Assembly (NCBI GenBank): GCA_018714685.1 | Contig: DVNC01000021.1 | Coordinates: forward strand, 12,693-76,692 | Length of the DNA stretch: 64,000 nt | Direction of reading: 5' to 3' | Source of the DNA: Candidatus Scatocola faecipullorum | GTDB taxonomy: Bacteria; Pseudomonadota; Alphaproteobacteria; RF32; CAG-239 | Shown: piece after piece, positions 1 through 64,000 of the stretch | Layout: every line of letters starts with the position of its first letter | Numbering within the stretch: position 1 is the stretch's first letter | The notes under the pieces: model-generated | What the model was told of the DNA's origin: nothing | Seen by the model: the letters and a program-made list of their open reading frames with translations, nothing else | Databases searched by the model: none | Program-made: the position numbers and the translations under genes

Positions 1-1161
1 AAGCAGCCGGAAAGCGCCGTTAATCCCGAGATAGCCGTCGGGATTGGTTATTGTTTCATTCAAATCGGCACCGGATTTTTTAGACAATGCAGCCGACAAA
101 GCCACCGCATCATATCCCATTGAATAAAGGCTGCTGGGACGCTCACCGAAGAGATTGGCATATTTGTTGGCAAAATAGCTGCCGTGAGAACGGGAAAGTG
201 CCGGATACCAGCTTCCGCGAAGTGCGGATTCCCGGTTGAGCGGCGTATTTTCCCAAACAGACGTACCGATGAACTTAACCTGCGGGGCATAAACGTCATA
301 ATAGCCGAACATTGCCACCGCCGCTTTTAAACCGGCACCGCTTTCGGGAATCAGCACCGTGTCAAAATCGACGTCACCGAGCGTATCGGTTTTATTCAAG
401 CGGGCCAGAACTTTGGCGGCGTTGGCATCACCGGCATTAACCTTGGCTTTAAGACTGTTTTTCAGGTTTTGCAGGCGGCCGGTGCGGGCATTATAGTCTG
501 ACATTTGTTTGGAGATATCGGAAAAATCCGTGGTTCCGGGGGTATAAAAGCCGATGCGGGTAATTTTTACACCGTTTTTCTGGGCGGATTTAACCGCGGC
601 ACGGGCAACGGCAACACCGGTTTTATTATCGGGAATCAGCAGAGCAAAACGCGAACGTCCGTGATTGGCCGCGTAGGTCATTATGCGGTCAACCTGTTCG
701 TCAACCATCAGTCCGAGCGTATAAATTCCGGGCTGCAGAACATTTGAACCGGTGTTGAAGGCAATAACCGGAACATTGCGTGAGCGGGCTTCTTCGGAAA
801 TGGCCTGAACCGAACTGCTTTTCAGCGGGCCGATCAACAGGCGGCTGTTTTGGTTCAGCGCATTAACGGCGGCAACCTGAGCTCCCTCGGGCGTTCCTTT
901 GGTATCGTAATATTGCAGGATAAGGTTAGGCTCGTTGACATCTTCGAGCGCCAGCATGGTGGCGTTTTTCAGTCCGTTTCCCTGTTTGGCGGCATTTCCG
1001 CTCAGCGGCAGCAGCACACCGACCCGAAAAGTTCCGTCATTGCCGAGGGTGACCTCACTGATTTCGGTGCTGGATCCTTCGGCCCCGCCCTGGGTGACAA
1101 CTGTACTTTGGCAGCCGGCCAGAGCCAGAAAACCAAACAGAAAACTTATTTTTTTTAACAC
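1..1161 (-). CDS. Partial (C-terminus off window) periplasmic-binding-protein type 1 family lipoprotein, LpoA/LppC-like penicillin-binding-protein activator
   Basis: Hand translation of the minus strand from GTG at 1161 gives VLKKISFLFGFLALAGCQ... The LALAGC lipobox is followed by a leucine-binding-protein-like sequence (GVLLPLSG...IGPL.S..V). The frame stays open to position 1. Divergent from rsmI-yraN, as lpoA (yraM) is in E. coli. Not in the ORF track because it runs off the window. Confidence 0.5.
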   Translation of the reverse strand, partial: MLKKISFLFGFLALAGCQSTVVTQGGAEGSSTEISEVTLGNDGTFRVGVLLPLSGNAAKQGNGLKNATMLALEDVNEPNLILQYYDTKGTPEGAQVAAVNALNQNSRLLIGPLKSSSVQAISEEARSRNVPVIAFNTGSNVLQPGIYTLGLMVDEQVDRIMTYAANHGRSRFALLIPDNKTGVAVARAAVKSAQKNGVKITRIGFYTPGTTDFSDISKQMSDYNARTGRLQNLKNSLKAKVNAGDANAAKVLARLNKTDTLGDVDFDTVLIPESGAGLKAAVAMFGYYDVYAPQVKFIGTSVWENTPLNRESALRGSWYPALSRSHGSYFANKYANLFGERPSSLYSMGYDAVALSAALSKKSGADLNETITNPDGYLGINGAFRLL

Positions 1162-1236
1162 TTGCTTTTTATCCCAAAATAGAAAATCATATAACCTGAA
1201 ACTAGCTTAAAATTTATTGAATGTAAAGCAAAGATA

Positions 1237-2073
1237 ATGAAAAACGGATTATATGTCGTCGCAACCCCTATCGGCAATCTGGCCGATATTTCCGGCCGGG
1301 CGCTTGAAGTTTTGGCACAGGCTGACGTTATTGCCTGCGAAGATACCCGGGTGACCCGCAAATTGTTCGGCCTGTTGAATCTCAGTGCGGCCAAACCTTT
1401 TATTACCTATCAGGACCATAATGAAGAACAGCAGGCACAAAACCTGATTAACCTGATTCAGGAAGGAAAATCGCTGGCTCTGGTCAGCGATGCAGGTTCT
1501 CCCCTGATTTCCGACCCCGGTTATAAGCTCATCCGCAAATGCCGCGAGCAGCAGATAACCGTCCGGACCGTGCCGGGCTGCTGTGCGGTTATTTCCGCAT
1601 TGCAGCTTTCGGGACTGCCGACCAACCGTTTTATGTTTGCCGGTTTCATTCCCAATAAAGATAAAGCCCGCAGCGATCTTTTCAATGAGTTAAAAAGTAT
1701 TAATTCAACCCTGGTATTTTATGAAACGGCACCCCGGCTCATCAAAAGCCTGACGGTTGCTCAAGAGTTTTTCGGACAGCGGGAAATAGCCGTTGCACGG
1801 GAAATCACCAAGCTCTACGAAGAGTGCGTTAACGGAACAGCGGCCGAACTGGCAGCTCATTTTGAAGCGAATCCGCCCAAAGGAGAAATTGTTTTGATGG
1901 TTTCTCCGCCTCCGGAAAATGACAATCAACCGGTTAATCTGGAAGAACTGTTACGGCATCACCTGGCAGAAAAGCCGCTGAAAACCGCGGTTAAAGAGCT
2001 GGTTGAAGAATATAATCTGAACAAAAACGATGTGTATGCGCTGGCGCTGAAGATAAAGAATGAAAGCAAATAA
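1237..2073 (+). CDS. rsmI: 16S rRNA (cytidine1402-2'-O)-methyltransferase RsmI
   Basis: N-terminal LYVVATPIGNLADIS and EDTR motifs of the tetrapyrrole-methylase-like RsmI family; 278 aa. Confidence 0.9.
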   Translation: MKNGLYVVATPIGNLADISGRALEVLAQADVIACEDTRVTRKLFGLLNLSAAKPFITYQDHNEEQQAQNLINLIQEGKSLALVSDAGSPLISDPGYKLIRKCREQQITVRTVPGCCAVISALQLSGLPTNRFMFAGFIPNKDKARSDLFNELKSINSTLVFYETAPRLIKSLTVAQEFFGQREIAVAREITKLYEECVNGTAAELAAHFEANPPKGEIVLMVSPPPENDNQPVNLEELLRHHLAEKPLKTAVKELVEEYNLNKNDVYALALKIKNESK

Positions 2074-2410
2074 CGGCGGAAAAGCGGCGGAATTTCTGGC
2101 CCGCCTTTATCTCAGATGCAAAGGCTACCATATTATTGCCGCAAATGTCATTACTGGAAAAGGAACCAATGCCGGCGAGATTGATATTATTGCCCGACGG
2201 AGAAAACTCATTATTTTTGCAGAAGTAAAAAAACGCCGGACAATTGAAAAGGCTGCATATGCCATTTCTGCGCGACAGAAAGAGAGAATCAGACGCGGCG
2301 CCGAGACTTTTATCGCACGGCACCCGCAATATGCCGGTTTTCAATTTCGATTTGACGCCGTTTTAATCCGTTTCCCTTTTTCCGTCAGGCATTTGGAAAA
2401 CGTCTGGTAA
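2060..2410 (+). CDS. yraN: YraN/UPF0102 family endonuclease-like protein
   Basis: About 116 aa with the GEIDIIA...FVEVK core of UPF0102. Overlaps the rsmI stop, the same arrangement as yraL-yraN in enterobacteria. Confidence 0.8.
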   Translation: MKANNGGKAAEFLARLYLRCKGYHIIAANVITGKGTNAGEIDIIARRRKLIIFAEVKKRRTIEKAAYAISARQKERIRRGAETFIARHPQYAGFQFRFDAVLIRFPFSVRHLENVW

Positions 2411-2621
2411 ATCCGAAATCGGTTTTTCGGGTGAAAAATTACAACCTGAAAGATATAAATAAAAATATTCCAAAAAAGTATAAACAAGCACAGGAGCGGT
2501 TTAACGCTCTATTTTGTTACCTTTGCACCATTCTTTTCTTTTTTAACTTCAAGTTGTTTCCTTATTAAATTAAAATATGTAATTATATTATTCTACATAT
2601 CTTACCATTAAGAAGGATGTT

Positions 2622-3089
2622 ATGATGATTGTGACAAGTTCGGCGATTAAAAACGGTTATTTTGATGACAAATACGGCAAAAGAGGAAACGATACGGAAA
2701 AAAAGGTTCCGCTGCTTTCTTTTCCTTTTGAAATAGCTGAAGAACCGGAGGGAACGGTTTCTTATGCCTGGATTCTGGAAGACGAAGATGCCGTACCGGT
2801 GGCGGGATTTTCCTGGATACACTGGATGGCGGCCAATGTTCGCAAAAAATTTATACCCGAAGACTTCAGCCGCCAAAACAAAGATGCTATTCAGGGCGAA
2901 AACAGCTGGGGACTTATCGGTTACGGCGGAATGACACCGCCGAACACGACACACCGCTATGATTTGCACGTTTATGCGCTGGATACGACATTGGAGTTGC
3001 AACAGGGATTTTCAATCGAAGACCTGTACCGGGCAATGGGCGAACATATTCTTGACAGCTTTACTCTGAGCGGAAAATATACCTGCTGA
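2622..3089 (+). CDS. YbhB/YbcL (PEBP/Raf-kinase-inhibitor-like) family protein
   Basis: Conserved PEBP motifs (…WIHWMAANV…HRYDLHVYALD). Confidence 0.8.
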   Translation: MMIVTSSAIKNGYFDDKYGKRGNDTEKKVPLLSFPFEIAEEPEGTVSYAWILEDEDAVPVAGFSWIHWMAANVRKKFIPEDFSRQNKDAIQGENSWGLIGYGGMTPPNTTHRYDLHVYALDTTLELQQGFSIEDLYRAMGEHILDSFTLSGKYTC

Positions 3090-3094
3090 AAGGC

Positions 3095-3856
3095 TTAATC
3101 GAGACTGTTTTCAATCAGACGGTCAAGATTATCCCGTTCATGGACGTTATAACCGTCAAAATTCTCTTCGATTTTGGCGGCTTTTTTCTTGTTCGCCGCT
3201 TTCGACTTAACTTGCGGCTGAGCCAGTTTTTCAAACAAGTCTTCATTACCTTTTGACGGGGTTTCCTTTTCTTCTTCCGCATCGAAGGCTTTGTCTTTTT
3301 CGGCGGTGTTGTCATCTTTTTCATCACTCTTGCCGCCGACTTCTTTGGCTTTATTGCGAATCGTATCCAATGTCTCCCGCGGGATAAGGTTTTCTATCGG
3401 CTGGGCAAATTCGCCGGCTAACTGAAAATAGCGCGAGTTTTTGAAAGTTTCCGGCTGACGGTCTTTGGGCATAATCCAACTGATGAGAATATTGAGCAGG
3501 ATAACCAGCAAAAAAGCGCGCATAATACCAAAAAACAATCCCAAAACCCGGTCAACCGAGCTTAATTTGCTGGAGCGCACCTTGCCGACGATGTTTCCGG
3601 TCAGCAGAATCCAGATAACCATAAACAAAATCAGAATAAAAATAGAGGTTACAACTCCGGCAATCATTCCGTTGGCGATATACTCCTTGGTTATCGGGGT
3701 GAAAACCGGCAGCAGATAGATAACGGCAGCAGAACCCAGCACCCAGCCGATAATCGACAGGACTTCCTTTATCAGACCGCGGCTGAGCGCAATCAGAGCC
3801 GACAGGCCGAGGATAATCAAAATGATGATATCAAGATTATTTAAGGGCTGAGACAT
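3095..3856 (-). CDS. cvpA: CvpA family membrane protein with charged C-terminal tail
   Basis: N-terminal LDIIILIILGLSALIALSRGLIKEVLSIIGW is typical of CvpA. Several TM helices, then a K/E-rich tail. Confidence 0.75.
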   Translation of the reverse strand: MSQPLNNLDIIILIILGLSALIALSRGLIKEVLSIIGWVLGSAAVIYLLPVFTPITKEYIANGMIAGVVTSIFILILFMVIWILLTGNIVGKVRSSKLSSVDRVLGLFFGIMRAFLLVILLNILISWIMPKDRQPETFKNSRYFQLAGEFAQPIENLIPRETLDTIRNKAKEVGGKSDEKDDNTAEKDKAFDAEEEKETPSKGNEDLFEKLAQPQVKSKAANKKKAAKIEENFDGYNVHERDNLDRLIENSLD

Positions 3857-3865
3857 TGTTTTATC

Positions 3866-5236
3866 CTAATTAAACCAATTGATTAAACGCTGGACATTGC
3901 CGATTTCATAGCAGGTCATATCCAGACTGTGTTTTTTTTCTTTGCTGTGGGTCGGCGGGGTAATTGCACTGCCGAAACCCAATTTAAATGCTTCTTTAAG
4001 GCGCGCATTCGGCTGCGAAACCGCCCGGATTTCACCCGACAGTCCGATTTCGCCGAAAATGACGGTATCCGCCGGCAAAGGCTTGTTGGTCAGCGAAGAA
4101 ATAACGGCCATAGCTACCGCCAGATCCGCCGCCGGTTCGGATATTTTCAAACCGCCGGCAATATTCAAGTAAATGTCCTGCGAGCTTAAATTCATGCCGC
4201 AGCGAGCTTCCAAAACAGCCAGAACCATGGCCAGACGGTTGGAATCCCAGCCGACGACCGCGCGTTTGGGGCTGGCATAGCTGGTGGGACTGACCAGCGC
4301 CTGAATTTCCACCAATACCGGGCGGGAACCCTCAATACCGGCAAATACGCAGGAACCGGAAATGTTTCCCTGCCGCTCGGCCAAAAACAAGGCGGAAGGG
4401 TTTTCAACTTCAACCAATCCCTGATCCTGCATTTCAAAAACACCGATTTCATCAGTCGCGCCGTAACGGTTTTTAACCGCACGCAAAATGCGAAAATGGT
4501 GGCCGCGTTCTCCTTCAAAATAAAGTACGGTATCTACCATGTGTTCAAGGACGCGCGGACCGGCGATTGCTCCCTGTTTGGTGACATGGCCGACCAGAAA
4601 GAGAGCAAATCCTTTCTTTTTGGCCAATTTAATCAATTCATAAGCGCAGGCCCGAACCTGAGAGACACTGCCCGGCGTGGATTCAACTTCTTCCAGGTAC
4701 ATCGTTTGAATGGAGTCAATAATAACCACCGCGGCATTTGATTTTTCAAGCGTGGCGATGATATCTTTCACATCGGTGGCACTGGTCAGTTTGACCGGAG
4801 ACTGTTCCAGCTGCAGGCGTTTGGCGCGGATACGCACCTGATCAATCGCTTCCTCTCCCGAAATATAGTAGCATTCGGGATGGGACGGCAAATTGGCAAT
4901 GCTGGCACAGGCCTGAAGCAACAAAGTCGATTTGCCGATGCCGGGGTCGCCGCCGACCAAAATGGCCGAACCGGGAACCAGCCCGCCGCCGCAAACACGG
5001 TCTAATTCTTTAATATTGGTAACCAGGCGGGTTAAAGCTTCCTGCGAGCCGCTGAGCGGAACAAATTCAAGCAGGCGCCCTTTTCTTTTAGGCGCAATAT
5101 TGGAGAACCCTTCTCCGCCCGATTTTTCCTCAACGATGGTATTCCATTCGCCGCAGGCATCGCATTTTCCCTGCCATTTGGGATAAACCGCTCCGCAGCT
5201 TTGACAAACAAACTCGCTTGCGCCTTTTTTAGCCAT
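3866..5236 (-). CDS. radA: DNA repair protein RadA/Sms
   Basis: C4 zinc finger (CQSCG...CDACGEW), Walker A GDPGIGKST, KNRFG-type motif VKNRYGATDEIG, and a Lon-like C-terminal domain. Confidence 0.95.
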   Translation of the reverse strand: MAKKGASEFVCQSCGAVYPKWQGKCDACGEWNTIVEEKSGGEGFSNIAPKRKGRLLEFVPLSGSQEALTRLVTNIKELDRVCGGGLVPGSAILVGGDPGIGKSTLLLQACASIANLPSHPECYYISGEEAIDQVRIRAKRLQLEQSPVKLTSATDVKDIIATLEKSNAAVVIIDSIQTMYLEEVESTPGSVSQVRACAYELIKLAKKKGFALFLVGHVTKQGAIAGPRVLEHMVDTVLYFEGERGHHFRILRAVKNRYGATDEIGVFEMQDQGLVEVENPSALFLAERQGNISGSCVFAGIEGSRPVLVEIQALVSPTSYASPKRAVVGWDSNRLAMVLAVLEARCGMNLSSQDIYLNIAGGLKISEPAADLAVAMAVISSLTNKPLPADTVIFGEIGLSGEIRAVSQPNARLKEAFKLGFGSAITPPTHSKEKKHSLDMTCYEIGNVQRLINWFN

Positions 5237-5238
5237 AA

Positions 5239-6003
5239 CTAAACCTCGACTTTAATCGGCCCCTGTGAACATCCGTTAATAAACTGGCGGACATAAGGAT
5301 TGTCGGTTTTATCCATTTCCTTGACCGTTCCCTGCCAGATGATTTTTCCCTTGTAGAGCATGGCGATTTTATCGGCAATTTTACGCGCCGAAGCCATATC
5401 GTGGGTAATTGTCAGCGCGGTGGCGCCCAAACCTTTGACCGATTCAATAATCAGATCATTGATGACGTCAGACATAATCGGGTCAAGCCCGGTGGTCGGT
5501 TCATCGAAAAAGATGATTTCCGGTTTGGTGGCAATGGCACGGGCCAAACCGACGCGCTTCTGCATACCGCCGGAAAGTTCCGACGGCGACAAATCAGCCA
5601 CGTCCGGTGCCAGTCCGACCTGACGCAAAACTCTTATCGCTTCGTTTTTAGCTTGTTTTTTCGGCATATTTTGATTTTCAATCAGGCCGAAAGCAACATT
5701 TTGCCAAACGCTCAAACTGTCAAACAAAGCACCGCCCTGAAACAGCATTCCCATTTTGGTATGCATGGCTTCAACCTGTTTGCGCGGAGCTCCGACAACT
5801 TCTTCCTCATCAACCTTGATTGAGCCGCTGTCAGCGTTGAGCAGTCCCTGAATACATTTAATCAACACTGATTTTCCGGTACCGGATCCGCCGATAACCA
5901 CCAGAGATTCCCCGCGTTTGACATCCAAATCAATGCCGTCAAGGACGACCTTTTTACCAAAAGCCTTGGAGAGATTGCGAATTTCAATCTTATTCTCGTT
6001 CAT
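5239..6003 (-). CDS. ABC transporter ATP-binding protein, MlaF-like
   Basis: Walker A GGSGTGKS, ABC signature LSGGMQKRVGLARA, Walker B IIFFDEPT. Immediately downstream of the MlaE-like permease. Confidence 0.8.
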   Translation of the reverse strand: MNENKIEIRNLSKAFGKKVVLDGIDLDVKRGESLVVIGGSGTGKSVLIKCIQGLLNADSGSIKVDEEEVVGAPRKQVEAMHTKMGMLFQGGALFDSLSVWQNVAFGLIENQNMPKKQAKNEAIRVLRQVGLAPDVADLSPSELSGGMQKRVGLARAIATKPEIIFFDEPTTGLDPIMSDVINDLIIESVKGLGATALTITHDMASARKIADKIAMLYKGKIIWQGTVKEMDKTDNPYVRQFINGCSQGPIKVEV

Positions 6004-6021
6004 TGTTATTTTTCCTCCGAA

Positions 6022-6828
6022 TTATTTGGTAAAGAACATACCGGTAATGATATAGTTGAAAATCAAAATCAGAATTGACGAAGCAACCACGGCATTGGTT
6101 GTCGCCTCGCCGACACCCTGAGCGCCGCCTTTTGACTTATAACCGTTGTAGCAGCCCATCAAAGCAATGATAAAACCGAATACGGCCCCTTTGGTGACAC
6201 CGGTAATAATATCAATAGACTGCAGTTCATTGATGGTCGAATTGATGTAGTTGGCAGGATTAAAACCAAGCTGATAAATTGAAACGACGTAACCGCCGAA
6301 AATGCCGATGACGTCACCGATTAAAACCAGCAGCGGCAAAACAATCAAACCGGCCAGCAAACGCGGAGCAACCAGATATTTGAAAGGATTGGTTGACAGA
6401 GTAACCAAAGCGTCAATCTGTTCGGTAACGCGCATGGTTCCGATTTCGGCAGCCATGGCCGCACCGATACGCCCGGCAACCATTAAACCGCAGAAAACCG
6501 GCGCCAATTCACGGGTGACGGAAATCAAAACAACCTGAGCAACCGCACTTTCGGCACCGAAGCTGGAAAAGCCCGAATAAGTCTGGAGGGCAATAACCAT
6601 ACCGGCAAAAATGGTGGTTAAAGCGACAACCGGCAATGAATAGAAACCGATATCCAAAAACTGCCGGCCGACCAGACGCAGATAAAACGGCGGCGTGACC
6701 GTGTTATATAATGACTGGGCGATAAACAGCGACAGCTGACCGAGCCGGGAGACAAAAGTCACCAGCGGTTTACCGAGTTTGCGTAAAAAATTTTCAATGA
6801 TATTTCCCAACATTGGCTTTTCTTTCAT
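6022..6828 (-). CDS. ABC transporter permease, MlaE-like (phospholipid transport)
   Basis: 268 aa polytopic membrane protein in the MlaE/YrbE family (…FYSLPVVALTTIFAGMV…), paired with the downstream ATPase. Confidence 0.75.
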   Translation of the reverse strand: MKEKPMLGNIIENFLRKLGKPLVTFVSRLGQLSLFIAQSLYNTVTPPFYLRLVGRQFLDIGFYSLPVVALTTIFAGMVIALQTYSGFSSFGAESAVAQVVLISVTRELAPVFCGLMVAGRIGAAMAAEIGTMRVTEQIDALVTLSTNPFKYLVAPRLLAGLIVLPLLVLIGDVIGIFGGYVVSIYQLGFNPANYINSTINELQSIDIITGVTKGAVFGFIIALMGCYNGYKSKGGAQGVGEATTNAVVASSILILIFNYIITGMFFTK

Positions 6829-6884
6829 GGATTAATCTAAATTTGGGCTTATCTTAAAACGTCTGCCCTTAAAAAGCAACAAGC

Positions 6885-7304
6885 TTATGAGTTTTCATCA
6901 CAAGCCAGCTTTAATTTATAAACGGCAGACATTTCAAACGGATACAGTTTGATTTTTTTGATTTTTACGCCGCAGAGTTCGGCGGTTTCCGACTGCGGCA
7001 GGCGTTCAATCGCGGCCGGGTTTTCAACCAGTTCAACCAGCAGGGAAACTTCGGTTTTCTCCTGCGGCGGAAGCTTTATTATCCCGATGCCGCGGACCTC
7101 AAGCAAACCTTTAATTTCCGCCGGACAACAGGCTATCAGTTTATTCTTTTCAAAGATAATGTCCGTTCGATCGTCGGCGACCAAAACCGCCCCCTGCCCT
7201 TTTATCATCCGCAAAGCCAAATCAGATTTTCCGCTTCCGGAAGAACCGGTCAACAATATTCCTTTTGACCCGAGAGCTATGCATGTGGCGTGAATATTAA
7301 TCAT
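6885..7304 (-). CDS. HPr kinase/phosphorylase C-terminal-domain-like protein (short alphaproteobacterial HprK)
   Basis: GILLTGSSGSGKSDLAL...LVADD...LEVRGIGII matches the HprK kinase domain. 139 aa with no N-terminal domain, as in alphaproteobacteria. Confidence 0.7.
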   Translation of the reverse strand: MINIHATCIALGSKGILLTGSSGSGKSDLALRMIKGQGAVLVADDRTDIIFEKNKLIACCPAEIKGLLEVRGIGIIKLPPQEKTEVSLLVELVENPAAIERLPQSETAELCGVKIKKIKLYPFEMSAVYKLKLACDENS

Positions 7305-7758
7305 TCCCTGCTTTCACATCATTAAAACGGGAGAGACGGCGGTTGTCGGCACAATCCAAAGTCAGCCGGCGGCCATTGTTTTCCGGCGCAATATTTATTT
7401 TCAGCGCCTGGCGGGGCAGATAGCCGCCCATTTTTTCAGGCCATTCAATCAGGCAAACACCGCCGTAGATCGCTTCTTCAATATTCAGTTCAAACACTTC
7501 TTCCGGCGATTTCAGACGGTAAAGATCATAATGGTAAATTTCAAATTCGGGTGCGTCGTAAGTTTGCAGCAGGGTAAAGGTGGGGCTGGGAACTTCTTCG
7601 GCTCCGGTTAAAGCCTGAATAAAAGCCCGGGCAAAAACTGATTTTCCCATTCCCAGTGTTCCGTATAAGGCAAACACATCGCCGCTTTGCGCTCTTGAGG
7701 CGATCTGAGCCGCCAAACGAGCCGTTGCCTCTTCGTCGGGAGAAAAAAATTCAAGCAT
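7297..7758 (-). CDS. tsaE: tRNA t6A37 threonylcarbamoyladenosine biosynthesis protein TsaE
   Basis: P-loop GTLGMGKSVFARAF and the EVPSPTFTL...YHYDLYRL motifs of YjeE/TsaE. Confidence 0.85.
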   Translation of the reverse strand: MLEFFSPDEEATARLAAQIASRAQSGDVFALYGTLGMGKSVFARAFIQALTGAEEVPSPTFTLLQTYDAPEFEIYHYDLYRLKSPEEVFELNIEEAIYGGVCLIEWPEKMGGYLPRQALKINIAPENNGRRLTLDCADNRRLSRFNDVKAGND

Positions 7759-7762
7759 TATT

Positions 7763-8761
7763 TCACAGCCCTAAAAAGTTTTCACGGCGTTTTTTGGGTT
7801 TGATTACCTTAATTTTCGGTTTTTGAGCCTGCAATGCCCGCCAATCCCAAGGTTTATAGAATTTTCCCTGCCAAAGGCCGTTGCCGTTCAGCTGCGCCTG
7901 TTGCTCATAAGGAACATAGATATCGGTATATTTTGTGTATGCTACAGCCCAACCGGCGTTAACCAATGCGGCACCGAGGTCATATTCGCCAAGTGCGCAG
8001 GTACCGACCATATTGCCTTTTTTATCCTGCTGCATAATCCGACAGTCAAGCGGATTATCGCCTATCCAGCCTTTAAGCCAGAGCGCAGCCTGGCGGCCGC
8101 AGTTGTAAGAACGTCCGGTTTTGTCGGCACAAGTCTGATTGGCTTCCGGCGCGTCAATTCCGTAAAGCTTAAAATAACGTCCCTGAATTTGCAGCGTATC
8201 GCCGTTTATAACCCGGGCAGGGCTGGTGAAAGACGGCAAAGCCTGAGGATTGAATCCCTGATCATTCCGGGCTTGCCCCGCACCGCCGAGAGAACTCATA
8301 AACTGCTGGAAAGCGTTTCCCTGTGCCGGCTGAGAAGGCTGCTGCCGCTGATAAGCATTTTCTCCGATGCCGGTATCAAAATTTTCATCAAGCGCCGGAG
8401 CATACTCGCCGTCATCAAGCATCGGCTGACCGCCGTTTTGCTGCTGAGCCGACATCATTGCCTGCTGCTGGCGGCCGAGAAAAGTCTGCAAACTTTGGCC
8501 AACGCCGCCAATGCCGTTGTTAAAAGCGCCAATGGCATATAAAATGAAGACGATAATTCCGATGACTACCAAAAATGAAGGCAGGCAGCCCATGGCACGC
8601 CATGCCATTTTGGTAAAAATGTAGAGTGCGACCAAACCGATAATCAGTCCGACAAAACCGCCACCCTGCAGAATTAAGTTGCTGCTTTGGGTGCCGCTGC
8701 CGCCGACAAGAATTAAAACCAAAGCGCCAAGACCCAGTAAAAATTTTTTAAGAAAGAGCAT
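7763..8761 (-). CDS. Membrane-anchored, Gln-rich protein with C-terminal staphylococcal-nuclease-like (thermonuclease) domain
   Basis: Two N-terminal TM helices, a Q/G-rich low-complexity linker, then a C-terminal SNase-like block (INGDTLQIQGRYFKLYGIDAPE...GWAVAY). Confidence 0.6.
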   Translation of the reverse strand: MLFLKKFLLGLGALVLILVGGSGTQSSNLILQGGGFVGLIIGLVALYIFTKMAWRAMGCLPSFLVVIGIIVFILYAIGAFNNGIGGVGQSLQTFLGRQQQAMMSAQQQNGGQPMLDDGEYAPALDENFDTGIGENAYQRQQPSQPAQGNAFQQFMSSLGGAGQARNDQGFNPQALPSFTSPARVINGDTLQIQGRYFKLYGIDAPEANQTCADKTGRSYNCGRQAALWLKGWIGDNPLDCRIMQQDKKGNMVGTCALGEYDLGAALVNAGWAVAYTKYTDIYVPYEQQAQLNGNGLWQGKFYKPWDWRALQAQKPKIKVIKPKKRRENFLGL

Positions 8762-9024
8762 CTCTACATTTCCTCTGGTTAAACCTGATGTTTATTAGAA
8801 CACATCTTCTGCAAAAAATCCATTTAATTTTTTATAACGTTTTTTGGTAAAGATATAGTTACCCGTTAAAAAAATTTACCGGCAAACCTGCTTTTTATCC
8901 TTCGTTGATTTTAAGGCCTGTTTTTTGACTCTGAAGCGTCTTTTGCCTCTGTGACGGATGTTTTATCAAAAAAAATGAAATCAGTATCTGTACGGGCAAA
9001 TTTTGAACAGTGTTTTTTTGTCTT

Positions 9025-9052
9025 GTAAAAAAAGGGCAGAAAACTGCCCTTT
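9025..9052 (-). terminator. Rho-independent terminator downstream of parB
   Basis: Stem aaagggcag / ctgcccttt with an AAAA loop. On the minus strand it is followed by a T-run. Lies 35 nt past the parB stop. Confidence 0.5.
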
Positions 9053-9088
9053 ATAAATATTTTTATTGAAAAATCAATAATTTATCAA

Positions 9089-10120
9089 TCAATCAATTAC
9101 TTTAATCGTAAATTTTCCCCCGGAAGTCGCGGATGAATCCTCCGATACCGGCATCTGATTGGTGCCGAGGTTAGGTTTTTCACCCTGACGTTTCTGCTCG
9201 AGGATATCAATAATCATATCCAGCTCGGCAGGAGAGGCGTATTGCAAAACAACTTTTCCGCCGCCTTGTTTGCTGGGAGAGATTTTGATGCGCAGTCCGA
9301 GATTCTTATTCAGGTCTTTTTCAATATCGGCCAAATCAGAATCTTTTTCTTTTTTCGGCGCTGCTTCTTTGGGGCCGCTTTTTTGTTTGGCGACCAATTC
9401 TTCAACTTGCCGCACGCTCAGGTCTTTGGCAACAATTTGCTGTGCCAAAGTTTCGGCATTTTCCAAGCCGACCAAAGCCCGGGCATGCCCTGCACTCAAT
9501 TTGCCTTCTTTTACCAGTTGCTGAACGCTTTCCGGAAGATTAAGCAAACGCAGGGTATTTGCAATATGGCTGCGCGATTTGCCGATGATCTGCGACAAAG
9601 CTTCCTGTGTGTGGGAAAATTCGTCAATCAGACGCTGCAAACCTTCAGCCTCTTCAATGGCCGAGAGATTTTCTCTCAATAAGTTTTCCACCAAGGCCAC
9701 TTCAAGGACTTCCTTATCGGAAAGATCCTTTTCAATGACGGGAACTTTATCAAGCCCGGCCAGTTTGGATGCCCGCCAACGGCGTTCACCCGCAATAATT
9801 TCAAAACCTATTCCGTCTCGGCGAACCAACAGCGGCTGCAATACACCTTTTTCTTTGATTGATTCAGCCAGAGACTGCAAAGCTTCCTGATCAAATTCCG
9901 TCCGGGGCTGAAATTTGCCCGGTTTAATCAAATCAATATCAACCAAATTGGCGGTTGCCGGAGCAGGGGCGAGGGAACTTAAATCTTCAACATTGTCCAA
10001 ATCCAAATCATCTTCCCCGAGAAGAGCGCCCAATCCGCGACCGAGACTTTTGCGTTTGTGATTGTGGCTGTCGGCGGAATCGCTGTTATTCAACATTTTA
10101 TCGATTTCATTTTCTAACAT
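9089..10120 (-). CDS. parB: Chromosome partitioning protein ParB
   Basis: ParB/Spo0J motif GERRWRA, HTH region, and synteny directly after parA. Confidence 0.9.
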   Translation of the reverse strand: MLENEIDKMLNNSDSADSHNHKRKSLGRGLGALLGEDDLDLDNVEDLSSLAPAPATANLVDIDLIKPGKFQPRTEFDQEALQSLAESIKEKGVLQPLLVRRDGIGFEIIAGERRWRASKLAGLDKVPVIEKDLSDKEVLEVALVENLLRENLSAIEEAEGLQRLIDEFSHTQEALSQIIGKSRSHIANTLRLLNLPESVQQLVKEGKLSAGHARALVGLENAETLAQQIVAKDLSVRQVEELVAKQKSGPKEAAPKKEKDSDLADIEKDLNKNLGLRIKISPSKQGGGKVVLQYASPAELDMIIDILEQKRQGEKPNLGTNQMPVSEDSSATSGGKFTIKVID

Positions 10121-10893
10121 GCCAACAATTCCTTCTCTCTTTTCAGAACTTCACCGGTCAGGCTGATATAGGCCTGAGAGCCCGGACATTTAAAATCATA
10201 AATCAAAACAGGCTTGCCGTGCGACGGCGCTTCGGAAATGCGGACATTCCGCGGAATGACGGTTTGATATACCTTTTTGCCGAAAAAGTTGCGCACGTCA
10301 TCTTCAACCATCTGGGTCAGATTGTTACGTTTGTCATACATTGTGAGGACAACACCCTGCAATTCAAGCTTCGGATTAAATTTCTTTTTAATCTGGTTGA
10401 TGTTGCGAATTAAATCGGTGATACCTTCAAGCGCCAGAAATTCACATTGCAGCGGAACGATTACGGCGTCGGCAGCAACTAACGCATTGATTGTTACCAG
10501 GCTCAAAGAAGGCGGACAGTCAATCAAAATATAATCGTAATTGACGGCATCTTTAAATAAAGCTTTTTTCAATGCAAATTCACGGTTTTCAATTTCAACC
10601 AGCTCAACTTCGGCTCCGGCCAAATCAGGTGACGACGGAACCAGAGAAAAATTCGGAATCTCCGTCCAGACAACGGCTTCAGAGATTCTTTTTTCTCCGA
10701 GCAGCACTTCATAGGAAGAGGCCATTCTTCCGCTTTTATTAATACCCATGGAAGTTGTCGCATTTCCCTGCGGATCCAGGTCAACGACCAGAACTTTCTT
10801 TCCGGCAGCAGCCATGGCTGTTGCAACATTGACCGTTGTTGTCGTTTTTCCAACACCGCCTTTGCGGTTGGCAATGGCAATAATTCTTGGCAT
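10114..10893 (-). CDS. parA: Chromosome partitioning ATPase ParA
   Basis: Deviant Walker A KGGVGKTTT. Sits in the soj/parA position next to rsmG. Confidence 0.95.
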   Translation of the reverse strand: MPRIIAIANRKGGVGKTTTTVNVATAMAAAGKKVLVVDLDPQGNATTSMGINKSGRMASSYEVLLGEKRISEAVVWTEIPNFSLVPSSPDLAGAEVELVEIENREFALKKALFKDAVNYDYILIDCPPSLSLVTINALVAADAVIVPLQCEFLALEGITDLIRNINQIKKKFNPKLELQGVVLTMYDKRNNLTQMVEDDVRNFFGKKVYQTVIPRNVRISEAPSHGKPVLIYDFKCPGSQAYISLTGEVLKREKELLAC

Positions 10894-11519
10894 TATTTAA
10901 CTCCCTTGCGTTTATTTAAATGTGTAATGATTAAGATGACGCCTTCGTCGCTTTGGCTGCTGGGAATAATCCGGCAGTCAAAATCCCAGTGTTTTTTTGC
11001 TTCAGCGATTTCTTCGGCATGTTTTTTTCCTTTGGGAAAAATACATACTGTATGAGACCCGCAAAAACGACTGGCATAATTTAACAGATTATCAAGAGCC
11101 GTCAGGGCGCGTGATGTAATAACATCAACTTTTTCGGCCGGCAGTTCTTCGATTCTCTTATTATAAATATTAACCTTGGTTCCGGTTAACTCAGCCACGT
11201 GCTTTAAATACAGTGTCTTTTTTCCAATGCTTTCTATCAGACTAACTTTTAAATACGGTGTTTTTTCCATCGCCATTATAGCCAGAACCATTCCGGGAAA
11301 TCCGGCTCCAGAGCCCAGATCGTATAAGGTTCTCGCATTAGAGGGAATGTACTGAAAAAGCTGCACTGAATCGAGAAAATGACGATTCCAGCCGTCGGCT
11401 AAAGATGATGAACTGACCAAATTAAACTTATTCTGCCATTCATTTAAAGAGGCTTCATAAGTTTTTAATTTGTCAATTGTTTCACGTGAAACATCATATG
11501 TGGTCGTATTTTTTTCCAT
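10893..11519 (-). CDS. rsmG: 16S rRNA m7G527 methyltransferase RsmG (GidB)
   Basis: SAM-binding DLGSGAGFPG motif, 208 aa, in the gidA-gidB-parA-parB neighbourhood. Carries a parS site near its 5' end. Confidence 0.9.
   Translation of the reverse strand: MEKNTTTYDVSRETIDKLKTYEASLNEWQNKFNLVSSSSLADGWNRHFLDSVQLFQYIPSNARTLYDLGSGAGFPGMVLAIMAMEKTPYLKVSLIESIGKKTLYLKHVAELTGTKVNIYNKRIEELPAEKVDVITSRALTALDNLLNYASRFCGSHTVCIFPKGKKHAEEIAEAKKHWDFDCRIIPSSQSDEGVILIITHLNKRKGVK
11478..11493. promoter_or_regulatory. parS: parS centromere site (perfect TGTTTCACGTGAAACA)
   Basis: Exact 16-bp palindrome matching the canonical parS consensus, inside the 5' end of rsmG. Confidence 0.8.
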
Positions 11520-11757
11520 AAGAAATTTATATAATTTTTACAAAAAATTTAAAACAATAAAAAGGCAGTTATAAACACCTTATTTAAATATTTTAAAATA
11601 TATTTTAAATTCAACAAATTAGAACGACAGCCTGACTCAATATATCAAGATTTTTATTTCTTTTAAATACACTGTTTGGTTATAAAAAAAACAAAAAGGC
11701 TGATAAATCTATCTGCCTGAGGAGCGGAATATTATTAAAACAGATTAAACGACAATG

Positions 11758-12384
11758 TTATTCATTTCTGATGTTCAGAAGTTGATAAATATCACAGTCA
11801 CATTTGACCTCAAAATAAAGGCGCAGATTTTCAGCACAGCTAAAATGGGTTGTTAAAAATTCTTCCTGTACCGGATACCTTTCGGCCAAAGATCGGCAAC
11901 GATACTGTAAAGAACAGTTTTTACCCCGATCATTCATCATATCTGCCAATTGCAGAAGTTTATCGTAATCATCATATTCAATGTCTGAAATATAATTTTT
12001 GCAATGTAAGATATCCTGTCGTGCCTGAGGATATAACTCAGGATTAAAATCTTTATTCAGAAAACAATGTGTAACCGAGATGCGGCCGATTTCGTCCCAA
12101 CCTTGCTTTTTCATTAACTGATAGCCGGTCCAGCCATGAAAAACATTTTCACTTTTTTCATCTTTAATGTGACCGCAATCGTGCAGCAATCCTGACAGAT
12201 AAGCCCTTTCCGAGTTTAAATACGGTGTTTGAGAAGCTATTTTAGCCGCAATGTCGGCTACTGAAAAACAATGAGCCCGAAACTCTTTTTCCCATTCCGG
12301 ACGAAAAGGGAAGGGACTGCGGTTGCGTTCGGCAATTACATATTCAAAGAAGGCTAAGGCTTCTTGTTTTGACGGCAAAGACAT
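11758..12384 (-). CDS. HDIG-domain metal-dependent phosphohydrolase (paralog 1)
   Basis: HD-superfamily motifs H...GLLHDCGHIKDE...H...D. About 208 aa. Paralogous to 12387-13010 and 46733-47470. Confidence 0.6.
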   Translation of the reverse strand: MSLPSKQEALAFFEYVIAERNRSPFPFRPEWEKEFRAHCFSVADIAAKIASQTPYLNSERAYLSGLLHDCGHIKDEKSENVFHGWTGYQLMKKQGWDEIGRISVTHCFLNKDFNPELYPQARQDILHCKNYISDIEYDDYDKLLQLADMMNDRGKNCSLQYRCRSLAERYPVQEEFLTTHFSCAENLRLYFEVKCDCDIYQLLNIRNE

Positions 12385-12386
12385 GC

Positions 12387-13010
12387 TTAATCCACTCCCA
12401 AAAGCTTATAAATATCGCAGCAGCATCTTTTATCAAAGTACTTTTTTAGTTTTAATGCTTCGCGATATTTCTTTTTTACCAGCAAAGGAGGAATTTTGTA
12501 ATTGTTGCGGATGTTAAAAATTCTTTGCTTAATATTCAGCGTTACGCCGACGGATAAACGGTCACATAATTGTATCAAACGGTCATAATCATCAAAAGGA
12601 ACTTCCTGCAACAGTTTTTTACATTTGCGCATTTCAGACGGATTATAGCCGGCATATTCCTTTAAGTTAAGTTCCTGTTCATAAAAAGTGTGGGTCAGGG
12701 ATATTCTGGCCAATTCATCATATCCCAGTTTGCGTAAATATTTATACCCCTCCAGTCCATGGAATTTATCGGACATTTCATCGTTATAAACCAGTTTGCC
12801 GAAATCATGAAATAACCCCATAATATAGGCTTTTTCACCGTCTATCTCAGGCAATCGGGAAGCAATCATCTGAGCGGCTACCGCGACCATGGCGGCGTGA
12901 ATGCGTTCTCCTTTAGAACGTCCCAGTTCGAAACGCGATGATTCCGCACAGCGTTTACGCATGGTTTCTTCATAAAGTTTTAAAGCTTGCTGCATGGTCG
13001 GCATCGTCAT
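12387..13010 (-). CDS. HDIG-domain metal-dependent phosphohydrolase (paralog 2)
   Basis: GLFHDFGKLV HD motif. Architecture and length match the adjacent paralog. Confidence 0.6.
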   Translation of the reverse strand: MTMPTMQQALKLYEETMRKRCAESSRFELGRSKGERIHAAMVAVAAQMIASRLPEIDGEKAYIMGLFHDFGKLVYNDEMSDKFHGLEGYKYLRKLGYDELARISLTHTFYEQELNLKEYAGYNPSEMRKCKKLLQEVPFDDYDRLIQLCDRLSVGVTLNIKQRIFNIRNNYKIPPLLVKKKYREALKLKKYFDKRCCCDIYKLLGVD

Positions 13011-13015
13011 GGGTT

Positions 13016-14869
13016 TTACCTTTTTACATAACTGAGCACGGCGGTAACGGCGGCAGGCGTCACTCCGGGTATTCGTGATGCTTCTCCGATTGTCGCCGGG
13101 CGGACTTTAGACAGCTTTTGTACCATCTCCCGCGATAAACCGCCGATGAGAGCATAATCAATGTCTTCTTTGATTTTAAGTTTTTCGTCTTTTTGAAATA
13201 CATCAATATCTGCCTGTTGGCGTTTCAGATAACCGGCATATTTGGCTTCAATTTCGATTGCTTCGTAAACGTCATCGGGCATTGTCTGCAATTCCGGCCA
13301 TATTTGCGTTATTGTTTCACGTGAAACACCGTCATAAGACATGACGTTAAAAGCGCTTCTTTTCGTTCCGTCACGTTTCGTCTTTACGCCGAATTTATCC
13401 AACTCGTTCGGGTTGACAATCAATTTTTCACAAAGCTGACGATAATGATTTATCTGCTCATATTTGGCTTTAAATACAGTGTATCTATTTTTCCCGACGC
13501 AACCGATTTGATAGCCCAGTTCAGTTAAACGCGCATCGGCATTATCCGCACGCAACAACAGGCGATATTCGGAGCGGGAAGTAAACATACGATAAGGTTC
13601 GTCAACGCCCTTGGTAATCAAATCGTCAATCATTACGCCGATATAGGCCTGACTGCGATCAATCACAAATTCACGCCCTTTTCCTTCGGCATACAGCGCT
13701 GCATTAACACCGGCCAACAGTCCTTGCGCGGCAGCTTCTTCATAACCGGTCGTTCCGTTTATCTGTCCTGCCAGGTAAAGACCGGGAATCTTTTTAACCG
13801 CAAGTGTTCGGTTGAGTTCCTGCGGATCAACAAAGTCATATTCAATTGCATAAGCGTAACGGAGAATTTCAACATCTTCCAGCCCTTCAATCGTATGAAT
13901 AAACTGTTCTTGAACATCTGCGGGAAGAGACGTTGAAATGCCGTTCGGATAAACAACATCAGTATTCAGACCTTCGGGTTCCAAAAAAATCTGATGACTG
14001 GTGCGGTCGGCAAATTTTACCAGTTTGTCTTCAATACTGGGACAATAGCGCGGGCCGATGCCGGTAATTAAACCGGAAAACAAAGCACATTTGGAAAAAT
14101 TATCGCGAATAATCCGATGCGTGTTTTCATTGGTATGAGTAATAAAACACTGTATCTGCGGATTGGTAATTTTTTCCGTCAGATAAGAAAAAGGCTGCGG
14201 CGGGTTATCACCGTCTTGAGAAGACAATTTTTCCCAATGAATTGTTTTGCCGTTCAGACGGGCAGGGGTACCGGTTTTTAAACGCCCGACATTCAGCCCT
14301 TTCTGTTTTAAATACGGCGTTATACCCGTACAAGTGACATCACCGATACGTCCGCCGACGGAAGTTTCATGACCGACAAACATCACGCCGTTCAAAAAAG
14401 TTCCGGAAGTAAGAACAACCGCTTTTGCGGTTATTTGTGTTCCGTCGGCCAAAATAACACCGGATATTTTTACATCATCAAAAAGCAAGCCTTCGACCGG
14501 AGCTTCTATCAGCGTCAGGCCGGATTGTTCCCGCAGCGCGGCAAGCATATATTTTTTATAAAGTTCGCGGTCAGCCTGAGCACGCGGGCCGCGGACAGCC
14601 GGACCTTTAGACTGGTTTAACATACGAAACTGTATGCCTGCCTTATCAATAACCCGTCCCATCAAACCGTCCAGCGCATCAATTTCACGTACAAGATGCC
14701 CTTTACCCAGACCGCCGATGGCCGGATTACATGACATTTCGCCTATTGTGGCAATTTTATGGGTGATCAAAGCCGTTTTGGCTCCGATACGGGCTGCTGC
14801 GGCACAAGCTTCACAACCGGCATGGCCGCCGCCGACAACAATTACATCAAACTCCTGATCCGTTTTCAT
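13016..14869 (-). CDS. mnmG: tRNA uridine-5-carboxymethylaminomethyl modification enzyme MnmG (GidA)
   Basis: FAD-binding [14 protein letters not shown], conserved GRLKTGTP and [10 protein letters not shown] blocks, 617 aa. Confidence 0.97.
13313..13328. promoter_or_regulatory. parS: parS centromere site (perfect TGTTTCACGTGAAACA)
   Basis: Second exact copy of the 16-bp parS palindrome, inside mnmG. Confidence 0.8.
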
Positions 14870-14972
14870 TTATTCAGCCTTAACATTATTTGTTCCGAAG
14901 ACGGGACAAACTTCTACTTATCGGATACTAGCATAAAAAACGTTAGCAAGCCGTTAATAGCTTCTCCCATTT

Positions 14973-14998
14973 AAAAGCGTAAAACCTGCCGCTGAAGG
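14973..14998. terminator. Putative hairpin terminator between mnmG upstream region and the hypothetical gene
   Basis: aaaacctgcc gctgaa gggcaggtttt stem-loop flanked by A/T runs. Confidence 0.35.
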
Positions 14999-15024
14999 GC
15001 AGGTTTTATAAAACGGAAGAAACT

Positions 15025-15408
15025 TCAGATTACATTGTTTCTGATGCAGAACTGCCAGAAAGTATAAATTTCACTTCGTTCTATAATATAAGGGCAGTAA
15101 ACACAGGCAGAAAAAATATCCAGGCTCCAAAGATAATTTTTATAGGGTTTCTGTTCGCCGGCATGCTGACGAAGGTAAGAAATCAGACCACTAACGGCGT
15201 GGCCCAACGCTTCCTGCTCACTGCGAAGCTTTTCATCTTCGTAGTAATAAGAGATTCCCAATTCCTCCGATTTTCTTACTAACTTGGCAAATTTTTCGTG
15301 GATTGCCTGATAATGCCCTTCCATCGGCTGTTGAAGGGCCATCTCGGTTAAAACACAGACATGCTTCTTAATCAAAAATTCAAGTCCGTCAGAATAATTT
15401 TTTTTCAT
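15025..15408 (-). CDS. Hypothetical protein (127 aa)
   Basis: ORF between mnmG and mnmE with no motif I recognise. Confidence 0.35.
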   Translation of the reverse strand: MKKNYSDGLEFLIKKHVCVLTEMALQQPMEGHYQAIHEKFAKLVRKSEELGISYYYEDEKLRSEQEALGHAVSGLISYLRQHAGEQKPYKNYLWSLDIFSACVYCPYIIERSEIYTFWQFCIRNNVI

Positions 15409-15504
15409 AATGACAAGTTTTTAGCGTTAATAATAAATGATTAAGCCGATATTACTCAATCGGGCTTTAGAAAGCAAGCATAATTTGTCAAAAAATCCGG
15501 CTAA

Positions 15505-16848
15505 TTATTTACCGATACAAAATGACCCGAAAATTTTATCGAGAATGTCATCTACCTCAATCCGTCCGGTGATTTTCCCCAAAGCGCGGGCCGCCAGGCG
15601 AACATCTTCGGCAGCCAATTCAATTTCTTTTCGCAGTGTAAAAGTTTCCAACGCTTCTACAGTTTCTTTCAAAGCTTCACGGTAACGGGCACGGGTTATC
15701 AGCAAATTTGAATTAGAGGTAAAGCGGTTTTCAATCCGTTCGGTAATGGCCTGAAGCAGCTGCTCCAATCCCTGACGAGGTTTAGCGGCTATGGTCAGAC
15801 AGCCTTCCTGTCGCAGCGAAGAAATCCTTTCTGCCGACAAGCGGTCGGTTTTATTGGCAACCAAAAGCATTTTACCGGAAATTGTTTTTTTCAGATTATC
15901 AAAGATATGAACAGTGTCTTGTGATGCATCGAACAAACATATCACAAGGTCGGCTTCGTTAATTTTATGGTAAGCAATTTCTATGCCTTTCTTTTCAATG
16001 GCATCTTCTACTTCACGCAGACCGGCAGTGTCGGTAAACATAACCGGATAACCTTTCAAATCCAGGTGAACATCAACCGCATCGCGGGTGGTTCCGGCAA
16101 TATCGGAAACGATGGCCGCTTCACGATTAACAACAGCATTCAGCAAACTTGATTTACCGGCATTCGGCGGGCCGACAATAACAACGCGAAAACCTTCGCG
16201 CAGCCTTTCGCCGATAGTGTCGCCGGACAGATGTGCTTTAATTGCTTCCTTGAGTTTAAATACAGTGTCTTCAAGTTTAAATACGGTGTCTTCCGGAATT
16301 TCTTCGTCAGGAAAATCAATATAAGCTTCCAGATGAGCCATCACGGTTAAAAGTTCTTCCCGCCAGCTTTCATAAAGGTTTTTTAAGCCGCCTTCCATCT
16401 GCCGCATGGCATATTTCTGCTGTTCAGCGGTTTCGGCATCTATCAGATCGGCTAATCCCTCGGCCTGAGTCAAATCCATTTTGCCGTTGTAAAAAGCCCG
16501 TTTGGAATATTCTCCGGGTTCAGCCATGCGGAAACCTTCCAACCGTGACAATGATGAAAGGACTCCGGAAATTACGGCTTTGGAGCCGTGAATCTGCAAT
16601 TCAACGATATCTTCCCCGGTGAACGAATGAGGCGCCTTAAAATACAGCAAAAGACACTTATCCAGTACCTGTTTCTCGGGAACAGACAACAAATCGGTAA
16701 AATAGGCATAACGGGGTTTGATGCCCGAAGGCGAAAGGCGGGTCATTTGCCCAATAATCTGAAAAGCCCGATCGCCTGATATGCGGATGACGGCGACGCC
16801 CGATTTGCCGAAAACGGTTGAGAGTGCATAAATGGTCTGATTATCCAT
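15505..16848 (-). CDS. mnmE: tRNA modification GTPase MnmE (TrmE)
   Basis: G-domain motifs GPPNAGKSSLLN, DTAGLR, NKTD, and the C-terminal ...CIGK. Contains an in-frame EDTVFKL-EDTVFKL duplication. Confidence 0.95.
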   Translation of the reverse strand: MDNQTIYALSTVFGKSGVAVIRISGDRAFQIIGQMTRLSPSGIKPRYAYFTDLLSVPEKQVLDKCLLLYFKAPHSFTGEDIVELQIHGSKAVISGVLSSLSRLEGFRMAEPGEYSKRAFYNGKMDLTQAEGLADLIDAETAEQQKYAMRQMEGGLKNLYESWREELLTVMAHLEAYIDFPDEEIPEDTVFKLEDTVFKLKEAIKAHLSGDTIGERLREGFRVVIVGPPNAGKSSLLNAVVNREAAIVSDIAGTTRDAVDVHLDLKGYPVMFTDTAGLREVEDAIEKKGIEIAYHKINEADLVICLFDASQDTVHIFDNLKKTISGKMLLVANKTDRLSAERISSLRQEGCLTIAAKPRQGLEQLLQAITERIENRFTSNSNLLITRARYREALKETVEALETFTLRKEIELAAEDVRLAARALGKITGRIEVDDILDKIFGSFCIGK

Positions 16849-17057
16849 TTTATATTCCTGTCTGTAACTTAAAACCGGCTTAAGTATAATCGGAAAAGGT
16901 AAAAATACGATAAAAAAACACTAATTTAAATAAAGGCCTAAATTCGGCTTTCAGAGAGGTTTTTTACTTTTGCTTAAGTGTTTCCCTATAAAGTAGGTAA
17001 AATTCGTTTGTGCGAGCTTCCTGCGGACTCGTTATTTTTCTACCGAAGGTGTTAATT

Positions 17058-17756
17058 ATGGATGAATGTTCTAAAAAACTGATTATCTGGGACTTTGACG
17101 GCGTGATGGCCGACACGGAAAAACTCTGGCTGGAAAACCGCCGGCAAATGATTAACGAAAAATTCGGACTTAACTGGGATTTTGATACAACCAACAAACA
17201 TTTGGGCGGAATGAGCGATAAAACCAAACGTCTGAATATGGATAAGCTGGGATTGACAACCGATGACGAATTCTGGAAAGAGAGCATGGCGCGCGATATG
17301 GCCGTAATGGCAAAGGGTTTTGAAGCAACTCCCGGAACAGAAGATATTCTCAACTGTCGAGAAATCAAACAATGTGTAGCAACCGGCGGAATTTATTCCA
17401 AAAGCGTCGAAAAGCTGAAAACAATCGGTTTTTGGGGAAAATACATTAATGATACAAATCTGTTCACTGCCGATATGGTAGAACACGGAAAACCGGAACC
17501 GGAGCTGTTTCTGCTGGCAGCGGCGAAAATGGGAGAGCTTCCCGAAACCTGCGTGGTGATAGAAGATTCTCTGGCCGGAATGACTGCCGGACTGCGTGCA
17601 GGAATGACGGTCATTGCCTATATCGGTTGTGAGATGAATAACAATCCGGAAAACATTAAAAATATCCGCGCTTTGGGAGTTAAACACATTTTCAGCACCA
17701 TGGCCGAAATTAAAGATTTTTTAGGAATATGCAAATATACGTTTGACAAAATATAG
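17058..17756 (+). CDS. HAD-superfamily hydrolase (beta-phosphoglucomutase/phosphatase-like)
   Basis: DxD motif IIWDFDGVMADTE and later HAD motifs (…GKPEPE…, IEDSLAGM). ATG at 17058 is preceded by a GAAGGTG Shine-Dalgarno sequence. The track ORF starts earlier, at 17010. Confidence 0.7.
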   Translation: MDECSKKLIIWDFDGVMADTEKLWLENRRQMINEKFGLNWDFDTTNKHLGGMSDKTKRLNMDKLGLTTDDEFWKESMARDMAVMAKGFEATPGTEDILNCREIKQCVATGGIYSKSVEKLKTIGFWGKYINDTNLFTADMVEHGKPEPELFLLAAAKMGELPETCVVIEDSLAGMTAGLRAGMTVIAYIGCEMNNNPENIKNIRALGVKHIFSTMAEIKDFLGICKYTFDKI

Positions 17757-17806
17757 CGAAAAAGGCATACTTATTCAAAATTTTATCATTTTTAAATTTT
17801 TATGTT

Positions 17807-18223
17807 ATGAAACCTGAAAAATTTATTAATCTGCTGGTCTTCTTGGTTGCGACCGGCATGTTGGTTTGGGGTATCTGCGGCAATGCCGGCTGGAAGCTCA
17901 TGGGTGCAAATCTTTTAACCGCAGTTTTCTTTATGTTTCTTTATCGTAAAGACGACAATCATCCCGGCGTTTTTTCCTTTGCCGTCAGGTATGCGGCACT
18001 GGCTTTGGCTTTTGCCAATGCAAGGATTATGACCGGAATTGCGCACGGAAATCTGCTGTTGCTGTTTGTGTTGGCTGCGGTGTATTGCCTGATTGACGCT
18101 TGTTTGCCCGTTTTGGCTTATCAATGCGGTTTTCGGTGCAGTTCCAAACCGGTTATTCCCGACAGAACGGTCATTCTGTTTGTGTTAAGCACTTTTTTAT
18201 TTGCCGCTTTAGACAAGCCGTAG
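17807..18223 (+). CDS. Hypothetical polytopic membrane protein (138 aa)
   Basis: Four hydrophobic segments and no recognisable motif. Confidence 0.35.
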   Translation: MKPEKFINLLVFLVATGMLVWGICGNAGWKLMGANLLTAVFFMFLYRKDDNHPGVFSFAVRYAALALAFANARIMTGIAHGNLLLLFVLAAVYCLIDACLPVLAYQCGFRCSSKPVIPDRTVILFVLSTFLFAALDKP

Positions 18224-18240
18224 ATACAATAATTAAACGT

Positions 18241-18268
18241 AAACCCCGGATAAAATCCGGGGTTTTGT
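18241..18268. terminator. Bidirectional rho-independent terminator (between membrane protein gene and rho)
   Basis: aaaccccgga taaaa tccggggtttt perfect hairpin with flanking T/A runs. Confidence 0.6.
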
Positions 18269-18269
18269 T

Positions 18270-19553
18270 TTAGCTGTTCATGGTATTGAAGAAATCCTGA
18301 TTGTCTTTGCTTTGTTTGAGCTTTTCAAGCAAAAACTCCATACCGTCCGTCATTCCCATCTGCATCAGCACACGGCGCAGAACCCACATTTTGGACAAGG
18401 TGGCCTTGTCAACCAGCAGTTCTTCCTTACGGGTGCCGGAGCGGGTAATATCAATCGTCGGGAAGAGGCGTTTATCGGTCAGTTTTCGATCAAGAATGAT
18501 TTCTGAGTTGCCGGTTCCTTTGAATTCTTCAAAGATAACTTCGTCCATGCGGGAACCGGTATCAATCAGAGCCGTGGCGATAATGGTCAGCGATCCGCCT
18601 TCTTCAACATTGCGGGCTGCACCGAGAATGCGTTTCGGCCGCTGGAGAGCATTTGCATCGACACCGCCGGTCAAAACCTTGCCGGAAGAAGGGATTACCG
18701 TATTGTAAGCGCGACCCAAACGGGTAATCGAATCGAGCAGAATGACAACGTCTTTTTTATTTTCAACCAGGCGTTTGGCTTTTTCAATCACCATTTCAGC
18801 TACCTGAACATGGCGCGAAGCCGGTTCATCAAAGGTAGAAGAAATTACTTCACCTTTCACCGAACGAGTCATATCGGTTACTTCCTCGGGACGTTCGTCA
18901 ATCAAAAGCACCATCAGATAGGCTTCAGGATGATTGGCGGCAATCGCATGGGCAATATTCTGCAGCATTACGGTTTTACCTGTGCGCGGCGGGGCAACAA
19001 TCAGCCCGCGCTGGCCTTTGCCCTGCGGTGAAATCAAATCAATCACGCGGCAGGTATAGTCTTTGTCGCCGCAGATAATATCAAAATTAAGCTTTTCCGT
19101 CGGGTAAAGCGGCGTCAGATTGTCAAAATTAACCCTAAGTTTTGATTTTTCGGGATCGTCAAAATTAATGGCGTTAATCTTGGTTAAGGCAAAATAACGT
19201 TCATTGTCTTTCGGACCGCGAATTTCGCCTTCAACAGTATCGCCGGTGCGCAGGCCAAATTTTTTAACCTGGGAAGGCGAAACATATATGTCATCAGGGC
19301 CGGCAAGATAGTTTGATTCGGCGGAACGGAGAAAACCGAAACCGTCCGGCATGACTTCAATTGTGCCTTCGCCGTAGATAATTTTATCGTCATCGGCGAG
19401 TTTTTTTAGAATAGCAAACATCAAATCCTGTTTGCGCATGGATGAAGCATCTTCAATCCCTAAATCTTCAGCCTGAGTTAACAACTCGGTAGGAGACTTT
19501 TGTTTGAGCTCTTTTAAATTCATGGGAACCTTAAATATGTAGGATATTGTCAA
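18270..19553 (-). CDS. rho: Transcription termination factor Rho
   Basis: N-terminal RNA-binding domain, Walker [13 protein letters not shown], 427 aa, very high conservation. Confidence 0.97.
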
Positions 19554-20033
19554 AACAGAAATAAGAACTATATGATATAGTATAAGTTTATATATGCTTT
19601 AAATCGAAAACTGTCAAATAAAGATTGGATATTTTTTCAGGGCAGATTTATGCACATTCCGACCTGCCAATTTAAAATTTAAAAAATTATGTAGTAGATT
19701 GTATATGCCTGTGACTCTTGTGGATAAATTTTGAGCCACAGAGTTATCCAGAAGTTAACAGTTTGTTAATAAAGCTGTTAACCGAAAATAAACAATCGTT
19801 AACGAATCGTTAAAACTTTTCCGGACTCAAAATGTAAACTGCAAAATTAAGTTTTTGTTAATAACTTTTTTATCCACCGGCCGGGGATGAAAAAGCTGCT
19901 TGTGCGTAAGTCAGTATATTAGATTTTACTTTATGGTGATTACTTTGTATAAATTGGAAAAAGGGCTCAGTTATACACAGGAAAAGCCTGATTTGTTGAT
20001 AAGTGAGTCAAACCTTTGATTTGAGGATTTTTT
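19554..20033. promoter_or_regulatory. Candidate chromosomal replication origin (oriC) and rho leader region
   Basis: 480-bp AT-rich intergenic region. Perfect DnaA box at 19719-19727 (tgtggataa = TTATCCACA). One-mismatch boxes at 19744-19752 (ttatccaga) and 19870-19878 (ttatccacc). Three TTAA-N7-TTAA (CtrA-box-like) motifs at 19755-19769, 19799-19813 and 19847-19861. Flanked by rho and coaE-dnaQ, as around the alphaproteobacterial Cori. Confidence 0.55.
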
Positions 20034-20618
20034 ATGAAGCTTGCAGCCATTACCGGTTCAATCGGGTGCGGAAAAACAACCCTTTCCAAAATTGTCCGCC
20101 GTCTGGGATATGTTGTTTATGATATCGACGGTTGGGTTCGCCGTTTGTATTATCAAAAGGATTTTATCAAGGTTATTGCGGCACATTTTCCGGAAGTTAT
20201 GGAAGGGGAAAAGGTCAACAAACGGAAATTGAGAAATCTGGTTTTCGGGGATAATGCCCGGTTGAAAGTTTTGGAAAGCCTGATTCATCCTTTTTTGAAG
20301 CAGACTCTGATGAATGTCCGCCGTCGAAATGCCCGCCGGGCTGATTTGTTTTTTATGGATGTTGCCCTGTTGTTCGAAATGGGCTGGGATAAATACTGCG
20401 ATTATATCGTGGTGGCTGATGTTGATTATGAGACACAAAAAATGAGAGTTATGCGGCGGGATAACATTTCAGCAGCGGATTTTGACAAGATTAACCGGAT
20501 TCAGATGGACAATGCGGCCAAAAAAGTTTTGGCCGATGTGATTATTAATACGGATAAGCCGATTAATCTGCTGAAGGTTGAGCTGCTGGCGATGATTGAA
20601 GAAATAGAGGGATGCTGA
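20034..20618 (+). CDS. coaE: Dephospho-CoA kinase
   Basis: ITGSIGCGKTT P-loop at the N-terminus, 194 aa. Confidence 0.9.
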   Translation: MKLAAITGSIGCGKTTLSKIVRRLGYVVYDIDGWVRRLYYQKDFIKVIAAHFPEVMEGEKVNKRKLRNLVFGDNARLKVLESLIHPFLKQTLMNVRRRNARRADLFFMDVALLFEMGWDKYCDYIVVADVDYETQKMRVMRRDNISAADFDKINRIQMDNAAKKVLADVIINTDKPINLLKVELLAMIEEIEGC

Positions 20619-20619
20619 G

Positions 20620-21336
20620 ATGGTCAGAGAGATTGTATTCGATACGGAAACAACGGGTTTTAATGTCAATGAAGGAGACCGTCTGGTAGAAATCGGCGCG
20701 GTGGAACTGATTAACCATATTCCGACCGGGGTTACTTACCACCAATATATAAACCCTGAGAGGGAAGTTCCGGAAGATGCTTTCAAAGTTCACGGTTTGA
20801 GTTATGATTTTTTGAAAGATTATCCGACTTTTCGCCAGGTTGCGGATGAGTGGCTTGAGTTTGTCGGTGATGCCGTTCTGGTAGCGCATAACGCTTCATT
20901 CGATATCGGCTTTTTGAACGGTCAGCTGAAAGAACTGGACAAGCCTTTGTTCACCTGGGACAGGGTTGTGGATACCCTGGAAATCGCCCGCAACCTGTTT
21001 CCCGGAGCGCGCGTTAATTTGGACGCTTTGTGCCGCCGTTACGGTATTGACAACAGTGAGCGCACGCTGCACGGGGCGCTGCTTGACGCTGATTTGCTGG
21101 CCAAGATTTATCTGGAACTGCTCGGCGGGCAGGAACCCAGTATGCTCAAGGAGGAGAAAAAGGTTTCCCGGGGAACGGTTTTTGCCGACAGTTCCGCGCA
21201 AAAGAGGGTTTTTCGCGAAGCTCGTTCCTTTCCGTTAAGCGAAGAGGAAAAGCAGCTGCATTTGGATTTTCTGGCAAATAATATCAAAGAGGCCATTTGG
21301 ACGGCAAGTGCAGAACCGGAAAAAGCCGAAGGCTGA
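20620..21336 (+). CDS. dnaQ: DNA polymerase III epsilon subunit (3'-5' exonuclease)
   Basis: Exo I motif VFDTETTG, Exo II HNASFD, Exo III HGALLDA. Confidence 0.9.
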   Translation: MVREIVFDTETTGFNVNEGDRLVEIGAVELINHIPTGVTYHQYINPEREVPEDAFKVHGLSYDFLKDYPTFRQVADEWLEFVGDAVLVAHNASFDIGFLNGQLKELDKPLFTWDRVVDTLEIARNLFPGARVNLDALCRRYGIDNSERTLHGALLDADLLAKIYLELLGGQEPSMLKEEKKVSRGTVFADSSAQKRVFREARSFPLSEEEKQLHLDFLANNIKEAIWTASAEPEKAEG

Positions 21337-21340
21337 AAAA

Positions 21341-22006
21341 ATGCCGGAAAAAGTGTTTTTGACCGTCGGACGGCACGGACGTTACAGTTACGGTGCACGC
21401 CTGCCTCTATCGGAATCCAGTATTTTGGAAGGCGTTTACCGCGGACAGGAACTGACTGCGGCGTACGGATCTTTTGATGCCGTTTACAGTTCGGATATTC
21501 CGCGGGCGAAAGCAACGGCAAACTTGCGGGCTGTCGGCGGAGATTATGCCCGGGATAAAATTGTTTACAGTCCCGAATTGACTGAGGACAGCTCTCTCGG
21601 CAGTGTGTCGCTGTTTTTGGATATTTTGGCGGCAGAAGCGTCACTGAACGGTTTCCGGCATGTTCATCTGGTGACGCATGCACCGGTTATTGAAAAGATT
21701 TTTTCCCTTTTGAGTCCGGCGATGTGTTTTGTGCCGCCCGACGGCGGTTTTACCGGGGAAATCGAAAGCTGGGAAGATTTGCGCGGACGGAAGGTGAATT
21801 TTATTCCCTGGCCGGATTATTATCCCGGATTTTCTTTATTGCTGGATTTATGGAAAGAAAATTCCGACCTTGAGGTTATCAGGCAGTATTTTGAACAATA
21901 TAAACAAACCAGCCTTGATTGGGACAAGGCCGGTTTGTTATTGGATAAAAGCTGTTATTTTAACCGGTGCGCAGCGATTGAGGACATCTATCGTCTGTTG
22001 GGCTAA
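21341..22006 (+). CDS. Histidine phosphatase (phosphoglycerate mutase-like) family protein
   Basis: RHG motif (VGRHGRYS), then the downstream catalytic H/E region. The track ORF starts at 21308, overlapping dnaQ. ATG at 21341, just after the dnaQ stop, is more plausible. Confidence 0.65.
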   Translation: MPEKVFLTVGRHGRYSYGARLPLSESSILEGVYRGQELTAAYGSFDAVYSSDIPRAKATANLRAVGGDYARDKIVYSPELTEDSSLGSVSLFLDILAAEASLNGFRHVHLVTHAPVIEKIFSLLSPAMCFVPPDGGFTGEIESWEDLRGRKVNFIPWPDYYPGFSLLLDLWKENSDLEVIRQYFEQYKQTSLDWDKAGLLLDKSCYFNRCAAIEDIYRLLG

Positions 22007-22641
22007 ATTCTTTTGTCGGCGGAGTGGCAGAAGGAGGAAACGGGACAATTCGGACAATCCGGTTTTTGTGCTTTGCAGATGTAGCGTCCGAAAAGCACCA
22101 GCCAGTGGTTGGCGTTCTTTTTGTAATTATCGGGAAGCACTTTCAGCAGATCCTTTTCAACTTCCAGCGGATTTTTGCCATCGCTCATGTTCAGGCGGTG
22201 GGATATGCGCATAACATGAGTGTCAACGGCCAAAGTCGGTTCATTGAACCAGACGTTTAAAACAACATTGGCGGTTTTACGGCCAACGCCGGCCAGGTTT
22301 TCCAATGCTTCGCGGTTATGCGGTACTTCGCCCTGATATTTTTCCGTCAGTTCTTTGCTGAGGGCGATGATGTTTTTGGCTTTGTTGTTATATAAACCGA
22401 TGGTTTTAATGTAGTGTTTCAGTTTATCCAGGCCCAGGGCTGCCATTTTTTGCGGCGTGTCGGCGATTTTGAACAATTCTTCGGTTGCCCGATTAACGCC
22501 TTTGTCCGTACTTTGCGCCGACAAAACAACAGCGACCAGCAAGGTGTAAGCATTGCTGTAATTTAATTCGCAGCGGGGATTGGGATCTTTTTGATTAAAA
22601 ATATCCATTATTTCGAGAATTTCGGCTTGGGGACGAATCAT
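22003..22641 (-). CDS. nth: Endonuclease III
   Basis: HhH-GPD motif (LPGVGRKTANVVL) and the C-terminal 4Fe-4S cluster C-x6-C-x2-C-x5-C. Confidence 0.92.
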   Translation of the reverse strand: MIRPQAEILEIMDIFNQKDPNPRCELNYSNAYTLLVAVVLSAQSTDKGVNRATEELFKIADTPQKMAALGLDKLKHYIKTIGLYNNKAKNIIALSKELTEKYQGEVPHNREALENLAGVGRKTANVVLNVWFNEPTLAVDTHVMRISHRLNMSDGKNPLEVEKDLLKVLPDNYKKNANHWLVLFGRYICKAQKPDCPNCPVSSFCHSADKRI

Positions 22642-23714
22642 GCTTTTACTCCTCCGGCACCGGCAGCTTTTGGAGCGTTAGCATCTAACGGCCAACGCGG
22701 GCGCGGTTTGAAATCCAAATCATTGGTAAAACCCCGGCGGAATCTTTCCAATCCGGCCCAGGCTATCATAACGCCGTTGTCGGTACAGAATTTTATCGGC
22801 GGCGCTGCAAAGGCAAGGCCGTGCCTGTCAGCCAGCAGACGAAGCTGTTCGCGCAAATAAGTGTTGGCGGCAACTCCGCCGGAAACGACCAGATCTTTGC
22901 CTTGCGGAAAATTTGTTTTAAAATATTTAATTGCCCTTTCCAATTTGCGAACCAGGCAGTCGGCAGCGGCAGTCTGGAATGCGGCACAGATGTCGGCTGC
23001 TTCTCTTTTGCGCATAATTGCATGTTCAATTTTTCCGTCCGGGGAATAAGATTCAATAATTTTGCGGACGGCGGTTTTTAAACCGGAGAAAGACAAATTG
23101 CAGTCGCCCGAATTTTGCAGCGGGCGTGGAAGAATGAAACGTTCGGGGTTGCCGACCGAAGCCATTTTTTCAATCATCGGGCCGCCGGGATAACCGAGAT
23201 TCAGCATTTTGGCGACTTTATCAAAAGCTTCGCCCGCCGCGTCGTCAATTGTGGTGCCGAGACGTTCAAAATCGCCGACGTCTTTAACTATCAGAATTTG
23301 ACAGTGTCCGCCGGAAACCAAAAGCAGCAGATAAGGGTAAACAACGTCTTCGCTGAGGCGGGCGCAGAGTGCATGGCCTTCCAGATGATTGACGGCAATG
23401 AAAGGTTTGTTGAGGGCAAGTGCCAGAGCTTTGGCTGCCATAACGCCGACAACCACGCCGCCGATGAGTCCGGGACCCGACGAAGCGGCAATCGCATCCA
23501 AATCTTCCAATCGGATACCGGCTTTGCTGACGCAGCTTTCAATGATTTCATCAATATGGTCAAGATGTGAACGGGCTGCTATTTCAGGCACGACACCGCC
23601 GAAAACTTTGTGTTCTTCCTGAGAAAGCAGACTTTGTCCGAGAATTTCCCTTTTTTCGTTGACGACAGCGGCTGCCGTTTCATCGCAGCTGCTTTCAATT
23701 CCCAATACCAACAT
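22638..23714 (-). CDS. tsaD: tRNA N6-adenosine threonylcarbamoyltransferase TsaD
   Basis: LGIESSCDETAAAV N-terminus, SGGVAAN, 358 aa. Confidence 0.95.
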   Translation of the reverse strand: MLVLGIESSCDETAAAVVNEKREILGQSLLSQEEHKVFGGVVPEIAARSHLDHIDEIIESCVSKAGIRLEDLDAIAASSGPGLIGGVVVGVMAAKALALALNKPFIAVNHLEGHALCARLSEDVVYPYLLLLVSGGHCQILIVKDVGDFERLGTTIDDAAGEAFDKVAKMLNLGYPGGPMIEKMASVGNPERFILPRPLQNSGDCNLSFSGLKTAVRKIIESYSPDGKIEHAIMRKREAADICAAFQTAAADCLVRKLERAIKYFKTNFPQGKDLVVSGGVAANTYLREQLRLLADRHGLAFAAPPIKFCTDNGVMIAWAGLERFRRGFTNDLDFKPRPRWPLDANAPKAAGAGGVKA

Positions 23715-23807
23715 TTTTATTATCCGTTTTTATTTATTGCAGTTTTTTTTAAATTATATACACTATAAAAAGTTTATTGCCAAGAATTATCACAAGAGGA
23801 TTATAAA

Positions 23808-24836
23808 ATGGTCAAAAGTGTTGAAAACAAGCCGGTTGAGGTTTCAAAAAGCCAGATTGCCGCCACAGCCAAAAAAGCGATGCTCAGAATTGTTTTCTGG
23901 GTGCTTTTCCTGGGGATTTTATACGGATTATGGCTGAATCCGCAGATTATTACCAATATGGTCAAGTTTATTTCAATGCAGACGGCCACAGAGGAATCCC
24001 AAGAAGAAAATACGGTCCAGGAAGATGAATTTTATCGGCGGATGAATGTGCTGCAAAACCAGATTAACCAGCTGCAAAATCAAATCAGCTCTTTGCCGGA
24101 GGGAAGCAGTGCTACGGTTGATTTAAGCCGTTTTGACAGCAAATTGGAGGCGATAGAAAAGCAAAATCTCAACGTGATTGATTCCAAGGCGGACGTGGCA
24201 ACGGTTTTGGGGATTATTACCCGGTTGGACAAGATTGAAGAGCGGTTGGATACTTTGGCCAAAATCAGCGATGACGGTGCTTTGGTTCTGACGGCGACGA
24301 TGATGGTTAAGGAAAGTTCGGAAAACGGCACCAATTTTGCTTATGAGGCGGAAATTTTGCAGCAACTGGCCAAAAACGATACGGCCATTCAAGGCGATGT
24401 GGAAACGATTTCGCGTTATGCGCGGGAGGGCGTCAAGTCGCAGAACAGTCTGATTAACGAGTTTAAGAAAATTTACCGTCGTTTGGCAAAAGTTCAAACC
24501 AAGCAGGATTTGGAAGGCAAGAACTGGAAAGAGGTTTTGAATATTAAATTTAACGAAGTGGTCAAAGTCAAAAGAGTCAATGACGTTCTTTCTCCGCAGA
24601 ACGAAGCCGAAAACGAAAACAATTTCAAAAAAATAAACGAAGAAGTTAAAAACGGAAATCTGCAGCAGGCTTTGGACGGGCTGCACCAGCTTGACAGTTC
24701 ATTTATTGTCAACGACCCGGCTATGCAAAAGTGGATGGCAGAGGTTCAGGCACGCATTAATTTCAATCAGGCGATAGCCAATATTTCGGCACATTCACTG
24801 GCTTTGATGAAAGTGAACAGCATTAAAAGCAATTAA
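23808..24836 (+). CDS. Hypothetical membrane-anchored coiled-coil protein (342 aa)
   Basis: One N-terminal TM helix, then long heptad-like Q/E/K-rich sequence. No catalytic motif. Confidence 0.4.
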   Translation: MVKSVENKPVEVSKSQIAATAKKAMLRIVFWVLFLGILYGLWLNPQIITNMVKFISMQTATEESQEENTVQEDEFYRRMNVLQNQINQLQNQISSLPEGSSATVDLSRFDSKLEAIEKQNLNVIDSKADVATVLGIITRLDKIEERLDTLAKISDDGALVLTATMMVKESSENGTNFAYEAEILQQLAKNDTAIQGDVETISRYAREGVKSQNSLINEFKKIYRRLAKVQTKQDLEGKNWKEVLNIKFNEVVKVKRVNDVLSPQNEAENENNFKKINEEVKNGNLQQALDGLHQLDSSFIVNDPAMQKWMAEVQARINFNQAIANISAHSLALMKVNSIKSN

Positions 24837-24850
24837 CTTGCGAGGCAGGC

Positions 24851-26248
24851 ATGACTAACGAAGAATTAAAGAAAATCTGGTCAGAAAAATTTGCGGTTGT
24901 TCCGCAGGTTTTGGAAAATATGAAACAGGTTCAGGCGGCGGCAACGGCATTTAACACCAATGTAGACGCAGTGGTTAAAATCAGCGGCGCGAAAATTGCC
25001 GAGCTGGCGGCTGGTTTGGGAATGGATTTGGCCGAGCTGGAAGATGTGCGGCAGACTAAGCTGGATTCAGGCAAAGACGTGGTTAAAGGCATTTTCAAAT
25101 GTTTTACCAAAGGGATTGCCGAAGAATGGCTGACCGAAGACAAACAAGTTTATGACTGGATGGTAAACAATCTGGGGTATGACCGTCTGCAAATGGGCGG
25201 TCAGGGCGGAATTGTGGCCAATGTTCTGGCGGTTACCGGCGTCAACAAAGTCTATGCCCATGCCAATTCTCTGCCGAAGTTACAGGCCCAACAGTTTTTA
25301 GAATTGGACAATTTGGTTTCTTTTGATGAAAAAGGGGCCGAAAAACCGGCTTATCTGATTAACCGGGAAGTTGACATTCCTTTGATACACTGGATTATCG
25401 AATTTGACCGGAATGATACGGTGCATATCGGCGGCAAAGATTTCAAATGTCCGAAATCGAACCGTTTTATTGCCACGTATGATCCGTTAAATCTGCATTT
25501 GGTTATGGATCGTCATTTTATTGATGCAACCGGCCGCCGCAAAATGGATTATGTGGTTTTATCCGGTTTTCATGCTCTGACGGAACACAACGACGGCGTA
25601 CGCCTGCAGGAAGGCGCTTTACCGATTATTGAAAACTGGAAAAAGCAGGGAGATATCGTTCATTTGGAGATTGCCTCCACGCAGGATATTGCGGTGCGCA
25701 AGTCGATTATCAAATCGATTGCCCCGATTGTGGATTCAATCGGCATTAACGAGCGTGAAGCTATTGACATTTTGGAGGTTTCCGGATGTGAAAAACAGGC
25801 GGAAGCCTGCAATGCACGGACAAACAGCGTTAATATGTTTGAAGCATTGATGTTGATAAAGAAAATTATCAAAGCGCCGCGCATTCAACTGCATATGTTC
25901 GGTTTGTATATGACGCTGCAGGATAAAGGCTTTAAAATTACACCGGAAGCCAATTTGCGCGGAATGATGCTGGCTGCGACCGTTGCCGCCAGCAAAGCCG
26001 GCACCGGAAACATTAACAAAAAAGAAAATCTGCTGTGGGCTCACGGCGAGCAGGTTTCTGATGTGGGATTAAAAGAATTGTCTGATTTGGCTAACCATTT
26101 GCACAAACCGGAGTTAACGGAAACCGGCATTACCGAGGTTGACGGTTTTGATTTGATAGCCCTGCCGACTATTTTGGTAGAAAAACCGCTGACGCTGGTA
26201 GGCATGGGTGATACGATTTCATCGCTTTCACTGATAGGTTCAAGGTAA
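24851..26248 (+). CDS. ADP-dependent sugar kinase family protein (ADP-glucokinase/ADP-phosphofructokinase-like, ribokinase superfamily)
   Basis: ADP_PFK_GK-type motifs: NTNVDAV near the N-terminus, MGGQGGIVANVLA, HLEIAS, VDSIGINEREA, and the C-terminal GXGD catalytic motif VGMGDTISS. Confidence 0.65.
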   Translation: MTNEELKKIWSEKFAVVPQVLENMKQVQAAATAFNTNVDAVVKISGAKIAELAAGLGMDLAELEDVRQTKLDSGKDVVKGIFKCFTKGIAEEWLTEDKQVYDWMVNNLGYDRLQMGGQGGIVANVLAVTGVNKVYAHANSLPKLQAQQFLELDNLVSFDEKGAEKPAYLINREVDIPLIHWIIEFDRNDTVHIGGKDFKCPKSNRFIATYDPLNLHLVMDRHFIDATGRRKMDYVVLSGFHALTEHNDGVRLQEGALPIIENWKKQGDIVHLEIASTQDIAVRKSIIKSIAPIVDSIGINEREAIDILEVSGCEKQAEACNARTNSVNMFEALMLIKKIIKAPRIQLHMFGLYMTLQDKGFKITPEANLRGMMLAATVAASKAGTGNINKKENLLWAHGEQVSDVGLKELSDLANHLHKPELTETGITEVDGFDLIALPTILVEKPLTLVGMGDTISSLSLIGSR

Positions 26249-26333
26249 TCATCGTCTTTTTTGAGGTTTCAGGAGAGATTTTATATAAACCTATCGGGAA
26301 ACCGAATCAGCAGAGAATGTTTCTCCAGACACA

Positions 26334-26362
26334 AAAAAACCGCTGTTTAAGCGGTTTTTTTG
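26334..26362. terminator. Bidirectional terminator between ADP-kinase gene and aroK
   Basis: aaaaaaaccgc tgttta agcggttttttt hairpin with A/T tracts. Confidence 0.55.
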
Positions 26363-26895
26363 GATGAAAGAAAATTGTCAATGGCGTCAATAACGCGGAG
26401 AACCGTGTTATCAACCTGTTCTTCTCTGGTTTCGACCACAATATCTGCTTCGGAATAATAGGGATATTCTTCACTGATATATTTTTCGAGTTTGTTTTTG
26501 AGGTGGGAATCGTCACCTTCGAGAAAAGGGCGGTGTTTGCGTCCGGCGGTGCGGTTATACAAAACGTCAACATCGGCTTTCAGCCAGACGGTTATTGCAT
26601 GAATTTTTGCCAGTTCGCGGGTTTGTTCGGCAACAAAAGAACCGCCGCCGGAAGCCAGAACACAGGGTGCTCCCTGCAGCAGACGTTTCATAACCCGTTT
26701 TTCGCCGGCACGATATTCTTCTTCACCGAAACATTTCAGCACATCGACTAATGATAAACCGGCTGCTTTCTCAATTTCCTGGTCGCCGTCGACAAAAGGC
26801 AGATTGAGCTTTTTGGCCAATCTTTTTCCGACGCTGGTTTTACCGCTGCCCATCAGGCCGACCAGCAATATTATTTTATCAATTTTTTTTATCAT
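26347..26895 (-). CDS. aroK: Shikimate kinase
   Basis: Walker A LVGLMGSGKTSVGKRLA, 182 aa. Confidence 0.85.
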   Translation of the reverse strand: MIKKIDKIILLVGLMGSGKTSVGKRLAKKLNLPFVDGDQEIEKAAGLSLVDVLKCFGEEEYRAGEKRVMKRLLQGAPCVLASGGGSFVAEQTRELAKIHAITVWLKADVDVLYNRTAGRKHRPFLEGDDSHLKNKLEKYISEEYPYYSEADIVVETREEQVDNTVLRVIDAIDNFLSSKKTA

Positions 26896-26986
26896 AACCT
26901 ATTTTTTAATTCTTCTTTCAAGTTTATTATGCTAGATAATATAAAGACTTGAAATTTTATCAACATTTTTTTTAAGGTTATAGCTT

Positions 26987-27130
26987 ATGAGACAGAAAAA
27001 ATCAAATTTAATCTATTATGTTATCGGAATCGTTGTTTTGGCAGGTGTCTTGTTTGTTGCCTCACAGGAAGTTCCGGTTAAGGTCGAGCAGGTGGAACAG
27101 CCGCTGGAAAACAGTTTTCTGAACAAATAG
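26987..27130 (+). CDS. Possible small membrane protein (47 aa) upstream of the xer gene
   Basis: ATG...TAG ORF read by hand: MRQKKSNLIYYVIGIVVLAGVLFVASQEVPVKVEQVEQPLENSFLNK. One TM helix and a weak Shine-Dalgarno sequence. Not in the track because it is under 60 aa. Confidence 0.25.
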   Translation: MRQKKSNLIYYVIGIVVLAGVLFVASQEVPVKVEQVEQPLENSFLNK

Positions 27131-27138
27131 GCTGTACG

Positions 27139-28044
27139 ATGGGCAATGAGGCCGTTAATCGATTTTTGGAGATGATGTCCGCAGAAAGGGGCGCCTCAGC
27201 CAATACGCTGGAAGCTTATGGGCGTGATGTTGAAGAATTTCTGACATTTTGCGGAGGCATGGCGTTGAAGGAAATCAGCCGCGATGACGTTGGTGATTTT
27301 GTTCAATATCTCGGCCGGGAGGGGCGGTCGCCGAAGACGGTGGCGCGGAAGCTCTCGGCGGTGCGGGAATTTTTCAAATTTCTATATACCGAAAAAGACA
27401 TTAAAGACAATCCGGCGGCGGATGTTCTGACACCAAAGCAGGAAAAACCTCTGCCCAAATTTCTGTCGGAAGATGAAATCAAACGGCTGATTGCCGCGGC
27501 AAAAGAAAGTTCCGGGCCGAAGGGCAGGCAGATGACAGCCATGCTGGAGCTGATGTATGCCAGCGGCCTGCGGGTTTCAGAGCTGGTTTCTTTACCGGAA
27601 AACTGCATTAATTTTGACCGGAGACAGGTTTTCGTACGCGGCAAAGGCAGTAAGGAAAGGGTTGTTCCGGTGGCTCCGGCGGCCATTCAGGCCGTTTTTG
27701 ACTATCTTGAACAGCGGGATTGTTTTATTCGTGAAGGGCGGCGTTCCATCTGGCTGTTTCCCTCCAAAAGTTCCCGCAGCGGACATATCAGCAGAGATAC
27801 TTTTTTTAAGCGCCTTAAAGAACTGGCTGTCAAAGCCGGTATTTATCCTTCCCGGGTGACGCCTCACGTTTTAAGACATTCTTTTGCGACGCATTTGCTT
27901 AACCACAACGCCGATTTGCGTTCGGTGCAGAAAATGCTCGGGCATGAAAGCATCAACACGACAGAGATTTATACCCATATTTTATCGGATAAGCTTTTGG
28001 AAACCGTTCAAAAATTGCACCCTTTGGCCGGCAAACATTCTTAA
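27139..28044 (+). CDS. Tyrosine recombinase XerC/XerD family (XerD-like)
   Basis: Catalytic R...HxxR...Y signature (RHSFATHLL, LGHESINTTEIYTH). Size and organisation fit chromosome-dimer-resolution Xer recombinases. Confidence 0.85.
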   Translation: MGNEAVNRFLEMMSAERGASANTLEAYGRDVEEFLTFCGGMALKEISRDDVGDFVQYLGREGRSPKTVARKLSAVREFFKFLYTEKDIKDNPAADVLTPKQEKPLPKFLSEDEIKRLIAAAKESSGPKGRQMTAMLELMYASGLRVSELVSLPENCINFDRRQVFVRGKGSKERVVPVAPAAIQAVFDYLEQRDCFIREGRRSIWLFPSKSSRSGHISRDTFFKRLKELAVKAGIYPSRVTPHVLRHSFATHLLNHNADLRSVQKMLGHESINTTEIYTHILSDKLLETVQKLHPLAGKHS

Positions 28045-28138
28045 GTTGATTTCCTTTCTGAAAGGGTTTATAGTGCAACTATAGGTAAACTTAAAAGAAA
28101 ATGCCGCCTATCTGGCAAAGTTTGGTGAGAAGGAGTGT

Positions 28139-28612
28139 ATGATGGCCGGAAAAGTAAATAAAAGAGGACGAATGCCCGACGGGACACCTAATCCGGTGGA
28201 TGTGCATGTCGGAAAGAAAATTTTTACAAGACGGATTGAGCTGGGTTTATCAATGGAGAAACTGGCGTCTTCCGTCGGATTGACCTTTCAGCAGGTTCAG
28301 AAATACGAGAGAGGGATGAACCGGGTCAGCGCCAGCCGTTTGTTTGACTTCAGCAAAGTTTTAGGTGTGCCGATTAATTATTTTTTCTCAGATTTGGATA
28401 ATATGACGGAGCAAAACAGTCATAGTTTGTTCTGCCGTCAGCCGGGGCAAGGGGAAGAAGATGATTTTGATGATCCGCTTTGCCGTGAAGAAAGCCGCGT
28501 TTTGGCAGCCGCTTATTATAAAATTGCCGACCGGAGTATTGCGAAGACTCTGTTTGAGCTGATGAAGGCGCTCAGCCGGCCCAATGAAAGAACGATCGAA
28601 AAGCAAGATTAA
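28139..28612 (+). CDS. XRE-family HTH transcriptional regulator
   Basis: HTH_XRE core ([41 protein letters not shown]) with an acidic C-terminal extension. Confidence 0.7.
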   Translation: [157 protein letters not shown]

Positions 28613-28623
28613 TCAGTATAATA

Positions 28624-28657
28624 AAAAAGGGCGGCGAAATGCCGTCCTTTTTTTTGC
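28624..28657. terminator. Hairpin terminator between XRE gene and convergent hypothetical gene
   Basis: aagggcggc gaaat gccgtcctt stem (one G-U pair) followed by a T8 run. Confidence 0.5.
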
Positions 28658-28669
28658 AGACTGCAGTAT

Positions 28670-29548
28670 TTATTTTTTCTGCAGTTTAGTCTTTTTGGCA
28701 GAAACAAAAGCGTCAACGATATTGCTGACGGTTGTTTCGGGTTTGACCCAGTCAAACCTTGCCGGAAGATGAACGTCCAACTGGTCTTCAGTCCACCAAA
28801 TGGGCAAATCCCAGTCGTTTTCGCCCTGGAAGCCGGGGTTTTTGCATTCGTAAACCAGTTTTTTTCCGAAAGCTTCAAGTTCGGCATCCGAAAGATTTTC
28901 CCAGCCGCAGTTCAGGGCATAAGCCTTCAGAACTTCAATGCGGAAAATGTCCAGATAGGCCTGGATATATTCAGGCGCGGCCTTGAAGATTTTGCAGCGG
29001 ATGTCGTGAATTTTCTGCGAGCCGACGGTGAAGTAGTCGATGATGTCGTTGTAGGTGGTTCCTTCTCCGAGATACTGCATCGGCGTGCGGCAGTCAGCAA
29101 GAATTTGGCGGCCGGTGATTTCTTCGCACATTTCACAGATGCGAATCGCCAGACAGCGGGTGATTTCTTTGCTTTCGATTGAACTCGGAAGCAGTTTCTG
29201 CATGCTGGCACCGGTTTCCTTTTCCCAAAGCTGTATCAGACGTTTGCGGCTGACTTCAACCTTAACGGCCTTGGTGTCGGCGTAATAATTTGCCAAGTCG
29301 TCAAACGTCAGCAAGTCCGGAAACTTCAGAAAAACGCGGAAGCTTTTGTTGCTGGAACAAAATTCCTTTACGGTTCGGCAAAGTTTTTCAATCTTTGTTC
29401 CGGGAAGAGAAGATACCGGTTTGCTCAAAATGTCGGCAAGGGCTGCGGTTCTTTCTTCAACATTCATTTGCTGTAAGTCACTCTTGTCTGCAGTTACAAA
29501 ATCGCTGATGAACTGCATTACTACTGGCAGGGAATTTTTCTTTTCCAT
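28670..29548 (-). CDS. Hypothetical protein (292 aa), no recognisable domain
   Basis: Long clean ORF, Cys-containing, with no signal peptide. Confidence 0.45.
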   Translation of the reverse strand: MEKKNSLPVVMQFISDFVTADKSDLQQMNVEERTAALADILSKPVSSLPGTKIEKLCRTVKEFCSSNKSFRVFLKFPDLLTFDDLANYYADTKAVKVEVSRKRLIQLWEKETGASMQKLLPSSIESKEITRCLAIRICEMCEEITGRQILADCRTPMQYLGEGTTYNDIIDYFTVGSQKIHDIRCKIFKAAPEYIQAYLDIFRIEVLKAYALNCGWENLSDAELEAFGKKLVYECKNPGFQGENDWDLPIWWTEDQLDVHLPARFDWVKPETTVSNIVDAFVSAKKTKLQKK

Positions 29549-29699
29549 GACTAATAATTTTTTTAAAAATTTAACATAAAAAGGATAAATCTTTTATTTT
29601 TGTAGCATGAGTTTTTTTAATTGGCAAGGATAAATAAGAAAATTTTTGACAAAAAAATGGCAGCACGATGAAGTGCCGCCGTTAAAGAAGAATCAGGTT

Positions 29700-30203
29700 T
29701 CAAGAACCGGCAATCAAAGCAATCAGATTTCCGACACTGCCGTTTGCGATCAAATTCGGCGGGGTCTTAAAATCAAATGTTTTTTCAAGCCAGCAGAGAG
29801 TTGTCAGATATGAGTTTTTCTGTTTTCCGCAGACGGGAAGGGTCAATTCCCGCAGGCTCATATTGTCGCTGATCAGTTCCGGAGGACATTCGAGAAGATC
29901 AGCCAGGTAATGTCTTACGGTTTGGGCACTGGGGCGCGGGGCCAGTATTTCGGCCCGGAGCAATGCCGTTTCTTCCGGTTTGCCGCTGAGCAGGCGGGCG
30001 ATGGTTCCGATGCTGACATTGTTCCAGTTCCAGGCATATCTGCTGCGGGGACTGAATTCAGTGCGGAAACATCTTTCAGAAATGCTTCTGACAATCGATT
30101 TTAAAAAATTAATTTCGATTTTTCCGTCATTTAAACGGACGTTTTCAATGTTTTTTAATTGGGTCTTTCTGCTGAAGACGCCAATGATCTGCTTGTAGTT
30201 CAT
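29700..30203 (-). CDS. Hypothetical protein (167 aa), no recognisable domain
   Basis: Clean ORF adjacent to and co-oriented with 28670-29548. Confidence 0.4.
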   Translation of the reverse strand: MNYKQIIGVFSRKTQLKNIENVRLNDGKIEINFLKSIVRSISERCFRTEFSPRSRYAWNWNNVSIGTIARLLSGKPEETALLRAEILAPRPSAQTVRHYLADLLECPPELISDNMSLRELTLPVCGKQKNSYLTTLCWLEKTFDFKTPPNLIANGSVGNLIALIAGS

Positions 30204-30284
30204 AATTTCGGGATTTAAAATAATAGATTTATAGGTAATCTTATAATCTATTTTTTATTCTTTTTCAACAAAATTTTGACAAAA

Positions 30285-31139
30285 CTATTTTTCGTCAGCA
30301 AGTGCGAGAAATTGTTGAGGAGTTAGTTCTTCGGCACGGGCAGTGAGGGGAATGTTCAAACGGGCGCATTTTTCTTCCAAGCCGGCAATGCTTTTCAGGC
30401 TTTGGCGAATCATTTTGCGGCGTTGTCCAAAGGCCAGTGTTGTCAGTTTTTCGACTTTGGCGATTTGTTCGACGGTCAGCGTGTTTTCCAGCGGCCGAAA
30501 AAGCAACACGGATGACCAGATTTTCGGAGCCGGGGTGAAACAGCAGGGGTTAAGGTCCAGCAAATGATCTATTCGGCATTGAAGCTGGCTTAAAACCGAT
30601 ATTCTGCCATAGTCTTTGGTTTTTATCGGTGCCGTGATTCTTTCGGCAACCTCTTTTTGGAACATCAGTGTCAAGCTGTCATAGGCATTGATGTTTTTAA
30701 GCCAGCCGACCAGCAGCGGTACGGAAATGTTATAAGGCAGATTGCTGATGATATGGCGCGGAGCGGGAGCAAGAACGGAAAAATCGGTCTGCATAGCGTC
30801 ACCGTTGATAATATGAAGAATGTCGCCGGTTTTTTCTTTGATTTCATTCATAATGGCAATGCAGCGCTCGTCCATTTCAACGACGGTTAAGCTTTTCGGT
30901 TCGGCAGCCAAAACAGCCCGGGTCAGCCCGCCGGGACCGGGACCGACTTCAAAAACATTAGCGCCGGAAAAATCCTTTTTGTTTTGTTTTTGCAGTGAGA
31001 GATTAATAATTTTGTCGGTAATGTTCTGATCAAGAAGAAAGTTCTGTCCCAAAGCTTTTTTGGCCATCAGGCCATGTGCTTCGACGGTCAGGCGCAGCGA
31101 CGGGAGTGCGGCTATTTTGACAAACATTTGTTCGGTCAT
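30285..31139 (-). CDS. rsmA: 16S rRNA (adenine1518/1519-N6)-dimethyltransferase RsmA/KsgA
   Basis: LGQNFLLD N-terminal motif, SAM-binding VFEVGPGPGGLT, NLPYNIS. Confidence 0.92.
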   Translation of the reverse strand: MTEQMFVKIAALPSLRLTVEAHGLMAKKALGQNFLLDQNITDKIINLSLQKQNKKDFSGANVFEVGPGPGGLTRAVLAAEPKSLTVVEMDERCIAIMNEIKEKTGDILHIINGDAMQTDFSVLAPAPRHIISNLPYNISVPLLVGWLKNINAYDSLTLMFQKEVAERITAPIKTKDYGRISVLSQLQCRIDHLLDLNPCCFTPAPKIWSSVLLFRPLENTLTVEQIAKVEKLTTLAFGQRRKMIRQSLKSIAGLEEKCARLNIPLTARAEELTPQQFLALADEK

Positions 31140-31141
31140 CG

Positions 31142-32215
31142 TCAGTTTCTCAATTCGATAACCGCGCGCTGGCGGACATTATGGAGGTGTTTGGCGGAGA
31201 TTTCTTCCATTTTTTTGTTTTCCATGAACTTTTTCATTTCTTCTTTGGAAGGGAGTTTGGGTTTGTCCCTTTTGGGGTTATAGACCTGCACCAGTTTAAG
31301 AATGTAAAATTCGTTGCCGATTTGTATCGGGTCGGAGACCTCGCCTTCTTTCATGGCGAGGACTTTGTTATCCAGCGGTTCAGCCAGCTGGCCCTTGTTC
31401 AGCCAGCCGAGATTGCCGCCGTTGGATGCGCTGGGGCTTTCGGAAAACTGGGCAGCGTATAACTCAAAACGCGGATCTCTGCGCAAATTGGCAACCAAAT
31501 CGTCGAGATTCTTGGCGTTTTCTTTTTTGATGACGATTTCGGAAACCATATATTTCGGGGTCATCATATCTTTGGCAGACTGGTTAATGCTTTCTTCAAT
31601 TTCCTTATCGGTTATGTTTCCGGCAGCCATGAGCTGGCGGCGGATAACGCGAATCCATGCCAGGTCGGATTTCATCTGCTCACGGAAGACTTTCATGCTG
31701 ACGCCTTCTTTGGCCAGCAGCGATTTGAGCTGTCCGGCGGGAATTTTGTTGTTTTGTTCAAAATTTTGTATGGAAGCATCGATTTCTTTGTCACTGATTT
31801 CGATTCCCTGACGTTCGGCTTCCTGAAGTTTCAGTTTTTCATCGATTGCCGATTGAATAACCTTGGCGATAATCATTTTTTTGGTTTCGGCGTTAAAGGG
31901 TATCCTTGTGTTCATCACAAAGGCTTTAGCCCTTTCTTCAATATCCGTCGAAGAAATCATTTCACCGTTGACAACGGCTATGATTTTAACATCTCCGGGA
32001 CCGAACAGGCGAATCGGTTCACTTGGCGGCGTTTGCGGTTTTGGCAGAGGCTGCGGTTCCTGAAAAAGGTCTGATTCCGGCTGTGTTTCGGTTTCGGCCG
32101 GGTTTTGGAAAACGACGGAATTGCGCGTTTCTTTGCCGCTGTCGGCGGCAAATTGGGCTAAAGCGGATTGAGCGATGATAGTCAGACTTAATATTGCAAA
32201 CAGCAGTCTTGTCAT
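31142..32215 (-). CDS. surA: Periplasmic chaperone/peptidyl-prolyl isomerase SurA-like
   Basis: Signal peptide and an N-terminal SurA chaperone-like region. One PpiC-type rotamase block (GGNLGWLNKGQL...EFYILKL). Sits between lptD and ksgA, as in the E. coli lptD-surA-(pdxA)-ksgA cluster. Confidence 0.7.
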   Translation of the reverse strand: MTRLLFAILSLTIIAQSALAQFAADSGKETRNSVVFQNPAETETQPESDLFQEPQPLPKPQTPPSEPIRLFGPGDVKIIAVVNGEMISSTDIEERAKAFVMNTRIPFNAETKKMIIAKVIQSAIDEKLKLQEAERQGIEISDKEIDASIQNFEQNNKIPAGQLKSLLAKEGVSMKVFREQMKSDLAWIRVIRRQLMAAGNITDKEIEESINQSAKDMMTPKYMVSEIVIKKENAKNLDDLVANLRRDPRFELYAAQFSESPSASNGGNLGWLNKGQLAEPLDNKVLAMKEGEVSDPIQIGNEFYILKLVQVYNPKRDKPKLPSKEEMKKFMENKKMEEISAKHLHNVRQRAVIELRN

Positions 32216-32234
32216 TTGTGTTCTCCTGTAGCGG

Positions 32235-34544
32235 TTATTTTGAACCCACGCCGCCTAATGTTTTCAGATAGAGCGAAACGGTGAATTCATAGTCGTTTTC
32301 GTCTTCGGGGTCGGTTGAATCGTAGCGGTGCAGATTGCCGACAACTTTGATGCATTCGTCTTCATAGGCCAGCGAACCTCCGTGTTCCAGCGAGCCGCCG
32401 CCTTTGGTCAAATCCTGACGGTTGTAAATGCTGATTGTCCAGTCACGGGTCAGGCGGGAGCCGACTGCCAGGTATAATTCTTTGCGTTCGCTGATGTTTT
32501 CTGCCAGAGTTGCTTCATTTCCCTGCAGGTAAATGTAGGAAACATAAGTGTGGAGGATGTCGGGGCCGATGCGGGCGGCCAGTTCGCTGTATTTCATTTC
32601 CAAATCGTCTTTGTCAAAACGGAAACGGTAGTTCATGTCCAGATATTGGTTCGGGTTGGCATAGATACGACCGACATAGTCACTGAAACGCCAGTTTTCA
32701 TCATCACTGGGAGCAAAACCTTCTTTATTGCTGAATTTGTAGCTTTGAGCGATGAATGCCTGGGTGCGTCCCATAACAGTTCCGTAAGAACTCCAGTTGA
32801 TACCGTAACTGATGCGGCTGCCGGTATCGTTGCGGTCGTAGCCGGCATAGCGGTCGATATCAAGGACGTTGGTGTCGTCGAGTTCGGAGTTTTGGCTGTC
32901 TTCATTGGGAATCTTGTCTATTTTATTGCCGCCGTTAGGAGCCGCAACGGCAACGATTACCGGCTCGACAATATGGCGGGAGGTTTCGGTGGCACGAACA
33001 AACGGCATTTTCCATTCCAAACCCAATTGCGGGAAGACACGTCCGACTTCGCCGGTGAATTTTTCTTTGTCGGGGTTGGTATAATTGTCAACATAATACA
33101 AATCTGATTTTACCGAAGCAACCAAACGGTATTTTTCGCCGTAAGGGCTGGTGTAAGGCAAATTCCATGAATTTATCATGGACAGTCTTTGCGAACTGAC
33201 ATCCTGATCCCGCATTACGGAGGCAAAATCGAAAGTGTTTTTGAAGTAAGCACCGTGGCTTCCGGGTTCGCTGATGTTTTCATAAGTGATTAACGGAATG
33301 GCATACGGTTTGTCGTATTTGCGGCGCTGAAACTCCTGGCTGTCAAGCACACGGAGGTCATAACTGATGAGTTTGTAGTAATAAGCTTCGATGGCGGCAT
33401 AATTGCGGTTGTCAAATCCCTGCAGTTTGGCGCTTGAGGTTAACCAGGCATCTTCTTTTTTGGGCAGGGAGAGGTCTTTCAGATATAAAGAATCCGAAAC
33501 ATAGTTTAAATCCAAATCGGAAACCCAATAATCATTGAGTTCGTAACGGGATTTGACATATAAGTTGCCGCGGGTTTCGTCGTCGTCCTGATCCCGCATA
33601 ATCGACCCCTGCGTTGTTAAATAGCCGCGTTCAAAATAGCGGCGATAGGTGCCGTTCATAATCAGTCCGTGATTGGTGCTGATATAAGGAGCGAGGGTCA
33701 AATCTTCATGCGGTGAAATGTCCCAAAAATATTTGGGCTGCAAATAAGCGTCAAGATAGCTGCTGGAACCGAACCCGGGAATCAAAAATCCCGATCGCCG
33801 CGAGACGTTCGGATCCGGATGTGATAAAAACGGAGTATAGAAAACCGGAAAACCTTTGATTTCAAGTACGGCATCTTTGTAATAGACGTTTTGGCTTTCG
33901 GCATCATGTTTGATTTTGCGGGCTTTGAGCTGCCAGAGCGGATTGGGTTTGGCGGTGCAGACGTCACAGGGGGAATAAACCGCGTTGTTCATAATTTTGT
34001 TTTTGTTGCTCATGGTTCTGACGCGGCGGGCGGCGATGCGGCTTTCATCTTTCATGATGATTTTGATATTTTCCATTTCGCCCTGAGACATTTGGTTGGT
34101 TAAAACCACATAATCAGAAAAAACAACGTTGTTTTCGGCGTCTATCATGCGGACGTTGCCGATGGCGGTAACAACATCGTCACGTTGGTTGTAAACCACT
34201 TTGTCCGCATTCAGCGTCAATCCTTCGCGGATAATGTTAACATCGCCGATAGCCGTAATCGTATCCAGATTTCGGTTGTTTTCCATTTCATTGGCGCTGA
34301 AGTAGATTTCCTTGGTTTGTTTTTGTACCGGCATCGGCGTCATGAAATTGGTGATGTTGGGATTTTGTTCCAGTTCGCCGTAGGGTTTGGGGGAGACTTT
34401 GCTGTATTTTGTTCCGGGGACGGTTTCTTTCAGATCGGCAGCCCAAACCGCTCCGGAGCTGAGTATGCTTCCGGCCAGCAGCAGGATATGTAAGAGACCT
34501 GGTTTAGTCATCCATAAGTTCTCCGGGTTTTTTACGATGGACAA
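32235..34544 (-). CDS. lptD: LPS-assembly outer membrane protein LptD
   Basis: 769 aa, signal peptide, N-terminal OstA-like region and a large beta-barrel domain. Adjacent to surA and lptG. Confidence 0.88.
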   Translation of the reverse strand: MSIVKNPENLWMTKPGLLHILLLAGSILSSGAVWAADLKETVPGTKYSKVSPKPYGELEQNPNITNFMTPMPVQKQTKEIYFSANEMENNRNLDTITAIGDVNIIREGLTLNADKVVYNQRDDVVTAIGNVRMIDAENNVVFSDYVVLTNQMSQGEMENIKIIMKDESRIAARRVRTMSNKNKIMNNAVYSPCDVCTAKPNPLWQLKARKIKHDAESQNVYYKDAVLEIKGFPVFYTPFLSHPDPNVSRRSGFLIPGFGSSSYLDAYLQPKYFWDISPHEDLTLAPYISTNHGLIMNGTYRRYFERGYLTTQGSIMRDQDDDETRGNLYVKSRYELNDYWVSDLDLNYVSDSLYLKDLSLPKKEDAWLTSSAKLQGFDNRNYAAIEAYYYKLISYDLRVLDSQEFQRRKYDKPYAIPLITYENISEPGSHGAYFKNTFDFASVMRDQDVSSQRLSMINSWNLPYTSPYGEKYRLVASVKSDLYYVDNYTNPDKEKFTGEVGRVFPQLGLEWKMPFVRATETSRHIVEPVIVAVAAPNGGNKIDKIPNEDSQNSELDDTNVLDIDRYAGYDRNDTGSRISYGINWSSYGTVMGRTQAFIAQSYKFSNKEGFAPSDDENWRFSDYVGRIYANPNQYLDMNYRFRFDKDDLEMKYSELAARIGPDILHTYVSYIYLQGNEATLAENISERKELYLAVGSRLTRDWTISIYNRQDLTKGGGSLEHGGSLAYEDECIKVVGNLHRYDSTDPEDENDYEFTVSLYLKTLGGVGSK

Positions 34545-35631
34545 AGAATGCCGGATTATAGAACAAAAGGAGATAAATGCAAGCCGTCAGAGGCAATATA
34601 AAGTTCAGGTAAAGCAAGGGAAGCCAATAAAGATGTTTAGCCGCCAGATTGCCGAATATGAGGTCGCAGGCCTGAACCGCAACCATGGAAATGATAGACA
34701 TTGAAATGATTTTGTTTTGTCCGCGGCGGTTAAAGTTGCCGACCAGCAGCCCGGTGCAGGCCATCAGGGCAAAGACCAGATTGTAAAGAGGGGTCAGGAT
34801 GCGTTTGTTTCCTTCAACAATATAGCGGTTGACTTCCGCCGGAGTCAGGCTGGGATCGCTGCGGGCGTTCAGCAATTCCCAAAGTGTTTTTTCCCGGGCG
34901 CCGGTTTCTTTTTCCTTGGTTTTGTTTTGACTGCCGAAATCTACCGAATAACGGTCAAAAGAGAGAGAAGAGAACTGTCCGCTTTTCTTGTTGATTTCCT
35001 GACGGACGCCGTTAACCATAATCAGGCGGGGGCCCTTGTCGGTGTAAACAATGCGTCCCTTTTCGGCGGAGATGCTCATTTTGCTGTCCGGGTCACGTTC
35101 GTCGTTGACAAGAATGCCGGAGACCGATCCGTCTTTTTCATGGGTGGTGATGAATACGGTCAGATTATATTGGAGCGTGGTGAATTCGCCTTCCCGGAAC
35201 ATCAGGTGGGAGACGTCATTTTTGACTTCCCATTCCAGTTCGTTAAAAGCTTTTTCGGCGGCGGGAATGATGATATTGTTGGTATAGATGTTAAAAAAAG
35301 ACATGAAAATGCCGACATAAATTGCCGGTTTGGCTCCGGCCCAGGGGCTGATGCCGGCGGCTTTCATGACAACCAGTTCCCGGTCGGAAAGCATACGGTT
35401 GTACACGAACAATATTGCCACAAACAGGGCTATCGGCGAAAGAATGACAAATATGCGGGGCATCAGCAAAGAGGTCATTTTGACGAACAAAATAACCGGA
35501 AGCCCCTTATTGGTAACCAGTTCCACAAAACGCAGCGATTGGGTCAGCCAGATGATGGACATCAGCGAGAACGTCACCAACAGAAAGCCAATCATAATTT
35601 GGGTTACTATATATTTGTTTAGTTTTTTCAT
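34504..35631 (-). CDS. LPS export ABC permease, LptF/LptG family (position suggests LptG)
   Basis: YjgP/YjgQ permease family topology. Sits directly upstream of lptD. Confidence 0.75.
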   Translation of the reverse strand: MKKLNKYIVTQIMIGFLLVTFSLMSIIWLTQSLRFVELVTNKGLPVILFVKMTSLLMPRIFVILSPIALFVAILFVYNRMLSDRELVVMKAAGISPWAGAKPAIYVGIFMSFFNIYTNNIIIPAAEKAFNELEWEVKNDVSHLMFREGEFTTLQYNLTVFITTHEKDGSVSGILVNDERDPDSKMSISAEKGRIVYTDKGPRLIMVNGVRQEINKKSGQFSSLSFDRYSVDFGSQNKTKEKETGAREKTLWELLNARSDPSLTPAEVNRYIVEGNKRILTPLYNLVFALMACTGLLVGNFNRRGQNKIISMSIISMVAVQACDLIFGNLAAKHLYWLPLLYLNFILPLTACIYLLLFYNPAFFVHRKKPGELMDD

Positions 35632-35748
35632 TAAATTTTCTAGCTAGCTTTATCGAGGCGATTATATCCAATTTTATTAGAAATGGAATCATTATTTTGC
35701 ATATATTGCAAAATATATGAAGATTTGGTAAGCGGAAGATGGTTTTGA

Positions 35749-35991
35749 TTATTGGAAACGTTTAAATAACTTGCTCAGAAAGTCAAAAGGGTTGAAGCCG
35801 ATAGCATCGGCAATTTCCAGAAACTCAATCAAATCAAGGCGCCGGACGCCTTTTTCATATTTGGCAACGTAGGGCTGAGACTGTTCCAGTTTTTGGGCCA
35901 GCAGAGTTTGAGTCAATCCGGCTCTTTTACGTTCTTCAATCAGCAGTTTTAAAAAAATCCGGTACTCTGTGGTAAAAACCGATTTAGTCAT
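35749..35991 (-). CDS. Small XRE/Cro-like HTH transcriptional regulator (80 aa)
   Basis: HTH_XRE motif RKRAGLTQTLLAQKLEQSQPYVAKYEKGVRRLDL. Divergent from the AT-rich two-gene islet. Confidence 0.7.
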   Translation of the reverse strand: MTKSVFTTEYRIFLKLLIEERKRAGLTQTLLAQKLEQSQPYVAKYEKGVRRLDLIEFLEIADAIGFNPFDFLSKLFKRFQ

Positions 35992-36159
35992 GATGGAAAA
36001 TCCTAAAAAAATTATCAGGATCTAAATTAAGTCAATCTTATATTTATGCGAAAATCGTATATTACTTATATAAGATTTATATATTCTTATAGGTGTTTAT
36101 TCTGTAATATATATTTTAAAAGTTGTAAATGGTTTTTTTGTGATTTAAAGATTGTGGCA

Positions 36160-36651
36160 ATGTCTGATTTATTCAATTACAAATTTAGAAAGGACAGTAT
36201 TATGAGGGGATTAAATCAATCTGCAGAAAAGACTTCTGTAACTGGAGATTTTACACGTCAGAACTTATTGGAGGAAACAAAAGACGCTTGGAATCAGATA
36301 ACCGGTGCCGTGGGGGATATGTCTGAAGAATATTGGCAGATGAAAAAGCATGGTTATGTAAATCTTGATGATTATCATCATTGTAAAGCTAATTACAAAG
36401 CAACGCAAAGAGGAAAATGGGGAGAGCGTACGGCAGAAGTTTTGGGTAATGAAAAGGAGTTGTTTGATTATTATTTTAATAGGGGATATAAAGGGTTAAG
36501 TAAAGATGCAGCAGAAGCAGACATGAAGCATGATTTAGATATTAATAGAATCGGCCGTGACCGCGCTAAAAATTATAATTATGCCTCTCCACAAGAAGCT
36601 TGTGCTGATTTCCGTGAGTATAATAAAAGTTTCCCCCAAAAATATTGGTGA
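36160..36651 (+). CDS. Serum-amyloid-A (SAA)-like domain protein
   Basis: The C-terminal ~105 aa align by eye to vertebrate SAA. [33 protein letters not shown] matches [55 protein letters not shown] matches GGVWAAEAISDARENIQRFFGHG. The FPQKYW ending matches LPEKY. Visibly AT-rich. The track start at 36046 reads through the promoter. Likely starts are ATG 36160 or ATG 36202 (AGGA Shine-Dalgarno). Confidence 0.5.
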   Translation: [163 protein letters not shown]

Positions 36652-36656
36652 TTAGA

Positions 36657-37070
36657 ATGAAAAGATTTTTAAATATTTTGCGTTACGTTTTTTGGTTGTT
36701 GGTTATTATTCCGCCGATGTTGTTTTGGGCGATGGTGATTGGTTATGTCTTTGATGAGGTCGGGGATTGTGCCGAAAACGGGAAAGTTTGGGATTATAAT
36801 GAAAAACGCTGCCGAGATGACTGTTTGACGTGGAATGAAGTTAATGGTTGTATTTATATGGATGAGGAATACAGAAGATTATTTAGGGCTTGTGCAGATA
36901 AAACGGCGGATTGTGACCGGGAAAAATTAGATTTGTTAGATAAAGAGCTTTGCAAAAAATATAATGCGCCCTTAAATTTGAAATACGGTTACTGTGATTT
37001 TGGTTTTGAAGTAAAAGATTGCTTCAAATTAGAAGGTGAATGGGAATATCCTGAAATATGTTATCAGTAA
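36657..37070 (+). CDS. Small Cys-rich membrane-anchored protein (approx. 137 aa, 12 Cys in the ectodomain)
   Basis: ATG at 36657 follows a GGTGA Shine-Dalgarno sequence that overlaps the upstream stop. N-terminal TM or signal anchor (FWLLVIIPPMLFWAMVIGYVF), then a cysteine-rich acidic domain. AT-rich like its neighbour. Confidence 0.45.
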   Translation: MKRFLNILRYVFWLLVIIPPMLFWAMVIGYVFDEVGDCAENGKVWDYNEKRCRDDCLTWNEVNGCIYMDEEYRRLFRACADKTADCDREKLDLLDKELCKKYNAPLNLKYGYCDFGFEVKDCFKLEGEWEYPEICYQ

Positions 37071-37261
37071 AAAATCTATTTAAGTTAGCTGTTGTGATTT
37101 TTATTTTGTGGCAGCGAATTGCGGAAAGTTAAGCGGAAGTTGGGAGTATCCGGCCAGTTGTTTGACGGAGGATTAATGAAAAGTTTTTTGACATTCCGAA
37201 ACGTTGATGATTGTGTAAAAGGAGTAAAGATTACGACTGTATCGGAAGATAACTGATTAGT

Positions 37262-37304
37262 AACACAATACCCCTCTGAAGTAAATTCAGAGGGGTATTG
37301 TGTT
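37262..37304. terminator. Bidirectional rho-independent terminator shared by the islet and fabG
   Basis: Perfect 19-bp stem aacacaatacccctctgaa / ttcagaggggtattgtgtt with a 5-nt loop. Confidence 0.6.
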
Positions 37305-37319
37305 AAATTGCCGGAGCAA

Positions 37320-38057
37320 TTAGATCATAGCCATACCGCCGTTGATATTAATGGTTTGGCCGGTAATGTATTGAGCTTCATCAGAAGCCAAGAAAGCAAC
37401 AACGTTAGCGATGTCCTGAGCTTCGCCGAGTTTGCCTTCGGGGATTTTTGCCAGCAAAGCAGCTTTTACATCTTCAGGCAGAACATCGGTCATCGGGGTA
37501 CGAATAAAGCCCGGTGCGATGGAGTTGACGGTAATACCGCGGGAACCGACTTCCTGAGCCAGACATTTGTTCATGGCAATCATACCGGCTTTGGAAGCGG
37601 AATAGTTAGCCTGTCCGGCGTTACCGGTAACACCGACGACGGAAGCAATGCCGATGATGCGGCCGAAACGGCGTTTCATCATGCCGCGGACGGCAGCTTT
37701 AGCTAATTTGAAACCGGCGGACAGGTTAACGTCCAAAACCAGCTGCCAATCTTCATCGCTCATACGGATAAACAGATTGTCGCGGGTTAAGCCGGCATTG
37801 TTTACCAGAATATCGATACGGCCGAGTTTTTCTTCAACCTGAGCAACCAGATTTTTAACATCTTCCGGGTTAGTCAGGTTAGCGGTGAAGACTTCAACGC
37901 GGTCGCCCAGTTCGGCTTTCAGTTTTTCCATCGGTTCAGCACGCATGTCGGTCAGAGCCAGTGTGGCACCCTGTTTGTGCAGAGTGCGGGCAATTTTATC
38001 ACCCAAACCGCCGGCGGCACCGGTGATGAGAGCTACTTTGTCATGTAATTCAAACAT
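37320..38057 (-). CDS. fabG: 3-oxoacyl-[ACP] reductase FabG
   Basis: SDR signature: TGAAGGLG NAD(P)-binding motif, catalytic YSASKAG, 245 aa. Adjacent to fabD. Confidence 0.95.
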   Translation of the reverse strand: MFELHDKVALITGAAGGLGDKIARTLHKQGATLALTDMRAEPMEKLKAELGDRVEVFTANLTNPEDVKNLVAQVEEKLGRIDILVNNAGLTRDNLFIRMSDEDWQLVLDVNLSAGFKLAKAAVRGMMKRRFGRIIGIASVVGVTGNAGQANYSASKAGMIAMNKCLAQEVGSRGITVNSIAPGFIRTPMTDVLPEDVKAALLAKIPEGKLGEAQDIANVVAFLASDEAQYITGQTININGGMAMI

Positions 38058-38082
38058 AAATAAGTTCCTTTTGTTGTTCGAG

Positions 38083-39027
38083 TTATAAATCTTTTGCCAG
38101 AGCCTCGATTTCGGCGACGGAGCCGACCGAGACGGCGTTTATTTCTTTATGGCTGCGCTTAATAATTCCCGAGAGAACTTTGCCGGCGCCGAGTTCAACA
38201 ACGTCGGTGACGCCCTGATCAGCCATATAATTGACGCTTTCACGCCAGCGGACCGACCCGGTTACCTGTTCAATCAGATGTTTGACAATTTCTTTTTCAT
38301 CGCTGATAGCCGTTGCCAAAACGTTGGCAATGAGCGGAATTTCAGCTTTATGAGCTTCGACTTCTGCCAGAGCTTTAGCCATAACTTCAGCCGCAGGCTG
38401 CATCAGAGGACTGTGGAAAGGTGCGCTGACCGGAAGTTTGATACAGCGCTTGGCTCCGAATTCAGAGGCAATTTCAACGGCTTTGTCGATGGCGGCCATA
38501 TGTCCGGAAAGGACGACCTGGCCGTCAGCATTGTCATTGGCGGCAACACAAAGGTTGTTATCGTCAGCGCAGGCTTCAGCCAAAGCCTGGACATCCTGAT
38601 AAGAAACGCCAATCACAGCAGCCATGCCGCCGACCCCGACCGGGACGGCCTGTTGCATAGCTTCACCGCGGGTCCGCAACAGTTTTGCGGTATCGCGCAG
38701 AGAGAAGACGCCGGCAGCGCAAGCAGCCGAATATTCACCCAAAGAATGTCCGGCGACAAAGCTGGCTTTGTCTTTCAGTTTGATTCCGAAATCTTTTTCC
38801 AATACGCGAACGACGGCCATGGAATTGGCCATAAGGGCAGGCTGGGCATTGGCGGTGAGCGTCAGCTCGTGTTCCGGCCCTTCAACCATCAATTTGAACA
38901 AATCCTGAGAAACAGCGTCGTTGACTTCTTGAAATACGTCCCGTGCCGACTGAAAATTATCGGCAAGTTCTTTCCCCATGCCGACAAATTGTGAACCCTG
39001 GCCGGGGAATACAAAGGTATATTTCAT
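38083..39027 (-). CDS. fabD: Malonyl-CoA:ACP transacylase FabD
   Basis: FPGQGSQ N-terminus, active-site GHSLGEYSA, 314 aa. Confidence 0.95.
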   Translation of the reverse strand: MKYTFVFPGQGSQFVGMGKELADNFQSARDVFQEVNDAVSQDLFKLMVEGPEHELTLTANAQPALMANSMAVVRVLEKDFGIKLKDKASFVAGHSLGEYSAACAAGVFSLRDTAKLLRTRGEAMQQAVPVGVGGMAAVIGVSYQDVQALAEACADDNNLCVAANDNADGQVVLSGHMAAIDKAVEIASEFGAKRCIKLPVSAPFHSPLMQPAAEVMAKALAEVEAHKAEIPLIANVLATAISDEKEIVKHLIEQVTGSVRWRESVNYMADQGVTDVVELGAGKVLSGIIKRSHKEINAVSVGSVAEIEALAKDL

Positions 39028-39175
39028 CTAAAAAACCTCTATTTGTTATTCATATGTACTGTTCAGGTTTAGCGTTTTTGTGCAAAAAGTCAAGTTTTAA
39101 TCCGCGGTTAGTCAGAGGTTTGCGGCAGCGGGGATTTTTGCAAAATTAATAATCTGTTGATGATTTCTGACTATA

Positions 39176-41536
39176 ATGGGCTTAATTTTGGATAAACAGG
39201 TGAGAAAAATGGCTAAAAAGAAAACCAAAAAACAAAAATCTTTAATGCGGCGGCTGATTGAACGCTTGGGCGGGCTGATTCTTATTTTAATTTTTATTGC
39301 GGTTTTTGCCGCCGTGGCGGGTTATCATCCTCAGGATCCCGGTGCCAATGCCGCAGGGGTGCTGCCGGTGCGTAACTATCTTGGTTATCCGGGAGCTTAT
39401 CTTGCCGATTGTGTTTTAAAGAGTTTTGGTTTGGCTTTGCCGGTATTTCTACTGGCTTTTCCGGTTTGGGGCTATACGCTGCTGCGGCAAAAAGAATTTT
39501 TGCATCCGTACAGCCGGACGGCGGCCTGGATTTTGGGAGTTAATTTTTTTGCCGCATTTCTGGCCTTGCTTCCTTCGTGGATGGGCGCTTTCGAAATGGG
39601 CGGATTTATGGGAAAATTTTTAAGCCGCCATTTGATGAGTTTTATCAGCATTATTTATAAATACGGTTATGCGCAGGTATGGGTTGGGGCCATTTTGCTG
39701 TTGCTGGCCTGGCTCGCTTTTGATTATGTTATGGGAATTACTTATAAAACCTGGTGGAAAGGTATCCGTACCGCGGCATTGGCGGTTTGGAAGGTTCTGA
39801 AGGCTTTCAAATCAGCTTTTGCGCTGATGTTCAGTTTCCGCAAGCGTCCGTATTTGCCGGAAGAGGCGGACAAACCGGCCAAGAAAAGCCGCAAAGCGGG
39901 TAAAGCCAAAGCGAAAGCTGAAGAAGAACGGATTGAACCGGGATTTGGCGAACGTCAGATTGCGGCGCGGGAGGAAAAACCGGCGGACAAAGCGCCGCTT
40001 CGCAAGGAAAAGAATATGCCGAAAGGAGATGTTTCGGATGACGGTTATCAACGTCCGAGCGTTGATTTGCTGAAACGTCCGAAAGACAAGGGCGGTAACA
40101 ATGTCAGCAAAGAAGAGCTGGACAATATTGCCCGGGAATTGGAAAGCGTGTTGCAGGAGTTCGGCGTCAACGGCAAAATCGTGAAGGTTCGTCCGGGACC
40201 GGTGGTTACGTTATATGAGCTTGAACCGGCGCCGGGAACCAAGTCGGCCCGGGTTATCGGTTTGGCCGATGATATTGCCCGTTCGATGTCGGTGATTTCG
40301 GTTCGTATTGCGGTGGTTCCGGGCTGCAATACCATCGGTATTGAATTGCCGAACAAAAACCGTGAAACGGTTTGGCTGCGCGATTTGTTTGAAGATCCGG
40401 ATTTTATGAATTCCAAAAATGAGCTGAACGTTGTTTTGGGCAAAGACATCGGCGGCAAAGATGTGTATGCCGATTTGAGCAAAATGCCGCACTTGCTGGT
40501 TGCCGGTACGACCGGTTCCGGTAAATCCGTGGGGGTCAATTCAATGATTTTATCATTGTTGTTCCGTATGCGTCCGGAAGAATGCAAATTGATTATGATT
40601 GACCCGAAAATGCTTGAATTTTCAATGTATAACGGGATTCCGCATCTGTTGACTCCGGTTATTACCGACCCGGCCAAGGCGGTTATCGGTTTGAAATGGG
40701 CGGTTAAGGAGATGGAAGACCGCTATCGGGCAATGGCGCAGCTGAATGTGCGCAATATTGCCGGCTATAACCAAAAACTGGCCGAGCTGCGGGCCAGCGG
40801 AAAATCGGTTAAGCGAACGGTTCAAACCGGATTTGACAGCGAAACCGGCAAACCTATCTATGAAGAGCAGGAGCTGGATTTGACTCCGTTGCCTTATATT
40901 GTGATTGTGGTGGATGAAATGGCCGACTTGATGCTGGTGGCCGGCAAAGAAGTCGAGGCGGCTATTCAGCGTTTGGCCCAAATGGCACGTGCGGCCGGGC
41001 TGCATCTGATTATGTCAACCCAGCGTCCGTCGGTTGACGTTATTACCGGTACGATTAAGGCCAATTTCCCGACCCGCATTTCTTTTCAGGTTACTTCCAA
41101 AATCGACAGCCGCACCATTCTCGGTGAGCAGGGGGCCGAGCAGCTGCTGGGCAAAGGCGATATGCTTTATATGCCGGCCGGTTTGCGCCCGATCCGTATT
41201 CACGGAGCTTTTGCCAGCGATGCCGAGATAGAGGGCGTGGTTGAGTTTATCAAGTCGCAGAAGGCGCCGGAATATGTTGAAGGGGTTACCGCAGGAGAAC
41301 TGAATGAAAAGGACAGCGGTGCAGTCTTTGACAAAGGCGATTTCGGCGGCGGAGGCGAAGAAGACCTTTACGCTCAGGCGGTGGCGATTGTTCAGCAGGA
41401 CAAGAAAGCGTCAACCAGCTATATTCAGCGTAAGCTGCGTATCGGTTATAACCGGGCGGCTTCATTAATTGACCGTATGGAGCAGGAAGGGTTGATATCG
41501 GCGGCTGATCATGTGGGACGCCGTGAAGTTCTTTAA
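39176..41536 (+). CDS. ftsK: DNA translocase FtsK
   Basis: N-terminal TM segments, Pro/Lys-rich linker, motor domain with Walker A GTTGSGKS and Walker B IVIVVDE, C-terminal gamma winged-helix. Confidence 0.95.
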   Translation: MGLILDKQVRKMAKKKTKKQKSLMRRLIERLGGLILILIFIAVFAAVAGYHPQDPGANAAGVLPVRNYLGYPGAYLADCVLKSFGLALPVFLLAFPVWGYTLLRQKEFLHPYSRTAAWILGVNFFAAFLALLPSWMGAFEMGGFMGKFLSRHLMSFISIIYKYGYAQVWVGAILLLLAWLAFDYVMGITYKTWWKGIRTAALAVWKVLKAFKSAFALMFSFRKRPYLPEEADKPAKKSRKAGKAKAKAEEERIEPGFGERQIAAREEKPADKAPLRKEKNMPKGDVSDDGYQRPSVDLLKRPKDKGGNNVSKEELDNIARELESVLQEFGVNGKIVKVRPGPVVTLYELEPAPGTKSARVIGLADDIARSMSVISVRIAVVPGCNTIGIELPNKNRETVWLRDLFEDPDFMNSKNELNVVLGKDIGGKDVYADLSKMPHLLVAGTTGSGKSVGVNSMILSLLFRMRPEECKLIMIDPKMLEFSMYNGIPHLLTPVITDPAKAVIGLKWAVKEMEDRYRAMAQLNVRNIAGYNQKLAELRASGKSVKRTVQTGFDSETGKPIYEEQELDLTPLPYIVIVVDEMADLMLVAGKEVEAAIQRLAQMARAAGLHLIMSTQRPSVDVITGTIKANFPTRISFQVTSKIDSRTILGEQGAEQLLGKGDMLYMPAGLRPIRIHGAFASDAEIEGVVEFIKSQKAPEYVEGVTAGELNEKDSGAVFDKGDFGGGGEEDLYAQAVAIVQQDKKASTSYIQRKLRIGYNRAASLIDRMEQEGLISAADHVGRREVL

Positions 41537-41691
41537 TTAAAAGCTGTCGGACTTCCGCATAAGCGGGATTTGTTAATTCTTGCAGAAGAGTTTCCAGTTC
41601 TTGCAAGTGACAATAAGAACTATGGCGAATTTCAAACACGCGGGTATAAAAAAGCCCCGTTTGAACGGGGCTGTGAACGGGCTTTGCAGGA

Positions 41692-42270
41692 TTATTTTCC
41701 GCCTTTGGTAACAACGACCATGGCTTCCCGCAGAATACGGTCGTTCAGCATATAGCCGGTTTGCAATTCGGCAATGATTGTGCCGTTGGGTTTTTCTTTG
41801 TCTTCGACTTCCTGAATGACCTGATGAAAGTTCGGATCAAAAACGGTGTCCATAATTTCCATTTTTTTGATGCCGAATTTGTTAAAGACTTTGGTGAGTT
41901 CGTTTTCGGTCAGTTCAACACCTTTACGCAGCGCTTCGCAGTTTTCGGAATTGTCTTTGCCGATGGCGTCGATGGCGCGGTGCAGATTGTCGGCAACGGT
42001 CAACAGATCTTTGGCAAAAGACGAAATGGCATATTTGTTGTTTTTTTCAATTTCCTGAGCGCAGCGTTTTTTGGTGTTTTCGGCATCAGCGTAAGCGCGC
42101 AGAAATTCTTCTTTCAGCTGGCGGTTTTCGGCTTGGAGTTTTTCGATTTCGTCATCAGCTGCAGCGGTTTTTGCTTCCTCTTCCTCAGCGGCGATTTCTT
42201 CTTCTGCCTCGGTAATATCTTCGTTCAAATTTTCTTTATCGGGGGCGGGTTCTTTTTTGAACTTTTTCAT
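41692..42270 (-). CDS. grpE: Nucleotide exchange factor GrpE
   Basis: Acidic N-terminus, coiled coil, and a C-terminal GrpE block (…RKRCAQEIEK…VIQEVE…). Confidence 0.9.
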   Translation of the reverse strand: MKKFKKEPAPDKENLNEDITEAEEEIAAEEEEAKTAAADDEIEKLQAENRQLKEEFLRAYADAENTKKRCAQEIEKNNKYAISSFAKDLLTVADNLHRAIDAIGKDNSENCEALRKGVELTENELTKVFNKFGIKKMEIMDTVFDPNFHQVIQEVEDKEKPNGTIIAELQTGYMLNDRILREAMVVVTKGGK

Positions 42271-42439
42271 TATTTTTCCTCTTTAAATTTTTTTAGAAAG
42301 CATGTATATATAGAGGAAATTTAGTAACTAAAGTATAACAAGTCAAGAGTAATAACAGTTTAATTTTAAATCTGGATTTTTTGGCTGACTGCGTTACAAT
42401 TAGATTAATTATTTTTCTTGATGAAGAGAGTTAACAGAT

Positions 42440-44479
42440 ATGAATGCCAATGCCGTGAATTTTGATGTGCAAAATCAGCTAAGACCACTACCAAAAGCCT
42501 TTAATAAAAAGAAATTTGTTCTCTCTTATAATGTTGTCAACAATCCCATTCTCTCCGAAATTCAGAACCTTTCCAAAAAACAATGTCTAGGAAAAAATCC
42601 CTGGCCGGAAATTCAAAAAATCAATTCATGGATGATTTCGGCCGAAACCGCCACTTTTATGAAGTGGGGCGGTTTAGGAATGATCGCATCCGAGCTGCCG
42701 GAAGTTTTTAACCATGTTTTCGGCAAAAACGGCGAGCAGCTTTCAGTGGTTACCCCGATGTATCTGGGAGACACCAAAAAGAAAAAAGCGGCTTTTGAAG
42801 GCGATGTTTATACCGGTACCGAAAACAAGAAAATCCAGCTGAAGAAAATCAGGGTTATCACGGTTCCGTTTGCCGCCGACCGGCCGGCACTGCATAAGTT
42901 TAAAGTAACGGTTTATACCGGCGTTTTCAATAATACGAATTATATTTTTCTGGCCAATGACCGCTTTTTTTCAATCAATCCGCATCCGGACAATCCGTCG
43001 GCCCAGGACGGCTGTTATGTGATGAACGAGTTCGGAATTAACGAAGTTGAACGTTTTGCTTTCTTTTCCAAAGCGGTTTATGAGCTGCTGAAAGAAATTT
43101 TTGAAGGAAAAATTAAGGACATTTCCCGGCCCAATGTTTTGATTGCCAATGACTGGCACAGCGGTGCGCTGTCCGGCCTGACCAAGTATTTTACCAAAGC
43201 GCAGATTGAAGCGCAGCGGATGAGTCCGGAGCTGGCGGAGAAAATGAAGGCATTGCCGATTGTGCATGTCGCGCATCATTTGGGTTATCAGGGGTGGGAT
43301 TATGACAATACTTCCCGCATTTTGAATTCGCTTTATGAAAACACGGCAACGTTGGTGTTCAAAAATGCCAAAGCGATTAAGAACAGCAATCCCCGGGCAA
43401 CAAATACTCTGATTGTGAGCGACTGTTATAATCAGGCTTCCTGCAATTTTCATCTGGCAGACAGGGTGGTAACCGTTTCCAAAAACTATATGGAAGAAGT
43501 TTCCAAGGAATTGGGGTTTGGTTTTGATTTTCGCGATATTTTGAAAATACGCAAAGATCACCGCAATTTCTTCGGGATTGTCAACGGTTATGAAAAAAAG
43601 CTCATTTCGCCGAACAAAGAAAAAATTGAGGGGCTGAACACTTATTTTCAGGGATTTGATTTTCGGGTTTTTGATGAAAACAGTCTTGAGGCCAAAAACC
43701 ATAATAAAGCCGAATTCATCAAGTTGATTTCCAAAATTGCTGCGGATCCCGATTATAAGAAATCAGTCATTCCCCTGATAGACATTTATAAATTTGAGGA
43801 TATTTCCCAGTCAGTCAAAAATCCGGCGGAGACGCCGATTTTTTGCGCAACCAGCCGTCTGGTCGAACAAAAAGGCTATGATATTGCGGCGCAGGCAATT
43901 TTGAAGTTGATTCACGAATTTGACGATTTCAAAAAGGAACTGCCGATTTTTGTGATGGGCGGCGCCGGCGATGATACGAATTTTGCTATTTTGACGCATC
44001 TGAAAGACAAGATATCCCAAATTAATCCCAAAGCGGGAGAACGTATATTTGTCTTTCGCGGTTATCGGGACCAGTTTGCCTATGCGGTTCAATTGGCTTC
44101 GGATTTTTATCTGATGCCCTGCCGCTTTGAGCCCTGCGGTCTGACCCAAATGGAAGCCATGGCAAAAGGCGCTCTGCCGGTGGCAATGTCAACGGGCGGG
44201 CTGGTCGATACGGTTGACGACGGCGTCAACGGTTTCCGTACCGAGGTTTTCTTTACCGAAGGACGGCGGGTTTACGGCAATAATCTGACAGCCAAACGCC
44301 TGAAGAACAATGTCAACGCTTATGCCGAAACTCTGCAAAAAGTTTTGGATACGTTTTATAATAATCCGCAAACAATTACCGAAATGAAAAAAAATGCCAT
44401 GATTAAGAACTTTGGCTGGGACGTGGAAGACGGGTCGCTGTATAAGTATTACAATCTGCTGCGTTTCGGTCATCTGTAA
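42440..44479 (+). CDS. Glycogen/starch (alpha-glucan) synthase-like glycosyltransferase, GT5/GT-B fold, unusually long (679 aa)
   Basis: N-terminal K-x-GGL motif (FMKWGGLGM) and the C-terminal GT-B catalytic region with EPCGLTQMEA...GGLVDTV (E-x7-E). Roughly 200 aa longer than a typical bacterial GlgA. Confidence 0.65.
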   Translation: MNANAVNFDVQNQLRPLPKAFNKKKFVLSYNVVNNPILSEIQNLSKKQCLGKNPWPEIQKINSWMISAETATFMKWGGLGMIASELPEVFNHVFGKNGEQLSVVTPMYLGDTKKKKAAFEGDVYTGTENKKIQLKKIRVITVPFAADRPALHKFKVTVYTGVFNNTNYIFLANDRFFSINPHPDNPSAQDGCYVMNEFGINEVERFAFFSKAVYELLKEIFEGKIKDISRPNVLIANDWHSGALSGLTKYFTKAQIEAQRMSPELAEKMKALPIVHVAHHLGYQGWDYDNTSRILNSLYENTATLVFKNAKAIKNSNPRATNTLIVSDCYNQASCNFHLADRVVTVSKNYMEEVSKELGFGFDFRDILKIRKDHRNFFGIVNGYEKKLISPNKEKIEGLNTYFQGFDFRVFDENSLEAKNHNKAEFIKLISKIAADPDYKKSVIPLIDIYKFEDISQSVKNPAETPIFCATSRLVEQKGYDIAAQAILKLIHEFDDFKKELPIFVMGGAGDDTNFAILTHLKDKISQINPKAGERIFVFRGYRDQFAYAVQLASDFYLMPCRFEPCGLTQMEAMAKGALPVAMSTGGLVDTVDDGVNGFRTEVFFTEGRRVYGNNLTAKRLKNNVNAYAETLQKVLDTFYNNPQTITEMKKNAMIKNFGWDVEDGSLYKYYNLLRFGHL

Positions 44480-44535
44480 AAATTTGTCTGGCCGGCAACC
44501 GGAGCAATATAAATTTATAACTGAAAAGAGAGATA

Positions 44536-45249
44536 ATGATGAGACATTCCGGACGTGAAAATGATGAAATCCGTCAGATTGAGATTATTCCGAATTTTAA
44601 TCCTTATGCCGAGGGTTCCTGTTTGATTAAGTGCGGCAACACGCATGTGGTTTGCACCGTGAGCATGGAAGAAAAAGTTCCGGCCTGGCTGAGGGGGCAA
44701 AACCGGGGCTGGATTACTGCCGAGTATGGTATGCTGCCGCGGGCAACGCAAGTCAGAGTTCCCCGTGAACTGAAAAAGCCTTCCGGCAGGACACAGGAAA
44801 TTCAGCGCCTTATCGGGCGTTCTTTGCGTGCGGTGGTTGATTTGACCAAAATGAAAGACATTTCCTTGTGTGTGGATTGTGATGTAATTCAGGCCGACGG
44901 AGGAACCCGGACAGCATCGATTACCGGGGGGTTCGTTGCTTTGTCGCTGGCAATGGATAAGCTTTTGGCGATGAAAAAAATTAAGGAAAATCCGATAAAA
45001 GAGCATGTTGCAGCGGTTTCCTGCGCCATTCACGAAGGCTGCAAAGTGGCCGATGTTGATTATATCGAAGATTCCAATGCGCAGGCGGATATGAATTTTG
45101 TGCTGACCGAAAGCGGCAAAATTGTTGAAATTCAGGGAACGGCCGAAGGAAACCCGTTTGAAGAATCCGATTTTAACGAGCTTCTTTCTTTGGCCCGGAA
45201 GGGAATTCGGGAGCTGATTGCCAAGCAGCATGAAGCTTTGGGGAAATAA
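44536..45249 (+). CDS. rph: Ribonuclease PH
   Basis: GR(x)GRE-like region and the DCDVIQADGGTRTASITG motif, 237 aa. Confidence 0.95.
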   Translation: MMRHSGRENDEIRQIEIIPNFNPYAEGSCLIKCGNTHVVCTVSMEEKVPAWLRGQNRGWITAEYGMLPRATQVRVPRELKKPSGRTQEIQRLIGRSLRAVVDLTKMKDISLCVDCDVIQADGGTRTASITGGFVALSLAMDKLLAMKKIKENPIKEHVAAVSCAIHEGCKVADVDYIEDSNAQADMNFVLTESGKIVEIQGTAEGNPFEESDFNELLSLARKGIRELIAKQHEALGK

Positions 45250-45340
45250 CAGTTCTTTACAAACGAAAAGTTTCTGATATTTTGAAGGTGAGAAAACCAT
45301 TATTAAAATATTAGATGTCAAATTAAAAAGAGCAGAAGTT

Positions 45341-45952
45341 ATGGAAATCAAAAAATTAGTGATTGCTTCGCACAATCAGGGAAAAGTCGGTGAAATCCGT
45401 GAAATGCTGATGCCTTACGGGGTGGAAGTGGTTTCGGCGGGGGAACTTGGTTTGCCTGATGTTGAAGAAACGGCGACGACTTTTGAAGGAAATGCCAGGC
45501 TGAAAGCCTGTGCTTTGGCCAAACTATCGGGACTGCCTTGTCTGGCGGACGATTCCGGTTTGTGTGTCGATGCACTGGACGGGCGGCCGGGAGTTTTTAC
45601 CGCACGTTATGCGCCGAACCGCGATTTTGACAAGGGCATGGATAAACTTTTGGCGGAACTGAAAGATGTTTTGGCAAAAAATTCTTCCCGCGGGCGCAAG
45701 GCTCATTTTTCTTGTTGTCTGGCGCTGGCTTTGCCCGAGAATCCGGAAGGAGCGGCTGTTTTCAAAGGTTTTGTTGACGGGAAAATTGCCGAAGCCAAAG
45801 CCGGCAGCAACGGTTTCGGCTTTGATGCGGTTTTTGTTCCCGATGAGGGAGACGGCCGAACTTTTGCCCAGATGGAGGCGGCGGAAAAAGATAAAATATC
45901 GCACCGCGGCCGGGCTTTGGAAAAATTTGTTAAAGAAATTTTTGCCAATTAG
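45341..45952 (+). CDS. rdgB: Non-canonical purine NTP pyrophosphatase RdgB (Ham1 family)
   Basis: ASHNQGK N-terminus, FEGNA, SHRGRA motifs. The rph-rdgB-hemW neighbourhood is conserved. Confidence 0.9.
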   Translation: MEIKKLVIASHNQGKVGEIREMLMPYGVEVVSAGELGLPDVEETATTFEGNARLKACALAKLSGLPCLADDSGLCVDALDGRPGVFTARYAPNRDFDKGMDKLLAELKDVLAKNSSRGRKAHFSCCLALALPENPEGAAVFKGFVDGKIAEAKAGSNGFGFDAVFVPDEGDGRTFAQMEAAEKDKISHRGRALEKFVKEIFAN

Positions 45953-46011
45953 GCGTAAAAAGCAAGGAGAGCGGGAACGCTCTCCGTTTTTATTTTAAAG
46001 GAAGAAGTGAG

Positions 46012-46740
46012 ATGACCAAAATTACGCAAGCTTTTATTTTGGCTGCCGGACGAGGAAAAAGAATGTTGCAGCTGACGGACGACAGACCCAAACCGTTGGT
46101 CGAAGTTGCCGGAAAAAGTCTGATAGATTACAATATTCGCCGTTTGGCCGATGCCGGGATAAAAGACTGTGTGGTTAATTTGTGTTACAAGGGCGATATG
46201 ATTAAAGCTCATCTGGCCGGCAACAGGGAACTGAATTTTATTTTTTCGGAAGAGGAAGAAGCCTTGGAAACCGGCGGCGGAATTAAACATGCTTTGCCGA
46301 AAATGAAGCGTGAGCCGTTTGTGGTTGTGAACAGTGACGCGCTGTGGACCGAAGCCGAGGGCGGAAATTTGATAAAAGAAATGACGGATGCCTGGGATGA
46401 TGACAAATATGACATTATGCTGATGCTGCTGCCCTTGGAAAATTCTTATCATACGATGGCAAACGGCGATTATGACATTGATGCCGAGGGCTATCCGGTT
46501 CGGCGGCGCAGCAAAGAGGTTCATGCGGCTTATTTATACGGCGGGGTTTTGATTGTGCATCCGCGGGTGTTTGACAATGAACCGGAAGGCCGTTACTGGC
46601 TGATAGATATTTTTGACCGGTTAGAAAAAGCTCACCGTTTGGGATATTATCTGCATAAGGGCAAATGGTTTCATGTCGGAACGCCGGAATCGACCAAGGT
46701 TGCCGAAGATTATTTCAGTCAGAATCCGCTGTTTAAATAA
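46012..46740 (+). CDS. Sugar-1-phosphate nucleotidyltransferase (MurU-like)
   Basis: AFILAAGRGKRM...PKPLV nucleotidyltransferase N-terminus. Position upstream of addB matches the alphaproteobacterial tsaE/amgK/murU-addB-addA-trx cluster. Confidence 0.7.
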   Translation: MTKITQAFILAAGRGKRMLQLTDDRPKPLVEVAGKSLIDYNIRRLADAGIKDCVVNLCYKGDMIKAHLAGNRELNFIFSEEEEALETGGGIKHALPKMKREPFVVVNSDALWTEAEGGNLIKEMTDAWDDDKYDIMLMLLPLENSYHTMANGDYDIDAEGYPVRRRSKEVHAAYLYGGVLIVHPRVFDNEPEGRYWLIDIFDRLEKAHRLGYYLHKGKWFHVGTPESTKVAEDYFSQNPLFK

Positions 46741-47470
46741 TTGAGCGTTTGCGGGCGTTGATGAGGTTCGGTGCCGGCGGCAGAATAAGAAAGACGGCAC
46801 GGTCATCGGATTTGTGCGCGTGTTTGTGCATATTAAACGTGTCGGCAACAATCTGCTCCACGTCAAGATTATATTTGCGGTTAAAATAATCGCGCAGGTT
46901 AAACGCCTTGTCTTCGTAAGACAGGTTTTTGATGTGATAGAACTGTTTGTTCTTGTCCAGTCGCTGGCGGATGCTGAGAATTTCTTTGCCGCGGGAGAAC
47001 AGGTCGGCCAGCTGAATCAGGCGGTCATAATCGTTGTAGCGGACTTTTTTGAGAAAACCGCGGGCAAAGGCAAAAGATTTTTCATCATAAGTGGGGAAGT
47101 CTTCGGCTTTAATGTCCGGGTCGATAAAATTATGGGTAATGCAAATCGGCGCGGCATCGGGAAAACCGATTTTACGCAGGTAATTGTAGCCTTCAATACT
47201 GTGCGGAACTTTGGTGACGGTTTCGTCTTTAATTCGTCCAATGTCGTGCAGAAGCCCGAGAACATAAGCAATGTCGGGGTTGAGCTTTCCGGTTTGGCGG
47301 GCGATGTTCTCGGCAATTTTGGCAACGTTAAACACATGGATTCCGTGTTCAAAGATAATCCGCTGGTTGGAACCGTGGTAAATCCGTTCCTGCAAATAGC
47401 CGTTGGCAATCCTGACCGCGGTAATGCGCGAAGGCAGGTAAGCCTTTTCATAGTTGTTTACTGCTGACAT
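46733..47470 (-). CDS. HDIG-domain metal-dependent phosphohydrolase (paralog 3, 245 aa)
   Basis: GLLHDIGRIKDE HD motif. Same family as the two genes between rsmG and mnmG. Confidence 0.6.
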   Translation of the reverse strand: MSAVNNYEKAYLPSRITAVRIANGYLQERIYHGSNQRIIFEHGIHVFNVAKIAENIARQTGKLNPDIAYVLGLLHDIGRIKDETVTKVPHSIEGYNYLRKIGFPDAAPICITHNFIDPDIKAEDFPTYDEKSFAFARGFLKKVRYNDYDRLIQLADLFSRGKEILSIRQRLDKNKQFYHIKNLSYEDKAFNLRDYFNRKYNLDVEQIVADTFNMHKHAHKSDDRAVFLILPPAPNLINARKRSII

Positions 47471-47608
47471 GTCTTTCCGTATTTTGATGATTTTTGTCTT
47501 TCATAACATTTTTCGGCCGAGAAGACAACCCCTAAAAACGTTTCTGCTAACAAATAAAAGGGTGAGGTTTTTGTTGACTATTAAACTGGCTGTTTTAAAC
47601 TCTCAGCC

Positions 47609-50488
47609 ATGACTGATAAAATTTACAATATTCCGGCGGGTTGTGCCTTTGCCGAAGTTCTGGCCGGGCATTTTCTGAGAGAGTACCACGGCCGGGAACT
47701 GGAGCTGACGGATGTTCTTTTTCTGCTGCCGAACCGCCGGGCGGTTAAGGCGCTGAAAGACGCTTTTGTGCGTTTGCAAGGGCTGGCGCCGACACTGCTG
47801 CCGCAGATGCTGCCTATCGGCGACGTGGAAGAAGACGAGCTGTTTCTGACCGGATTTGACCAGTCTTCCGCTTTGGCAACGCTGGCACCGGCTATCAGCC
47901 GGGCGGAGAGGCTGTTGCTGTTCACCAAAATCATTATGGCCAAACCGATAGAGTACGGTATTGAAAAACTGGCGGCGAATCAGGCCTGCTATCTGGCGCA
48001 GGAACTGGCTAATCTGATTGATACGGTTCACAATCAGGGCCTTTCGTTTGACCGGCTGACAGATTTGGTGCCGGAAGAATATGCCGTTCATTGGCAGGAA
48101 ACGCTCAAATTTTTGCAGATTATTACCGAATATTGGCCGCAGATTTTGGCCGAACGGCAATTGATTGACGCCAGTGACCGTCGTAACCGTCTGCTGCGGG
48201 CGCAGATTGATTTGTGGCGGCAGAATCCGCCGGTCAAACGAATTGTCGCAGCCGGAACGACGGCTGCCTTTCCGCTGATGAAAGAACTGGTTAAAACGGT
48301 GCTTAGTCTGGAAAAAGGAGAGCTTTATCTGGCGGGAATCGACAAGTTTCTGGAAGACGAGGCCTGGGAAAAAATTGATGAGACGCATCCGCAGCACGAA
48401 TTGAAAGAACTGTTGGATTATCTGACAGTTCGACGGGAAGATATTCCCGATTTGCAGGCACCGGAAAATTTCGGCCGGGAAGTTTTAATCAGCGAGGTTA
48501 TGCGTCCGGCGGCCACTACCGAAAAATGGCGGGATATTGCCGGTAAGAAAATCAGGCATGAGGCGGCGGACGGTATAACGCTGGTTAACTGTGCCGATAT
48601 GCGGGAGGAAGCTCTGACCATTGCTCTGTTGCTGCGAGAGGCGGTTGAAACGCCGGAAAAAACGGCGGCATTGGTTACCGGGGACAGAAATCTGGCGCGG
48701 CGGGTGGCTGCCGAATTGGAACGCTGGAACCTGAAAGTGGATGATTCTGCCGGTAAGCCGCTGGCCTTGACACCGCTGGGCATTTTTCTGCGGCTGACGG
48801 TTCAGGCTTGTGAAGAAGAGTTTCGTCCGGTTGCTTTTCTGAGTTTGCTCAAACATCCGCTGACCTGTTTGGGAGAAGACGGGTTTCTGGTGCGCAAAGC
48901 GGCCCGCGAGTATGAAAAGAAAGTTTTGCGCAGCGGCAAAGAGGATGAAACCCTGACCGCTTTTGTCCTGCGGTTTAAAGAGGCCATGCGTGATTTGGCG
49001 GAAGCTTTGCGGCAGCCGGCGGTTGATTTTAAGAATTTATTGGCGCTGCATATTAAAACGGCGGAAGTTTTGGCTGCGGTTCCGGGGAAAGACGGAGCTC
49101 AGGTTTTGTGGAAAGGCGATGCCGGAGAAGCAGCTGCCGCTTTTATTGCCGATTTGTATGCCGAAGCCGGCGTTTTGGGAGAGATCAGCGGTGGTGAATA
49201 TCGCGGTTTGCTGGAGGCATTGATGGCCGGGGTAACGGTTCGTCCGAAATACGGCACCCATCCGCGCCTGAGCATTTTGGGGCCGATAGAAGCCCGTCTG
49301 GTGCATTTTGACCGGGTTATTATCGGCGAAGTGAATGAAAATATCTGGCCGCAGGCCGTAACGGCCGATCCCTGGATGTCGCGGCCGATGAAGCGGGAGT
49401 TCGGTTTTCCTCTGCCGGAGCGGACGGTCGGGGTCGGGGCTTATGATTTCAGTCAGCTGCTGGCGAATGAAGAGGTTTATCTGACCCGGGCGGAAAGAGT
49501 GGCGGGGACGCCGATGGTCAAGTCCCGCTGGTGGATGCGTTTGGAAACGGTTCTGAAGGCGCTGAATATTCCGATTGAAAATTTGGAAGATGTTGTTTTT
49601 CGCAGCTGGGCGAGATTTCTTGACCGCAGCGAGACGTTTACCCGTTTGCTGCCGCCGGCGCCGAAACCTCCGGTGAGCGCCCGGCCGCGGGAGTTGTCGG
49701 CCAGTGCGGTGGAATACTGGATGCGTGACCCGTATATTATTTTTGCCAAATACATTTTGCGGCTGAAAAAGCTGGACGATTTGGAACAAGAAGTTACCTT
49801 TGCCGATTACGGTACGATTATCCATGCGGTTTTAGAGCAGTTTAACCGCAAATATAACCGTCAGTTTCCGCCAAATGCCAAGGAAGAACTGCTGGCTTTG
49901 GGACGGGCTTATTTTGCGGAAAACGAAATTGCCGCCGAAACCAGAGCTTTCTGGTGGCCTCATTTTGAAAAGACGGTTGACTGGCTGGTTACGGCGGAAA
50001 ACGATTATCGTCCGTCGGTCCGTGAAGTGCATAACGAGGTTCAGGGGCGTTTCCGTTTTGAAGCGCCGGCCGGTCCTTTTACCATTACGGCCAAAGCCGA
50101 CCGGGTAGATGAAACTGCCGACGGGCGGATTAATATCATTGATTATAAAACCGGAGAAGCTCGCAGTCCGAAAGAAGTGCGCGCCGGTTATGCGCCGCAG
50201 TTGCCGATAGAAGCTTTGATTGCCCGGGAAGGCGGTTTTGACGGTATTCCGGCGAAAGAGGTTGCCGCCCTGATTTATTGGCAGCTCGGGCGCAAAGAAA
50301 CGCGGTTGGACGAAGAGGTGGACGATATTTTGAACACCAATTTGAAAAATCTGCGGGAGCTGGCGACATTATTTGATTTTCCCGATACCGCCTATATCAG
50401 TAAGCCCAATCCGCGTTATGCGCCGAAATATTCGGATTATGAACAGTTGGCGAGGGTAAAGGAGTGGTCCGTTGTTGAGGAAGAATAG
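47609..50488 (+). CDS. addB: Double-strand break repair protein AddB (alphaproteobacterial type)
   Basis: 959 aa, C-terminal PD-(D/E)xK nuclease motif (ADRVDE...INIIDYKTGE), immediately upstream of addA. Confidence 0.85.
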   Translation: MTDKIYNIPAGCAFAEVLAGHFLREYHGRELELTDVLFLLPNRRAVKALKDAFVRLQGLAPTLLPQMLPIGDVEEDELFLTGFDQSSALATLAPAISRAERLLLFTKIIMAKPIEYGIEKLAANQACYLAQELANLIDTVHNQGLSFDRLTDLVPEEYAVHWQETLKFLQIITEYWPQILAERQLIDASDRRNRLLRAQIDLWRQNPPVKRIVAAGTTAAFPLMKELVKTVLSLEKGELYLAGIDKFLEDEAWEKIDETHPQHELKELLDYLTVRREDIPDLQAPENFGREVLISEVMRPAATTEKWRDIAGKKIRHEAADGITLVNCADMREEALTIALLLREAVETPEKTAALVTGDRNLARRVAAELERWNLKVDDSAGKPLALTPLGIFLRLTVQACEEEFRPVAFLSLLKHPLTCLGEDGFLVRKAAREYEKKVLRSGKEDETLTAFVLRFKEAMRDLAEALRQPAVDFKNLLALHIKTAEVLAAVPGKDGAQVLWKGDAGEAAAAFIADLYAEAGVLGEISGGEYRGLLEALMAGVTVRPKYGTHPRLSILGPIEARLVHFDRVIIGEVNENIWPQAVTADPWMSRPMKREFGFPLPERTVGVGAYDFSQLLANEEVYLTRAERVAGTPMVKSRWWMRLETVLKALNIPIENLEDVVFRSWARFLDRSETFTRLLPPAPKPPVSARPRELSASAVEYWMRDPYIIFAKYILRLKKLDDLEQEVTFADYGTIIHAVLEQFNRKYNRQFPPNAKEELLALGRAYFAENEIAAETRAFWWPHFEKTVDWLVTAENDYRPSVREVHNEVQGRFRFEAPAGPFTITAKADRVDETADGRINIIDYKTGEARSPKEVRAGYAPQLPIEALIAREGGFDGIPAKEVAALIYWQLGRKETRLDEEVDDILNTNLKNLRELATLFDFPDTAYISKPNPRYAPKYSDYEQLARVKEWSVVEEE

Positions 50489-50596
50489 TTTTATTGAAGA
50501 CCCGGAGACATTATCCGGTGCTCAAATGCTCACATACTGCTATGTCCGCTCCGCTTCTGTGCTCCGTGTGGTTTCACTTCAATTTCAGGAGTTGTT

Positions 50597-53500
50597 ATGA
50601 TGAACGGCGAAGATATTTCCGCGGCACGAAAAGAGCGGGGAAAATTAGCGACCGCGCAGCAGCGGCGGGCGGCGAATCCGCTTAAATCCGTCTGGGTGGA
50701 AGCATCGGCGGGAACCGGCAAAACCAAGGTGTTGTCTGACAGGGTTCTGCGGTTGCTGCTGAGCGGCGTAGCGCCGTCAAAAATTCTTTGTTTGACCTAT
50801 ACCAAAGCGGCGGCGGTGGAAATGAGCTCACGCATTGCCGGGCGGCTCAGCCGCTGGGCAGTTGCTGATGACGAAACACTTCATAAAGAGCTTTCAGCAT
50901 TGTTGGGAAATCTGCCGGACAGCCGGGAAGCATATATAAAACTGGAAGCGACGGCAAGGCAGTTGTTTGCAGTTTTGCTGGATACGCCGGGAGGAATGAA
51001 AATTCAGACCATACACAGTTTTTGTCAGGAAATTTTAAAAAGATTTCCTTTAGAGGCAAGAATTTCGCCGTATTTTGAGGTGATGGACGACCGCACGGCT
51101 TCCGAGGCTTTGGCAGATATTCAGAAAAAACTGTTGCAAAAAATTGAAGATGAACCGGAGAGTGCAGTCGGGCAGGCTTTGGCTTTTCTGACCCGGCAGG
51201 TGAGCGAATTCAAATTTCCCCAGATTATGGAGACAATTGCCGCTAACCGGAACAAAATCAGCAAACTTTTATCGGCGTATCCCGACGAGTTGGCTCTGCG
51301 GGCTGCCTTGGCAGCACGGCTGGAAGTTAATCCGGATGACAGCGAATCGTCTTTGCGGCAACGATATATGGCCGGTCTTAACCGGACTGATTTGAAAGAG
51401 CTGCGTGAGGCCTGGTTTAAAGGGACTGCAACCGATGTTAAAAATGCAGAGGTTTTGGCCGGACTGGCGGAGAGAGAGTTTCCGGCGGAGGAGTTTGAAA
51501 CTTTTCAAAAGCTGTTTTTAACCAAGGAAGGAAAACCCAAAGCCAAGGCCGGCAGCAAAGGAGCCCTGGCCGCCTGTCCGCGGCTGGAGGAGATTTTTTA
51601 CCGCGAAGCGGAAAATTTGTCGGAGTTGGAAAGCAAAGCTGCCGGTCTGCGGGTTTTTGCTTCGACGGCGGCGGTTCTGAGTTTGGCGGAGGAACTTATC
51701 GGCGGTTATAACCGTTATAAAAAAATCCATTCCAAAATGGATTATGAAGATTTGATTGTTTTAACCAGAGATTTGTTGGAAAACAAAAGCGTGGCCGATT
51801 GGGTGCTTTATAAGCTGGACGGCGGTATTGATCATGTGTTGATTGACGAAGCACAAGACACTTCGCCCAACCAATGGGCAATTGTCAAAGCGGTGACGGA
51901 GGAGTTTTTTAACGGATTGGGGGCCGCGGACAAAGTACGGACGGTTTTTGCCGTGGGTGACCGCAAACAGTCGATTTACAGTTTTCAGGGGGCCGATCCG
52001 CGGGAATTTGAAAATATGCGGCGGTATTTTGCGGCAAAGGCTTCTAATTTTGATGAAGTGAAACTTGAAGTTTCTTTCCGTTCAACGGCAACGGTGCTGG
52101 ACAGCGTGAATACGGTTTTTGGCGATGAGTATGCCAAGCAGGGCGTGGTTCTGGAAGGTGAAGACATAACGCATATTCCGTTTCGTCTGGGAGACGGCGG
52201 ACGGGTGGAACTCTGGCCGCTGGTCGAGCCGCAGGAAGGCGAAAATCCCGATATGTGGCGGCCGCCGGTGGAGCGCGTGCCGGGGGAATCGACCTCATCG
52301 CGACTGGCCAAGATGATTGCCGCCAAAATTAAAGAGCAGGTCTCGCGCGGGGATATTCTGGTTTCGCAGAACCGGTCGGTGCGCTACCGCGACTATATGA
52401 TTTTGGTGCAGCGGCGCAACAGCTTTGTTGAGGAGATGGTGCGTGAATGCAAAAACGTCGGAGTTAACGTTTCGGGGGTGGATAAAATCAGGCTGCTGGA
52501 ACAAATTGCGGTGCAGGATTTGGTGGCACTGGGCCAGTTTCTGCTGTTGCCGACCGATGATTTGACCTTGGCGACGGTTTTGAAATCGCCGTTGTTCGGT
52601 TTGAATGACGATGATTTGTTTGTGCTATGTTATAATCGCGGCGGGGTTTCGGTTTGGACCAGACTGTGCGATAACCCGGATTACCGCCGGACGTATCTGC
52701 AACTGCGGGAACTGTTGGATATGGCGGATTATGTACGTCCGTTTGAGCTATACGGCTATGTGCTCAACAAGCAGGGCGGCCGTAAGAAATTTGTCGAGCG
52801 TATGGGGCTGGAGGTTGAAGACGGGCTGGACGAGTTTGTTAATTTGACGCTGGCTTATGAGCAGGAACATATACCGAGTTTGCAGGGGTTTGTGCAGTGG
52901 ATTGCCGGCGACGAGGTCGAAATAAAGCGCGAGCTGGAGCAAAGCGAGGCCGATGCGGTGCGGATTATGACGGTTCACGGTTCCAAAGGTTTGCAGGCAC
53001 CGATAGTTATTCTGCCGGATACGGTGCGAATGGTAAATGTGCGGAAAGAAAGCGGCCTGTTGTGGGATGATTTGTTTTATTATCCGCTTTCTTCGGGGGA
53101 TTATGACAAGAACTGCAACCGGATTAAAGACGAAGAAATTATCCGTGCCAATGAGGAATATAAGCGGCTGTTGTATGTGGCTTTGACCCGTGCGGAAGAT
53201 CGGCTTTGTATTTGCGGTTACCGTAAAGGAACAGCAGTTAAAGACGAATCATGGTACGGTATTTGCAAACGCAGTCTGTCGGCTATCGGGCAGACGGACG
53301 AAACTGAAAAAGTTGTGTACGAAACGCCGCAGGAACTGGATGTTGCCGCGGTACAGACAGGTGTTACCAAAGAACTGACACGGCCGGATTTTCCGTGGCT
53401 GACGCAGCCGGCCGCAGAAGAAAATCCTCTGGCAAAACCTTATACGCCGTCGCGGCCGGATGAAGATGACAACGATGTGGCTCTGGTGTCTCCCATCGGC

Positions 53501-53980
53501 GAAGACGGTTCAAACCGTTACCGCCGCGGACGGATTATTCATAAGCTGCTTCAGTTTATGCCGGATGTTCATTCTGCCGATAAGGCGCAGATTATTGATG
53601 AGTTTTTACGGAAAAATGCGCCGGAACTGACGTCGGCGCAGGCCGGGCGAATCCGCGAAGAGGTTTTGACGCTGCTGAATAATCCGCAATTCGGTTCGTT
53701 GTTCGGTCCGGGATCGAAGGCTGAAGTTCCGGTTATCGGCGAGGCGGACGGCAAAATTATTTCCGCGCAGGTTGACCGTTTGGTGGTGACGGAAAACAAG
53801 GTTATGATTGTTGATTTTAAAACGAATCGACCGGCCGCCAAAACGCCGGCTGACGTGCCTCCGGTTTATGTCAAACAGCTGCGGGCCTACCGGGACTTGC
53901 TGGCTCGCATTTATCCGGCAAAACAAGTGCAAAGCTATATCTTGTGGACGGATACGGCGCAGATTATGCAGATTGAGTGA
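50597..53980 (+). CDS. addA: Double-strand break repair helicase/nuclease AddA
   Basis: UvrD-like helicase motifs (ASAGTGKTKVL, DEAQDTSP, VGDRKQSIY, TVHGSKGL) and a C-terminal nuclease domain, 1127 aa. Confidence 0.9.
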   Translation: MMNGEDISAARKERGKLATAQQRRAANPLKSVWVEASAGTGKTKVLSDRVLRLLLSGVAPSKILCLTYTKAAAVEMSSRIAGRLSRWAVADDETLHKELSALLGNLPDSREAYIKLEATARQLFAVLLDTPGGMKIQTIHSFCQEILKRFPLEARISPYFEVMDDRTASEALADIQKKLLQKIEDEPESAVGQALAFLTRQVSEFKFPQIMETIAANRNKISKLLSAYPDELALRAALAARLEVNPDDSESSLRQRYMAGLNRTDLKELREAWFKGTATDVKNAEVLAGLAEREFPAEEFETFQKLFLTKEGKPKAKAGSKGALAACPRLEEIFYREAENLSELESKAAGLRVFASTAAVLSLAEELIGGYNRYKKIHSKMDYEDLIVLTRDLLENKSVADWVLYKLDGGIDHVLIDEAQDTSPNQWAIVKAVTEEFFNGLGAADKVRTVFAVGDRKQSIYSFQGADPREFENMRRYFAAKASNFDEVKLEVSFRSTATVLDSVNTVFGDEYAKQGVVLEGEDITHIPFRLGDGGRVELWPLVEPQEGENPDMWRPPVERVPGESTSSRLAKMIAAKIKEQVSRGDILVSQNRSVRYRDYMILVQRRNSFVEEMVRECKNVGVNVSGVDKIRLLEQIAVQDLVALGQFLLLPTDDLTLATVLKSPLFGLNDDDLFVLCYNRGGVSVWTRLCDNPDYRRTYLQLRELLDMADYVRPFELYGYVLNKQGGRKKFVERMGLEVEDGLDEFVNLTLAYEQEHIPSLQGFVQWIAGDEVEIKRELEQSEADAVRIMTVHGSKGLQAPIVILPDTVRMVNVRKESGLLWDDLFYYPLSSGDYDKNCNRIKDEEIIRANEEYKRLLYVALTRAEDRLCICGYRKGTAVKDESWYGICKRSLSAIGQTDETEKVVYETPQELDVAAVQTGVTKELTRPDFPWLTQPAAEENPLAKPYTPSRPDEDDNDVALVSPIGEDGSNRYRRGRIIHKLLQFMPDVHSADKAQIIDEFLRKNAPELTSAQAGRIREEVLTLLNNPQFGSLFGPGSKAEVPVIGEADGKIISAQVDRLVVTENKVMIVDFKTNRPAAKTPADVPPVYVKQLRAYRDLLARIYPAKQVQSYILWTDTAQIMQIE

Positions 53981-54072
53981 GTTTTTTAGATAATAAGTCT
54001 TTAATAAATAAAAATTTCAATTATATTAGATACATCTGATGACACTTATTTATAATTAGGAAAGGAAAAGCT

Positions 54073-54387
54073 ATGAAACAAATTTCGGACAGCCAGTTTG
54101 AAACTGAAGTACTAAAAGCCAACGGTTTGGTTCTGGTGGATTTTTGGGCGGAATGGTGCGGCCCCTGCCGTCAGCTCGGCCCGATTTTGGAAGAAGTTTC
54201 CAAAGAGATGGGAGACAAAGTCGAAATCTGCAAAATGAATGTCGATGAATCTCCGAACACGGCTGCCCAATATGGTATTCGCAGTATTCCGACTATGTTC
54301 CTGTTTAAAGACGGCAAGCAGATTGACACCAAAGTCGGTTTGAATTCTCAGGCTTCTTTGGTCAGCTGGCTGAATTCCCATCTGTAA
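54073..54387 (+). CDS. trxA: Thioredoxin
   Basis: WAEWCGPCR active site, 104 aa. Confidence 0.92.
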   Translation: MKQISDSQFETEVLKANGLVLVDFWAEWCGPCRQLGPILEEVSKEMGDKVEICKMNVDESPNTAAQYGIRSIPTMFLFKDGKQIDTKVGLNSQASLVSWLNSHL

Positions 54388-54402
54388 GCCGAACGGCTTT
54401 CA

Positions 54403-54436
54403 AAGCGCCCGTGTCAGAACAGGGCGCTTTTTTTAT
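54403..54436 (+). terminator. Rho-independent terminator after trxA
   Basis: aagcgccc...gggcgctt hairpin followed by a T7 run. Confidence 0.6.
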
Positions 54437-54495
54437 GCCTGTTCCCTTTAATTGTTTCTGTCGGAGCATATATAGGCCGGGTAGGAGAATATTCA

Positions 54496-55398
54496 ATGCT
54501 TTGGATTATCGACGGCCTGATTTACGGTTTTTTTACGGCGTTATATACGCTGGTGAACCAGCATTATAAGTTTAACGGTTATTTGCTGGGAATCTGGCGC
54601 GGGTTCGGAATATCTTTTTTCTTTCTGCCGTTTTTGTTTTTTCTGCCGGTTCCCGATGATGCTTATTATTATTTTCTGCTGATTTTTCAAGGTTTTTTAA
54701 TCGGCGTATATGATTCACATCTGTTTTTTGCTTCGGCAGATTACGGAGCGGGGCCGACTTCCCGGGTTATGGCTTTGTCGGCGCTGATTACAACGATTTT
54801 CTGGTGGTTTTTGACCCCGCATTTGTTTTGGGGTTTATTGCAGAACGCAACGGTGTTTATGAGCCTAATCTTAGTTTTGTTCGGGTTTACGGTGAGCTAT
54901 TGGCAAATGGTGCAGTCGCCGGTTTCCAAAGCGTTGGTTTGGTATATGTTTCCGGTTGTTTTTGCTTTTGCGGGAATGAGCATTATTACCAAAGAAATTG
55001 CCCTGCACGGTTCAAACGCCTGGCAGGGTGTGGCCTATTATCTGACCGTGGCAACGTTTGTCAGCGGCTGTTATAACAGTTATTGGTATGCCAAAACGGT
55101 TAAACCCGGTTTAAAGGGCTTTTTCAAAAACGTTTTTGAATGGAAACTGGTTAAGGCCGGTTTGTATGTCGTCAGTTTCAGTTGGGCTCTGATTACGGCC
55201 AAAACACTGGCTTTGCGGATTGCTCCCAATCCGGGATATGTGATTGCTTTGCTGCTGACGTCGCCGATTTTTGTTTTTGTGCTGAACAGGTATCGTAAAG
55301 TTCCGGACAATATTTCGGTTAAGGCCGGTTTTTCGATGATTTTTTTTCTTTTTCTGCTTTTGCTGCTGGTGAACGGTAATTACGGAGTGATTGACTAA
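54496..55398 (+). CDS. Hypothetical polytopic inner-membrane protein (300 aa)
   Basis: About 9 hydrophobic helices and no catalytic motif. Confidence 0.4.
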   Translation: MLWIIDGLIYGFFTALYTLVNQHYKFNGYLLGIWRGFGISFFFLPFLFFLPVPDDAYYYFLLIFQGFLIGVYDSHLFFASADYGAGPTSRVMALSALITTIFWWFLTPHLFWGLLQNATVFMSLILVLFGFTVSYWQMVQSPVSKALVWYMFPVVFAFAGMSIITKEIALHGSNAWQGVAYYLTVATFVSGCYNSYWYAKTVKPGLKGFFKNVFEWKLVKAGLYVVSFSWALITAKTLALRIAPNPGYVIALLLTSPIFVFVLNRYRKVPDNISVKAGFSMIFFLFLLLLLVNGNYGVID

Positions 55399-57041
55399 CG
55401 GCAGAGTTCTTCGATGATTTTGTTGAGAAGCAAAAAACCCCGGTTGGCGGCGCGCAGGCTGTGCTTGTCTTCAAACAGAAGTTTTTGCCGGATTAAGCTT
55501 TGTCTGGCTTTGTCATTGACAAAGCCGGTCAGTTCCAATCCGCATTGGCGGCGGAAGTTTTCTTTGTTGATTCCTTCACGGATGCGCAATCCCATAATAA
55601 TCAATTCTTCCGCCCGTTCCTGCGGGGTCAGTTCTTCCAGTTGCCGATGGTGGGTCGAGGCATAAATTTTATCGGTTGTTTTGATGCGTCCGTGGGCGGC
55701 GGGGCCAATCCCGAGATAGTTTTGTCCGCGCCAATAGGCCAGATTATGGATTGATTCATAACCGGGGTGGGCAAAGTTGGAAACTTCATATTGCGGATAG
55801 CCTTTTGTTGCCAAAAATTCCTGTGTCAGCGCATAGAGTTCGGCTGCCGGTTCATCATCCATCGGTTTGATGCCTTTGCGGGCAAAAAAGGTGCCTTCTT
55901 CGATGGTCAGTTGGTAGAGCGAGAGATGTTTCAGGCCGAGTTCGCTTATCTGGTTCAGTTCTTGTTTCCAGGCTTCCGCGGTTTGTCCGGGCCGGGCGTA
56001 AATCAGGTCGGCAGAGTGGTTGTCAAACAGCCGTGTTACTTCGTCAACGGCGTGGAGTGCCCGGCTTAAATTATGGGTTCGTCCGAGGAATTTAAGGTCT
56101 TTGTCGTTCAAAGCCTGAATGCCTAAAGACAGACGGTTGATGCCGGCCAGTCGGAGGTCGGCAAAGAGGTTGGGGCGATTGGTGTTGGGGTTCGCTTCAA
56201 GTGAAATTTCCACCTGTTTTGTTGTCGGCCAGAGTTTGAAAATATGATTAATTACTTTTTCAATGTACTGCGGTTCAATCAATGAGGGCGTGCCGCCGCC
56301 GAAAAAAATACTCTGGACGGTTTGTTTGGCCGTCAGGTCGTGATACCAGTTTAAGTCGTCCAGATAACCGTCAATAATTTGTTTTTGATCAACATGCTTG
56401 TCAACTTTGCTGAAAAAATCGCAATAGGGGCATTTGCTTAAGCAGTAGGGCCAGTGAATGTAAACAGACAGGGGAACAATGATTTTATTGGTCTTCTGCA
56501 GGCGTCTTCCGGTGCTCGCGTCCTCACGTACGTCTGTGTACGCTGCGGTTCTGCGCTCCGTGGAGCCACCAGCATAAGCCTCACTAAAATCATTGTTGAA
56601 AAAAGCATTGGTCTTCTGCGGGTGTCTTCCGGTGCTCGCGTCTTCATGTAATTCCCGTGAGGCATAATTCTCTTCTAACCTCCCCTTAATATTAAGGGGA
56701 GGAACGGTAGGGATTAAGTTTGTTATTTGTGAAAGACAGCCTTCAATATTTTCCAGAATATCATTATTCCAAAAGCGAAGAATTTTACAACCGCGTTTTT
56801 TTATATAATTATCGCGAATATCATCCTGATGATTATCATTATGTTGCCCGCCGTTAATTTCAATTATTAATTTGAGCGAAGCACAATAAAAATCGACAAT
56901 ATATTTGTTATCAAAAACATATTGTCTTTGAAAACGTACTCCTAATTGTCGTTTGCGCAGTTTTTGCCATAACAATTTTTCAGCATTTGTTTGGTTGCTG
57001 CGCAATTGACGGGAGTAAGTTATCAGTTGCTTTTCCATCAC
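55395..57041 (-). CDS. hemW: Radical-SAM heme chaperone HemW (HemN-like) with N-terminal DUF559 endonuclease-like extension
   Basis: C-terminal ~360 aa match HemW/YggW ([20 protein letters not shown] radical-SAM CxxxCxxC, GGGTPS). N-terminal ~125 aa is a complete DUF559 domain (…[18 protein letters not shown]…IVDFYC…IIEINGGQH…), joined to HemW by a repeat-containing linker. Confidence 0.8.
56488..56700. repeat. Intragenic direct repeats (2 x 43 nt) and a 24-nt perfect palindrome in the hemW 5' extension
   Basis: ttggtcttctgcaggcgtcttccggtgctcgcgtcctcacgta at 56488-56530 and ttggtcttctgcgggtgtcttccggtgctcgcgtcttcatgta at 56608-56650. Each unit translates as EDASTGRxxQKTN. Palindrome cctccccttaatattaaggggagg at about 56679-56702. 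Confidence 0.7.
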
Positions 57042-58348
57042 AGAATAAATTTGGACAAGTCGCTGGCTTCCGTGTATTTGGCAAGCTTTTCCTCAACCAT
57101 GGCGGCGGTGATGACGGCCATTTCGCCGCTGCGGTCGGAAGCGCTGAAGCTGATGTCTTCCAGCAGTATTTCCAGAACCGTGTGCAGCCGGCGGGCGCCG
57201 ATGTTTTCGACGTTTTCGTTGATGATGACGGCCATATCGGCAATTTTTTCAATGGCTTCGGGTTCAAATTCCAAGTCAAAATTCTCGGTCTTCATCAGGG
57301 CAACATATTGCTCAATCAGATTGGCTTCCGGTTCGGTGAGAATTTTGACGAAGTCTTCGTGAGTGAGGGCTTTCAGTTCAACCCGAATGGGCAGCCGTCC
57401 CTGCAATTCCGGCAGCAGGTCGGAAGGTTTTGACAAGTGAAAGGCGCCGGAACAAATAAACAGGATATGGTCGGTTCTGACCATACCGTATTTGGTGGCG
57501 ACAGTGGTGCCCTCAATTAACGGCAACAGGTCGCGCTGAACGCCTTCGCGGGAGATGTCGCTGCCGCGGCGGTCGTCTTTGCCGGATATCTTGTCGATTT
57601 CGTCAATGAAGACGATACCGTCGTTTTCAACCGCTTTAATGGCTTCGCGGGTGATGAGGTCATTGTCGAGCAGTTTGTCGCTTTCTTCTTCCATCAGCAC
57701 TTTATACGCATCGCCGACGGTCATTTTCTTGGTTTTGTATTTGTCACCGAAAGGTTTGCCGATTAAGTCGCCCAGGCTTATCATTCCCATTTGGGCACCG
57801 GGCATGCCGGGAATGTCAATGGTCGGCATGGAGGTGTTGCCGTTGTCGAGAACGCTGATTTCAATTTCTTTATCGTTAAGCTGGTTTTCCCGCAGCAGTT
57901 TGCGGAACTTTTGTCTGGTTTCCTCTCCGGCATTGACGCCGACTAATGCTTCCAGCACGCGTTCTTCGGCGGCAATTTCCGCTTTGGCGGCAACGCTTTT
58001 GCGCATTTCTTCTTTGGTGGTGTGCAGCGCATTTTCCAACAGATCGCGGATGATGGATTCAACGTCACGGCCAACATAGCCGATTTCTGTAAATTTGGTA
58101 GCTTCCACTTTGATAAAAGGCGCTTTGGCCAGTTTGGCCAGGCGGCGGGAAATTTCGGTTTTGCCGACCCCGGTGGGGCCAACCATTAAAATGTTTTTGG
58201 GAACGATTTCTTCCTTTAATCGGTCGGGAAGCTGCATACGGCGCCAACGGTTGCGCAGGGCAACGGCAACGGCTTTTTTGGCTTCACATTGGCCGACAAT
58301 AAAGCGGTCAAGTTCGGATACGATTTCGCGGGGGCTGAATACGGCCAT
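57038..58348 (-). CDS. hslU: ATP-dependent protease ATPase subunit HslU
   Basis: MTPREIV-like N-terminus, Walker A GPTGVGKT, 436 aa. Downstream of hslV. Confidence 0.95.
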
Positions 58349-58349
58349 T

Positions 58350-58874
58350 TTAATCTACCTTTTCTATAATGACGTTATGGTTGGTATAGACATCAATGTC
58401 ACCGGCTATTTTAAGCGCTTTGCGGGCAATTTCCTCAAGACTCAGTCCGTCGATGTCGTAGAGCGCTTTGGCTGCGGCCATGGCAAAATTTCCGCCGCTG
58501 CCGATGCCGATGATGCCGTCATCGGGTTCCATAACTTCACCGGTGCCGGAAATGACCAGCGAAACGTCTTTGTCGGCCACTATCATATAAGCCTGCAGCT
58601 GGCGGAGGTATTTGTCCATACGCCAGTCTTTGGCCAACTCGACGGCGGCACGTTTCAGCTGGTTGGCGTGTTTTTCCAATTTGCCTTCAAGGCGTTCGAT
58701 GAGTGTGATGCCGTCGGCGGCGGCGCCGGCGAAACCGGCAATGATTTTGCCGTTGCCGATACGGCGGACTTTAACCGATTTTGATTTAAAAACGATTGAT
58801 TCTCCCAAAGTGGCCTGACCGTCGCCGGCCATGACAACTTCATTTCCCTTGCGGACGCATAAAATGGTGGTCAT
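58350..58874 (-). CDS. hslV: ATP-dependent protease subunit HslV
   Basis: N-terminal Thr after Met (MTTIL), GDGQ, GSGG motifs, 174 aa. Confidence 0.95.
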
Positions 58875-58940
58875 GAGTTTTCCTTAACAGTGAATCATAT
58901 TGCTTATAATTTAGGTAAAAGATTTGCCGATTGCAAGGCT

Positions 58941-58978
58941 AAAAAAGGCCCCGCCTGTTTTGGGCGGGGCTTTTTTTT
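58941..58978. terminator. Bidirectional rho-independent terminator overlapping the stop of the large secreted-protein gene
   Basis: aaaaaaggccccgcc tgttttg ggcggggcctttttttt. Confidence 0.6.
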
Positions 58979-61664
58979 ACTTACGTCCTTTCTTATCCAT
59001 CGGTTTGGGTTCTTTTGAACCGGTAAAACCGTCAATGGCAGTGGACACCGGTTTAATGACGGCCATCGGTACTTTCGGCGCCTTGTTTTCCTGTCCGCAG
59101 ATTTCAAGACCGACGGAATTGATGGCGGTAGTGATCGGAATAAAGAGATCAGGACCGTCTTCAAACTTTTTGCCGGCGTGGGACATGCCGTTGATGGTGC
59201 CATGTTCGTCAATCAGCGCGCCGCCGACGGTTACCGTCTGGACGAAAGTGTCAACGATAATCTCGGCGCCTTTTTCGTCGGAATAGCGGTAGCCGCTGAC
59301 TTTGCCGTTGTTGTCAAGGTAGCCTTCGCCGCCTTCGCTGTCTTCCAGCAGGCCGAGAGCCATATAGCCGCCGGTACCGATTTCCGGCAGTTCAAGGTTC
59401 AGCGACAGCGGCGTGAATTGAGTCTTTTCATCCAGCAGAATCAGGGCCGTATTCTTTTTGATGTTGATACGGACGGCCCGGCCGGAGAGTTCGACGCCGT
59501 TAATGGTCTTAAGGCGGTAACGGTTGTTGTCTTTGACAATCAAATCGGCCGAAGTGAGAACAAACTGATCGGAAATTAACAATCCGGCGCCTTTCATGCC
59601 GTTAGCGTTGGTGACGCCGACAACGGAAGCGCGGACTTTGTAAATGTTTTCCGGTGTCAGTTTGTCGTAAGGTCCGCGGTTAACGACGCAAAGCTGGTTG
59701 CGTTCAATCATATCCTGGGTTTCTTCCGGCGGAATATCAAGCGCAGTCCAAGATTGTCCGTCGGTTTCGACTGCACCGCCGAAGTCAATGACGCCGCCGT
59801 CTTCTTCAACGAAATTGCCGCTTTCCTCGAAACCGCCGCTTTCTTCAATATAAAGGTCGGATTCCGGCTGGCAGTAAGGCTGTTCGATAAAGTCTTCAAC
59901 CATAATCTCCTGTTCTTCTTCAAGAGCGCAGGAAGGTTTGGTTCCGAACAGGTCATCAAAGATTGACGGTTCACAGCCGCGGTTTTCTTTGTGAAGGAAC
60001 GGTACCGGCGACGGGGAGCAGCTGCGGTCTTCCTCATGCAGAAATTCAAACATGGAGGGTTCGCAGAAGTTTCCGTCTTCACAGGCATATTCTTCTTCGT
60101 AATTTCCTTCTTCGACGGTAATCTGTTCGCCGCACTGCGGGTTGCCGTCGGCGTCAAGCGGGCAGAAATCGGGGGGTGTTCCGCTGTCTTCCGCTCCGCC
60201 GCTGAGTTCAATCGCGTTGCCGAATTCGTCAAACTGAACCGTACGGTTTTCGGCTTTGGCCGCCGCATCGGCAATTTCGGCTTCCCGGGCATTCAGGCTG
60301 CCGCCCATATCAATCGTATCGCCGCTTTCTTCGACAGGGGTCACTTCGGCGACGGCGACTTCGGTATCGGAATAATCCTGTGCCGGCTGGTCGAGGATTA
60401 ACGTCTGATTGTCCTGGGCATATTGTCCGTTGCCGGCCGAACCGCCCAGTTCTTCAATGGAGCCGCTGCAGTCAGGATTGTCTGCCGGGCAGATTGACAG
60501 CAGTTCGGGTTCGGTTTGCGCCGTGCACATTTGCCCGTCAGCTGCCGTGCCGCCGTTTTCCTGCAGCGGGCAAAGCGTTTGGGCCTGTTTGATTTCAGGC
60601 TGATATTGGCATTTGACCGGGTCGTTCATGCGTTCCATGGCGATAAGCGCCTGTTTTTGAGCCTCTAAATCTTCCGGGGTTTGACGAACGGCCAACTGAT
60701 CTTCAAAGCCGGGAAGCTGGCGCAGATTGTCAACGGCATCGGCAAAAGCCCGTTCGATTAAAATCATTTCGGCATTGTATTCTCCGTCGGGAACCTCGGA
60801 ATAGCCGTTGGATTCCCCTTTCCAGAGAACGTTAGATTTACTGAGGTCCATTAAACGCCAAGTGACGGTCATCTGTGCGGATCCGGTGCGCAGATTGGCT
60901 TTTTCGGCGTCTTTCCAGTCATATTCGTCGCAGAGGTTCATAAAGTAATCGGTGATTTCGGCCGTCAGTACATATTCCGGCAGCGGTTTGTTGACGCCTG
61001 AAAGGCAAACGTCGTTGGGAATTTTGACAATATTGTAGCAGTCGCTGACCTTGTCTTCAAAAATACGGATAAATTCCATATCTTTTTGAATAATGCGTCC
61101 CTCATTTAAAACGGCATGACGCTGGTCGCGCCGGCAGCCGAAGATGCGGAAACGATAATTGCCGAGCCGGCGCGAATAAGTGCGGTCACGGCCTTTTTTG
61201 ATACGGAAATCCACCCATTCCAGCTGGAGAGGGGCAAAATCGCCGCAGCGGTGGTGTATGGTTTGGAAAATGTCTTCTTCCAAGGTAATGTAGTTTTTGA
61301 TATGCGGACGGGGTTTAACCGGTTTGGGCTGATCGCCGCAGTCTTCGCAGGGAAGTTTGATTCTCTTGCAGGTTTGCGGTCCGAACATGGCGCCGCCGCA
61401 AGTGCGCCGGGTGCAGTCGTTGTCGCCGAATATGGGGCCTTCGTTAAATTTGCGGTTGCTTTTGGCTTTTGTCCTGGGCTGAAAATTGTTGTTAAAAACG
61501 GCGCGAGTTCCCTGTGAGCGCGGGGTGACGCGTTCCAGGTTGCGTTCAATCTGGCGGCTGATGATTTTGACTTCTCCGGTGTCGTCCGCCGCGGCGGGCA
61601 GGCTTAAACCGGCAGCAAAGACGGCTGAGAAAAGTAAAAACGGCGCAGATTTTAAAATTTTCAT
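58977..61664 (-). CDS. Large secreted acidic Cys-rich protein (895 aa) with C-terminal degenerate trypsin-like (S1) domain
   Basis: Sec signal peptide (MKILKSAPFLLFSAVFAAGLSLPAAA). Long D/E/C-rich central region. The C-terminal domain resembles chymotrypsin-fold peptidases, but TSADLI stands where the TNAHV catalytic His block would be, and VTVGGALID where GNSGGPL would be, so His and Ser appear absent. Confidence 0.55.
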   Translation of the reverse strand: MKILKSAPFLLFSAVFAAGLSLPAAADDTGEVKIISRQIERNLERVTPRSQGTRAVFNNNFQPRTKAKSNRKFNEGPIFGDNDCTRRTCGGAMFGPQTCKRIKLPCEDCGDQPKPVKPRPHIKNYITLEEDIFQTIHHRCGDFAPLQLEWVDFRIKKGRDRTYSRRLGNYRFRIFGCRRDQRHAVLNEGRIIQKDMEFIRIFEDKVSDCYNIVKIPNDVCLSGVNKPLPEYVLTAEITDYFMNLCDEYDWKDAEKANLRTGSAQMTVTWRLMDLSKSNVLWKGESNGYSEVPDGEYNAEMILIERAFADAVDNLRQLPGFEDQLAVRQTPEDLEAQKQALIAMERMNDPVKCQYQPEIKQAQTLCPLQENGGTAADGQMCTAQTEPELLSICPADNPDCSGSIEELGGSAGNGQYAQDNQTLILDQPAQDYSDTEVAVAEVTPVEESGDTIDMGGSLNAREAEIADAAAKAENRTVQFDEFGNAIELSGGAEDSGTPPDFCPLDADGNPQCGEQITVEEGNYEEEYACEDGNFCEPSMFEFLHEEDRSCSPSPVPFLHKENRGCEPSIFDDLFGTKPSCALEEEQEIMVEDFIEQPYCQPESDLYIEESGGFEESGNFVEEDGGVIDFGGAVETDGQSWTALDIPPEETQDMIERNQLCVVNRGPYDKLTPENIYKVRASVVGVTNANGMKGAGLLISDQFVLTSADLIVKDNNRYRLKTINGVELSGRAVRINIKKNTALILLDEKTQFTPLSLNLELPEIGTGGYMALGLLEDSEGGEGYLDNNGKVSGYRYSDEKGAEIIVDTFVQTVTVGGALIDEHGTINGMSHAGKKFEDGPDLFIPITTAINSVGLEICGQENKAPKVPMAVIKPVSTAIDGFTGSKEPKPMDKKGRK

Positions 61665-61676
61665 CTGTAAGGGCTC

Positions 61677-63203
61677 CTAAATTGTTTTGGCAGGCAGCTT
61701 ACGACGGTAAGACAAAGCCTCGGCGATGTGTATTTTAAGAACATTTACGCTACTTTGCAAGTCCGCAATCGTTCTTGCTAACCGTAAAGTGCGGTGATAG
61801 GCTCGGGCCGAGAGCTGATTTTTGTGGGCGAAGTTGATTAAAAGTTCTTCCGCATCTTTGTCAAGGCGGGTAACTTCTTCAAGCAGCCGGCCGCGGAGCT
61901 GTGCATTGGTGCTGAGCTGCGGCTCGTCAAGTTCGATGAAACGTTGTTTTTGAATTTCGCGGGCTCGAATGACTCTCTCTCTGATTGCTGCCGAACTTTC
62001 GCCGGTTTTGACGGCGGCCATTTCCCAAGGGCTGACGGCCGGAACTTCAATATGGATGTCTATACGATCAAGCAAAGGACCGGAAAGCCGGGACTGATAT
62101 TCTTCGGCGCATTTGGGCGCCCGGCTGCATTCGAGGGCCGGATTGCCGAGGTTGCCGCAGCGGCAGGGGTTCATGGCGGCAATCAGCTGAAATTTGGCGG
62201 GATAAACTGTGTGGGCATTGACGCGCGAAATAGTTATATAGCCGTTTTCCAGCGGCTGGCGCAGGGCTTCCAACGCGGTGCGGCTGAATTCTGGCAGTTC
62301 ATCCAGAAACAAGACGCCGTTGTGTGCGAGAGAAATTTCTCCGGGGGCTGCTTTGCGACCGCCGCCGACCAAAGCCGGAGTGGAGGCGGAATGATGCGGG
62401 TCGCGATACGGGCGGCTGAAACAAAGTTTGCCGTCTTTCAATTCGCCGGCAACGGAATGAATCATACTGGTTTCAAGCGCTTCTTCGGCAGTCAGCGGCG
62501 GCAGAATGGAAGGCAGACGGGCGGCCAGCATGGATTTTCCGGCACCGGGCGGGCCTATCATCAGCAGGTTATGTCCGCCCGCGGCTGCGATTTCCAAAGC
62601 CCGCTTGGCGCTTTCCTGTCCTTTGACGTCACTCATGTCGAGAGGCGTTTCGACGGGCATTTGCTTTTCGGCTTGCGGAAAAGGCAGGGTTTGCTGCCCC
62701 TTGAAGTGGTTAATCAGGCTCAACAGACTGTCGGCCGCAAGAATATCTTTCAAGCCGGACCAGACGGCTTCCGGTCCGCAGGCAGCCGGGCAAATCAGTC
62801 CTTTTTCGGCGGCATTGGCGTGAATGGCCACCGGCAGAATGCCGTTAACGGGAATAATCGAGCCGTCCAGCCCGAGTTCACCGAGGGCAACATAACCGGC
62901 AAGCTCTTCTTGGGGAATGATACCCATGCCGGCCAATAGGCCCAGGGCGACCGGCAGGTCGAAATGGGAACCCTCTTTAAGCAAATCGGCAGGGGCAAGA
63001 TTAATGGTGATGCGTTTGGCAGGAAGGCTGAGGCCCAATGCCTGCAAAGCAGCGCGGACGCGTTCGCGGCTTTCGGCCACGGCTTTGTCGGGCAGGCCGA
63101 CAATGGTAAATGCCGGCAGGCCTGAAGCTATCTGAACCTGAAGATCAACGTCCAGAATTTCCAGACCGTTAAAGGCGACCGTGTTTATTCTTGACTGCAT
63201 CAA
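61677..63203 (-). CDS. YifB/ComM family Mg-chelatase-like AAA+ ATPase
   Basis: N-terminal Lon-protease-like domain, Walker A GPPGAGKSMLA, C-terminal ChlI-type domain, 508 aa. Confidence 0.9.
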   Translation of the reverse strand: MMQSRINTVAFNGLEILDVDLQVQIASGLPAFTIVGLPDKAVAESRERVRAALQALGLSLPAKRITINLAPADLLKEGSHFDLPVALGLLAGMGIIPQEELAGYVALGELGLDGSIIPVNGILPVAIHANAAEKGLICPAACGPEAVWSGLKDILAADSLLSLINHFKGQQTLPFPQAEKQMPVETPLDMSDVKGQESAKRALEIAAAGGHNLLMIGPPGAGKSMLAARLPSILPPLTAEEALETSMIHSVAGELKDGKLCFSRPYRDPHHSASTPALVGGGRKAAPGEISLAHNGVLFLDELPEFSRTALEALRQPLENGYITISRVNAHTVYPAKFQLIAAMNPCRCGNLGNPALECSRAPKCAEEYQSRLSGPLLDRIDIHIEVPAVSPWEMAAVKTGESSAAIRERVIRAREIQKQRFIELDEPQLSTNAQLRGRLLEEVTRLDKDAEELLINFAHKNQLSARAYHRTLRLARTIADLQSSVNVLKIHIAEALSYRRKLPAKTI

Positions 63204-63224
63204 ATCCTCTTCAGTCGCGGCCGT

Positions 63225-63560
63225 TTACCAGCGGGGGGTTATTTCCCCGGGGCGCCAACGGCGGGTGGGATAGGTTCCGGTTTTGAGAAAATCGTAATTT
63301 GCCGTTTTGTAAGGAATATCTTCAAAACGGACATATCCTTTGCTTTCAAACAGTTTGGCGCAGGTTTCGGCGGGTTCGTATTTGGTGGAATAGCATTTGA
63401 CGATAACCCGGGTGAAAGGCTGCTGCAGGTTAATCTGGGTTTCCTCGTTGGCGTAGCTGAACCGCTTGGGCATGAGAGGGTTCTCGGCCTTTTCGGGGAA
63501 AGTGCAGGCGCTGACAGCGGCAGCACAGAGCAGGGCAATTGAGGTTTTGAAAATTTTCAT
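63225..63560 (-). CDS. Small lipoprotein (111 aa)
   Basis: Signal peptide with the lipobox AVSAC. Confidence 0.45.
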   Translation of the reverse strand: MKIFKTSIALLCAAAVSACTFPEKAENPLMPKRFSYANEETQINLQQPFTRVIVKCYSTKYEPAETCAKLFESKGYVRFEDIPYKTANYDFLKTGTYPTRRWRPGEITPRW

Positions 63561-63750
63561 TTTTCCGGTTTCCGTTGATTTTATAGACGTAATTTAGCCC
63601 GAAAAGATTAATTTATATTTAAATAATGCTTGAAATTTAAAGGATTTGTTATATAGTACCGCTCGTCCCTTGCCGGTACCGCGGTATCGGCTATACATAA
63701 CCCGGCCGAAAATTTCGGCCATTTGTTGAGAATCCATAAGGAGATAATTT

Positions 63751-64000
63751 ATGGCTAATTATGAAAGCGTGCTGATTGCACGTCAGGATCTCGGTGCCTC
63801 TCAAGTAAGCAATATCGTTTCTGACTTGAGCGATATTATCAAGAAAGAAGGCGGCGAGGTTGTTCGCGTTGATAACTGGGGATTGAAAAACCTGGCTTAC
63901 CGCATCAAGAAAAACCGCAAAGGTCACTACGTTGTTATGAACATTGCCGCTCCGGCCAATGCTATTGCCGAATTCGAAAGAATTATGCGTTTCAACGAAG
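63751..64000 (+). CDS. rpsF: 30S ribosomal protein S6 (partial, continues beyond window)
   Basis: AAGGAG Shine-Dalgarno sequence at 63738-63743, then ATG at 63751. Translation MANYESVLIARQDLGASQVSNIVSDL...WGLKNLAYRIKKNRKGHYVVMN is typical of S6. Not in the track because it has no in-window stop. Confidence 0.85.
   Translation, partial: MANYESVLIARQDLGASQVSNIVSDLSDIIKKEGGEVVRVDNWGLKNLAYRIKKNRKGHYVVMNIAAPANAIAEFERIMRFNE

Follow-up and report, generated by a model that had tools for sequence, protein, structure and literature searches.

Why should one short, asymmetric DNA word recur in a single orientation inside unrelated genes around the parS sites of a bacterial chromosome? The window, by which we mean the whole 64-kb stretch of DNA that was analysed, holds eight copies of a 14-bp asymmetric motif, ACRVYGTATTTAAA, all on the minus strand between positions 11203 and 16289. 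Six of these are exact matches to ACACYGTATTTAAA (at 11203, 11248, 12215, 13469, 16255 and 16276), for which shuffled sequence of the window gives an expectation of 0; the other two, at 11662 (ACAGTG..., intergenic) and 14307 (ACGCCG..., in mnmG), are each one variable position off. The invariant 9-mer core, GTATTTAAA, is confined to the same eight copies within the 64 kb, against an expectation of 0.96.

The motif copies and their setting

The features on which the argument rests, including the likely origin as context outside the array, are as follows.

9089-16848, minus strand: co-directional gene cluster that holds the array (mnmE, orf127, mnmG, two HD genes, rsmG, parA, parB)
11203-11216, minus strand: motif copy ACACTGTATTTAAA in rsmG, codons 102-106, T-L-Y-L-K, frame 0
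11248-11261, minus strand: motif copy ACACCGTATTTAAA in rsmG, codons 87-91, T-P-Y-L-K, frame 0
11478-11493: perfect parS TGTTTCACGTGAAACA in rsmG, encoding V-S-R-E-T
11575-11588, plus strand: inverted near-copy ACACCTTATTTAAA, with the invariant G changed to T
11662-11675, minus strand: intergenic motif copy ACAGTGTATTTAAA, 143 bp upstream of the rsmG ATG
12215-12228, minus strand: motif copy ACACCGTATTTAAA in an HD/HDOD-domain gene, codons 53-57, T-P-Y-L-N, frame 0
13313-13328: perfect parS in mnmG, encoding V-S-R-E-T
13469-13482, minus strand: motif copy ACACTGTATTTAAA in mnmG, codons 463-467, Y-T-V-F-K, frame 1
14307-14320, minus strand: motif copy ACGCCGTATTTAAA in mnmG, codons 184-188, T-P-Y-L-K, frame 0
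16255-16268, minus strand: motif copy ACACTGTATTTAAA in mnmE, codons 194-198, D-T-V-F-K, frame 1
16276-16289, minus strand: motif copy ACACCGTATTTAAA in mnmE, codons 187-191, D-T-V-F-K, frame 1
19648-20002: DnaA-box cluster, rho/coaE intergenic region, likely oriC

The original prediction, which counted eight co-oriented copies (two each in rsmG, mnmG and mnmE, one in the HD-domain gene and one intergenic) and called this far beyond chance, agrees with our recount and with an expectation of zero to one copy. A single orientation holds for all eight, but the plus-strand near-copy at 11575-11588 had been overlooked; it is probably neither functional nor a member of the family, since its invariant G is broken and it has no counterpart in relatives. 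The two reading frames also stand as described. Frame 0 gives T-P/L-Y-L-K/N (rsmG residues 87 and 102, HD gene residue 53, mnmG residue 184) and frame 1 gives x-T-V-F-K (mnmG residue 463, mnmE residues 187 and 194), while the third frame would hold a TAA stop.

The gene cluster is closed by an intrinsic terminator directly past parB. The DnaA-box cluster is likely to be oriC, an assignment supported by a switch of GC skew in the window, by a change of skew sign at the same place in relatives, and by a DnaA-box density of 9/kb there compared with 0.33/kb elsewhere (63 relatives); the motif copies thus lie 3.5-8.6 kb from the likely origin. The genes near the array encode ParA, ParB, enzymes and an SNase-like membrane protein; of these, only ParB has an obvious domain for sequence-specific DNA binding.

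Conservation and polarity among relatives

Orthologous loci were compared in 80 related genomes, each a species of uncultured gut Alphaproteobacteria with MnmE 60-83% identical. On the mnmE-sense strand they hold 428 copies at zero or one mismatch (299 exact, 129 with one mismatch), a count that does not represent independent events because the relatives share ancestry. The two strands are far from equally used: neither the 1.46 Mb of centromere loci nor the 147 kb from a second region contained a complete copy in the opposite orientation, and the 9-mer core occurs 487 times on one strand and 11 times, the chance level, on the other. The motif was found in all 81 independently assembled loci, with about six copies per array (range 3-11) interleaved with two or three parS sites 3-11 kb from oriC, and with head-to-tail tandems spaced at 13, 21 and 42-45 bp.

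The codon positions of these copies are orthologous in mnmE, mnmG, rsmG and, in many cases, parB, and cover both frames; the sites are invariant within flanks that vary freely. The only peaks of third-codon-position information (IC3) coincide with motif copies and with the embedded parS sites, and are equally high at both. Among sequences compatible with the motif peptides, 326 of 330 use exactly the motif codons, or 99% where background codon usage predicts about 10% (in these genes GTA makes up 18% of Val and TTA 27% of Leu codons); indels are absent from the motif sites. Selection at the DNA level, as had been proposed, is what the alignment of orthologues from 80 genomes bears out, the motif codons being kept against synonymous drift. 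The proposal that the motif overlies ordinary, variable positions likewise agrees with the E. coli proteins (TPYLK versus PLSRR and YTVFK versus WARFN in MnmG; KTLYLK versus RVRFLR in RsmG). In a distant relative, with RsmG only 44% identical, the motif is retained at new rsmG positions, indicating turnover under selection for presence.

Individual sites differ in depth. The copy at 16255 in mnmE is intact in 80 of 81 loci and marks the maximum of third-position conservation in that gene (IC3 1.83, mean 0.62). The copy at 16276, which bounds the array towards the origin and is unit 1 of a 21-bp tandem, recurs in about 13 of 81, the remainder having unrelated sequence of equal length. This tandem had been taken for an in-frame EDTVFKL duplication, but it is not an insertion: protein length is constant at 447 aa, and where the lineage of the window reads EDTVFKL-EDTVFKL the relatives have unrelated heptads at the second mnmE copy (SVIDNMQ, DLVDKLE). 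In mnmG, the 14307 site is shared by about 70 loci (IC3 1.75) and the 13469 site, 141 bp from parS, by about 53 (IC3 1.49). The rsmG sites at 11248 and 11203 are present in 62 and 63 of 68 aligned relatives (IC3 1.66 and 1.71) and are found as a pair with 45-bp spacing in 57 loci. The HD-gene site is common to eight loci, and the intergenic position at 11662 is also filled in the closest relatives (L001, L002, L003, L055). For comparison, parS is kept at rsmG residue 9 in 68 loci (IC3 1.98) and at mnmG residues 511-515 in 74 (IC3 1.88).

Among relatives, motif density is 0.76/kb from mnmE to parB (420 copies) and 0.017/kb on the origin side, with no copy in 208 kb past parB. The array runs from the mnmE start to the terminator beyond parB, exactly the limits of the co-directional transcription cluster, which would also fit a transcription-coupled role. 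With parS co-conserved in the motif-bearing genes and oriC conserved nearby, the proposed tie to the parS/ParB region extends to all 80 species. In some relatives, however, further copies lie across oriC and within a second block of genes, co-oriented among themselves, so that the element is not purely centromeric; its concentration on the centromere stands but its restriction to it does not, and the claim that it occurs nowhere else holds for the window and fails for the clade. Outside the cluster, ddl contains copies in antisense, and others follow immediately on the secB stop but on the other strand. In the second block (seven loci), the 24 copies all share one DNA strand and are variously located between genes, antisense to 7TM and oprB, and sense to adh, whose orientation is opposite. 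Array copies belong to the leading strand, those across oriC and in the second block to the lagging strand; GC skew indicates normal bidirectional replication in spite of this reversed facing. The genome-wide distribution is extrapolated from the 64 kb and about 1.6 Mb of loci.

Explanations for a polar DNA element

We favour, with a probability of roughly 0.5, an oriented array, densest at the ParB/parS centromere, of binding sites for a putative clade-specific DNA-binding protein. The motif would then be a cis-acting, double-stranded DNA element, the predicted site of a sequence-specific protein whose host clade would be gut and rumen Alphaproteobacteria. Preservation as strict as that of parS very probably marks a docking site for a protein, and the strict polarity suggests asymmetric recognition. 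The sites appear to be written into tolerant codons, in the two stop-free frames, and their place within codons may reflect the scarcity of intergenic space. The occurrence of the motif in two frames and in intergenic DNA supports action at the DNA level, and co-orientation of copies that are variously intergenic, antisense, sense and on the lagging strand favours a polar DNA element over an mRNA signal or a word of the KOPS or Chi type. The head-to-tail tandems, too, look like protein sites of the iteron kind.

The same polarity, 428 copies against none, could instead belong to a strand-specific signal for a machine that tracks along DNA, rather than to a static docking site, although we regard this as rather unlikely. 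Such a signal might, like the ops element of RfaH, be exposed on the non-template strand and draw in an elongation or antitermination factor, which would help RNA polymerase across the ParB-coated centromere operon, or it might load or orient a translocase. Within the array, the motif is always on the coding (non-template) strand of the co-directional cluster, the array begins after the mnmE start and ends at the parB terminator, the motif is ops-like in its length of 12-14 nt and its asymmetry, and rho adjoins. However, ops-type elements number one or two per operon leader, compared with six to eight copies deep in coding regions here; copies outside the array are mostly antisense or intergenic; replication orientation varies by region, unlike that of KOPS or Chi; and the motif is 14 nt long and local, not a genome-wide skewed 8-mer.

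Could the motif act in RNA, as a 14-nt target in the mRNAs of the centromere operon that pairs with complementary transcripts or is read by an RNA-binding protein? The complement would come from opposite-strand RNAs (the secB, oprB and ppi 3'UTRs) in an sRNA or 3'UTR-based regulon. Array copies are all sense, the variable positions are R and Y and hence tolerable by G-U wobble, and the complement lies between the secB stop and a terminator hairpin, a classic layout for a 3'UTR-derived sRNA, in L012, L014, L016, L019, L024 and L026 and, as a tandem pair, in L042; members of the same subclade have the motif itself between the mnmG stop and a terminator. Several facts make this doubtful all the same. 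Thirteen other secB-containing loci have no secB complement although the targets are universal, and the middle three bases of supposed sRNA and targets mismatch within a genome. In the second block and across oriC, one DNA strand is kept despite flips of gene strand (adh and yhiN sense, others antisense), which is expected of a DNA element and a coincidence for RNA. The usual sRNA targets lie near start codons and are scattered over the genome, not packed around parS, and a search of RNA families (Rfam) gave no match, with no conserved fold or structure at the motif.

An ordinary transcription-factor operator, co-regulating the mnmE-parB genes, the rimB-rimK operon and a few others, seems improbable. 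Several copies lie shortly upstream of start codons, tandem copies occupy the oprB/rimB intergenic region upstream of an operon, and TTTAAA in the 11662 copy upstream of rsmG could serve as a promoter -35, followed 17 nt downstream by an extended -10 (TG-n-TATATT). Yet most copies are promoter-distant, hundreds of bases into coding regions; no conserved -10 or -35 partner accompanies the 487 core instances; six to eight co-oriented sites per 8-kb cluster are unlike a regulon; and operators are not usually conserved as strictly as parS across such an evolutionary depth. A non-functional origin (chance, convergence of codons or peptides, a small mobile repeat, an artefact of MAG assembly) is effectively refuted by the shuffles, the strand counts, IC3, the lack of indels, the codon use, the identity of the 14-mer in two frames and in non-coding DNA, and its recurrence in every locus, even though its AT-rich sequence is in part compatible with conserved peptides (K-x-x-F/Y-L-K in RsmG).

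Known systems and a possible role at the centromere

The motif has no match among the known motif families tested, as originally claimed, but it shares properties with several. Like parS, it is origin-proximal, embedded in mnmE, mnmG and rsmG, equally resistant to synonymous drift and present in few copies per chromosome, and its positions turn over between lineages. Whereas parS is a 16-bp palindrome without orientation, the motif is asymmetric and strictly co-oriented; it resembles neither parS nor half of it, and since canonical parS is also present it is no replacement. The words bound by RacA (ram), Noc (NBS), SlmA (SBS) and MatP (matS), and DnaA-box clusters such as datA, are likewise short words in one region, through which a protein is recruited to organise or position it. 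Such domain-marking arrays are mostly inverted repeats with no orientation rule, spread over hundreds of kilobases, compared with six to eight polar sites in 8 kb and a few nearby. Iterons and parC-type centromeres (ParR, omega, TubR) have asymmetric units head-to-tail, as in the motif tandems at 13 and 21 bp in oprB/rimB, at the secB 3' end and in mnmE; their repeats are, however, contiguous and beside a rep or par gene, whereas motif units are mostly 0.05-2 kb apart in unrelated genes and have no adjacent cognate gene.

The strand-specific ops, KOPS and Chi resemble the motif in that array copies are on the non-template, leading strand. There is one ops per leader, and KOPS and Chi are genome-wide 5-8-mers that flip at oriC, in contrast to a local 14-nt element that does not. 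Polar barriers (Tus-Ter and RTP-Ter and, conceptually, oriented CTCF/SMC and mTERF/Reb1 sites) are asymmetric, 14-23 bp long and orientation-dependent, and the copies in the essential operon similarly present one face to the normal fork and to RNA polymerase. They differ from Tus-Ter and RTP-Ter in lying at the origin and centromere instead of the terminus, and copies across oriC face the fork oppositely; we identified no Tus- or RTP-like protein for the motif.

If the motif is a binding-site array, the bound protein may form part of, or delimit, the origin-adjacent ParB/parS partition complex, where it might act as a polar barrier or an organiser. A single orientation, whatever the gene strand or the direction of replication, suggests that this complex is polar and works with machinery that moves along DNA, for which sliding ParB clamps, SMC loaded at parS, RNA polymerase and the replisome are candidates. 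In the essential centromere operon, the orientation of the copies would let co-directional transcription and the fork pass. It counts against this reading that ordinary DNA-binding proteins do not need long-range co-orientation of their sites, and to our knowledge such co-orientation of dispersed sites is without precedent among centromere or nucleoid-protein sites. Strict polarity is the defining property of this element, and it points to interaction with a directional process.

The motif in the window and its relatives

With the pattern ACACYGTATTTAAA, six exact matches are found in the window, each of them on the minus strand, compared with none in shuffled sequence. Two further copies each carry one change, and the invariant core GTATTTAAA occurs in the 64 kb at just these eight places (0.96 expected). 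The original prediction of eight minus-sense copies at 11203-16289, with no further copy in the 64 kb, is thus reproduced. The minus-strand genes at the array are parB, parA, rsmG, two HD/HDOD paralogues, mnmG, a small ORF and mnmE, and then rho.

Features of the window.
7763-8761, minus: SNase-like membrane protein, 332 aa (N-terminal membrane helices, Q-rich linker, C-terminal staphylococcal-nuclease-like domain)
9089-10120, minus: parB
10893-11519, minus: rsmG
11203, 11248, 12215, 13469, 16255, 16276, minus: exact motif copies, from the pattern search
11478-11493: perfect parS in rsmG, encoding V-S-R-E-T (aa9-13)
11662, minus: motif copy with one change, ACAGTGTATTTAAA
13016-14869, minus: mnmG
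13313-13328: perfect parS in mnmG, encoding V-S-R-E-T (aa513-517)
14307, minus: motif copy with one change, ACGCCGTATTTAAA
15505-16848, minus: mnmE
19553-20034: rho/coaE spacer, likely oriC, with a DnaA-box cluster at 19648-20002

An MnmE-based scan, taking one genome per species, found 80 loci whose MnmE is 60-83% identical to that of the window. They belong to uncultured Alphaproteobacteria of gut, rumen or faeces, which carry the labels 'Azospirillum sp.', CAG:495 or Ca. Scatocola. With every locus turned so that mnmE lies on the plus strand, these 80 loci carry 299 exact copies of the motif on the plus strand and none on the minus, and 129 one-mismatch copies on the plus strand and again none on the minus; since all are MAGs with shared ancestry, the copies are not independent events. 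For the 9-mer core the counts are 487 and 11, the latter being the chance level. The strand bias of the window therefore extends across the relatives, with no approach to equal frequency on the two strands, and the refined consensus is (A-rich)-A-C-R-V-Y-G-T-A-T-T-T-A-A-A. As alignment of the orthologues shows, the copies are held at orthologous codons.

Motif sites in the relatives and number of loci with a copy.
mnmE, about aa194: 72
mnmE, aa187: 10
mnmG, aa184: 70
mnmG, aa463: 53
rsmG, aa87: 62
rsmG, aa102: 62
parB, about aa320: 32 (absent from the window)

A further 53 copies lie elsewhere. Many of them have the final nucleotide of the mnmE or mnmG stop as their first base or stand shortly before rsmG, a position that the window shares with its closest relatives. 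All 81 loci, the window included, have at least one copy, and 75 of the 81 have at least three. A more distant locus, L261, whose RsmG is 44% identical, keeps both parS and the motif, with the motif at other rsmG codons, so that the presence of the motif is maintained while its positions turn over. The matches listed in a protein search with RsmG all come from the clade itself (63-99% identity). Two contigs with an alphaproteobacterial mnmE and the motif (L013, L053) sit in MAGs named 'Gastranaerophilales' and 'Lactobacillus sp.', probably through binning contamination.

Several further sequences in the window resemble the motif or adjoin it. A near-copy on the plus strand at 11575 is probably noise, because the invariant G is replaced and no counterpart exists elsewhere in the relatives. 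With the intergenic copy, 73 nt away, it makes up an inverted though imperfect pair in the leader of rsmG (11575-11675), present in the window genome alone of the 81 loci. Directly after the parB terminator, AAACACTGTTCAAAAT at 8995-9010 (minus) has the ACACTGT half without the GTATTTAAA core. Many relatives carry the parB C-terminal copy at this place, and the sequence may be a decayed form of it. A promoter-like TTTAAA-17-TATATT with an upstream TG (11639-11667, minus) overlaps the intergenic copy upstream of rsmG, and a second, TTAACC-18-TATAAT (11160-11189, minus), lies within rsmG; some 270 bp separate it from parA downstream, and it may be an internal parAB promoter.

Constraint on nucleotides within coding sequence

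In codon alignments of 81 mnmE, 74 mnmG and 68 rsmG genes, the strongest peaks of the third-codon-position conservation score (IC3) coincide with motif copies and parS sites and with no other feature. The motif in mnmE scores 1.83, compared with a gene mean of 0.62. For mnmG the values are 1.88 at parS and 1.75 and 1.49 at the motifs, and for rsmG 1.98 at parS and 1.71 and 1.66 at the motifs. The flanks of the motif vary freely, and at empty sites the sequence is unrelated rather than decayed. Where the encoded peptide is compatible with the motif, the exact motif codons are used in 326 of 330 sequences; in the same genes GTA provides 18% of Val codons and TTA 27% of Leu codons. Selection at the DNA level, proposed from the window alone, is borne out by this codon usage and by the IC3 peaks.

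The encoded peptides fall, as had also been proposed, on variable positions: in alignments to solved E. coli and B. subtilis structures, TPYLK stands opposite PLSRR, YTVFK opposite WARFN and KTLYLK opposite RVRFLR. Just two reading frames are used, because the third would contain TAA. Coding does not explain the one-strand rule, however, since the reverse orientation is equally encodable. One earlier claim, that of an in-frame duplication in mnmE, has to be amended: the tandem is no insertion, the second copy stands in place of an unrelated heptad of the same length, and MnmE has 447 residues in most relatives, whether it carries one copy or two. The motif is a clean case of regulatory DNA overprinted on protein-coding sequence, dictating TVFK or TPYLK in four housekeeping proteins.

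Position and orientation around parS and oriC

The parS codons are themselves fixed, at rsmG aa9 in 68 loci and at about aa513 of mnmG in 74, and a third parS is found at mnmE aa56 in 14 loci. Six of the 16 DnaA-box matches in the window lie in the rho/coaE spacer, where the GC skew turns. The cluster is conserved in 63 relatives, with a box density of 9/kb in the spacer and 0.33/kb elsewhere; gene order and oriC are conserved as well. The rho/coaE-dnaQ order resembles that of the Caulobacter origin region, but without hemE, maf and aroE.

Distribution of the motif in the 67 loci holding both mnmE and parB.
mnmE start to parB end: 420 copies in 553 kb, 0.76/kb (mean 6.3 per genome, range 3-11)
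origin side of mnmE: 11 copies in 635 kb, 0.017/kb
beyond parB: 0 copies in 208 kb, density 0

Density is 45-fold lower outside the mnmE-parB cluster, confirming the suspected tie between the array and the parS region. An intrinsic terminator stands after parB in the window. The array thus has the parS pair at its centre, and its limits are those of a single co-directional gene cluster. Preferred spacings between paired copies are 45 bp (the rsmG pair, 57 loci), 21 bp (mnmE, 13 loci) and 13 bp.

A few lineages have copies across oriC, on the other replichore, and there the orientation of the array is kept.

Copies across oriC.
L010: antisense within ddl
L012, L014, L016, L019, L024, L026: directly after the secB stop codon, opposite strand, beside a terminator hairpin
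L042: after secB, as a 13-bp tandem
L037: sense in a yhiN-like gene

Among the matches listed in a metagenome scan, at least 120 loci, about 113 are single chance matches with random flanks and two are multi-copy contigs outside the centromere. One of these two, in 'MAG Alphaproteobacteria', represents a second block, rpsA-adh-gmk-PALP-lptFG ... oprB-rimB-7TM-rimK-ppi, with 24 copies in seven loci, all 24 on one DNA strand. Two to four head-to-tail units occupy the oprB/rimB spacer and others lie in further spacers; within genes, copies are antisense in 7TM and oprB and sense in the oppositely oriented adh. Judged by GC skew, second-block and across-oriC copies are on the lagging strand and array copies on the leading strand. 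Orientation is thus uniform within each region, independent of gene strand and not fixed to fork direction.

Up to about 25 kb from oriC, on both sides of it, all copies appear to have the same absolute orientation. In genomes of the L011 type, adh-gmk-PALP-lptFG follows dnaQ, beside oriC; the 16 kb right of oriC, searched from the L011 PALP gene, contain neither the rimK block nor motif copies. Gene order shared with these genomes is compatible with a single absolute orientation for all copies, the second block included; the putative position of that block relative to oriC comes from just two things, the shared order adh-gmk-PALP-lptFG and GC skew. In a repeat family at L242:2945 and L243:2477 (oriented coordinates), from an unrelated metagenome, the motif as a 15-mer is preceded by TGTG[A/G]ATAA, which is a DnaA box in reverse complement; the family belongs to a different low-GC organism, and we judge the likeness a coincidence.

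The nature of the motif and its possible function

What kind of element is the motif? An antisense RNA is kept alive as an explanation by the arrangement at secB. In one subclade (L012, L014, L026, L029) the motif follows the stop codon of mnmG and precedes an intrinsic terminator; in the same subclade (L012-L026, with L042) its complement is placed likewise, after the stop codon of secB and before a terminator, so that the two 3'UTRs would be complementary over 13-14 nt. An sRNA seed and its target imply a conserved trans-encoded complement in each genome that has targets; the complement and terminator follow secB in seven loci and are absent from 13 other loci containing secB, and we give this variant a low probability. 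A signal in mRNA is unlikely, because copies keep their DNA strand where the gene strand changes. Known riboregulators match an Rfam covariance model or have conserved secondary structure. The whole window gave no Rfam match at gathering score, and folding of the copies with their flanks gave z-scores of -1.5 to +1.4 with no common structure; a structured RNA is therefore set aside. So is a promoter, since no -10/-35 partner is conserved around the 487 core instances, the copy upstream of rsmG being the sole one that overlaps a plausible promoter. Mobile mini-repeats (RPE, MITE, REP) show insertion polymorphism and length change, occur in both orientations and are often palindromic; here length is unchanged at every site, orientation is single and, because indels are absent, a mobile insert is discounted. 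KOPS and Chi words run along whole replichores on the leading strand of both arms and switch strand at oriC; the motif is excluded from this class because it is a 14-mer, local in the loci scanned, that keeps its strand at oriC, the copies across oriC and in the second block being on the lagging strand.

The original prediction that the motif is neither parS nor a DnaA box, and only partly a CtrA half-site, stands. The ParB-binding site parS is a 16-bp inverted repeat close to TGTTNCACGTGAAACA; a search allowing up to three mismatches finds just the two true sites in the window, and the motif is non-palindromic. DnaA boxes (9-mer TTATCCACA, up to one mismatch) cluster away from the motif copies and share no sequence overlap with them. 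The CtrA box is TTAA-N7-TTAA, whereas the reverse complement of the motif reads TTAA-ATACRBY-GTTW, with the first half-site alone and GTTW as the second in 487 instances. An ops element, recognised by NusG paralogues, is single, located in the 5' leader of a long operon and always on the non-template strand; the motif has 6-8 copies deep in coding regions and elsewhere lies on the template strand of local genes. In these defining features the motif is unlike parS, DnaA boxes, CtrA boxes, KOPS/Chi and ops. By-eye likenesses to the IHF site, marbox, matS core, KorA operator, dif, Ter, RTP and H-NS sites, the −1 frameshift heptamer UUUAAAC and an anticodon-loop mimic all fail in spacing, frame or key positions.

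There are nevertheless partial resemblances. The motif is like parS in location and constraint. Its head-to-tail units recall iterons and parC repeats, which are contiguous and adjoin the gene for their own binding protein. Its tandems are spaced at 13, 21 and 42-45 bp, but the majority of copies stand apart from one another, with neither a rep- nor a parR-like gene beside them. Its orientation would matter, as does that of Tus-Ter or CTCF-type sites. Ter sites are asymmetric and bound by a contrahelicase, and their orientation lets forks coming from oriC through and halts those coming the other way; for the motif, the fork meets one face of the array copies and the other face across oriC, and GC skew is nevertheless normal. 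Literature searches for such a motif with parS, for OpaA (GapR, not sequence-specific) and for parS/mnmG/rsmG motifs found nothing relevant. The 67 matches from a paired-motif scan of viral contigs were all unrelated AT-rich repeats or conserved phage genes, the full motif not being enriched.

No candidate binder was found among the genes near the array, none of the HD/HDOD paralogues, PHP-like, MurA-like, small variable ORF and SNase-like products having a recognisable sequence-specific DNA-binding domain. The SNase-like gene is conserved directly after parB in 62 loci; two catalytic arginines appear by eye to be replaced (K and N), and the protein could be a candidate membrane tether for DNA. 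Between mnmG and rsmG, the clade has inserted one to three tandem HD/HDOD paralogues in 55 loci (11758-13010, minus, in the window), a PHP-like 274-aa gene in 59 loci, absent from the window, and a MurA-like gene in 13. The mnmE-mnmG gap holds a 127-aa ORF with no Pfam match (15025-15408, minus), and in relatives differing, barely related ORFs of 120-160 aa, which suggests a fast-evolving gene slot.

The best-supported reading is that the motif is a polar element of the DNA duplex, in its simplest form a putative binding site of a clade-specific protein, and we file it as a putative origin/centromere-proximal protein-binding site array. Its sites are concentrated on the ParB/parS centromere beside oriC, with copies in the essential operon so placed that transcription and fork meet the same face. 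Binding of a protein, a role in partition and any barrier activity are inferences from the sequence. In a tentative and rather improbable extension, the copies would be oriented barrier or marker sites at the centromere, and so would be for bacteria what oriented CTCF or Ter sites are elsewhere. At barriers, a bound asymmetric protein could halt ParB clamps, SMC complexes or head-on polymerases in one direction only, which would shield oriC from the partition complex, at a distance of 4-6 kb, and make loading from parS one-sided. At markers, the protein could remain on one of the parental strands when the DNA is replicated; a single sister centromere would then inherit the complex, and the cell could tell its two sister chromosomes apart. 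If true, either option would be a chromosome-organising element of a kind not described in bacteria. There is a real chance that a mechanism as yet undescribed in bacteria underlies the polarity.

To our knowledge, parS was thought to be the sole conserved cis-element of bacterial chromosomal centromeres. An order-level clade of uncultured gut and rumen Alphaproteobacteria has a second, interleaved with parS, equally constrained and strictly polar, which implies a protein partner acting at origin and centromere. The motif, as the 14-mer or its 13- or 21-bp tandems, offers a precise bait for finding that partner, with orientation as a clear read-out, and it lets one ask whether bacteria organise the origin region by oriented DNA barriers.

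Follow-up and report, generated by a model that had tools for sequence, protein, structure and literature searches.

Described origins and the present locus

In Caulobacter crescentus, the chromosomal origin Cori separates a parAB-gidAB-mnmE-rho side from a coaE-dnaQ side. The origins of Sinorhizobium meliloti and Brucella abortus are linked to hemE, depend on DnaA boxes and occupy the same conserved neighbourhood, and oriC of Escherichia coli combines clustered 9-mer DnaA boxes with an adjacent AT-rich unwinding element. To our knowledge, binding of CtrA at an origin has been established only for Caulobacter and, in vitro, for Rickettsia. Cori contains several, mostly imperfect DnaA boxes, TTAA-N7-TTAA CtrA boxes that are interleaved with the DnaA boxes and abut them, GANTC sites, an AT-rich stretch and a promoter of a flanking gene inside the origin (PMC6393856, PMC1914354). 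The S. meliloti origin has been reported to lack both CtrA motifs and CtrA binding, and in B. abortus the origin is reportedly not bound by CtrA (PMC4433202, PMC2877005). The origins of Rickettsia prowazekii, Wolbachia, Ehrlichia and Anaplasma, which were predicted or tested in vitro, are AT-rich intergenic regions of 380–620 bp; in Wolbachia, COG1253 replaces the COG1806 boundary through rearrangement (PMC1914354).

Here we analysed a 64-kb stretch of alphaproteobacterial DNA (the window) and provide evidence that the gap between rho and coaE is probably the chromosomal replication origin, Cori-like in position and design. A probable oriC had been proposed for this gap in a preliminary description, and the DnaA-box cluster, the synteny, footprinting across nine species and nearby parS sites support that proposal; our reading draws on box clustering, conservation, synteny, the parS sites and a step in GC skew. 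The element would very probably be of a known kind, in a lineage where it was previously undescribed.

The gap has all the features of Cori listed above: the two gene sides, several mostly imperfect DnaA boxes, TTAA-N7-TTAA boxes interleaved with and abutting them, GANTC sites, an AT-rich stretch and an internal promoter of a flanking gene. It differs from Cori in that hemE, DUF299/COG1806, maf, aroE and hemH are missing and rho and coaE flank it directly, in having three CtrA-type boxes instead of five, and in containing no convincing IHF site. Its DnaA boxes resemble the E. coli consensus (TTATNCACA) more than the G and W boxes of Caulobacter do. The general logic is likewise that of E. coli oriC, with the AT-rich element here being a candidate only, whereas the chromosomal context differs, oriC has no CtrA boxes and its control is exerted by Dam and SeqA via GATC rather than GANTC. 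In contrast to the S. meliloti origin, the gap carries three consensus CtrA boxes that are conserved across the clade. The Rickettsiales origins were called, as here, by TTATNCACA boxes, TTAA-N7-TTAA motifs and an AT content above that of the genome (PMC1914354). However, the Rickettsia, Wolbachia, Ehrlichia and Anaplasma origins keep the hemE boundary, whereas the present gap has neither canonical boundary gene, and these bacteria are obligately intracellular, whereas the present clade consists of free-living gut commensals.

Gene neighbourhood of the proposed origin

The genes around the gap diverge from it, with rho (18270–19523, minus strand; NCBIfam equivalog, 688 bits) on the left and coaE (20034–20618) and dnaQ (20620–21336), both on the plus strand and both NCBIfam equivalogs, on the right. 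Towards the left end, the minus-strand genes are ordered parB-parA-rsmG (9089–11519), two HD proteins, mnmG and mnmE, and a HAD hydrolase and a small ORF lie on the plus strand between mnmE and rho. Two perfect copies of parS, TGTTTCACGTGAAACA, were found at 11478–11493 and 13313–13328, 6.2–8.3 kb from the gap. The expectation that gidAB-parAB and parS would lie nearby was thus borne out, with mnmG-rsmG-parAB located on the rho side. No tRNA genes were found in the 64-kb window.

The preliminary description had stated that the origins of Caulobacter and relatives lie between hemE, downstream of rho, and a block of genes including coaE and dnaQ. For comparison, we used the 79 other alphaproteobacterial loci listed from a Rho scan of species-representative genomes, and these confirmed this synteny. 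In 57 of the 79 listed loci, coaE lay 2.4–7.5 kb (median 4.3 kb) upstream of rho. A discernible DnaA-box cluster made 32 loci informative, and 29 of these had their densest box window between the two genes. The annotated order in Brevundimonas (L083) was dnaQ-coaE-aroE-maf-DUF299, gap, hemE-hemH-...-rho, and in Nisaea (L068) dnaQ-coaE-maf-DUF299, gap, hemE-...-rho. DUF299 (COG1806) and hemE are the published boundary genes of Cori and of the Rickettsia origin (PMC1914354, PMC6393856).

We tested the gap against the Cori-type criteria of Brassinga 2002 and Ioannidis 2007 (PMC1914354), which include adjacency to hemE or COG1806. Neither gene was present in the gap or its flanks, and annotation confirmed that hemE, maf and aroE are absent and that rho and coaE directly flank the box cluster, as had been noted. 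Because the wider frame of dnaQ-coaE opposite rho-mnmE-mnmG-rsmG-parAB is kept, the missing adjacency is best read as gene loss, not as a different location.

A cluster of DnaA boxes in the rho–coaE gap

The most likely start of rho is the ATG at 19523 (MNLKELK...), which extends the intergenic region to 510 bp (19524–20033) from the 480 bp originally given. The region is AT-rich, as described (31% GC compared with 47% for the window), and its longest ORF spans at most 41 amino acids. It makes up 0.8% of the window, yet of the 16 DnaA boxes found in the 64 kb when one mismatch to TTATCCACA is allowed, it holds 6, and of the 6 TTAA-N7-TTAA motifs it holds 3. Each of the other 15 intergenic regions that are 120 bp or longer contained no more than one DnaA box, and the gap is the sole box cluster within the window. 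The sites that had been reported were all recovered, namely the perfect reverse-strand box, the one-mismatch boxes at 19744 and 19870, the box placed near 19649 (exactly 19648–19656, one mismatch) and the three exact TTAA-N7-TTAA motifs (19755–19769, 19799–19813 and 19847–19861). Two further one-mismatch boxes, TTATACACA and TTATCAACA, had been overlooked.

The Rho scan contained one close relative, L011, among the 80 loci listed, and a homologue search with the L011 CoaE yielded nine species beyond that of the window. CoaE identity was 50–60% between the window and the nine relatives, and also among the relatives; among the matches listed for the window CoaE itself, same-species variants at 98–100% identity dominated. 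The layout of rho, a 430–530-bp gap and coaE-dnaQ recurred in eight of the nine relatives, and in L099 a NUDIX gene stands in place of rho. The gaps share a common order of elements, in which box 1 is followed by an AT-only stretch and a conserved block; next come box 2 on the minus strand, boxes 3 and 3b on the plus strand, the TTAA-N7-TTAA sites, usually a GAnTC, the TGTTAATAAGT block and the convergent boxes 4 and 5. Column identity was 0.87–0.94 for the main DnaA boxes (1, 2, 4 and 5) and 0.88–0.97 for the TTAA half-sites, compared with 0.60 for the N7 spacers and 0.59 for the remaining columns (background). The start-to-start spacing of the TTAA sites was constant at 23 and 44–45 bp in five to six species. 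Conserved boxes and half-sites amid drifting spacers form the kind of footprint that protein-binding sites would be expected to leave. Among 11 strains of the window species, the gap contained seven variable columns.

Box 1, TTATGCACA (19648–19656, plus strand), showed a column identity of 0.94 over ten species and matched TTAT[G/C/A]CACA in nine of them. Between box 1 and box 2 lies an AT-only run, ATTTAAAATTTAAAAAATTAT... (19670–19699), the candidate unwinding element; by nearest-neighbour energies, it ranked within the three 30-bp windows of lowest stability in eight of ten species, and it was the sole low-stability position common to different species. It is followed by the conserved block TTGTATATGCCTGTG (19699–19713), with a column identity of 0.83 over the background of 0.59. 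Box 2, the perfect TTATCCACA (19719–19727, minus strand; column identity 0.87), differs between relatives, for example reading TGTGTATTA in L011, and its conservation is moderate only. The position of box 3, TGAGCCACA (19732–19740, plus strand), was derived from the alignment; it carries two mismatches and is degenerate in this species, and most relatives have TTATCCACA, TTATGCACA or a close variant. Box 3b, TTATCCAGA (19744–19752, plus strand; 0.84), is of the TTATCCAAA type in relatives, and the DnaA-like box TTATCCACC (19870–19878, plus strand; 0.56) occurs in this species only. Box 4, TTATACACA (19971–19979, plus strand; 0.94), and box 5, TTATCAACA (19994–20002, minus strand; 0.91), converge across a 14-bp spacer. 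The best conserved boxes across relatives are those at 19648, 19971 and 19994.

Further elements were found among and beside the boxes. A GANTC site (GACTC, 19824–19828) lies between TTAA sites 2 and 3 and is retained as GAnTC at this position in about seven to eight of ten species; with copies at 19713, 19804 and 20005, the gap contains four in total. Over the window, GANTC is depleted (123 observed compared with 227±16 expected), and depletion combined with four copies in the gap is a pattern typical of CcrM genomes and would fit methylation by a CcrM-type system. The IHF consensus WATCAANNNNTTR (WATCAN5WTR) had a single match, AATCAAAGGTTTG (20009–20021, minus strand), which adjoins the coaE ribosome-binding site and keeps the consensus in about four of ten species in an alignment read by eye. 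The rho promoter lies within the gap at 19589–19617 on the minus strand (−35 TTGACA at 19612–19617, 17-nt spacer, −10 TATATA at 19589–19594); it is conserved in eight relatives and directed away from the box cluster. RNAalifold revealed no consensus structure for a covarying inverted repeat in the rho leader.

TTAA-N7-TTAA sites

The published CtrA consensus consists of TTAA half-sites in an 11-bp register with free spacers (PMC1914354), in agreement with the earlier assignment of TTAA-N7-TTAA to CtrA of alphaproteobacteria. Site 1, TTAACAGTTTGTTAA (19755–19769), starts 3 bp past box 3b. Its half-sites have identities of 0.92 and 0.88 with 0.60 for the spacer, and in two of the 11 strains the first half-site is TTAG, giving TTAG-N7-TTAA. 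Site 2, TTAACGAATCGTTAA (19799–19813), lies within an 11-bp tandem duplication, AATCGTTAACG/AATCGTTAAAA, near which an additional TTAA occurs at 19778; the equivalent in relatives is TTAATAAATTATTAA, 23 bp after site 1. Site 3, TTAAGTTTTTGTTAA (19847–19861), has half-site identities of 0.88 and 0.97 and a spacer identity of 0.60. Downstream, the block TGTGCGTAAGT (19901–19911; column identity 0.92) reads TGTTAATAAGT in relatives but TGTTAATAAAT in L095, and from the alignment it is evidently the remnant of a TTAA half-site that was lost in this species and kept in nine of nine relatives. Another TTAA-N7-TTAA, at 16869 in the gap between mnmE and the HAD hydrolase gene, is missing from relatives and was set aside as a probable chance match.

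Eight of the nine relatives carry two to four TTAA-N7-TTAA sites at homologous positions. In the ninth, L100, the DnaA boxes are kept, but no TTAA-N7-TTAA was found at the homologous positions. Most of the 79 comparison loci listed had zero or one exact TTAA pair near the box cluster. We regard two to four clade-wide consensus boxes in a gut lineage affiliated with Rhodospirillales as a modest extension and not as a system of a new kind.

GC skew around the gap

Computed over all bases, the cumulative G−C curve was lowest at 16,677, which lies 2.8 kb from the gap. The gap between mnmE and the HAD hydrolase gene (16849–17009), which lies near this minimum, was considered as an alternative origin and ruled out as it contains no DnaA boxes. 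The all-base curve mainly reflects the succession of genes on the minus strand.

Third-position skew, taken per gene on the plus strand, was about 0 to the left of the gap (rho +0.13), whereas almost all genes to its right ranged from +0.11 to +0.49; the step, from about 0 to values of +0.2 to +0.45, fell exactly between rho and coaE. At four-fold sites, plus- and minus-strand genes had skews of +0.06 and +0.17 on the left and +0.27 and +0.37 on the right, that is, +0.12 and +0.32 after correction for gene strand. Skew was also near 0 in a further 9 kb to the left, and in the window species no sign change was found on the rho side over at least 28 kb. The change has the right polarity for an origin, but it is a step rather than the sign reversal of a bidirectional origin. 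The GC-skew check that had been suggested, run here on the window, bore out the proposal in part only: third-position skew steps up at the gap, but there was no sign change and the all-base minimum lies 2.8 kb away.

In the relatives, skew rose across the homologous gap in nine of nine and changed sign in most. Of the eight relatives with rho next to the gap, all but L100 had a negative rho skew, and coaE skew, in window orientation, was positive in all nine. Most sister species show a normal sign change at the homologous gap, unlike the window species. The plus strand is G-rich at four-fold sites on both sides of the gap, so asymmetric replication or a displaced origin could apply: the rho-side arm may often be copied by a rightward fork, making replication strongly unequal or largely unidirectional, or the effective origin may have been displaced recently in evolution, although we consider this quite unlikely.

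CtrA in the clade

The preliminary description had called for a ctrA gene elsewhere in the genome; we found one at the level of the clade, in sister species from gut and rumen, but not for the window species itself. With the Caulobacter CtrA sequence as the tblastn query, ctrA was absent from the 64-kb window, and no CtrA of the window species was among the best 120 relatives of a clade CtrA. The window species was also absent from the clusters of the neighbouring genes (sodB and DUF179) of ‘Azospirillum sp. 51_20’, whose CtrA gene lies on a 2.02-Mb contig. A metagenome scan that used an AT-biased back-translation of IIDVFICK as DNA pattern recovered about 85 full-length CtrA homologues, including a tight gut/rumen clade whose members are 79–100% identical to each other and 63–71% identical to Caulobacter CtrA. 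Two of these proteins scored 401–404 bits on the NCBIfam CtrA equivalog (cut-off 350), and a homologue search with one clade member returned more than 100 relatives that their sources name CtrA, among them the protein of ‘Azospirillum sp. 51_20’. The stretch DEPELKIIDVFICKLRKKL in the clade is identical to that of Caulobacter CtrA and presumably covers the recognition helix of the OmpR/PhoB fold. In one clade species, ctrA adjoins fliI-fliJ.

Among the sequences compared, the CtrA contigs had the tetranucleotide profiles closest to those of the origin-bearing loci (similarity 0.79–0.90, compared with 0.95–0.98 for same-species controls), which is suggestive only of their belonging with the origin clade. 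The genes common to the two sets comprised nothing beyond a distant mnmG. In the clade, the ctrA promoters contain GTTAATAATTATTAAC, a perfect palindrome of 16 bp that is TTAA-N6-TTAA and not N7, with TTAAC about 21 bp downstream of it, roughly at −35. TTAAC at −35 is typical of CtrA-activated promoters, and its presence in the ctrA promoters shows sites of this type to be of likely importance in the clade. Given the N6 spacing of the palindromes, such TTAA repeats may have another reader, instead of or besides CtrA.

Proposed function and alternative readings

From the arrangement of sites, we infer binding of DnaA and CtrA, an unwinding site and repression, as follows. DnaA would bind a left group, in which box 1 is joined by boxes 2, 3 and 3b in divergent and tandem orientation, and a right group, the convergent boxes 4 and 5, and would open the AT-only stretch at 19670–19699. 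The three TTAA-N7-TTAA sites occupy the stretch that separates these groups and would be bound by the response regulator CtrA; by analogy with Caulobacter, phosphorylated CtrA may block DnaA and thereby keep initiation silent for some of the cell cycle or in a given type of cell. The promoter of rho, and probably that of coaE, would lie inside the origin and fire outward.

The GC content of 31% raises the rate at which TTAA-based motifs arise at random, and the motif cluster could in principle be a chance product of AT-rich intergenic DNA, but 20,000 dinucleotide-preserving shuffles of the gap sequence itself leave this virtually no credence. Shuffled gaps contained a mean of 0.19 boxes with at most one mismatch and never reached the observed six; exact TTATNCACA matches, of which the gap has three, averaged 0.038 and never reached three; and TTAA-N7-TTAA motifs averaged 0.157, with P = 4.5e-4 for three or more. 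The motifs also stand in register across nine species whose spacers have diverged, which refutes chance. It is very unlikely as well that the gap is a mere divergent rho/coaE promoter with regulatory sites and that the active origin of this species is located elsewhere, for instance beyond 28 kb on the left. In favour of such a reading, promoters too can contain DnaA boxes, and third-position and four-fold-site skew on the plus strand is zero or above throughout the 28 kb to the left with no sign change at the gap. A promoter, however, sits uneasily with a sharp skew step at the gap here and in nine of nine relatives, with five to seven conserved boxes beside a conserved AT-only stretch, with the canonical alphaproteobacterial origin position and parS nearby, and with the lack of a second box cluster within the 64 kb.

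Which protein reads the TTAA pairs is a separate matter, on which the clade's CtrA proteins and promoters bear. Binding by CtrA seems somewhat more likely than not, and an origin whose TTAA repeats are read by another protein seems rather unlikely; such a protein could recognize (A/G)TTAAC...GTTAAT or TGTTAATAA, or the 9-mers could be weak DnaA sites or elements of a coaE promoter. Sites 1 and 3 read TTAAC-N5-GTTAA and are palindromic, and the 9-mer TGTTAATAA, which differs at two positions from the DnaA-box complement TGTGGATAA, has only two copies in the 64 kb, both within the gap. These features would suit another reader, as would the N6 spacing of GTTAATAATTATTAAC in the ctrA promoters, the failure to find ctrA of the window species and the lack of TTAA sites in L100. 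Half-sites set in an 11-bp register around free spacers nevertheless match the published CtrA consensus exactly (PMC1914354). The clade CtrA, moreover, keeps the DEPELKIIDVFICKLRKKL stretch of Caulobacter CtrA, and the ctrA promoters carry TTAAC roughly at −35 in addition to the palindrome.

Organism, significance and rearrangement

Thousands of assemblies from human-gut metagenomes contain the exact Rho and CoaE of the window, which also lie on contigs of 1.5–2.04 Mb; in the public assembly collection that was searched, 8,813 indexed blocks contain the identical Rho sequence. Source names attached to these proteins include ‘Azospirillum sp. CAG:260’, ‘Azospirillum sp. 47_25’ and ‘Candidatus Scatocola faecipullorum’. 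The organism is an abundant, uncultured gut alphaproteobacterium filed under Rhodospirillales.

The analysis places a probable origin for an alphaproteobacterium that ranks among the most prevalent uncultured members of its class in the human gut, and such a position would help growth-rate estimates from metagenomic peak-to-trough ratios and the orientation of metagenome-assembled genomes. Since CtrA boxes in the origin are clade-wide here but not universal in alphaproteobacteria, initiation in this clade could be under the direct control of CtrA, which would make a non-replicating cell state conceivable in a gut commensal.

The compact rho-origin-coaE-dnaQ unit also offers a tidy case of what may be origin-centred rearrangement. 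The mnmE-mnmG-rsmG genes lie on the rho side in the window species and L100, and on the dnaQ side in L011, L094, L095, L098, L099 and L101, from which the rho-gap-coaE-dnaQ unit is evidently inverted as a block relative to mnmE-mnmG in these six relatives. Outward-pointing genes in both arrangements are the exact pattern that origin-centred inversions would produce. In both arrangements the genes point outward from the gap, and the flanks outside the unit differ between species.

Predicted CtrA sites in the probable origin and their variation

Inspection of the three TTAA-N7-TTAA sites in the rho–coaE intergenic region (19755, 19799 and 19847) revealed that a 9-mer, TGTTAATAA, forms the 3′ half of two of them and has only these two copies in the 64 kb (19764–19772 and 19856–19864). 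Because TGTTAATAA differs from the DnaA-box complement TGTGGATAA by two mismatches, the predicted CtrA and DnaA sites may overlap at these 9-mers. The second site of the window species lies within an 11-bp tandem duplication (AATCGTTAACG/AATCGTTAAAA; 19788–19813), in which duplication of a TTAA-containing 11-mer gives rise to the TTAA-N7-TTAA arrangement; relatives carry a different sequence, TTAATAAATTATTAA, at site 2. The homologous gap of the related locus L100 (5471–6000; GCA_045634545.1) retains the DnaA boxes and has no TTAA-N7-TTAA at homologous positions; this lineage may no longer place its origin under CtrA control.

At approximately the rho transcription start (promoter at 19589–19617, minus strand) we located an inverted repeat, ACTATA-TGA-TATAGT (19567–19581), which is retained with altered sequence in relatives (GTTGCG-AA-CGCAAC, TTACG-AA-CGTAA, ATCACG-AA-CGTGAT and ACATT-GA-AATGT). 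RNAalifold yielded no consensus structure for this repeat, which may represent a rho-leader hairpin or an operator.

ctrA promoters and neighbours in the gut/rumen clade

The ctrA promoters of gut/rumen-clade contigs (L164, L134, L184, L187, L188, L179 and L232, among others) share a perfect 16-bp palindrome, GTTAATAATTATTAAC (TTAA-N6-TTAA), positioned about 80–95 nt upstream of ctrA and followed in several species by TTAAC(A) approximately 21 bp downstream. These shared elements suggest that ctrA is autoregulated in this clade, yet the spacing is N6 rather than N7. The neighbours of ctrA in gut relatives, which are fliI/fliJ for flagellar export in L232–L240 (gene order fliJ-fliI-ctrA) and an Fe-superoxide dismutase gene in L222–L231 (sodB-ctrA-DUF179-dsbD), indicate that at least some members of the gut clade are probably flagellated.

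Composition and rearrangement around the probable origin

GC skew at four-fold degenerate sites was strong to the right of the gap (+0.27/+0.37; 20034–64000) and absent or slightly positive to its left (+0.06/+0.17) over at least 28 kb (window 1–19523; locus L091, 1–10000). The replication-type skew of the window species is a step at the gap without a sign change, and sister species differ. Across the whole window GANTC was approximately two-fold under-represented (123 observed versus 227 ± 16 in shuffles). Such scarcity may reflect a methyltransferase specific for GANTC, be it CcrM or that of a restriction–modification system.

With the arrangement of the window and L100 as reference, six of nine relatives (L011, L094, L095, L098, L099 and L101) carry the whole rho–origin–coaE–dnaQ unit in inverted orientation with respect to mnmE-mnmG-rsmG. 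Beyond this unit the flanks vary widely among relatives, and integrase genes adjoin rho in L096.

Other gene content

Two HD/HDOD-domain genes are inserted in tandem between rsmG and mnmG in the window (11758–13010), which also encodes an ADP-dependent glucokinase/phosphofructokinase-family protein, unusual among alphaproteobacteria (24851–26248), and a HemN-like radical-SAM protein bearing an N-terminal DUF559 domain (55395–57041). Within the Rho-based collection, a contig labelled 'Patescibacteria group bacterium' (L023) encodes an alphaproteobacterial-type Rho (76% identical) and is probably mis-binned.

Follow-up and report, generated by a model that had tools for sequence, protein, structure and literature searches.

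The kinase gene and its surroundings

The window analyzed here is a stretch of 64,000 nucleotides from Candidatus Scatocola faecipullorum, an uncultured gut alphaproteobacterium of about 2 Mb that resembles “Azospirillum sp. 47_25.” An open reading frame (ORF) of 465 amino acids, running from ATG to stop, spans precisely positions 24851..26248 (+), as originally predicted. The sequence motifs listed in that prediction were all found in the product: NxDxV (N37-V-D39-A-V, inside N35-T-N37-V-D39), GGQGGIVAN (starting at residue 116), HLEIAS (starting at 271), VDSIGINExE (in the form VDSIGINERE, ending at 303), and GMGD (451-454). The gene and the elements directly upstream of it are the following.

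23808..24836, + strand: ORF of 342 amino acids with coiled-coil/TM character, the conserved left neighbor, separate from the enzyme (from ORF reading and synteny)
24842..24845, + strand: Shine-Dalgarno-like element GAGG, 5 nt before the ATG (read from the sequence)
24851..26248 including the stop codon, + strand: coding sequence of a 465-aa ADP-dependent sugar kinase, predicted ADP-dependent glucokinase (from ORF reading and PF04587)

The upstream ORF had no match in Pfam or NCBIfam. It is co-directional with the kinase gene, and because the gap between it and the kinase ATG is merely 14 nt, the two are likely co-transcribed. Scanning the window against Rfam and for tRNAs gave no hits.

The genes flanking the kinase (rho, coaE, dnaQ, nth, tsaD, aroK, and xerD) agree with the bacterial housekeeping context that had been described for it. 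Of 80 related species, with identities reaching down to 53%, approximately 75 have the kinase in this nth-tsaD-linked slot. The 342-aa ORF adjoins the kinase gene, or is separated from it by one HemY/LapB-like gene, at no fewer than 66 of the 80 loci according to tblastn and at up to 75 according to ORF clustering. No link to sugar metabolism was found among the housekeeping neighbors in the window and the 80 related genomes, and the search for function among the immediate gut-lineage neighbors (nth, tsaD, the coiled-coil ORF, the HemY/LapB-like TPR gene, aroK, and xerD) led nowhere.

Other arrangements were found among the relatives of the kinase. In the Myxococcota-type member of its clade (L087/L088), a GH31 alpha-glucosidase gene ends 4 nt upstream of the kinase gene; at locus L090, phosphoglucomutase and glucose-6-phosphate isomerase genes lie 1.3-5 kb from it; and the nearest homolog outside the clade (L093) is flanked by a glycogen synthase and a GH57 enzyme. 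The contexts of the clade members P0122, P0124, and P0129 were uninformative. A link to glycogen had earlier been suggested on account of a GlgA-like gene at 42.4 kb of the window. That gene lies 16 kb from the kinase, among unrelated genes, and the link to it is only circumstantial; the relatives’ kinases, however, are associated with genes of alpha-glucan and glucose metabolism. Joint acquisition of the kinase and the GlgA-like gene from an archaeal glycogen cluster was ruled out by comparison of the glycogen synthases, as the GlgA-like protein and the synthase flanking the nearest archaeal homolog share only a 39-residue GT-B motif (E 0.001).

Family, fold, and active-site residues

A Pfam search placed the protein in the ADP-dependent sugar kinase family PF04587 (ADP_PFK_GK), with a score of 226.3 bits (E = 7.8e-67; gathering cutoff 27 bits) over protein residues 31-462 and model positions 4-429 of 430. 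The assignment to the ADP-dependent PFK/GK family in the original prediction is thereby upheld over the full length of the protein. In the HMM check that it had proposed, the best family was PF04587 and not pfkB/ribokinase; pfkB (PF00294) gave no Pfam match to the kinase even at E <= 1. All significant sequence matches in the PDB were ADP-dependent glucokinases, phosphofructokinases, or bifunctional enzymes (13 distinct sequences at E <= 1e-30, plus mouse ADPGK at 7.4e-10). The AlphaFold model (pLDDT 95.5, pTM 0.92) shows the two-domain fold, with a large Rossmann-like domain and a small alpha/beta lid, which is distinct from the shorter pfkB/ribokinase enzymes. In Foldseek, the model reached TM values of 0.80-0.89 to 22 ADP-dependent kinase chains and of 0.35-0.44 to ribokinase, adenosine kinase, and guanosine kinase.

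PF04587 is a small family; at the 50% identity level, it has 607 representatives in a collection of 1.84 billion proteins. The kinase missed the trusted cutoffs of the NCBIfam models for ADP-glucokinase (NF010642, 198.7 vs. 387 bits; NF010641, 194.6 vs. 554 bits) and for ADP-phosphofructokinase (TIGR02045, 190.7 vs. 408 bits) and therefore stands outside every curated isofunctional group; the two glucokinase models were built on archaeal sequences, and a score below their cutoffs does not imply another function. The residues on which the functional reading rests were located mostly by alignment to 6c8z, the reconstructed enzyme AncMsPFK.

24953..24967, + strand: N35-T-N37-V-D39, family-wide NxNxD sugar-binding/hinge motif, corresponding to N32/N34/D36 of AncMsPFK
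25124..25126, + strand: Glu92, corresponding to the glucose-binding Glu E90 of AncMsPFK; invariant in alignment A1
25196..25204, + strand: G116-G117-Q118, GGQ sugar-contact motif, corresponding to G114/G115/Q116
25382..25390, + strand: L178-I179-H180, specificity positions, with Leu for Lys179, which binds the phosphate of fructose 6-phosphate (F6P), and His for Asn181
25463..25465, + strand: Arg205, corresponding to R206, an Arg found family-wide and in contact with the beta-phosphate of ADP; invariant
25481..25483, + strand: Asp211, aligned to the PFK/bifunctional-specific Arg212; invariant in A1, glucokinases carry Asp
25661..25678, + strand: HLEIAS, HxE motif of the large domain, which we take to be a metal/nucleotide-site motif; H271 and E273 invariant in 81 sequences
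25748..25759, + strand: N300-E301-R302-E303, NxxE-type motif in VDSIGINERE; N300 and E303 invariant
26201..26212, + strand: G451-M-G-D454, GxGD motif, with Asp454 corresponding to the catalytic base D471 of AncMsPFK

The catalytic residues common to the whole family, namely NxNxD, the beta-phosphate Arg, and the Asp of GxGD, are all present in the kinase and invariant in its orthologs; for N35-T-N37-V-D39, this holds for all 80 orthologs covering the position. Specificity within the family has been examined by an alanine scan of AncMsPFK, in which K179A lifted the KM for F6P approximately 1000-fold and N181A and R212A approximately 200-fold (PMC7948494). In the same study, K179, N181, and R212 proved conserved solely among PFK and bifunctional enzymes and E90 solely among glucokinases and bifunctional enzymes; the specific glucokinase TlGK has His in place of N181 (PMC7948494).

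At these positions the kinase carries E92, L178, H180, and D211, which is the glucokinase pattern of the Pyrococcus horikoshii ADP-GK (1l2l). The Glu and His that mark glucokinases at AncMsPFK positions 90 and 181 are both there (E92 and H180), and Leu178, His180, and Asp211 occupy the places of the Lys179, Asn181, and Arg212 of PFK and bifunctional enzymes. This pattern is kept in all 12 clade representatives and all 80 orthologs; counting the query, position 178 is Leu or Met and position 180 is His in 81 of 81 sequences. Lys and Asn are found at these positions in each of the 31 representatives of the PFK/bifunctional motif class. In addition, residue 241 is His, as in the P. horikoshii enzyme, and Gln elsewhere, and the glucose-contact residues reported for glucokinase and bifunctional structures are all retained (D39, E92, G116, G117, Q118, H180, and D454).

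Predicted function, alternatives, and inheritance

Judging from these residues, the kinase is probably a glucose-specific ADP-dependent glucokinase (EC 2.7.1.147), which would catalyze the reaction D-glucose + ADP -> D-glucose-6-phosphate + AMP. By analogy with the solved homologs, glucose would be seated between the small lid and the large Rossmann-like domain, in contact with N35/N37/D39, E92, G116-G117-Q118, and H180. Upon closure of the lid, Asp454 of GMGD could act as the base activating the 6-OH, with Arg205 gripping Mg-ADP by its terminal (beta) phosphate; the metal/phosphate site may be served by the HLE and NERE motifs. The predicted enzyme would be a cytoplasmic, two-domain member of the ribokinase superfamily. 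Little or no phosphofructokinase activity is expected, because the kinase lacks the two residues, Lys and Arg, by which the 6-phosphate of F6P is held. Promiscuity toward mannose, glucosamine, or 2-deoxyglucose, or with GDP and CDP as donors, is possible, since the specificity motifs were defined on archaeal enzymes that are only ~25-36% identical to the kinase. Free glucose, for example released by alpha-glucosidase from dietary or stored alpha-glucans, could thus be directed into glycolysis or glycogen synthesis, and the glucokinase step would run even at a low ATP/ADP ratio. We infer ADP as the phosphoryl donor from the family membership and the retained nucleotide-site residues, and we likewise infer that glucose is the acceptor and that the physiological role is the one outlined here. 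Full-text searching of the literature turned up no biochemical characterization of any bacterial member of PF04587 and no study devoted to the metabolism of the gut lineage.

The earlier statement that the substrate could equally be another sugar or a nucleoside appears too even-handed, as the specificity residues and the gene context of the relatives favor glucose. An ADP-dependent kinase acting mainly on a compound other than glucose, be it a different hexose, an amino sugar, or something related (mannose, glucosamine, 1,5-anhydroglucitol, or a nucleoside) would accord with scores far under all curated ADP-GK equivalog cutoffs, with the long branch of the clade and its identity of at most 36% to characterized enzymes, and with the uninformative local neighbors; moreover, 1,5-anhydroglucitol is a promiscuous substrate that ADP-GKs phosphorylate (PMC12965863). 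We nevertheless consider it unlikely, given that every reported glucose contact is retained and that relatives adjoin an alpha-glucosidase, phosphoglucomutase and glucose-6-phosphate isomerase, or glycogen synthase and GH57, pointing to glucose and glucose-6-phosphate. It is more improbable still that the kinase is an ADP-PFK or a bifunctional PFK/GK like those of Methanosarcinales or Methanococcales. Its top PDB sequence match is indeed the ancestral Methanosarcinales ADP-PFK 6c8z (E 6.7e-54), its relatives are named “ADP-dependent glucokinase/phosphofructokinase” by NCBI, and its TIGR02045 score is close to those of the glucokinase models; however, the substitution of Lys179, Asn181, and Arg212 extends over the whole clade, and without these residues the KM for F6P is 200- to 1000-fold higher (PMC7948494). 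As for an ordinary ATP-dependent pfkB/ribokinase-family kinase misread from short motifs, the superfamily fold and the C-terminal GxGD motif are common to both families, but the Pfam result and the Foldseek TM values given above rule out such an identity, and its probability is practically nil.

The history of the gene was also considered. The kinase is under purifying selection, with dN/dS values of 0.06-0.17 against its orthologs, and 77 columns, all catalytic residues included, are invariant among the query and 80 orthologs (down to 53% identity). Within-species differences were all synonymous, but this was dropped as evidence because the loci had been retrieved by exact protein identity. 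The conserved slot in ~75 of 80 species, together with the normal GC and a dN/dS of ~0.1, indicates that the kinase is vertically inherited, old, and conserved in the gut alphaproteobacterial lineage; the exact protein is present in ~2,700 assembly blocks. In a bootstrapped neighbor-joining tree, the bacterial clade was monophyletic with 100% bootstrap and also took in sequences of Myxococcota and Opitutales, and its sister group had no more than 13% support. The nearest sequences outside the clade are archaeal, including Asgard (33-36% identity, 222-233 bits). We could not confirm that the motif class “H32...Q90...GGT...H181...N212” is the eukaryotic ADPGK type; one of its representatives is a Bacillota MAG protein.

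The original prediction had further raised a possible derivation from the host, and more generally the gene might be a recent acquisition, taken from a eukaryotic host or gained through horizontal transfer. The PF04587 family is chiefly archaeal and eukaryotic, and a serum-amyloid-A-domain gene of aberrant GC, 10 kb away, shows that the genome gains foreign, animal-like genes. Against this, mouse ADPGK is the weakest and most distant family match of the kinase (E 7.4e-10 vs. 1e-43 to 1e-54 for archaeal matches; TM 0.68), GC and GC3 of the gene deviate from the window mean by no more than 0.4 sd, and the gene order nth-tsaD-...-kinase persists in ~75 of the 80 species down to 53% identity, in a monophyletic clade that includes other bacterial phyla. 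The organism, a common gut bacterium whose contigs reach ~2 Mb, gave no sign of being an endosymbiont. Derivation from the host is thus not supported; normal GC/GC3 and conserved synteny rule out recent transfer, and recent acquisition by any route has only a minute probability.

Significance and comparison with known enzymes

Overall, the kinase represents neither a new enzyme class nor a new mechanism and is a fairly ordinary addition to a known enzyme family. If the prediction of an ADP-glucokinase holds, very common uncultured Alphaproteobacteria of the human and animal gut would enter glycolysis by an ADP-dependent rather than an ATP-dependent step, and metabolic reconstructions that seek only Glk, ROK, or PTS would mistakenly record these bacteria as incapable of using free glucose. 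The clade would then comprise the first mesophilic bacterial ADP-glucokinases, which might be useful reagents for ADP- or glucose-coupled assays, now reliant on enzymes of hyperthermophiles. It may also provide a clear case in which a gene transferred long ago between domains has become a fixed, vertically inherited housekeeping gene. A broader, tentative and rather doubtful reading joins two proposals: that the ADP-glucokinase is the sole hexose kinase in a whole lineage of gut Alphaproteobacteria, of order rank, abundant, uncultured, and with small genomes, and that a single ancient transfer from an archaeon to a bacterium, possibly with an Asgard-like donor, seeded Myxococcota and Verrucomicrobiota too. 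Were both true, the “archaeal-style” ADP-primed entry into glycolysis would adapt these bacteria to the low energy charge of life in the anoxic gut, and the clade would be the first among bacteria in which enzymes of this class have a defined role in physiology.

Among the known systems, the Thermococcales ADP-GKs (P. horikoshii 1L2L/5O0I, P. furiosus 1UA4, and T. litoralis 1GC5/4B8S) share with the kinase the Pfam family, the two-domain fold (TM 0.81-0.89), and the predicted reaction. At the specificity and catalytic positions examined, the residues NND / E / GGQ / xH / R / D / H / GxGD are identical; the non-conserved residue aligned to K179 is Leu in the kinase and Cys in PhGK, and the kinase has GMGD where the archaeal enzymes have GIGD or GLGD. 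Sequence identity is only 25-28%, the scores of the kinase on the NCBIfam ADP-GK equivalogs are roughly half of what their trusted cutoffs require, and the archaeal enzymes come from hyperthermophiles, in contrast to the mesophilic gut bacterium. AncMsPFK (6C8Z/6XIO), the reconstructed ancestor of Methanosarcinales ADP-PFKs and the best solved-structure match by sequence (over residues 10-462), has in common with the kinase the catalytic Asp, the beta-phosphate Arg, NxNxD, GGQ, and Glu90; it is strongly F6P-preferring, with K179/N181/R212, whereas the kinase carries L, H, and D. Eukaryotic ADPGK (mouse 5CCF/5CK7) shares the family and the reaction, although the mouse enzyme matches in sequence over only ~110 residues, and its TM of 0.68 goes with 19% identity.

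The GK-type motif of the kinase recurs in Heimdallarchaeota MBN1327952.1 (P0139) and in P0134, the latter encoded inside a glycogen gene cluster. These homologs belong to another domain of life and are split from the bacterial clade with 100% bootstrap. The closest counterparts are the members of the clade itself, Myxococcota MBP7125981.1, Opitutales MGF1451899.1, and MAGs of gut Alphaproteobacteria, which show 43-81% identity and the GK-type motif. These bacterial homologs are annotated as “ADP-dependent glucokinase/phosphofructokinase,” and the window protein is one of them. Their gene contexts differ, being GH31-linked in the Myxococcota type and formed by tsaD-linked housekeeping genes in the gut Alphaproteobacteria.

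The kinase gene and its family

The reading frame and the five motifs named in the original prediction were all found in the translation of the window, and only 14 nt separate the start codon from the stop of an upstream 342-aa ORF in the same direction:

24851..26248 (+): kinase ORF, ATG to stop, 465 codons
5 nt before the kinase ATG (+): GAGG, read from the sequence
kinase residues from 35 (+): NxDxV motif within N35-T-N37-V-D39-A-V
kinase residue 116 onward (+): GGQGGIVAN
kinase residue 271 onward (+): HLEIAS
ending at kinase residue 303 (+): VDSIGINERE
kinase residues 451-454 (+): GMGD

The sole Pfam family matched was PF04587 (ADP-specific phosphofructokinase/glucokinase), with 226.3 bits (E 7.8e-67; gathering cutoff 27 bits) over residues 31-462 and model positions 4-429 of 430. 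This bears out the predicted ADP-dependent family, and the alternative of an ordinary ATP-dependent pfkB protein found no place among the Pfam matches even at E <= 1. The significant matches among solved structures were ADP-dependent kinases throughout, headed by the reconstructed ancestor of Methanosarcinales ADP-PFKs (AncMsPFK, 6C8Z; E 6.7e-54) and followed by the Pyrococcus and Thermococcus ADP-glucokinases (E 5e-43 to 5e-38), the P. horikoshii ADP-PFK (E about 1e-33), the M. jannaschii bifunctional enzyme (E 4e-31) and, trailing far, mouse ADPGK (E 7.4e-10). An AlphaFold2 model built from a 49-sequence alignment was very confident (pLDDT 95.5, pTM 0.92); in Foldseek comparisons with the PDB it reached TM 0.80-0.89 with ADP-dependent kinases vs only 0.35-0.44 with ribokinase, adenosine kinase and guanosine kinase.

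Chromosomal setting and inheritance

The window, an origin-proximal chromosomal region of an alphaproteobacterium, carries rho, coaE, dnaQ, nth, tsaD, aroK and xerD along with parB, parA, rsmG, mnmG, mnmE, rsmA, surA, lptD, ftsK, grpE and addAB, in agreement with the housekeeping context originally ascribed to the kinase. The parB-parA-rsmG-(two HD-domain genes)-mnmG-mnmE-rho cluster within 1..20000, combined with a minimum of cumulative GC skew at about 16 kb, suggests that the chromosome's replication origin region falls within the window; the kinase is about 9 kb away from this minimum.

Kinase relatives were present at 177 loci in GTDB species-representative genomes. The best 80 of these 177 loci (53-81% identity) belonged almost all to "uncultured Alphaproteobacteria" from human, chicken, mouse and ruminant guts, including Ca. 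Scatocola faecigallinarum, Proteobacteria bacterium CAG:495 and Acetobacter sp. 46_36, a group which we take to be the GTDB order RF32. The order nth(-) tsaD(-) / coiled-coil ORF(+) / kinase(+) was retained in about 75 of these 80 loci, with a variable downstream side (aroK-xerD in 36/80). The kinase has a GC of 0.459 and a GC3 of 0.504, at most 0.4 sd from the window's gene mean, and its dN/dS against orthologues was 0.06-0.17, with dS near saturation. Given this synteny, ordinary composition and low dN/dS, the gene is an old one in the gut alphaproteobacterial lineage, passed on vertically and maintained by purifying selection. Identical copies of the protein occur in about 2,700 indexed assembly blocks, with a constant neighbourhood; the six listed occurrences come from contigs 227-373 kb long, in ENA metagenome assemblies and a single JGI metagenome. 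The data on the host and its relatives gave no sign of an intracellular-symbiont lifestyle.

The within-species observation that all substitutions were synonymous was dropped as evidence, since the loci had been chosen by exact protein identity and it is true by construction. Four loci with the alphaproteobacterial nth-tsaD-ORF-kinase synteny carry the names Lactobacillaceae bacterium, Bacteroidaceae bacterium or [Ruminococcus] gnavus (L039, L049, L063, L064) and are probably MAG contigs that were mis-binned or mislabelled.

A HemY/LapB-like gene is inserted between the coiled-coil ORF and the kinase in 40/80 loci (L015, 8513..9940, and 39 others); its product is a membrane protein of 475 aa that combines TPR repeats with a LapB-type zinc ribbon at the C-terminus. 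The window lacks this gene between 24836 and 24851, its species having lost it. The HemY/LapB-like gene and the coiled-coil ORF presumably resemble the alphaproteobacterial Mic60-like/HemY-like pair beside tsaD. Several other genes of the window are also of note:

23808..24836 (+): coiled-coil ORF, 342 aa, without a Pfam match
11758..12384, 12387..13010 and 46733..47470 (all -): three paralogous small HD/HDOD-domain proteins, the first two a tandem pair between rsmG and mnmG
28139..28612 (+): 157-aa HTH protein
36046..36651 (+): 201-aa protein with a serum amyloid A domain (PF00277, E 7e-16)
55395..57041 (-): HemN-like radical-SAM protein with an N-terminal DUF559 (endonuclease-like), an unusual fusion

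The serum amyloid A domain is typical of animals. The outlier composition of its gene (GC 0.335, z = -3.5, vs a mean of 0.472 for the window's genes; GC3 0.27, z = -3.7) suggests horizontal acquisition, and a PF00277-domain gene occupies the same place in four of the six other assemblies examined for the species (L001, L003, L005, L006). The top NCBIfam match of the HTH protein was the N-terminal part of Wmk, the male-killing protein of Wolbachia prophage WO (E 1.4e-10, far under the cutoff); the product is most likely a generic phage-type XRE repressor. No Pfam match was obtained for 58977..61664 (-, 895 aa), 54496..55398 (+, 300 aa), 44515..45375 (-, 286 aa) and 28670..29548 (-, 292 aa), nor any NCBIfam match at E <= 1e-5 for the first three and at E <= 0.001 for the last.

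Origin of the bacterial clade

When 1.84 billion representatives of 50%-identity clusters were scanned exhaustively with HMMER, only 607 family members were retrieved at E <= 1e-3. Phylogenetic placement succeeded for the kinase's own group (P0121-P0131 and P0136; 41-62% identity), monophyletic in 100/100 NJ bootstraps, and failed for its sister group (support <=13%). The named members are from Myxococcota (MBP7125981.1), Opitutales (MGF1451899.1) and gut Alphaproteobacteria, and the clade is thus bacterial yet multi-phylum. The closest sequences outside it, all of the glucokinase (GK) type, include Heimdallarchaeota and Lokiarchaeota proteins as well as P0134, from a contig with archaeal-type genes. 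A Bacillota MAG protein belongs to a separate motif class, so bacteria probably acquired PF04587 on more than one occasion. The host-derived origin raised in the original prediction is rejected, because mouse ADPGK stands far behind the archaeal matches.

In a further relative (P0043, ENA contig of 5.7 kb; 72% identity), a 594-aa gene call joins the kinase to a response-regulator receiver domain (PF00072), which could be a genuine fusion or a gene-calling read-through.

Predicted substrate and metabolic role

In a Myxococcota-type member (L087/L088), a GH31 alpha-glucosidase gene lies directly upstream of the kinase in the same orientation, with its end 4 nt away; at another locus (L090), the kinase is followed at 1.3-5 kb by phosphoglucomutase and glucose-6-phosphate isomerase, and the nearest archaeal homologue (L093) is flanked by glycogen synthase and a GH57 enzyme. 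These contexts fit a role in the conversion of glucose to glucose-6-phosphate, tied to alpha-glucan turnover. Within the window, the kinase had originally been linked to the following gene:

42440..44479 (+): glycogen/starch-synthase-like (GlgA-like) gene, GT5 + GT1, 679 aa

This link is physiologically plausible but without genomic support, since the gene lies 16 kb from the kinase among unrelated genes, and its product has only a 39-residue motif in common with the glycogen synthase of the archaeal cluster, being otherwise unrelated. The protein is long and divergent, with about 200 residues more than canonical GlgA; it scored 197 bits against TIGR02095 (glgA; cutoff 328) and aligned well to solved GlgA structures for its C-terminal half only, and it keeps the KWGG (residue 75) and EPCGLTQ motifs. 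The MAG "Azospirillum sp. 47_25" has an annotated protein identical to it, and this protein occurs on contigs up to 2.04 Mb; NCBI entries from "Azospirillum sp." MAGs call it "hypothetical protein" or "glycogen/starch synthase."

The PF04587 family, its fold and the ADP-GK reaction are well known already, and relatives are named "ADP-dependent glucokinase/phosphofructokinase" by NCBI; the abstract of a published study also notes the family in bacteria (PMC7948494). Our analysis adds the glucokinase-subtype assignment, recognizes a coherent bacterial clade that spans several phyla, shows the kinase to be a fixed core gene of abundant gut Alphaproteobacteria, in conserved synteny, and rejects a host origin.

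Family scores give the kinase no substrate, since no NCBIfam equivalog for ADP-GK or ADP-PFK was matched at its trusted cutoff (about 190-199 bits vs 387-554). Specificity determinants were therefore taken from the F6P-bound AncMsPFK structure, in whose numbering N32/N34/D36, R206 and D471 occur throughout the family, whilst conservation of E90 is confined to glucokinases and bifunctional enzymes and that of K179, N181 and R212 to PFK and bifunctional enzymes (PMC7948494). The KM for F6P rises about 1000-fold in the K179A mutant and about 200-fold in N181A and R212A, and the specific glucokinase of T. litoralis has His at position N181 (PMC7948494). In an alignment with 115 full-length family representatives, AncMsPFK and P. 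horikoshii ADP-GK, the kinase has N35/N37/D39, E92, G116-G117-Q118, R205, H241 and G451-M-G-D454, with L178 for K179, H180 for N181 and D211 for R212. The GK-type pattern occurs in 12/12 representatives of its clade and the K-N (PFK/bifunctional) pattern in 31 other family representatives; in 80 orthologues from related genomes all the positions listed for the kinase are invariant, except for L/M at 178 and one N at 241. This residue pattern makes a glucose-specific ADP-dependent glucokinase the best-supported function, and from family membership and the retained nucleotide-site residues we infer ADP as the phosphoryl donor.

By homology, glucose would enter the cleft and contact the lid residues N35/N37/D39, E92, GGQ and H180, after which the domains would close; Asp454 would deprotonate the 6-OH, while Arg205 and the HLE and NERE motifs would position Mg-ADP, and transfer of the beta-phosphate would yield glucose-6-P and AMP. 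The AMP would be recycled through adenylate kinase, so that the net ATP cost would be the same. The likely benefit would be the priming of glycolysis at a low ATP/ADP ratio, a rationale previously proposed for archaeal and mammalian ADP-dependent enzymes. Among the characterized systems, P. horikoshii ADP-GK has the same residue pattern as the kinase except at the non-conserved K179 position (Cys there, Leu here), whereas the F6P-phosphate-binding triad K179/N181/R212 of AncMsPFK is wholly absent from the kinase.
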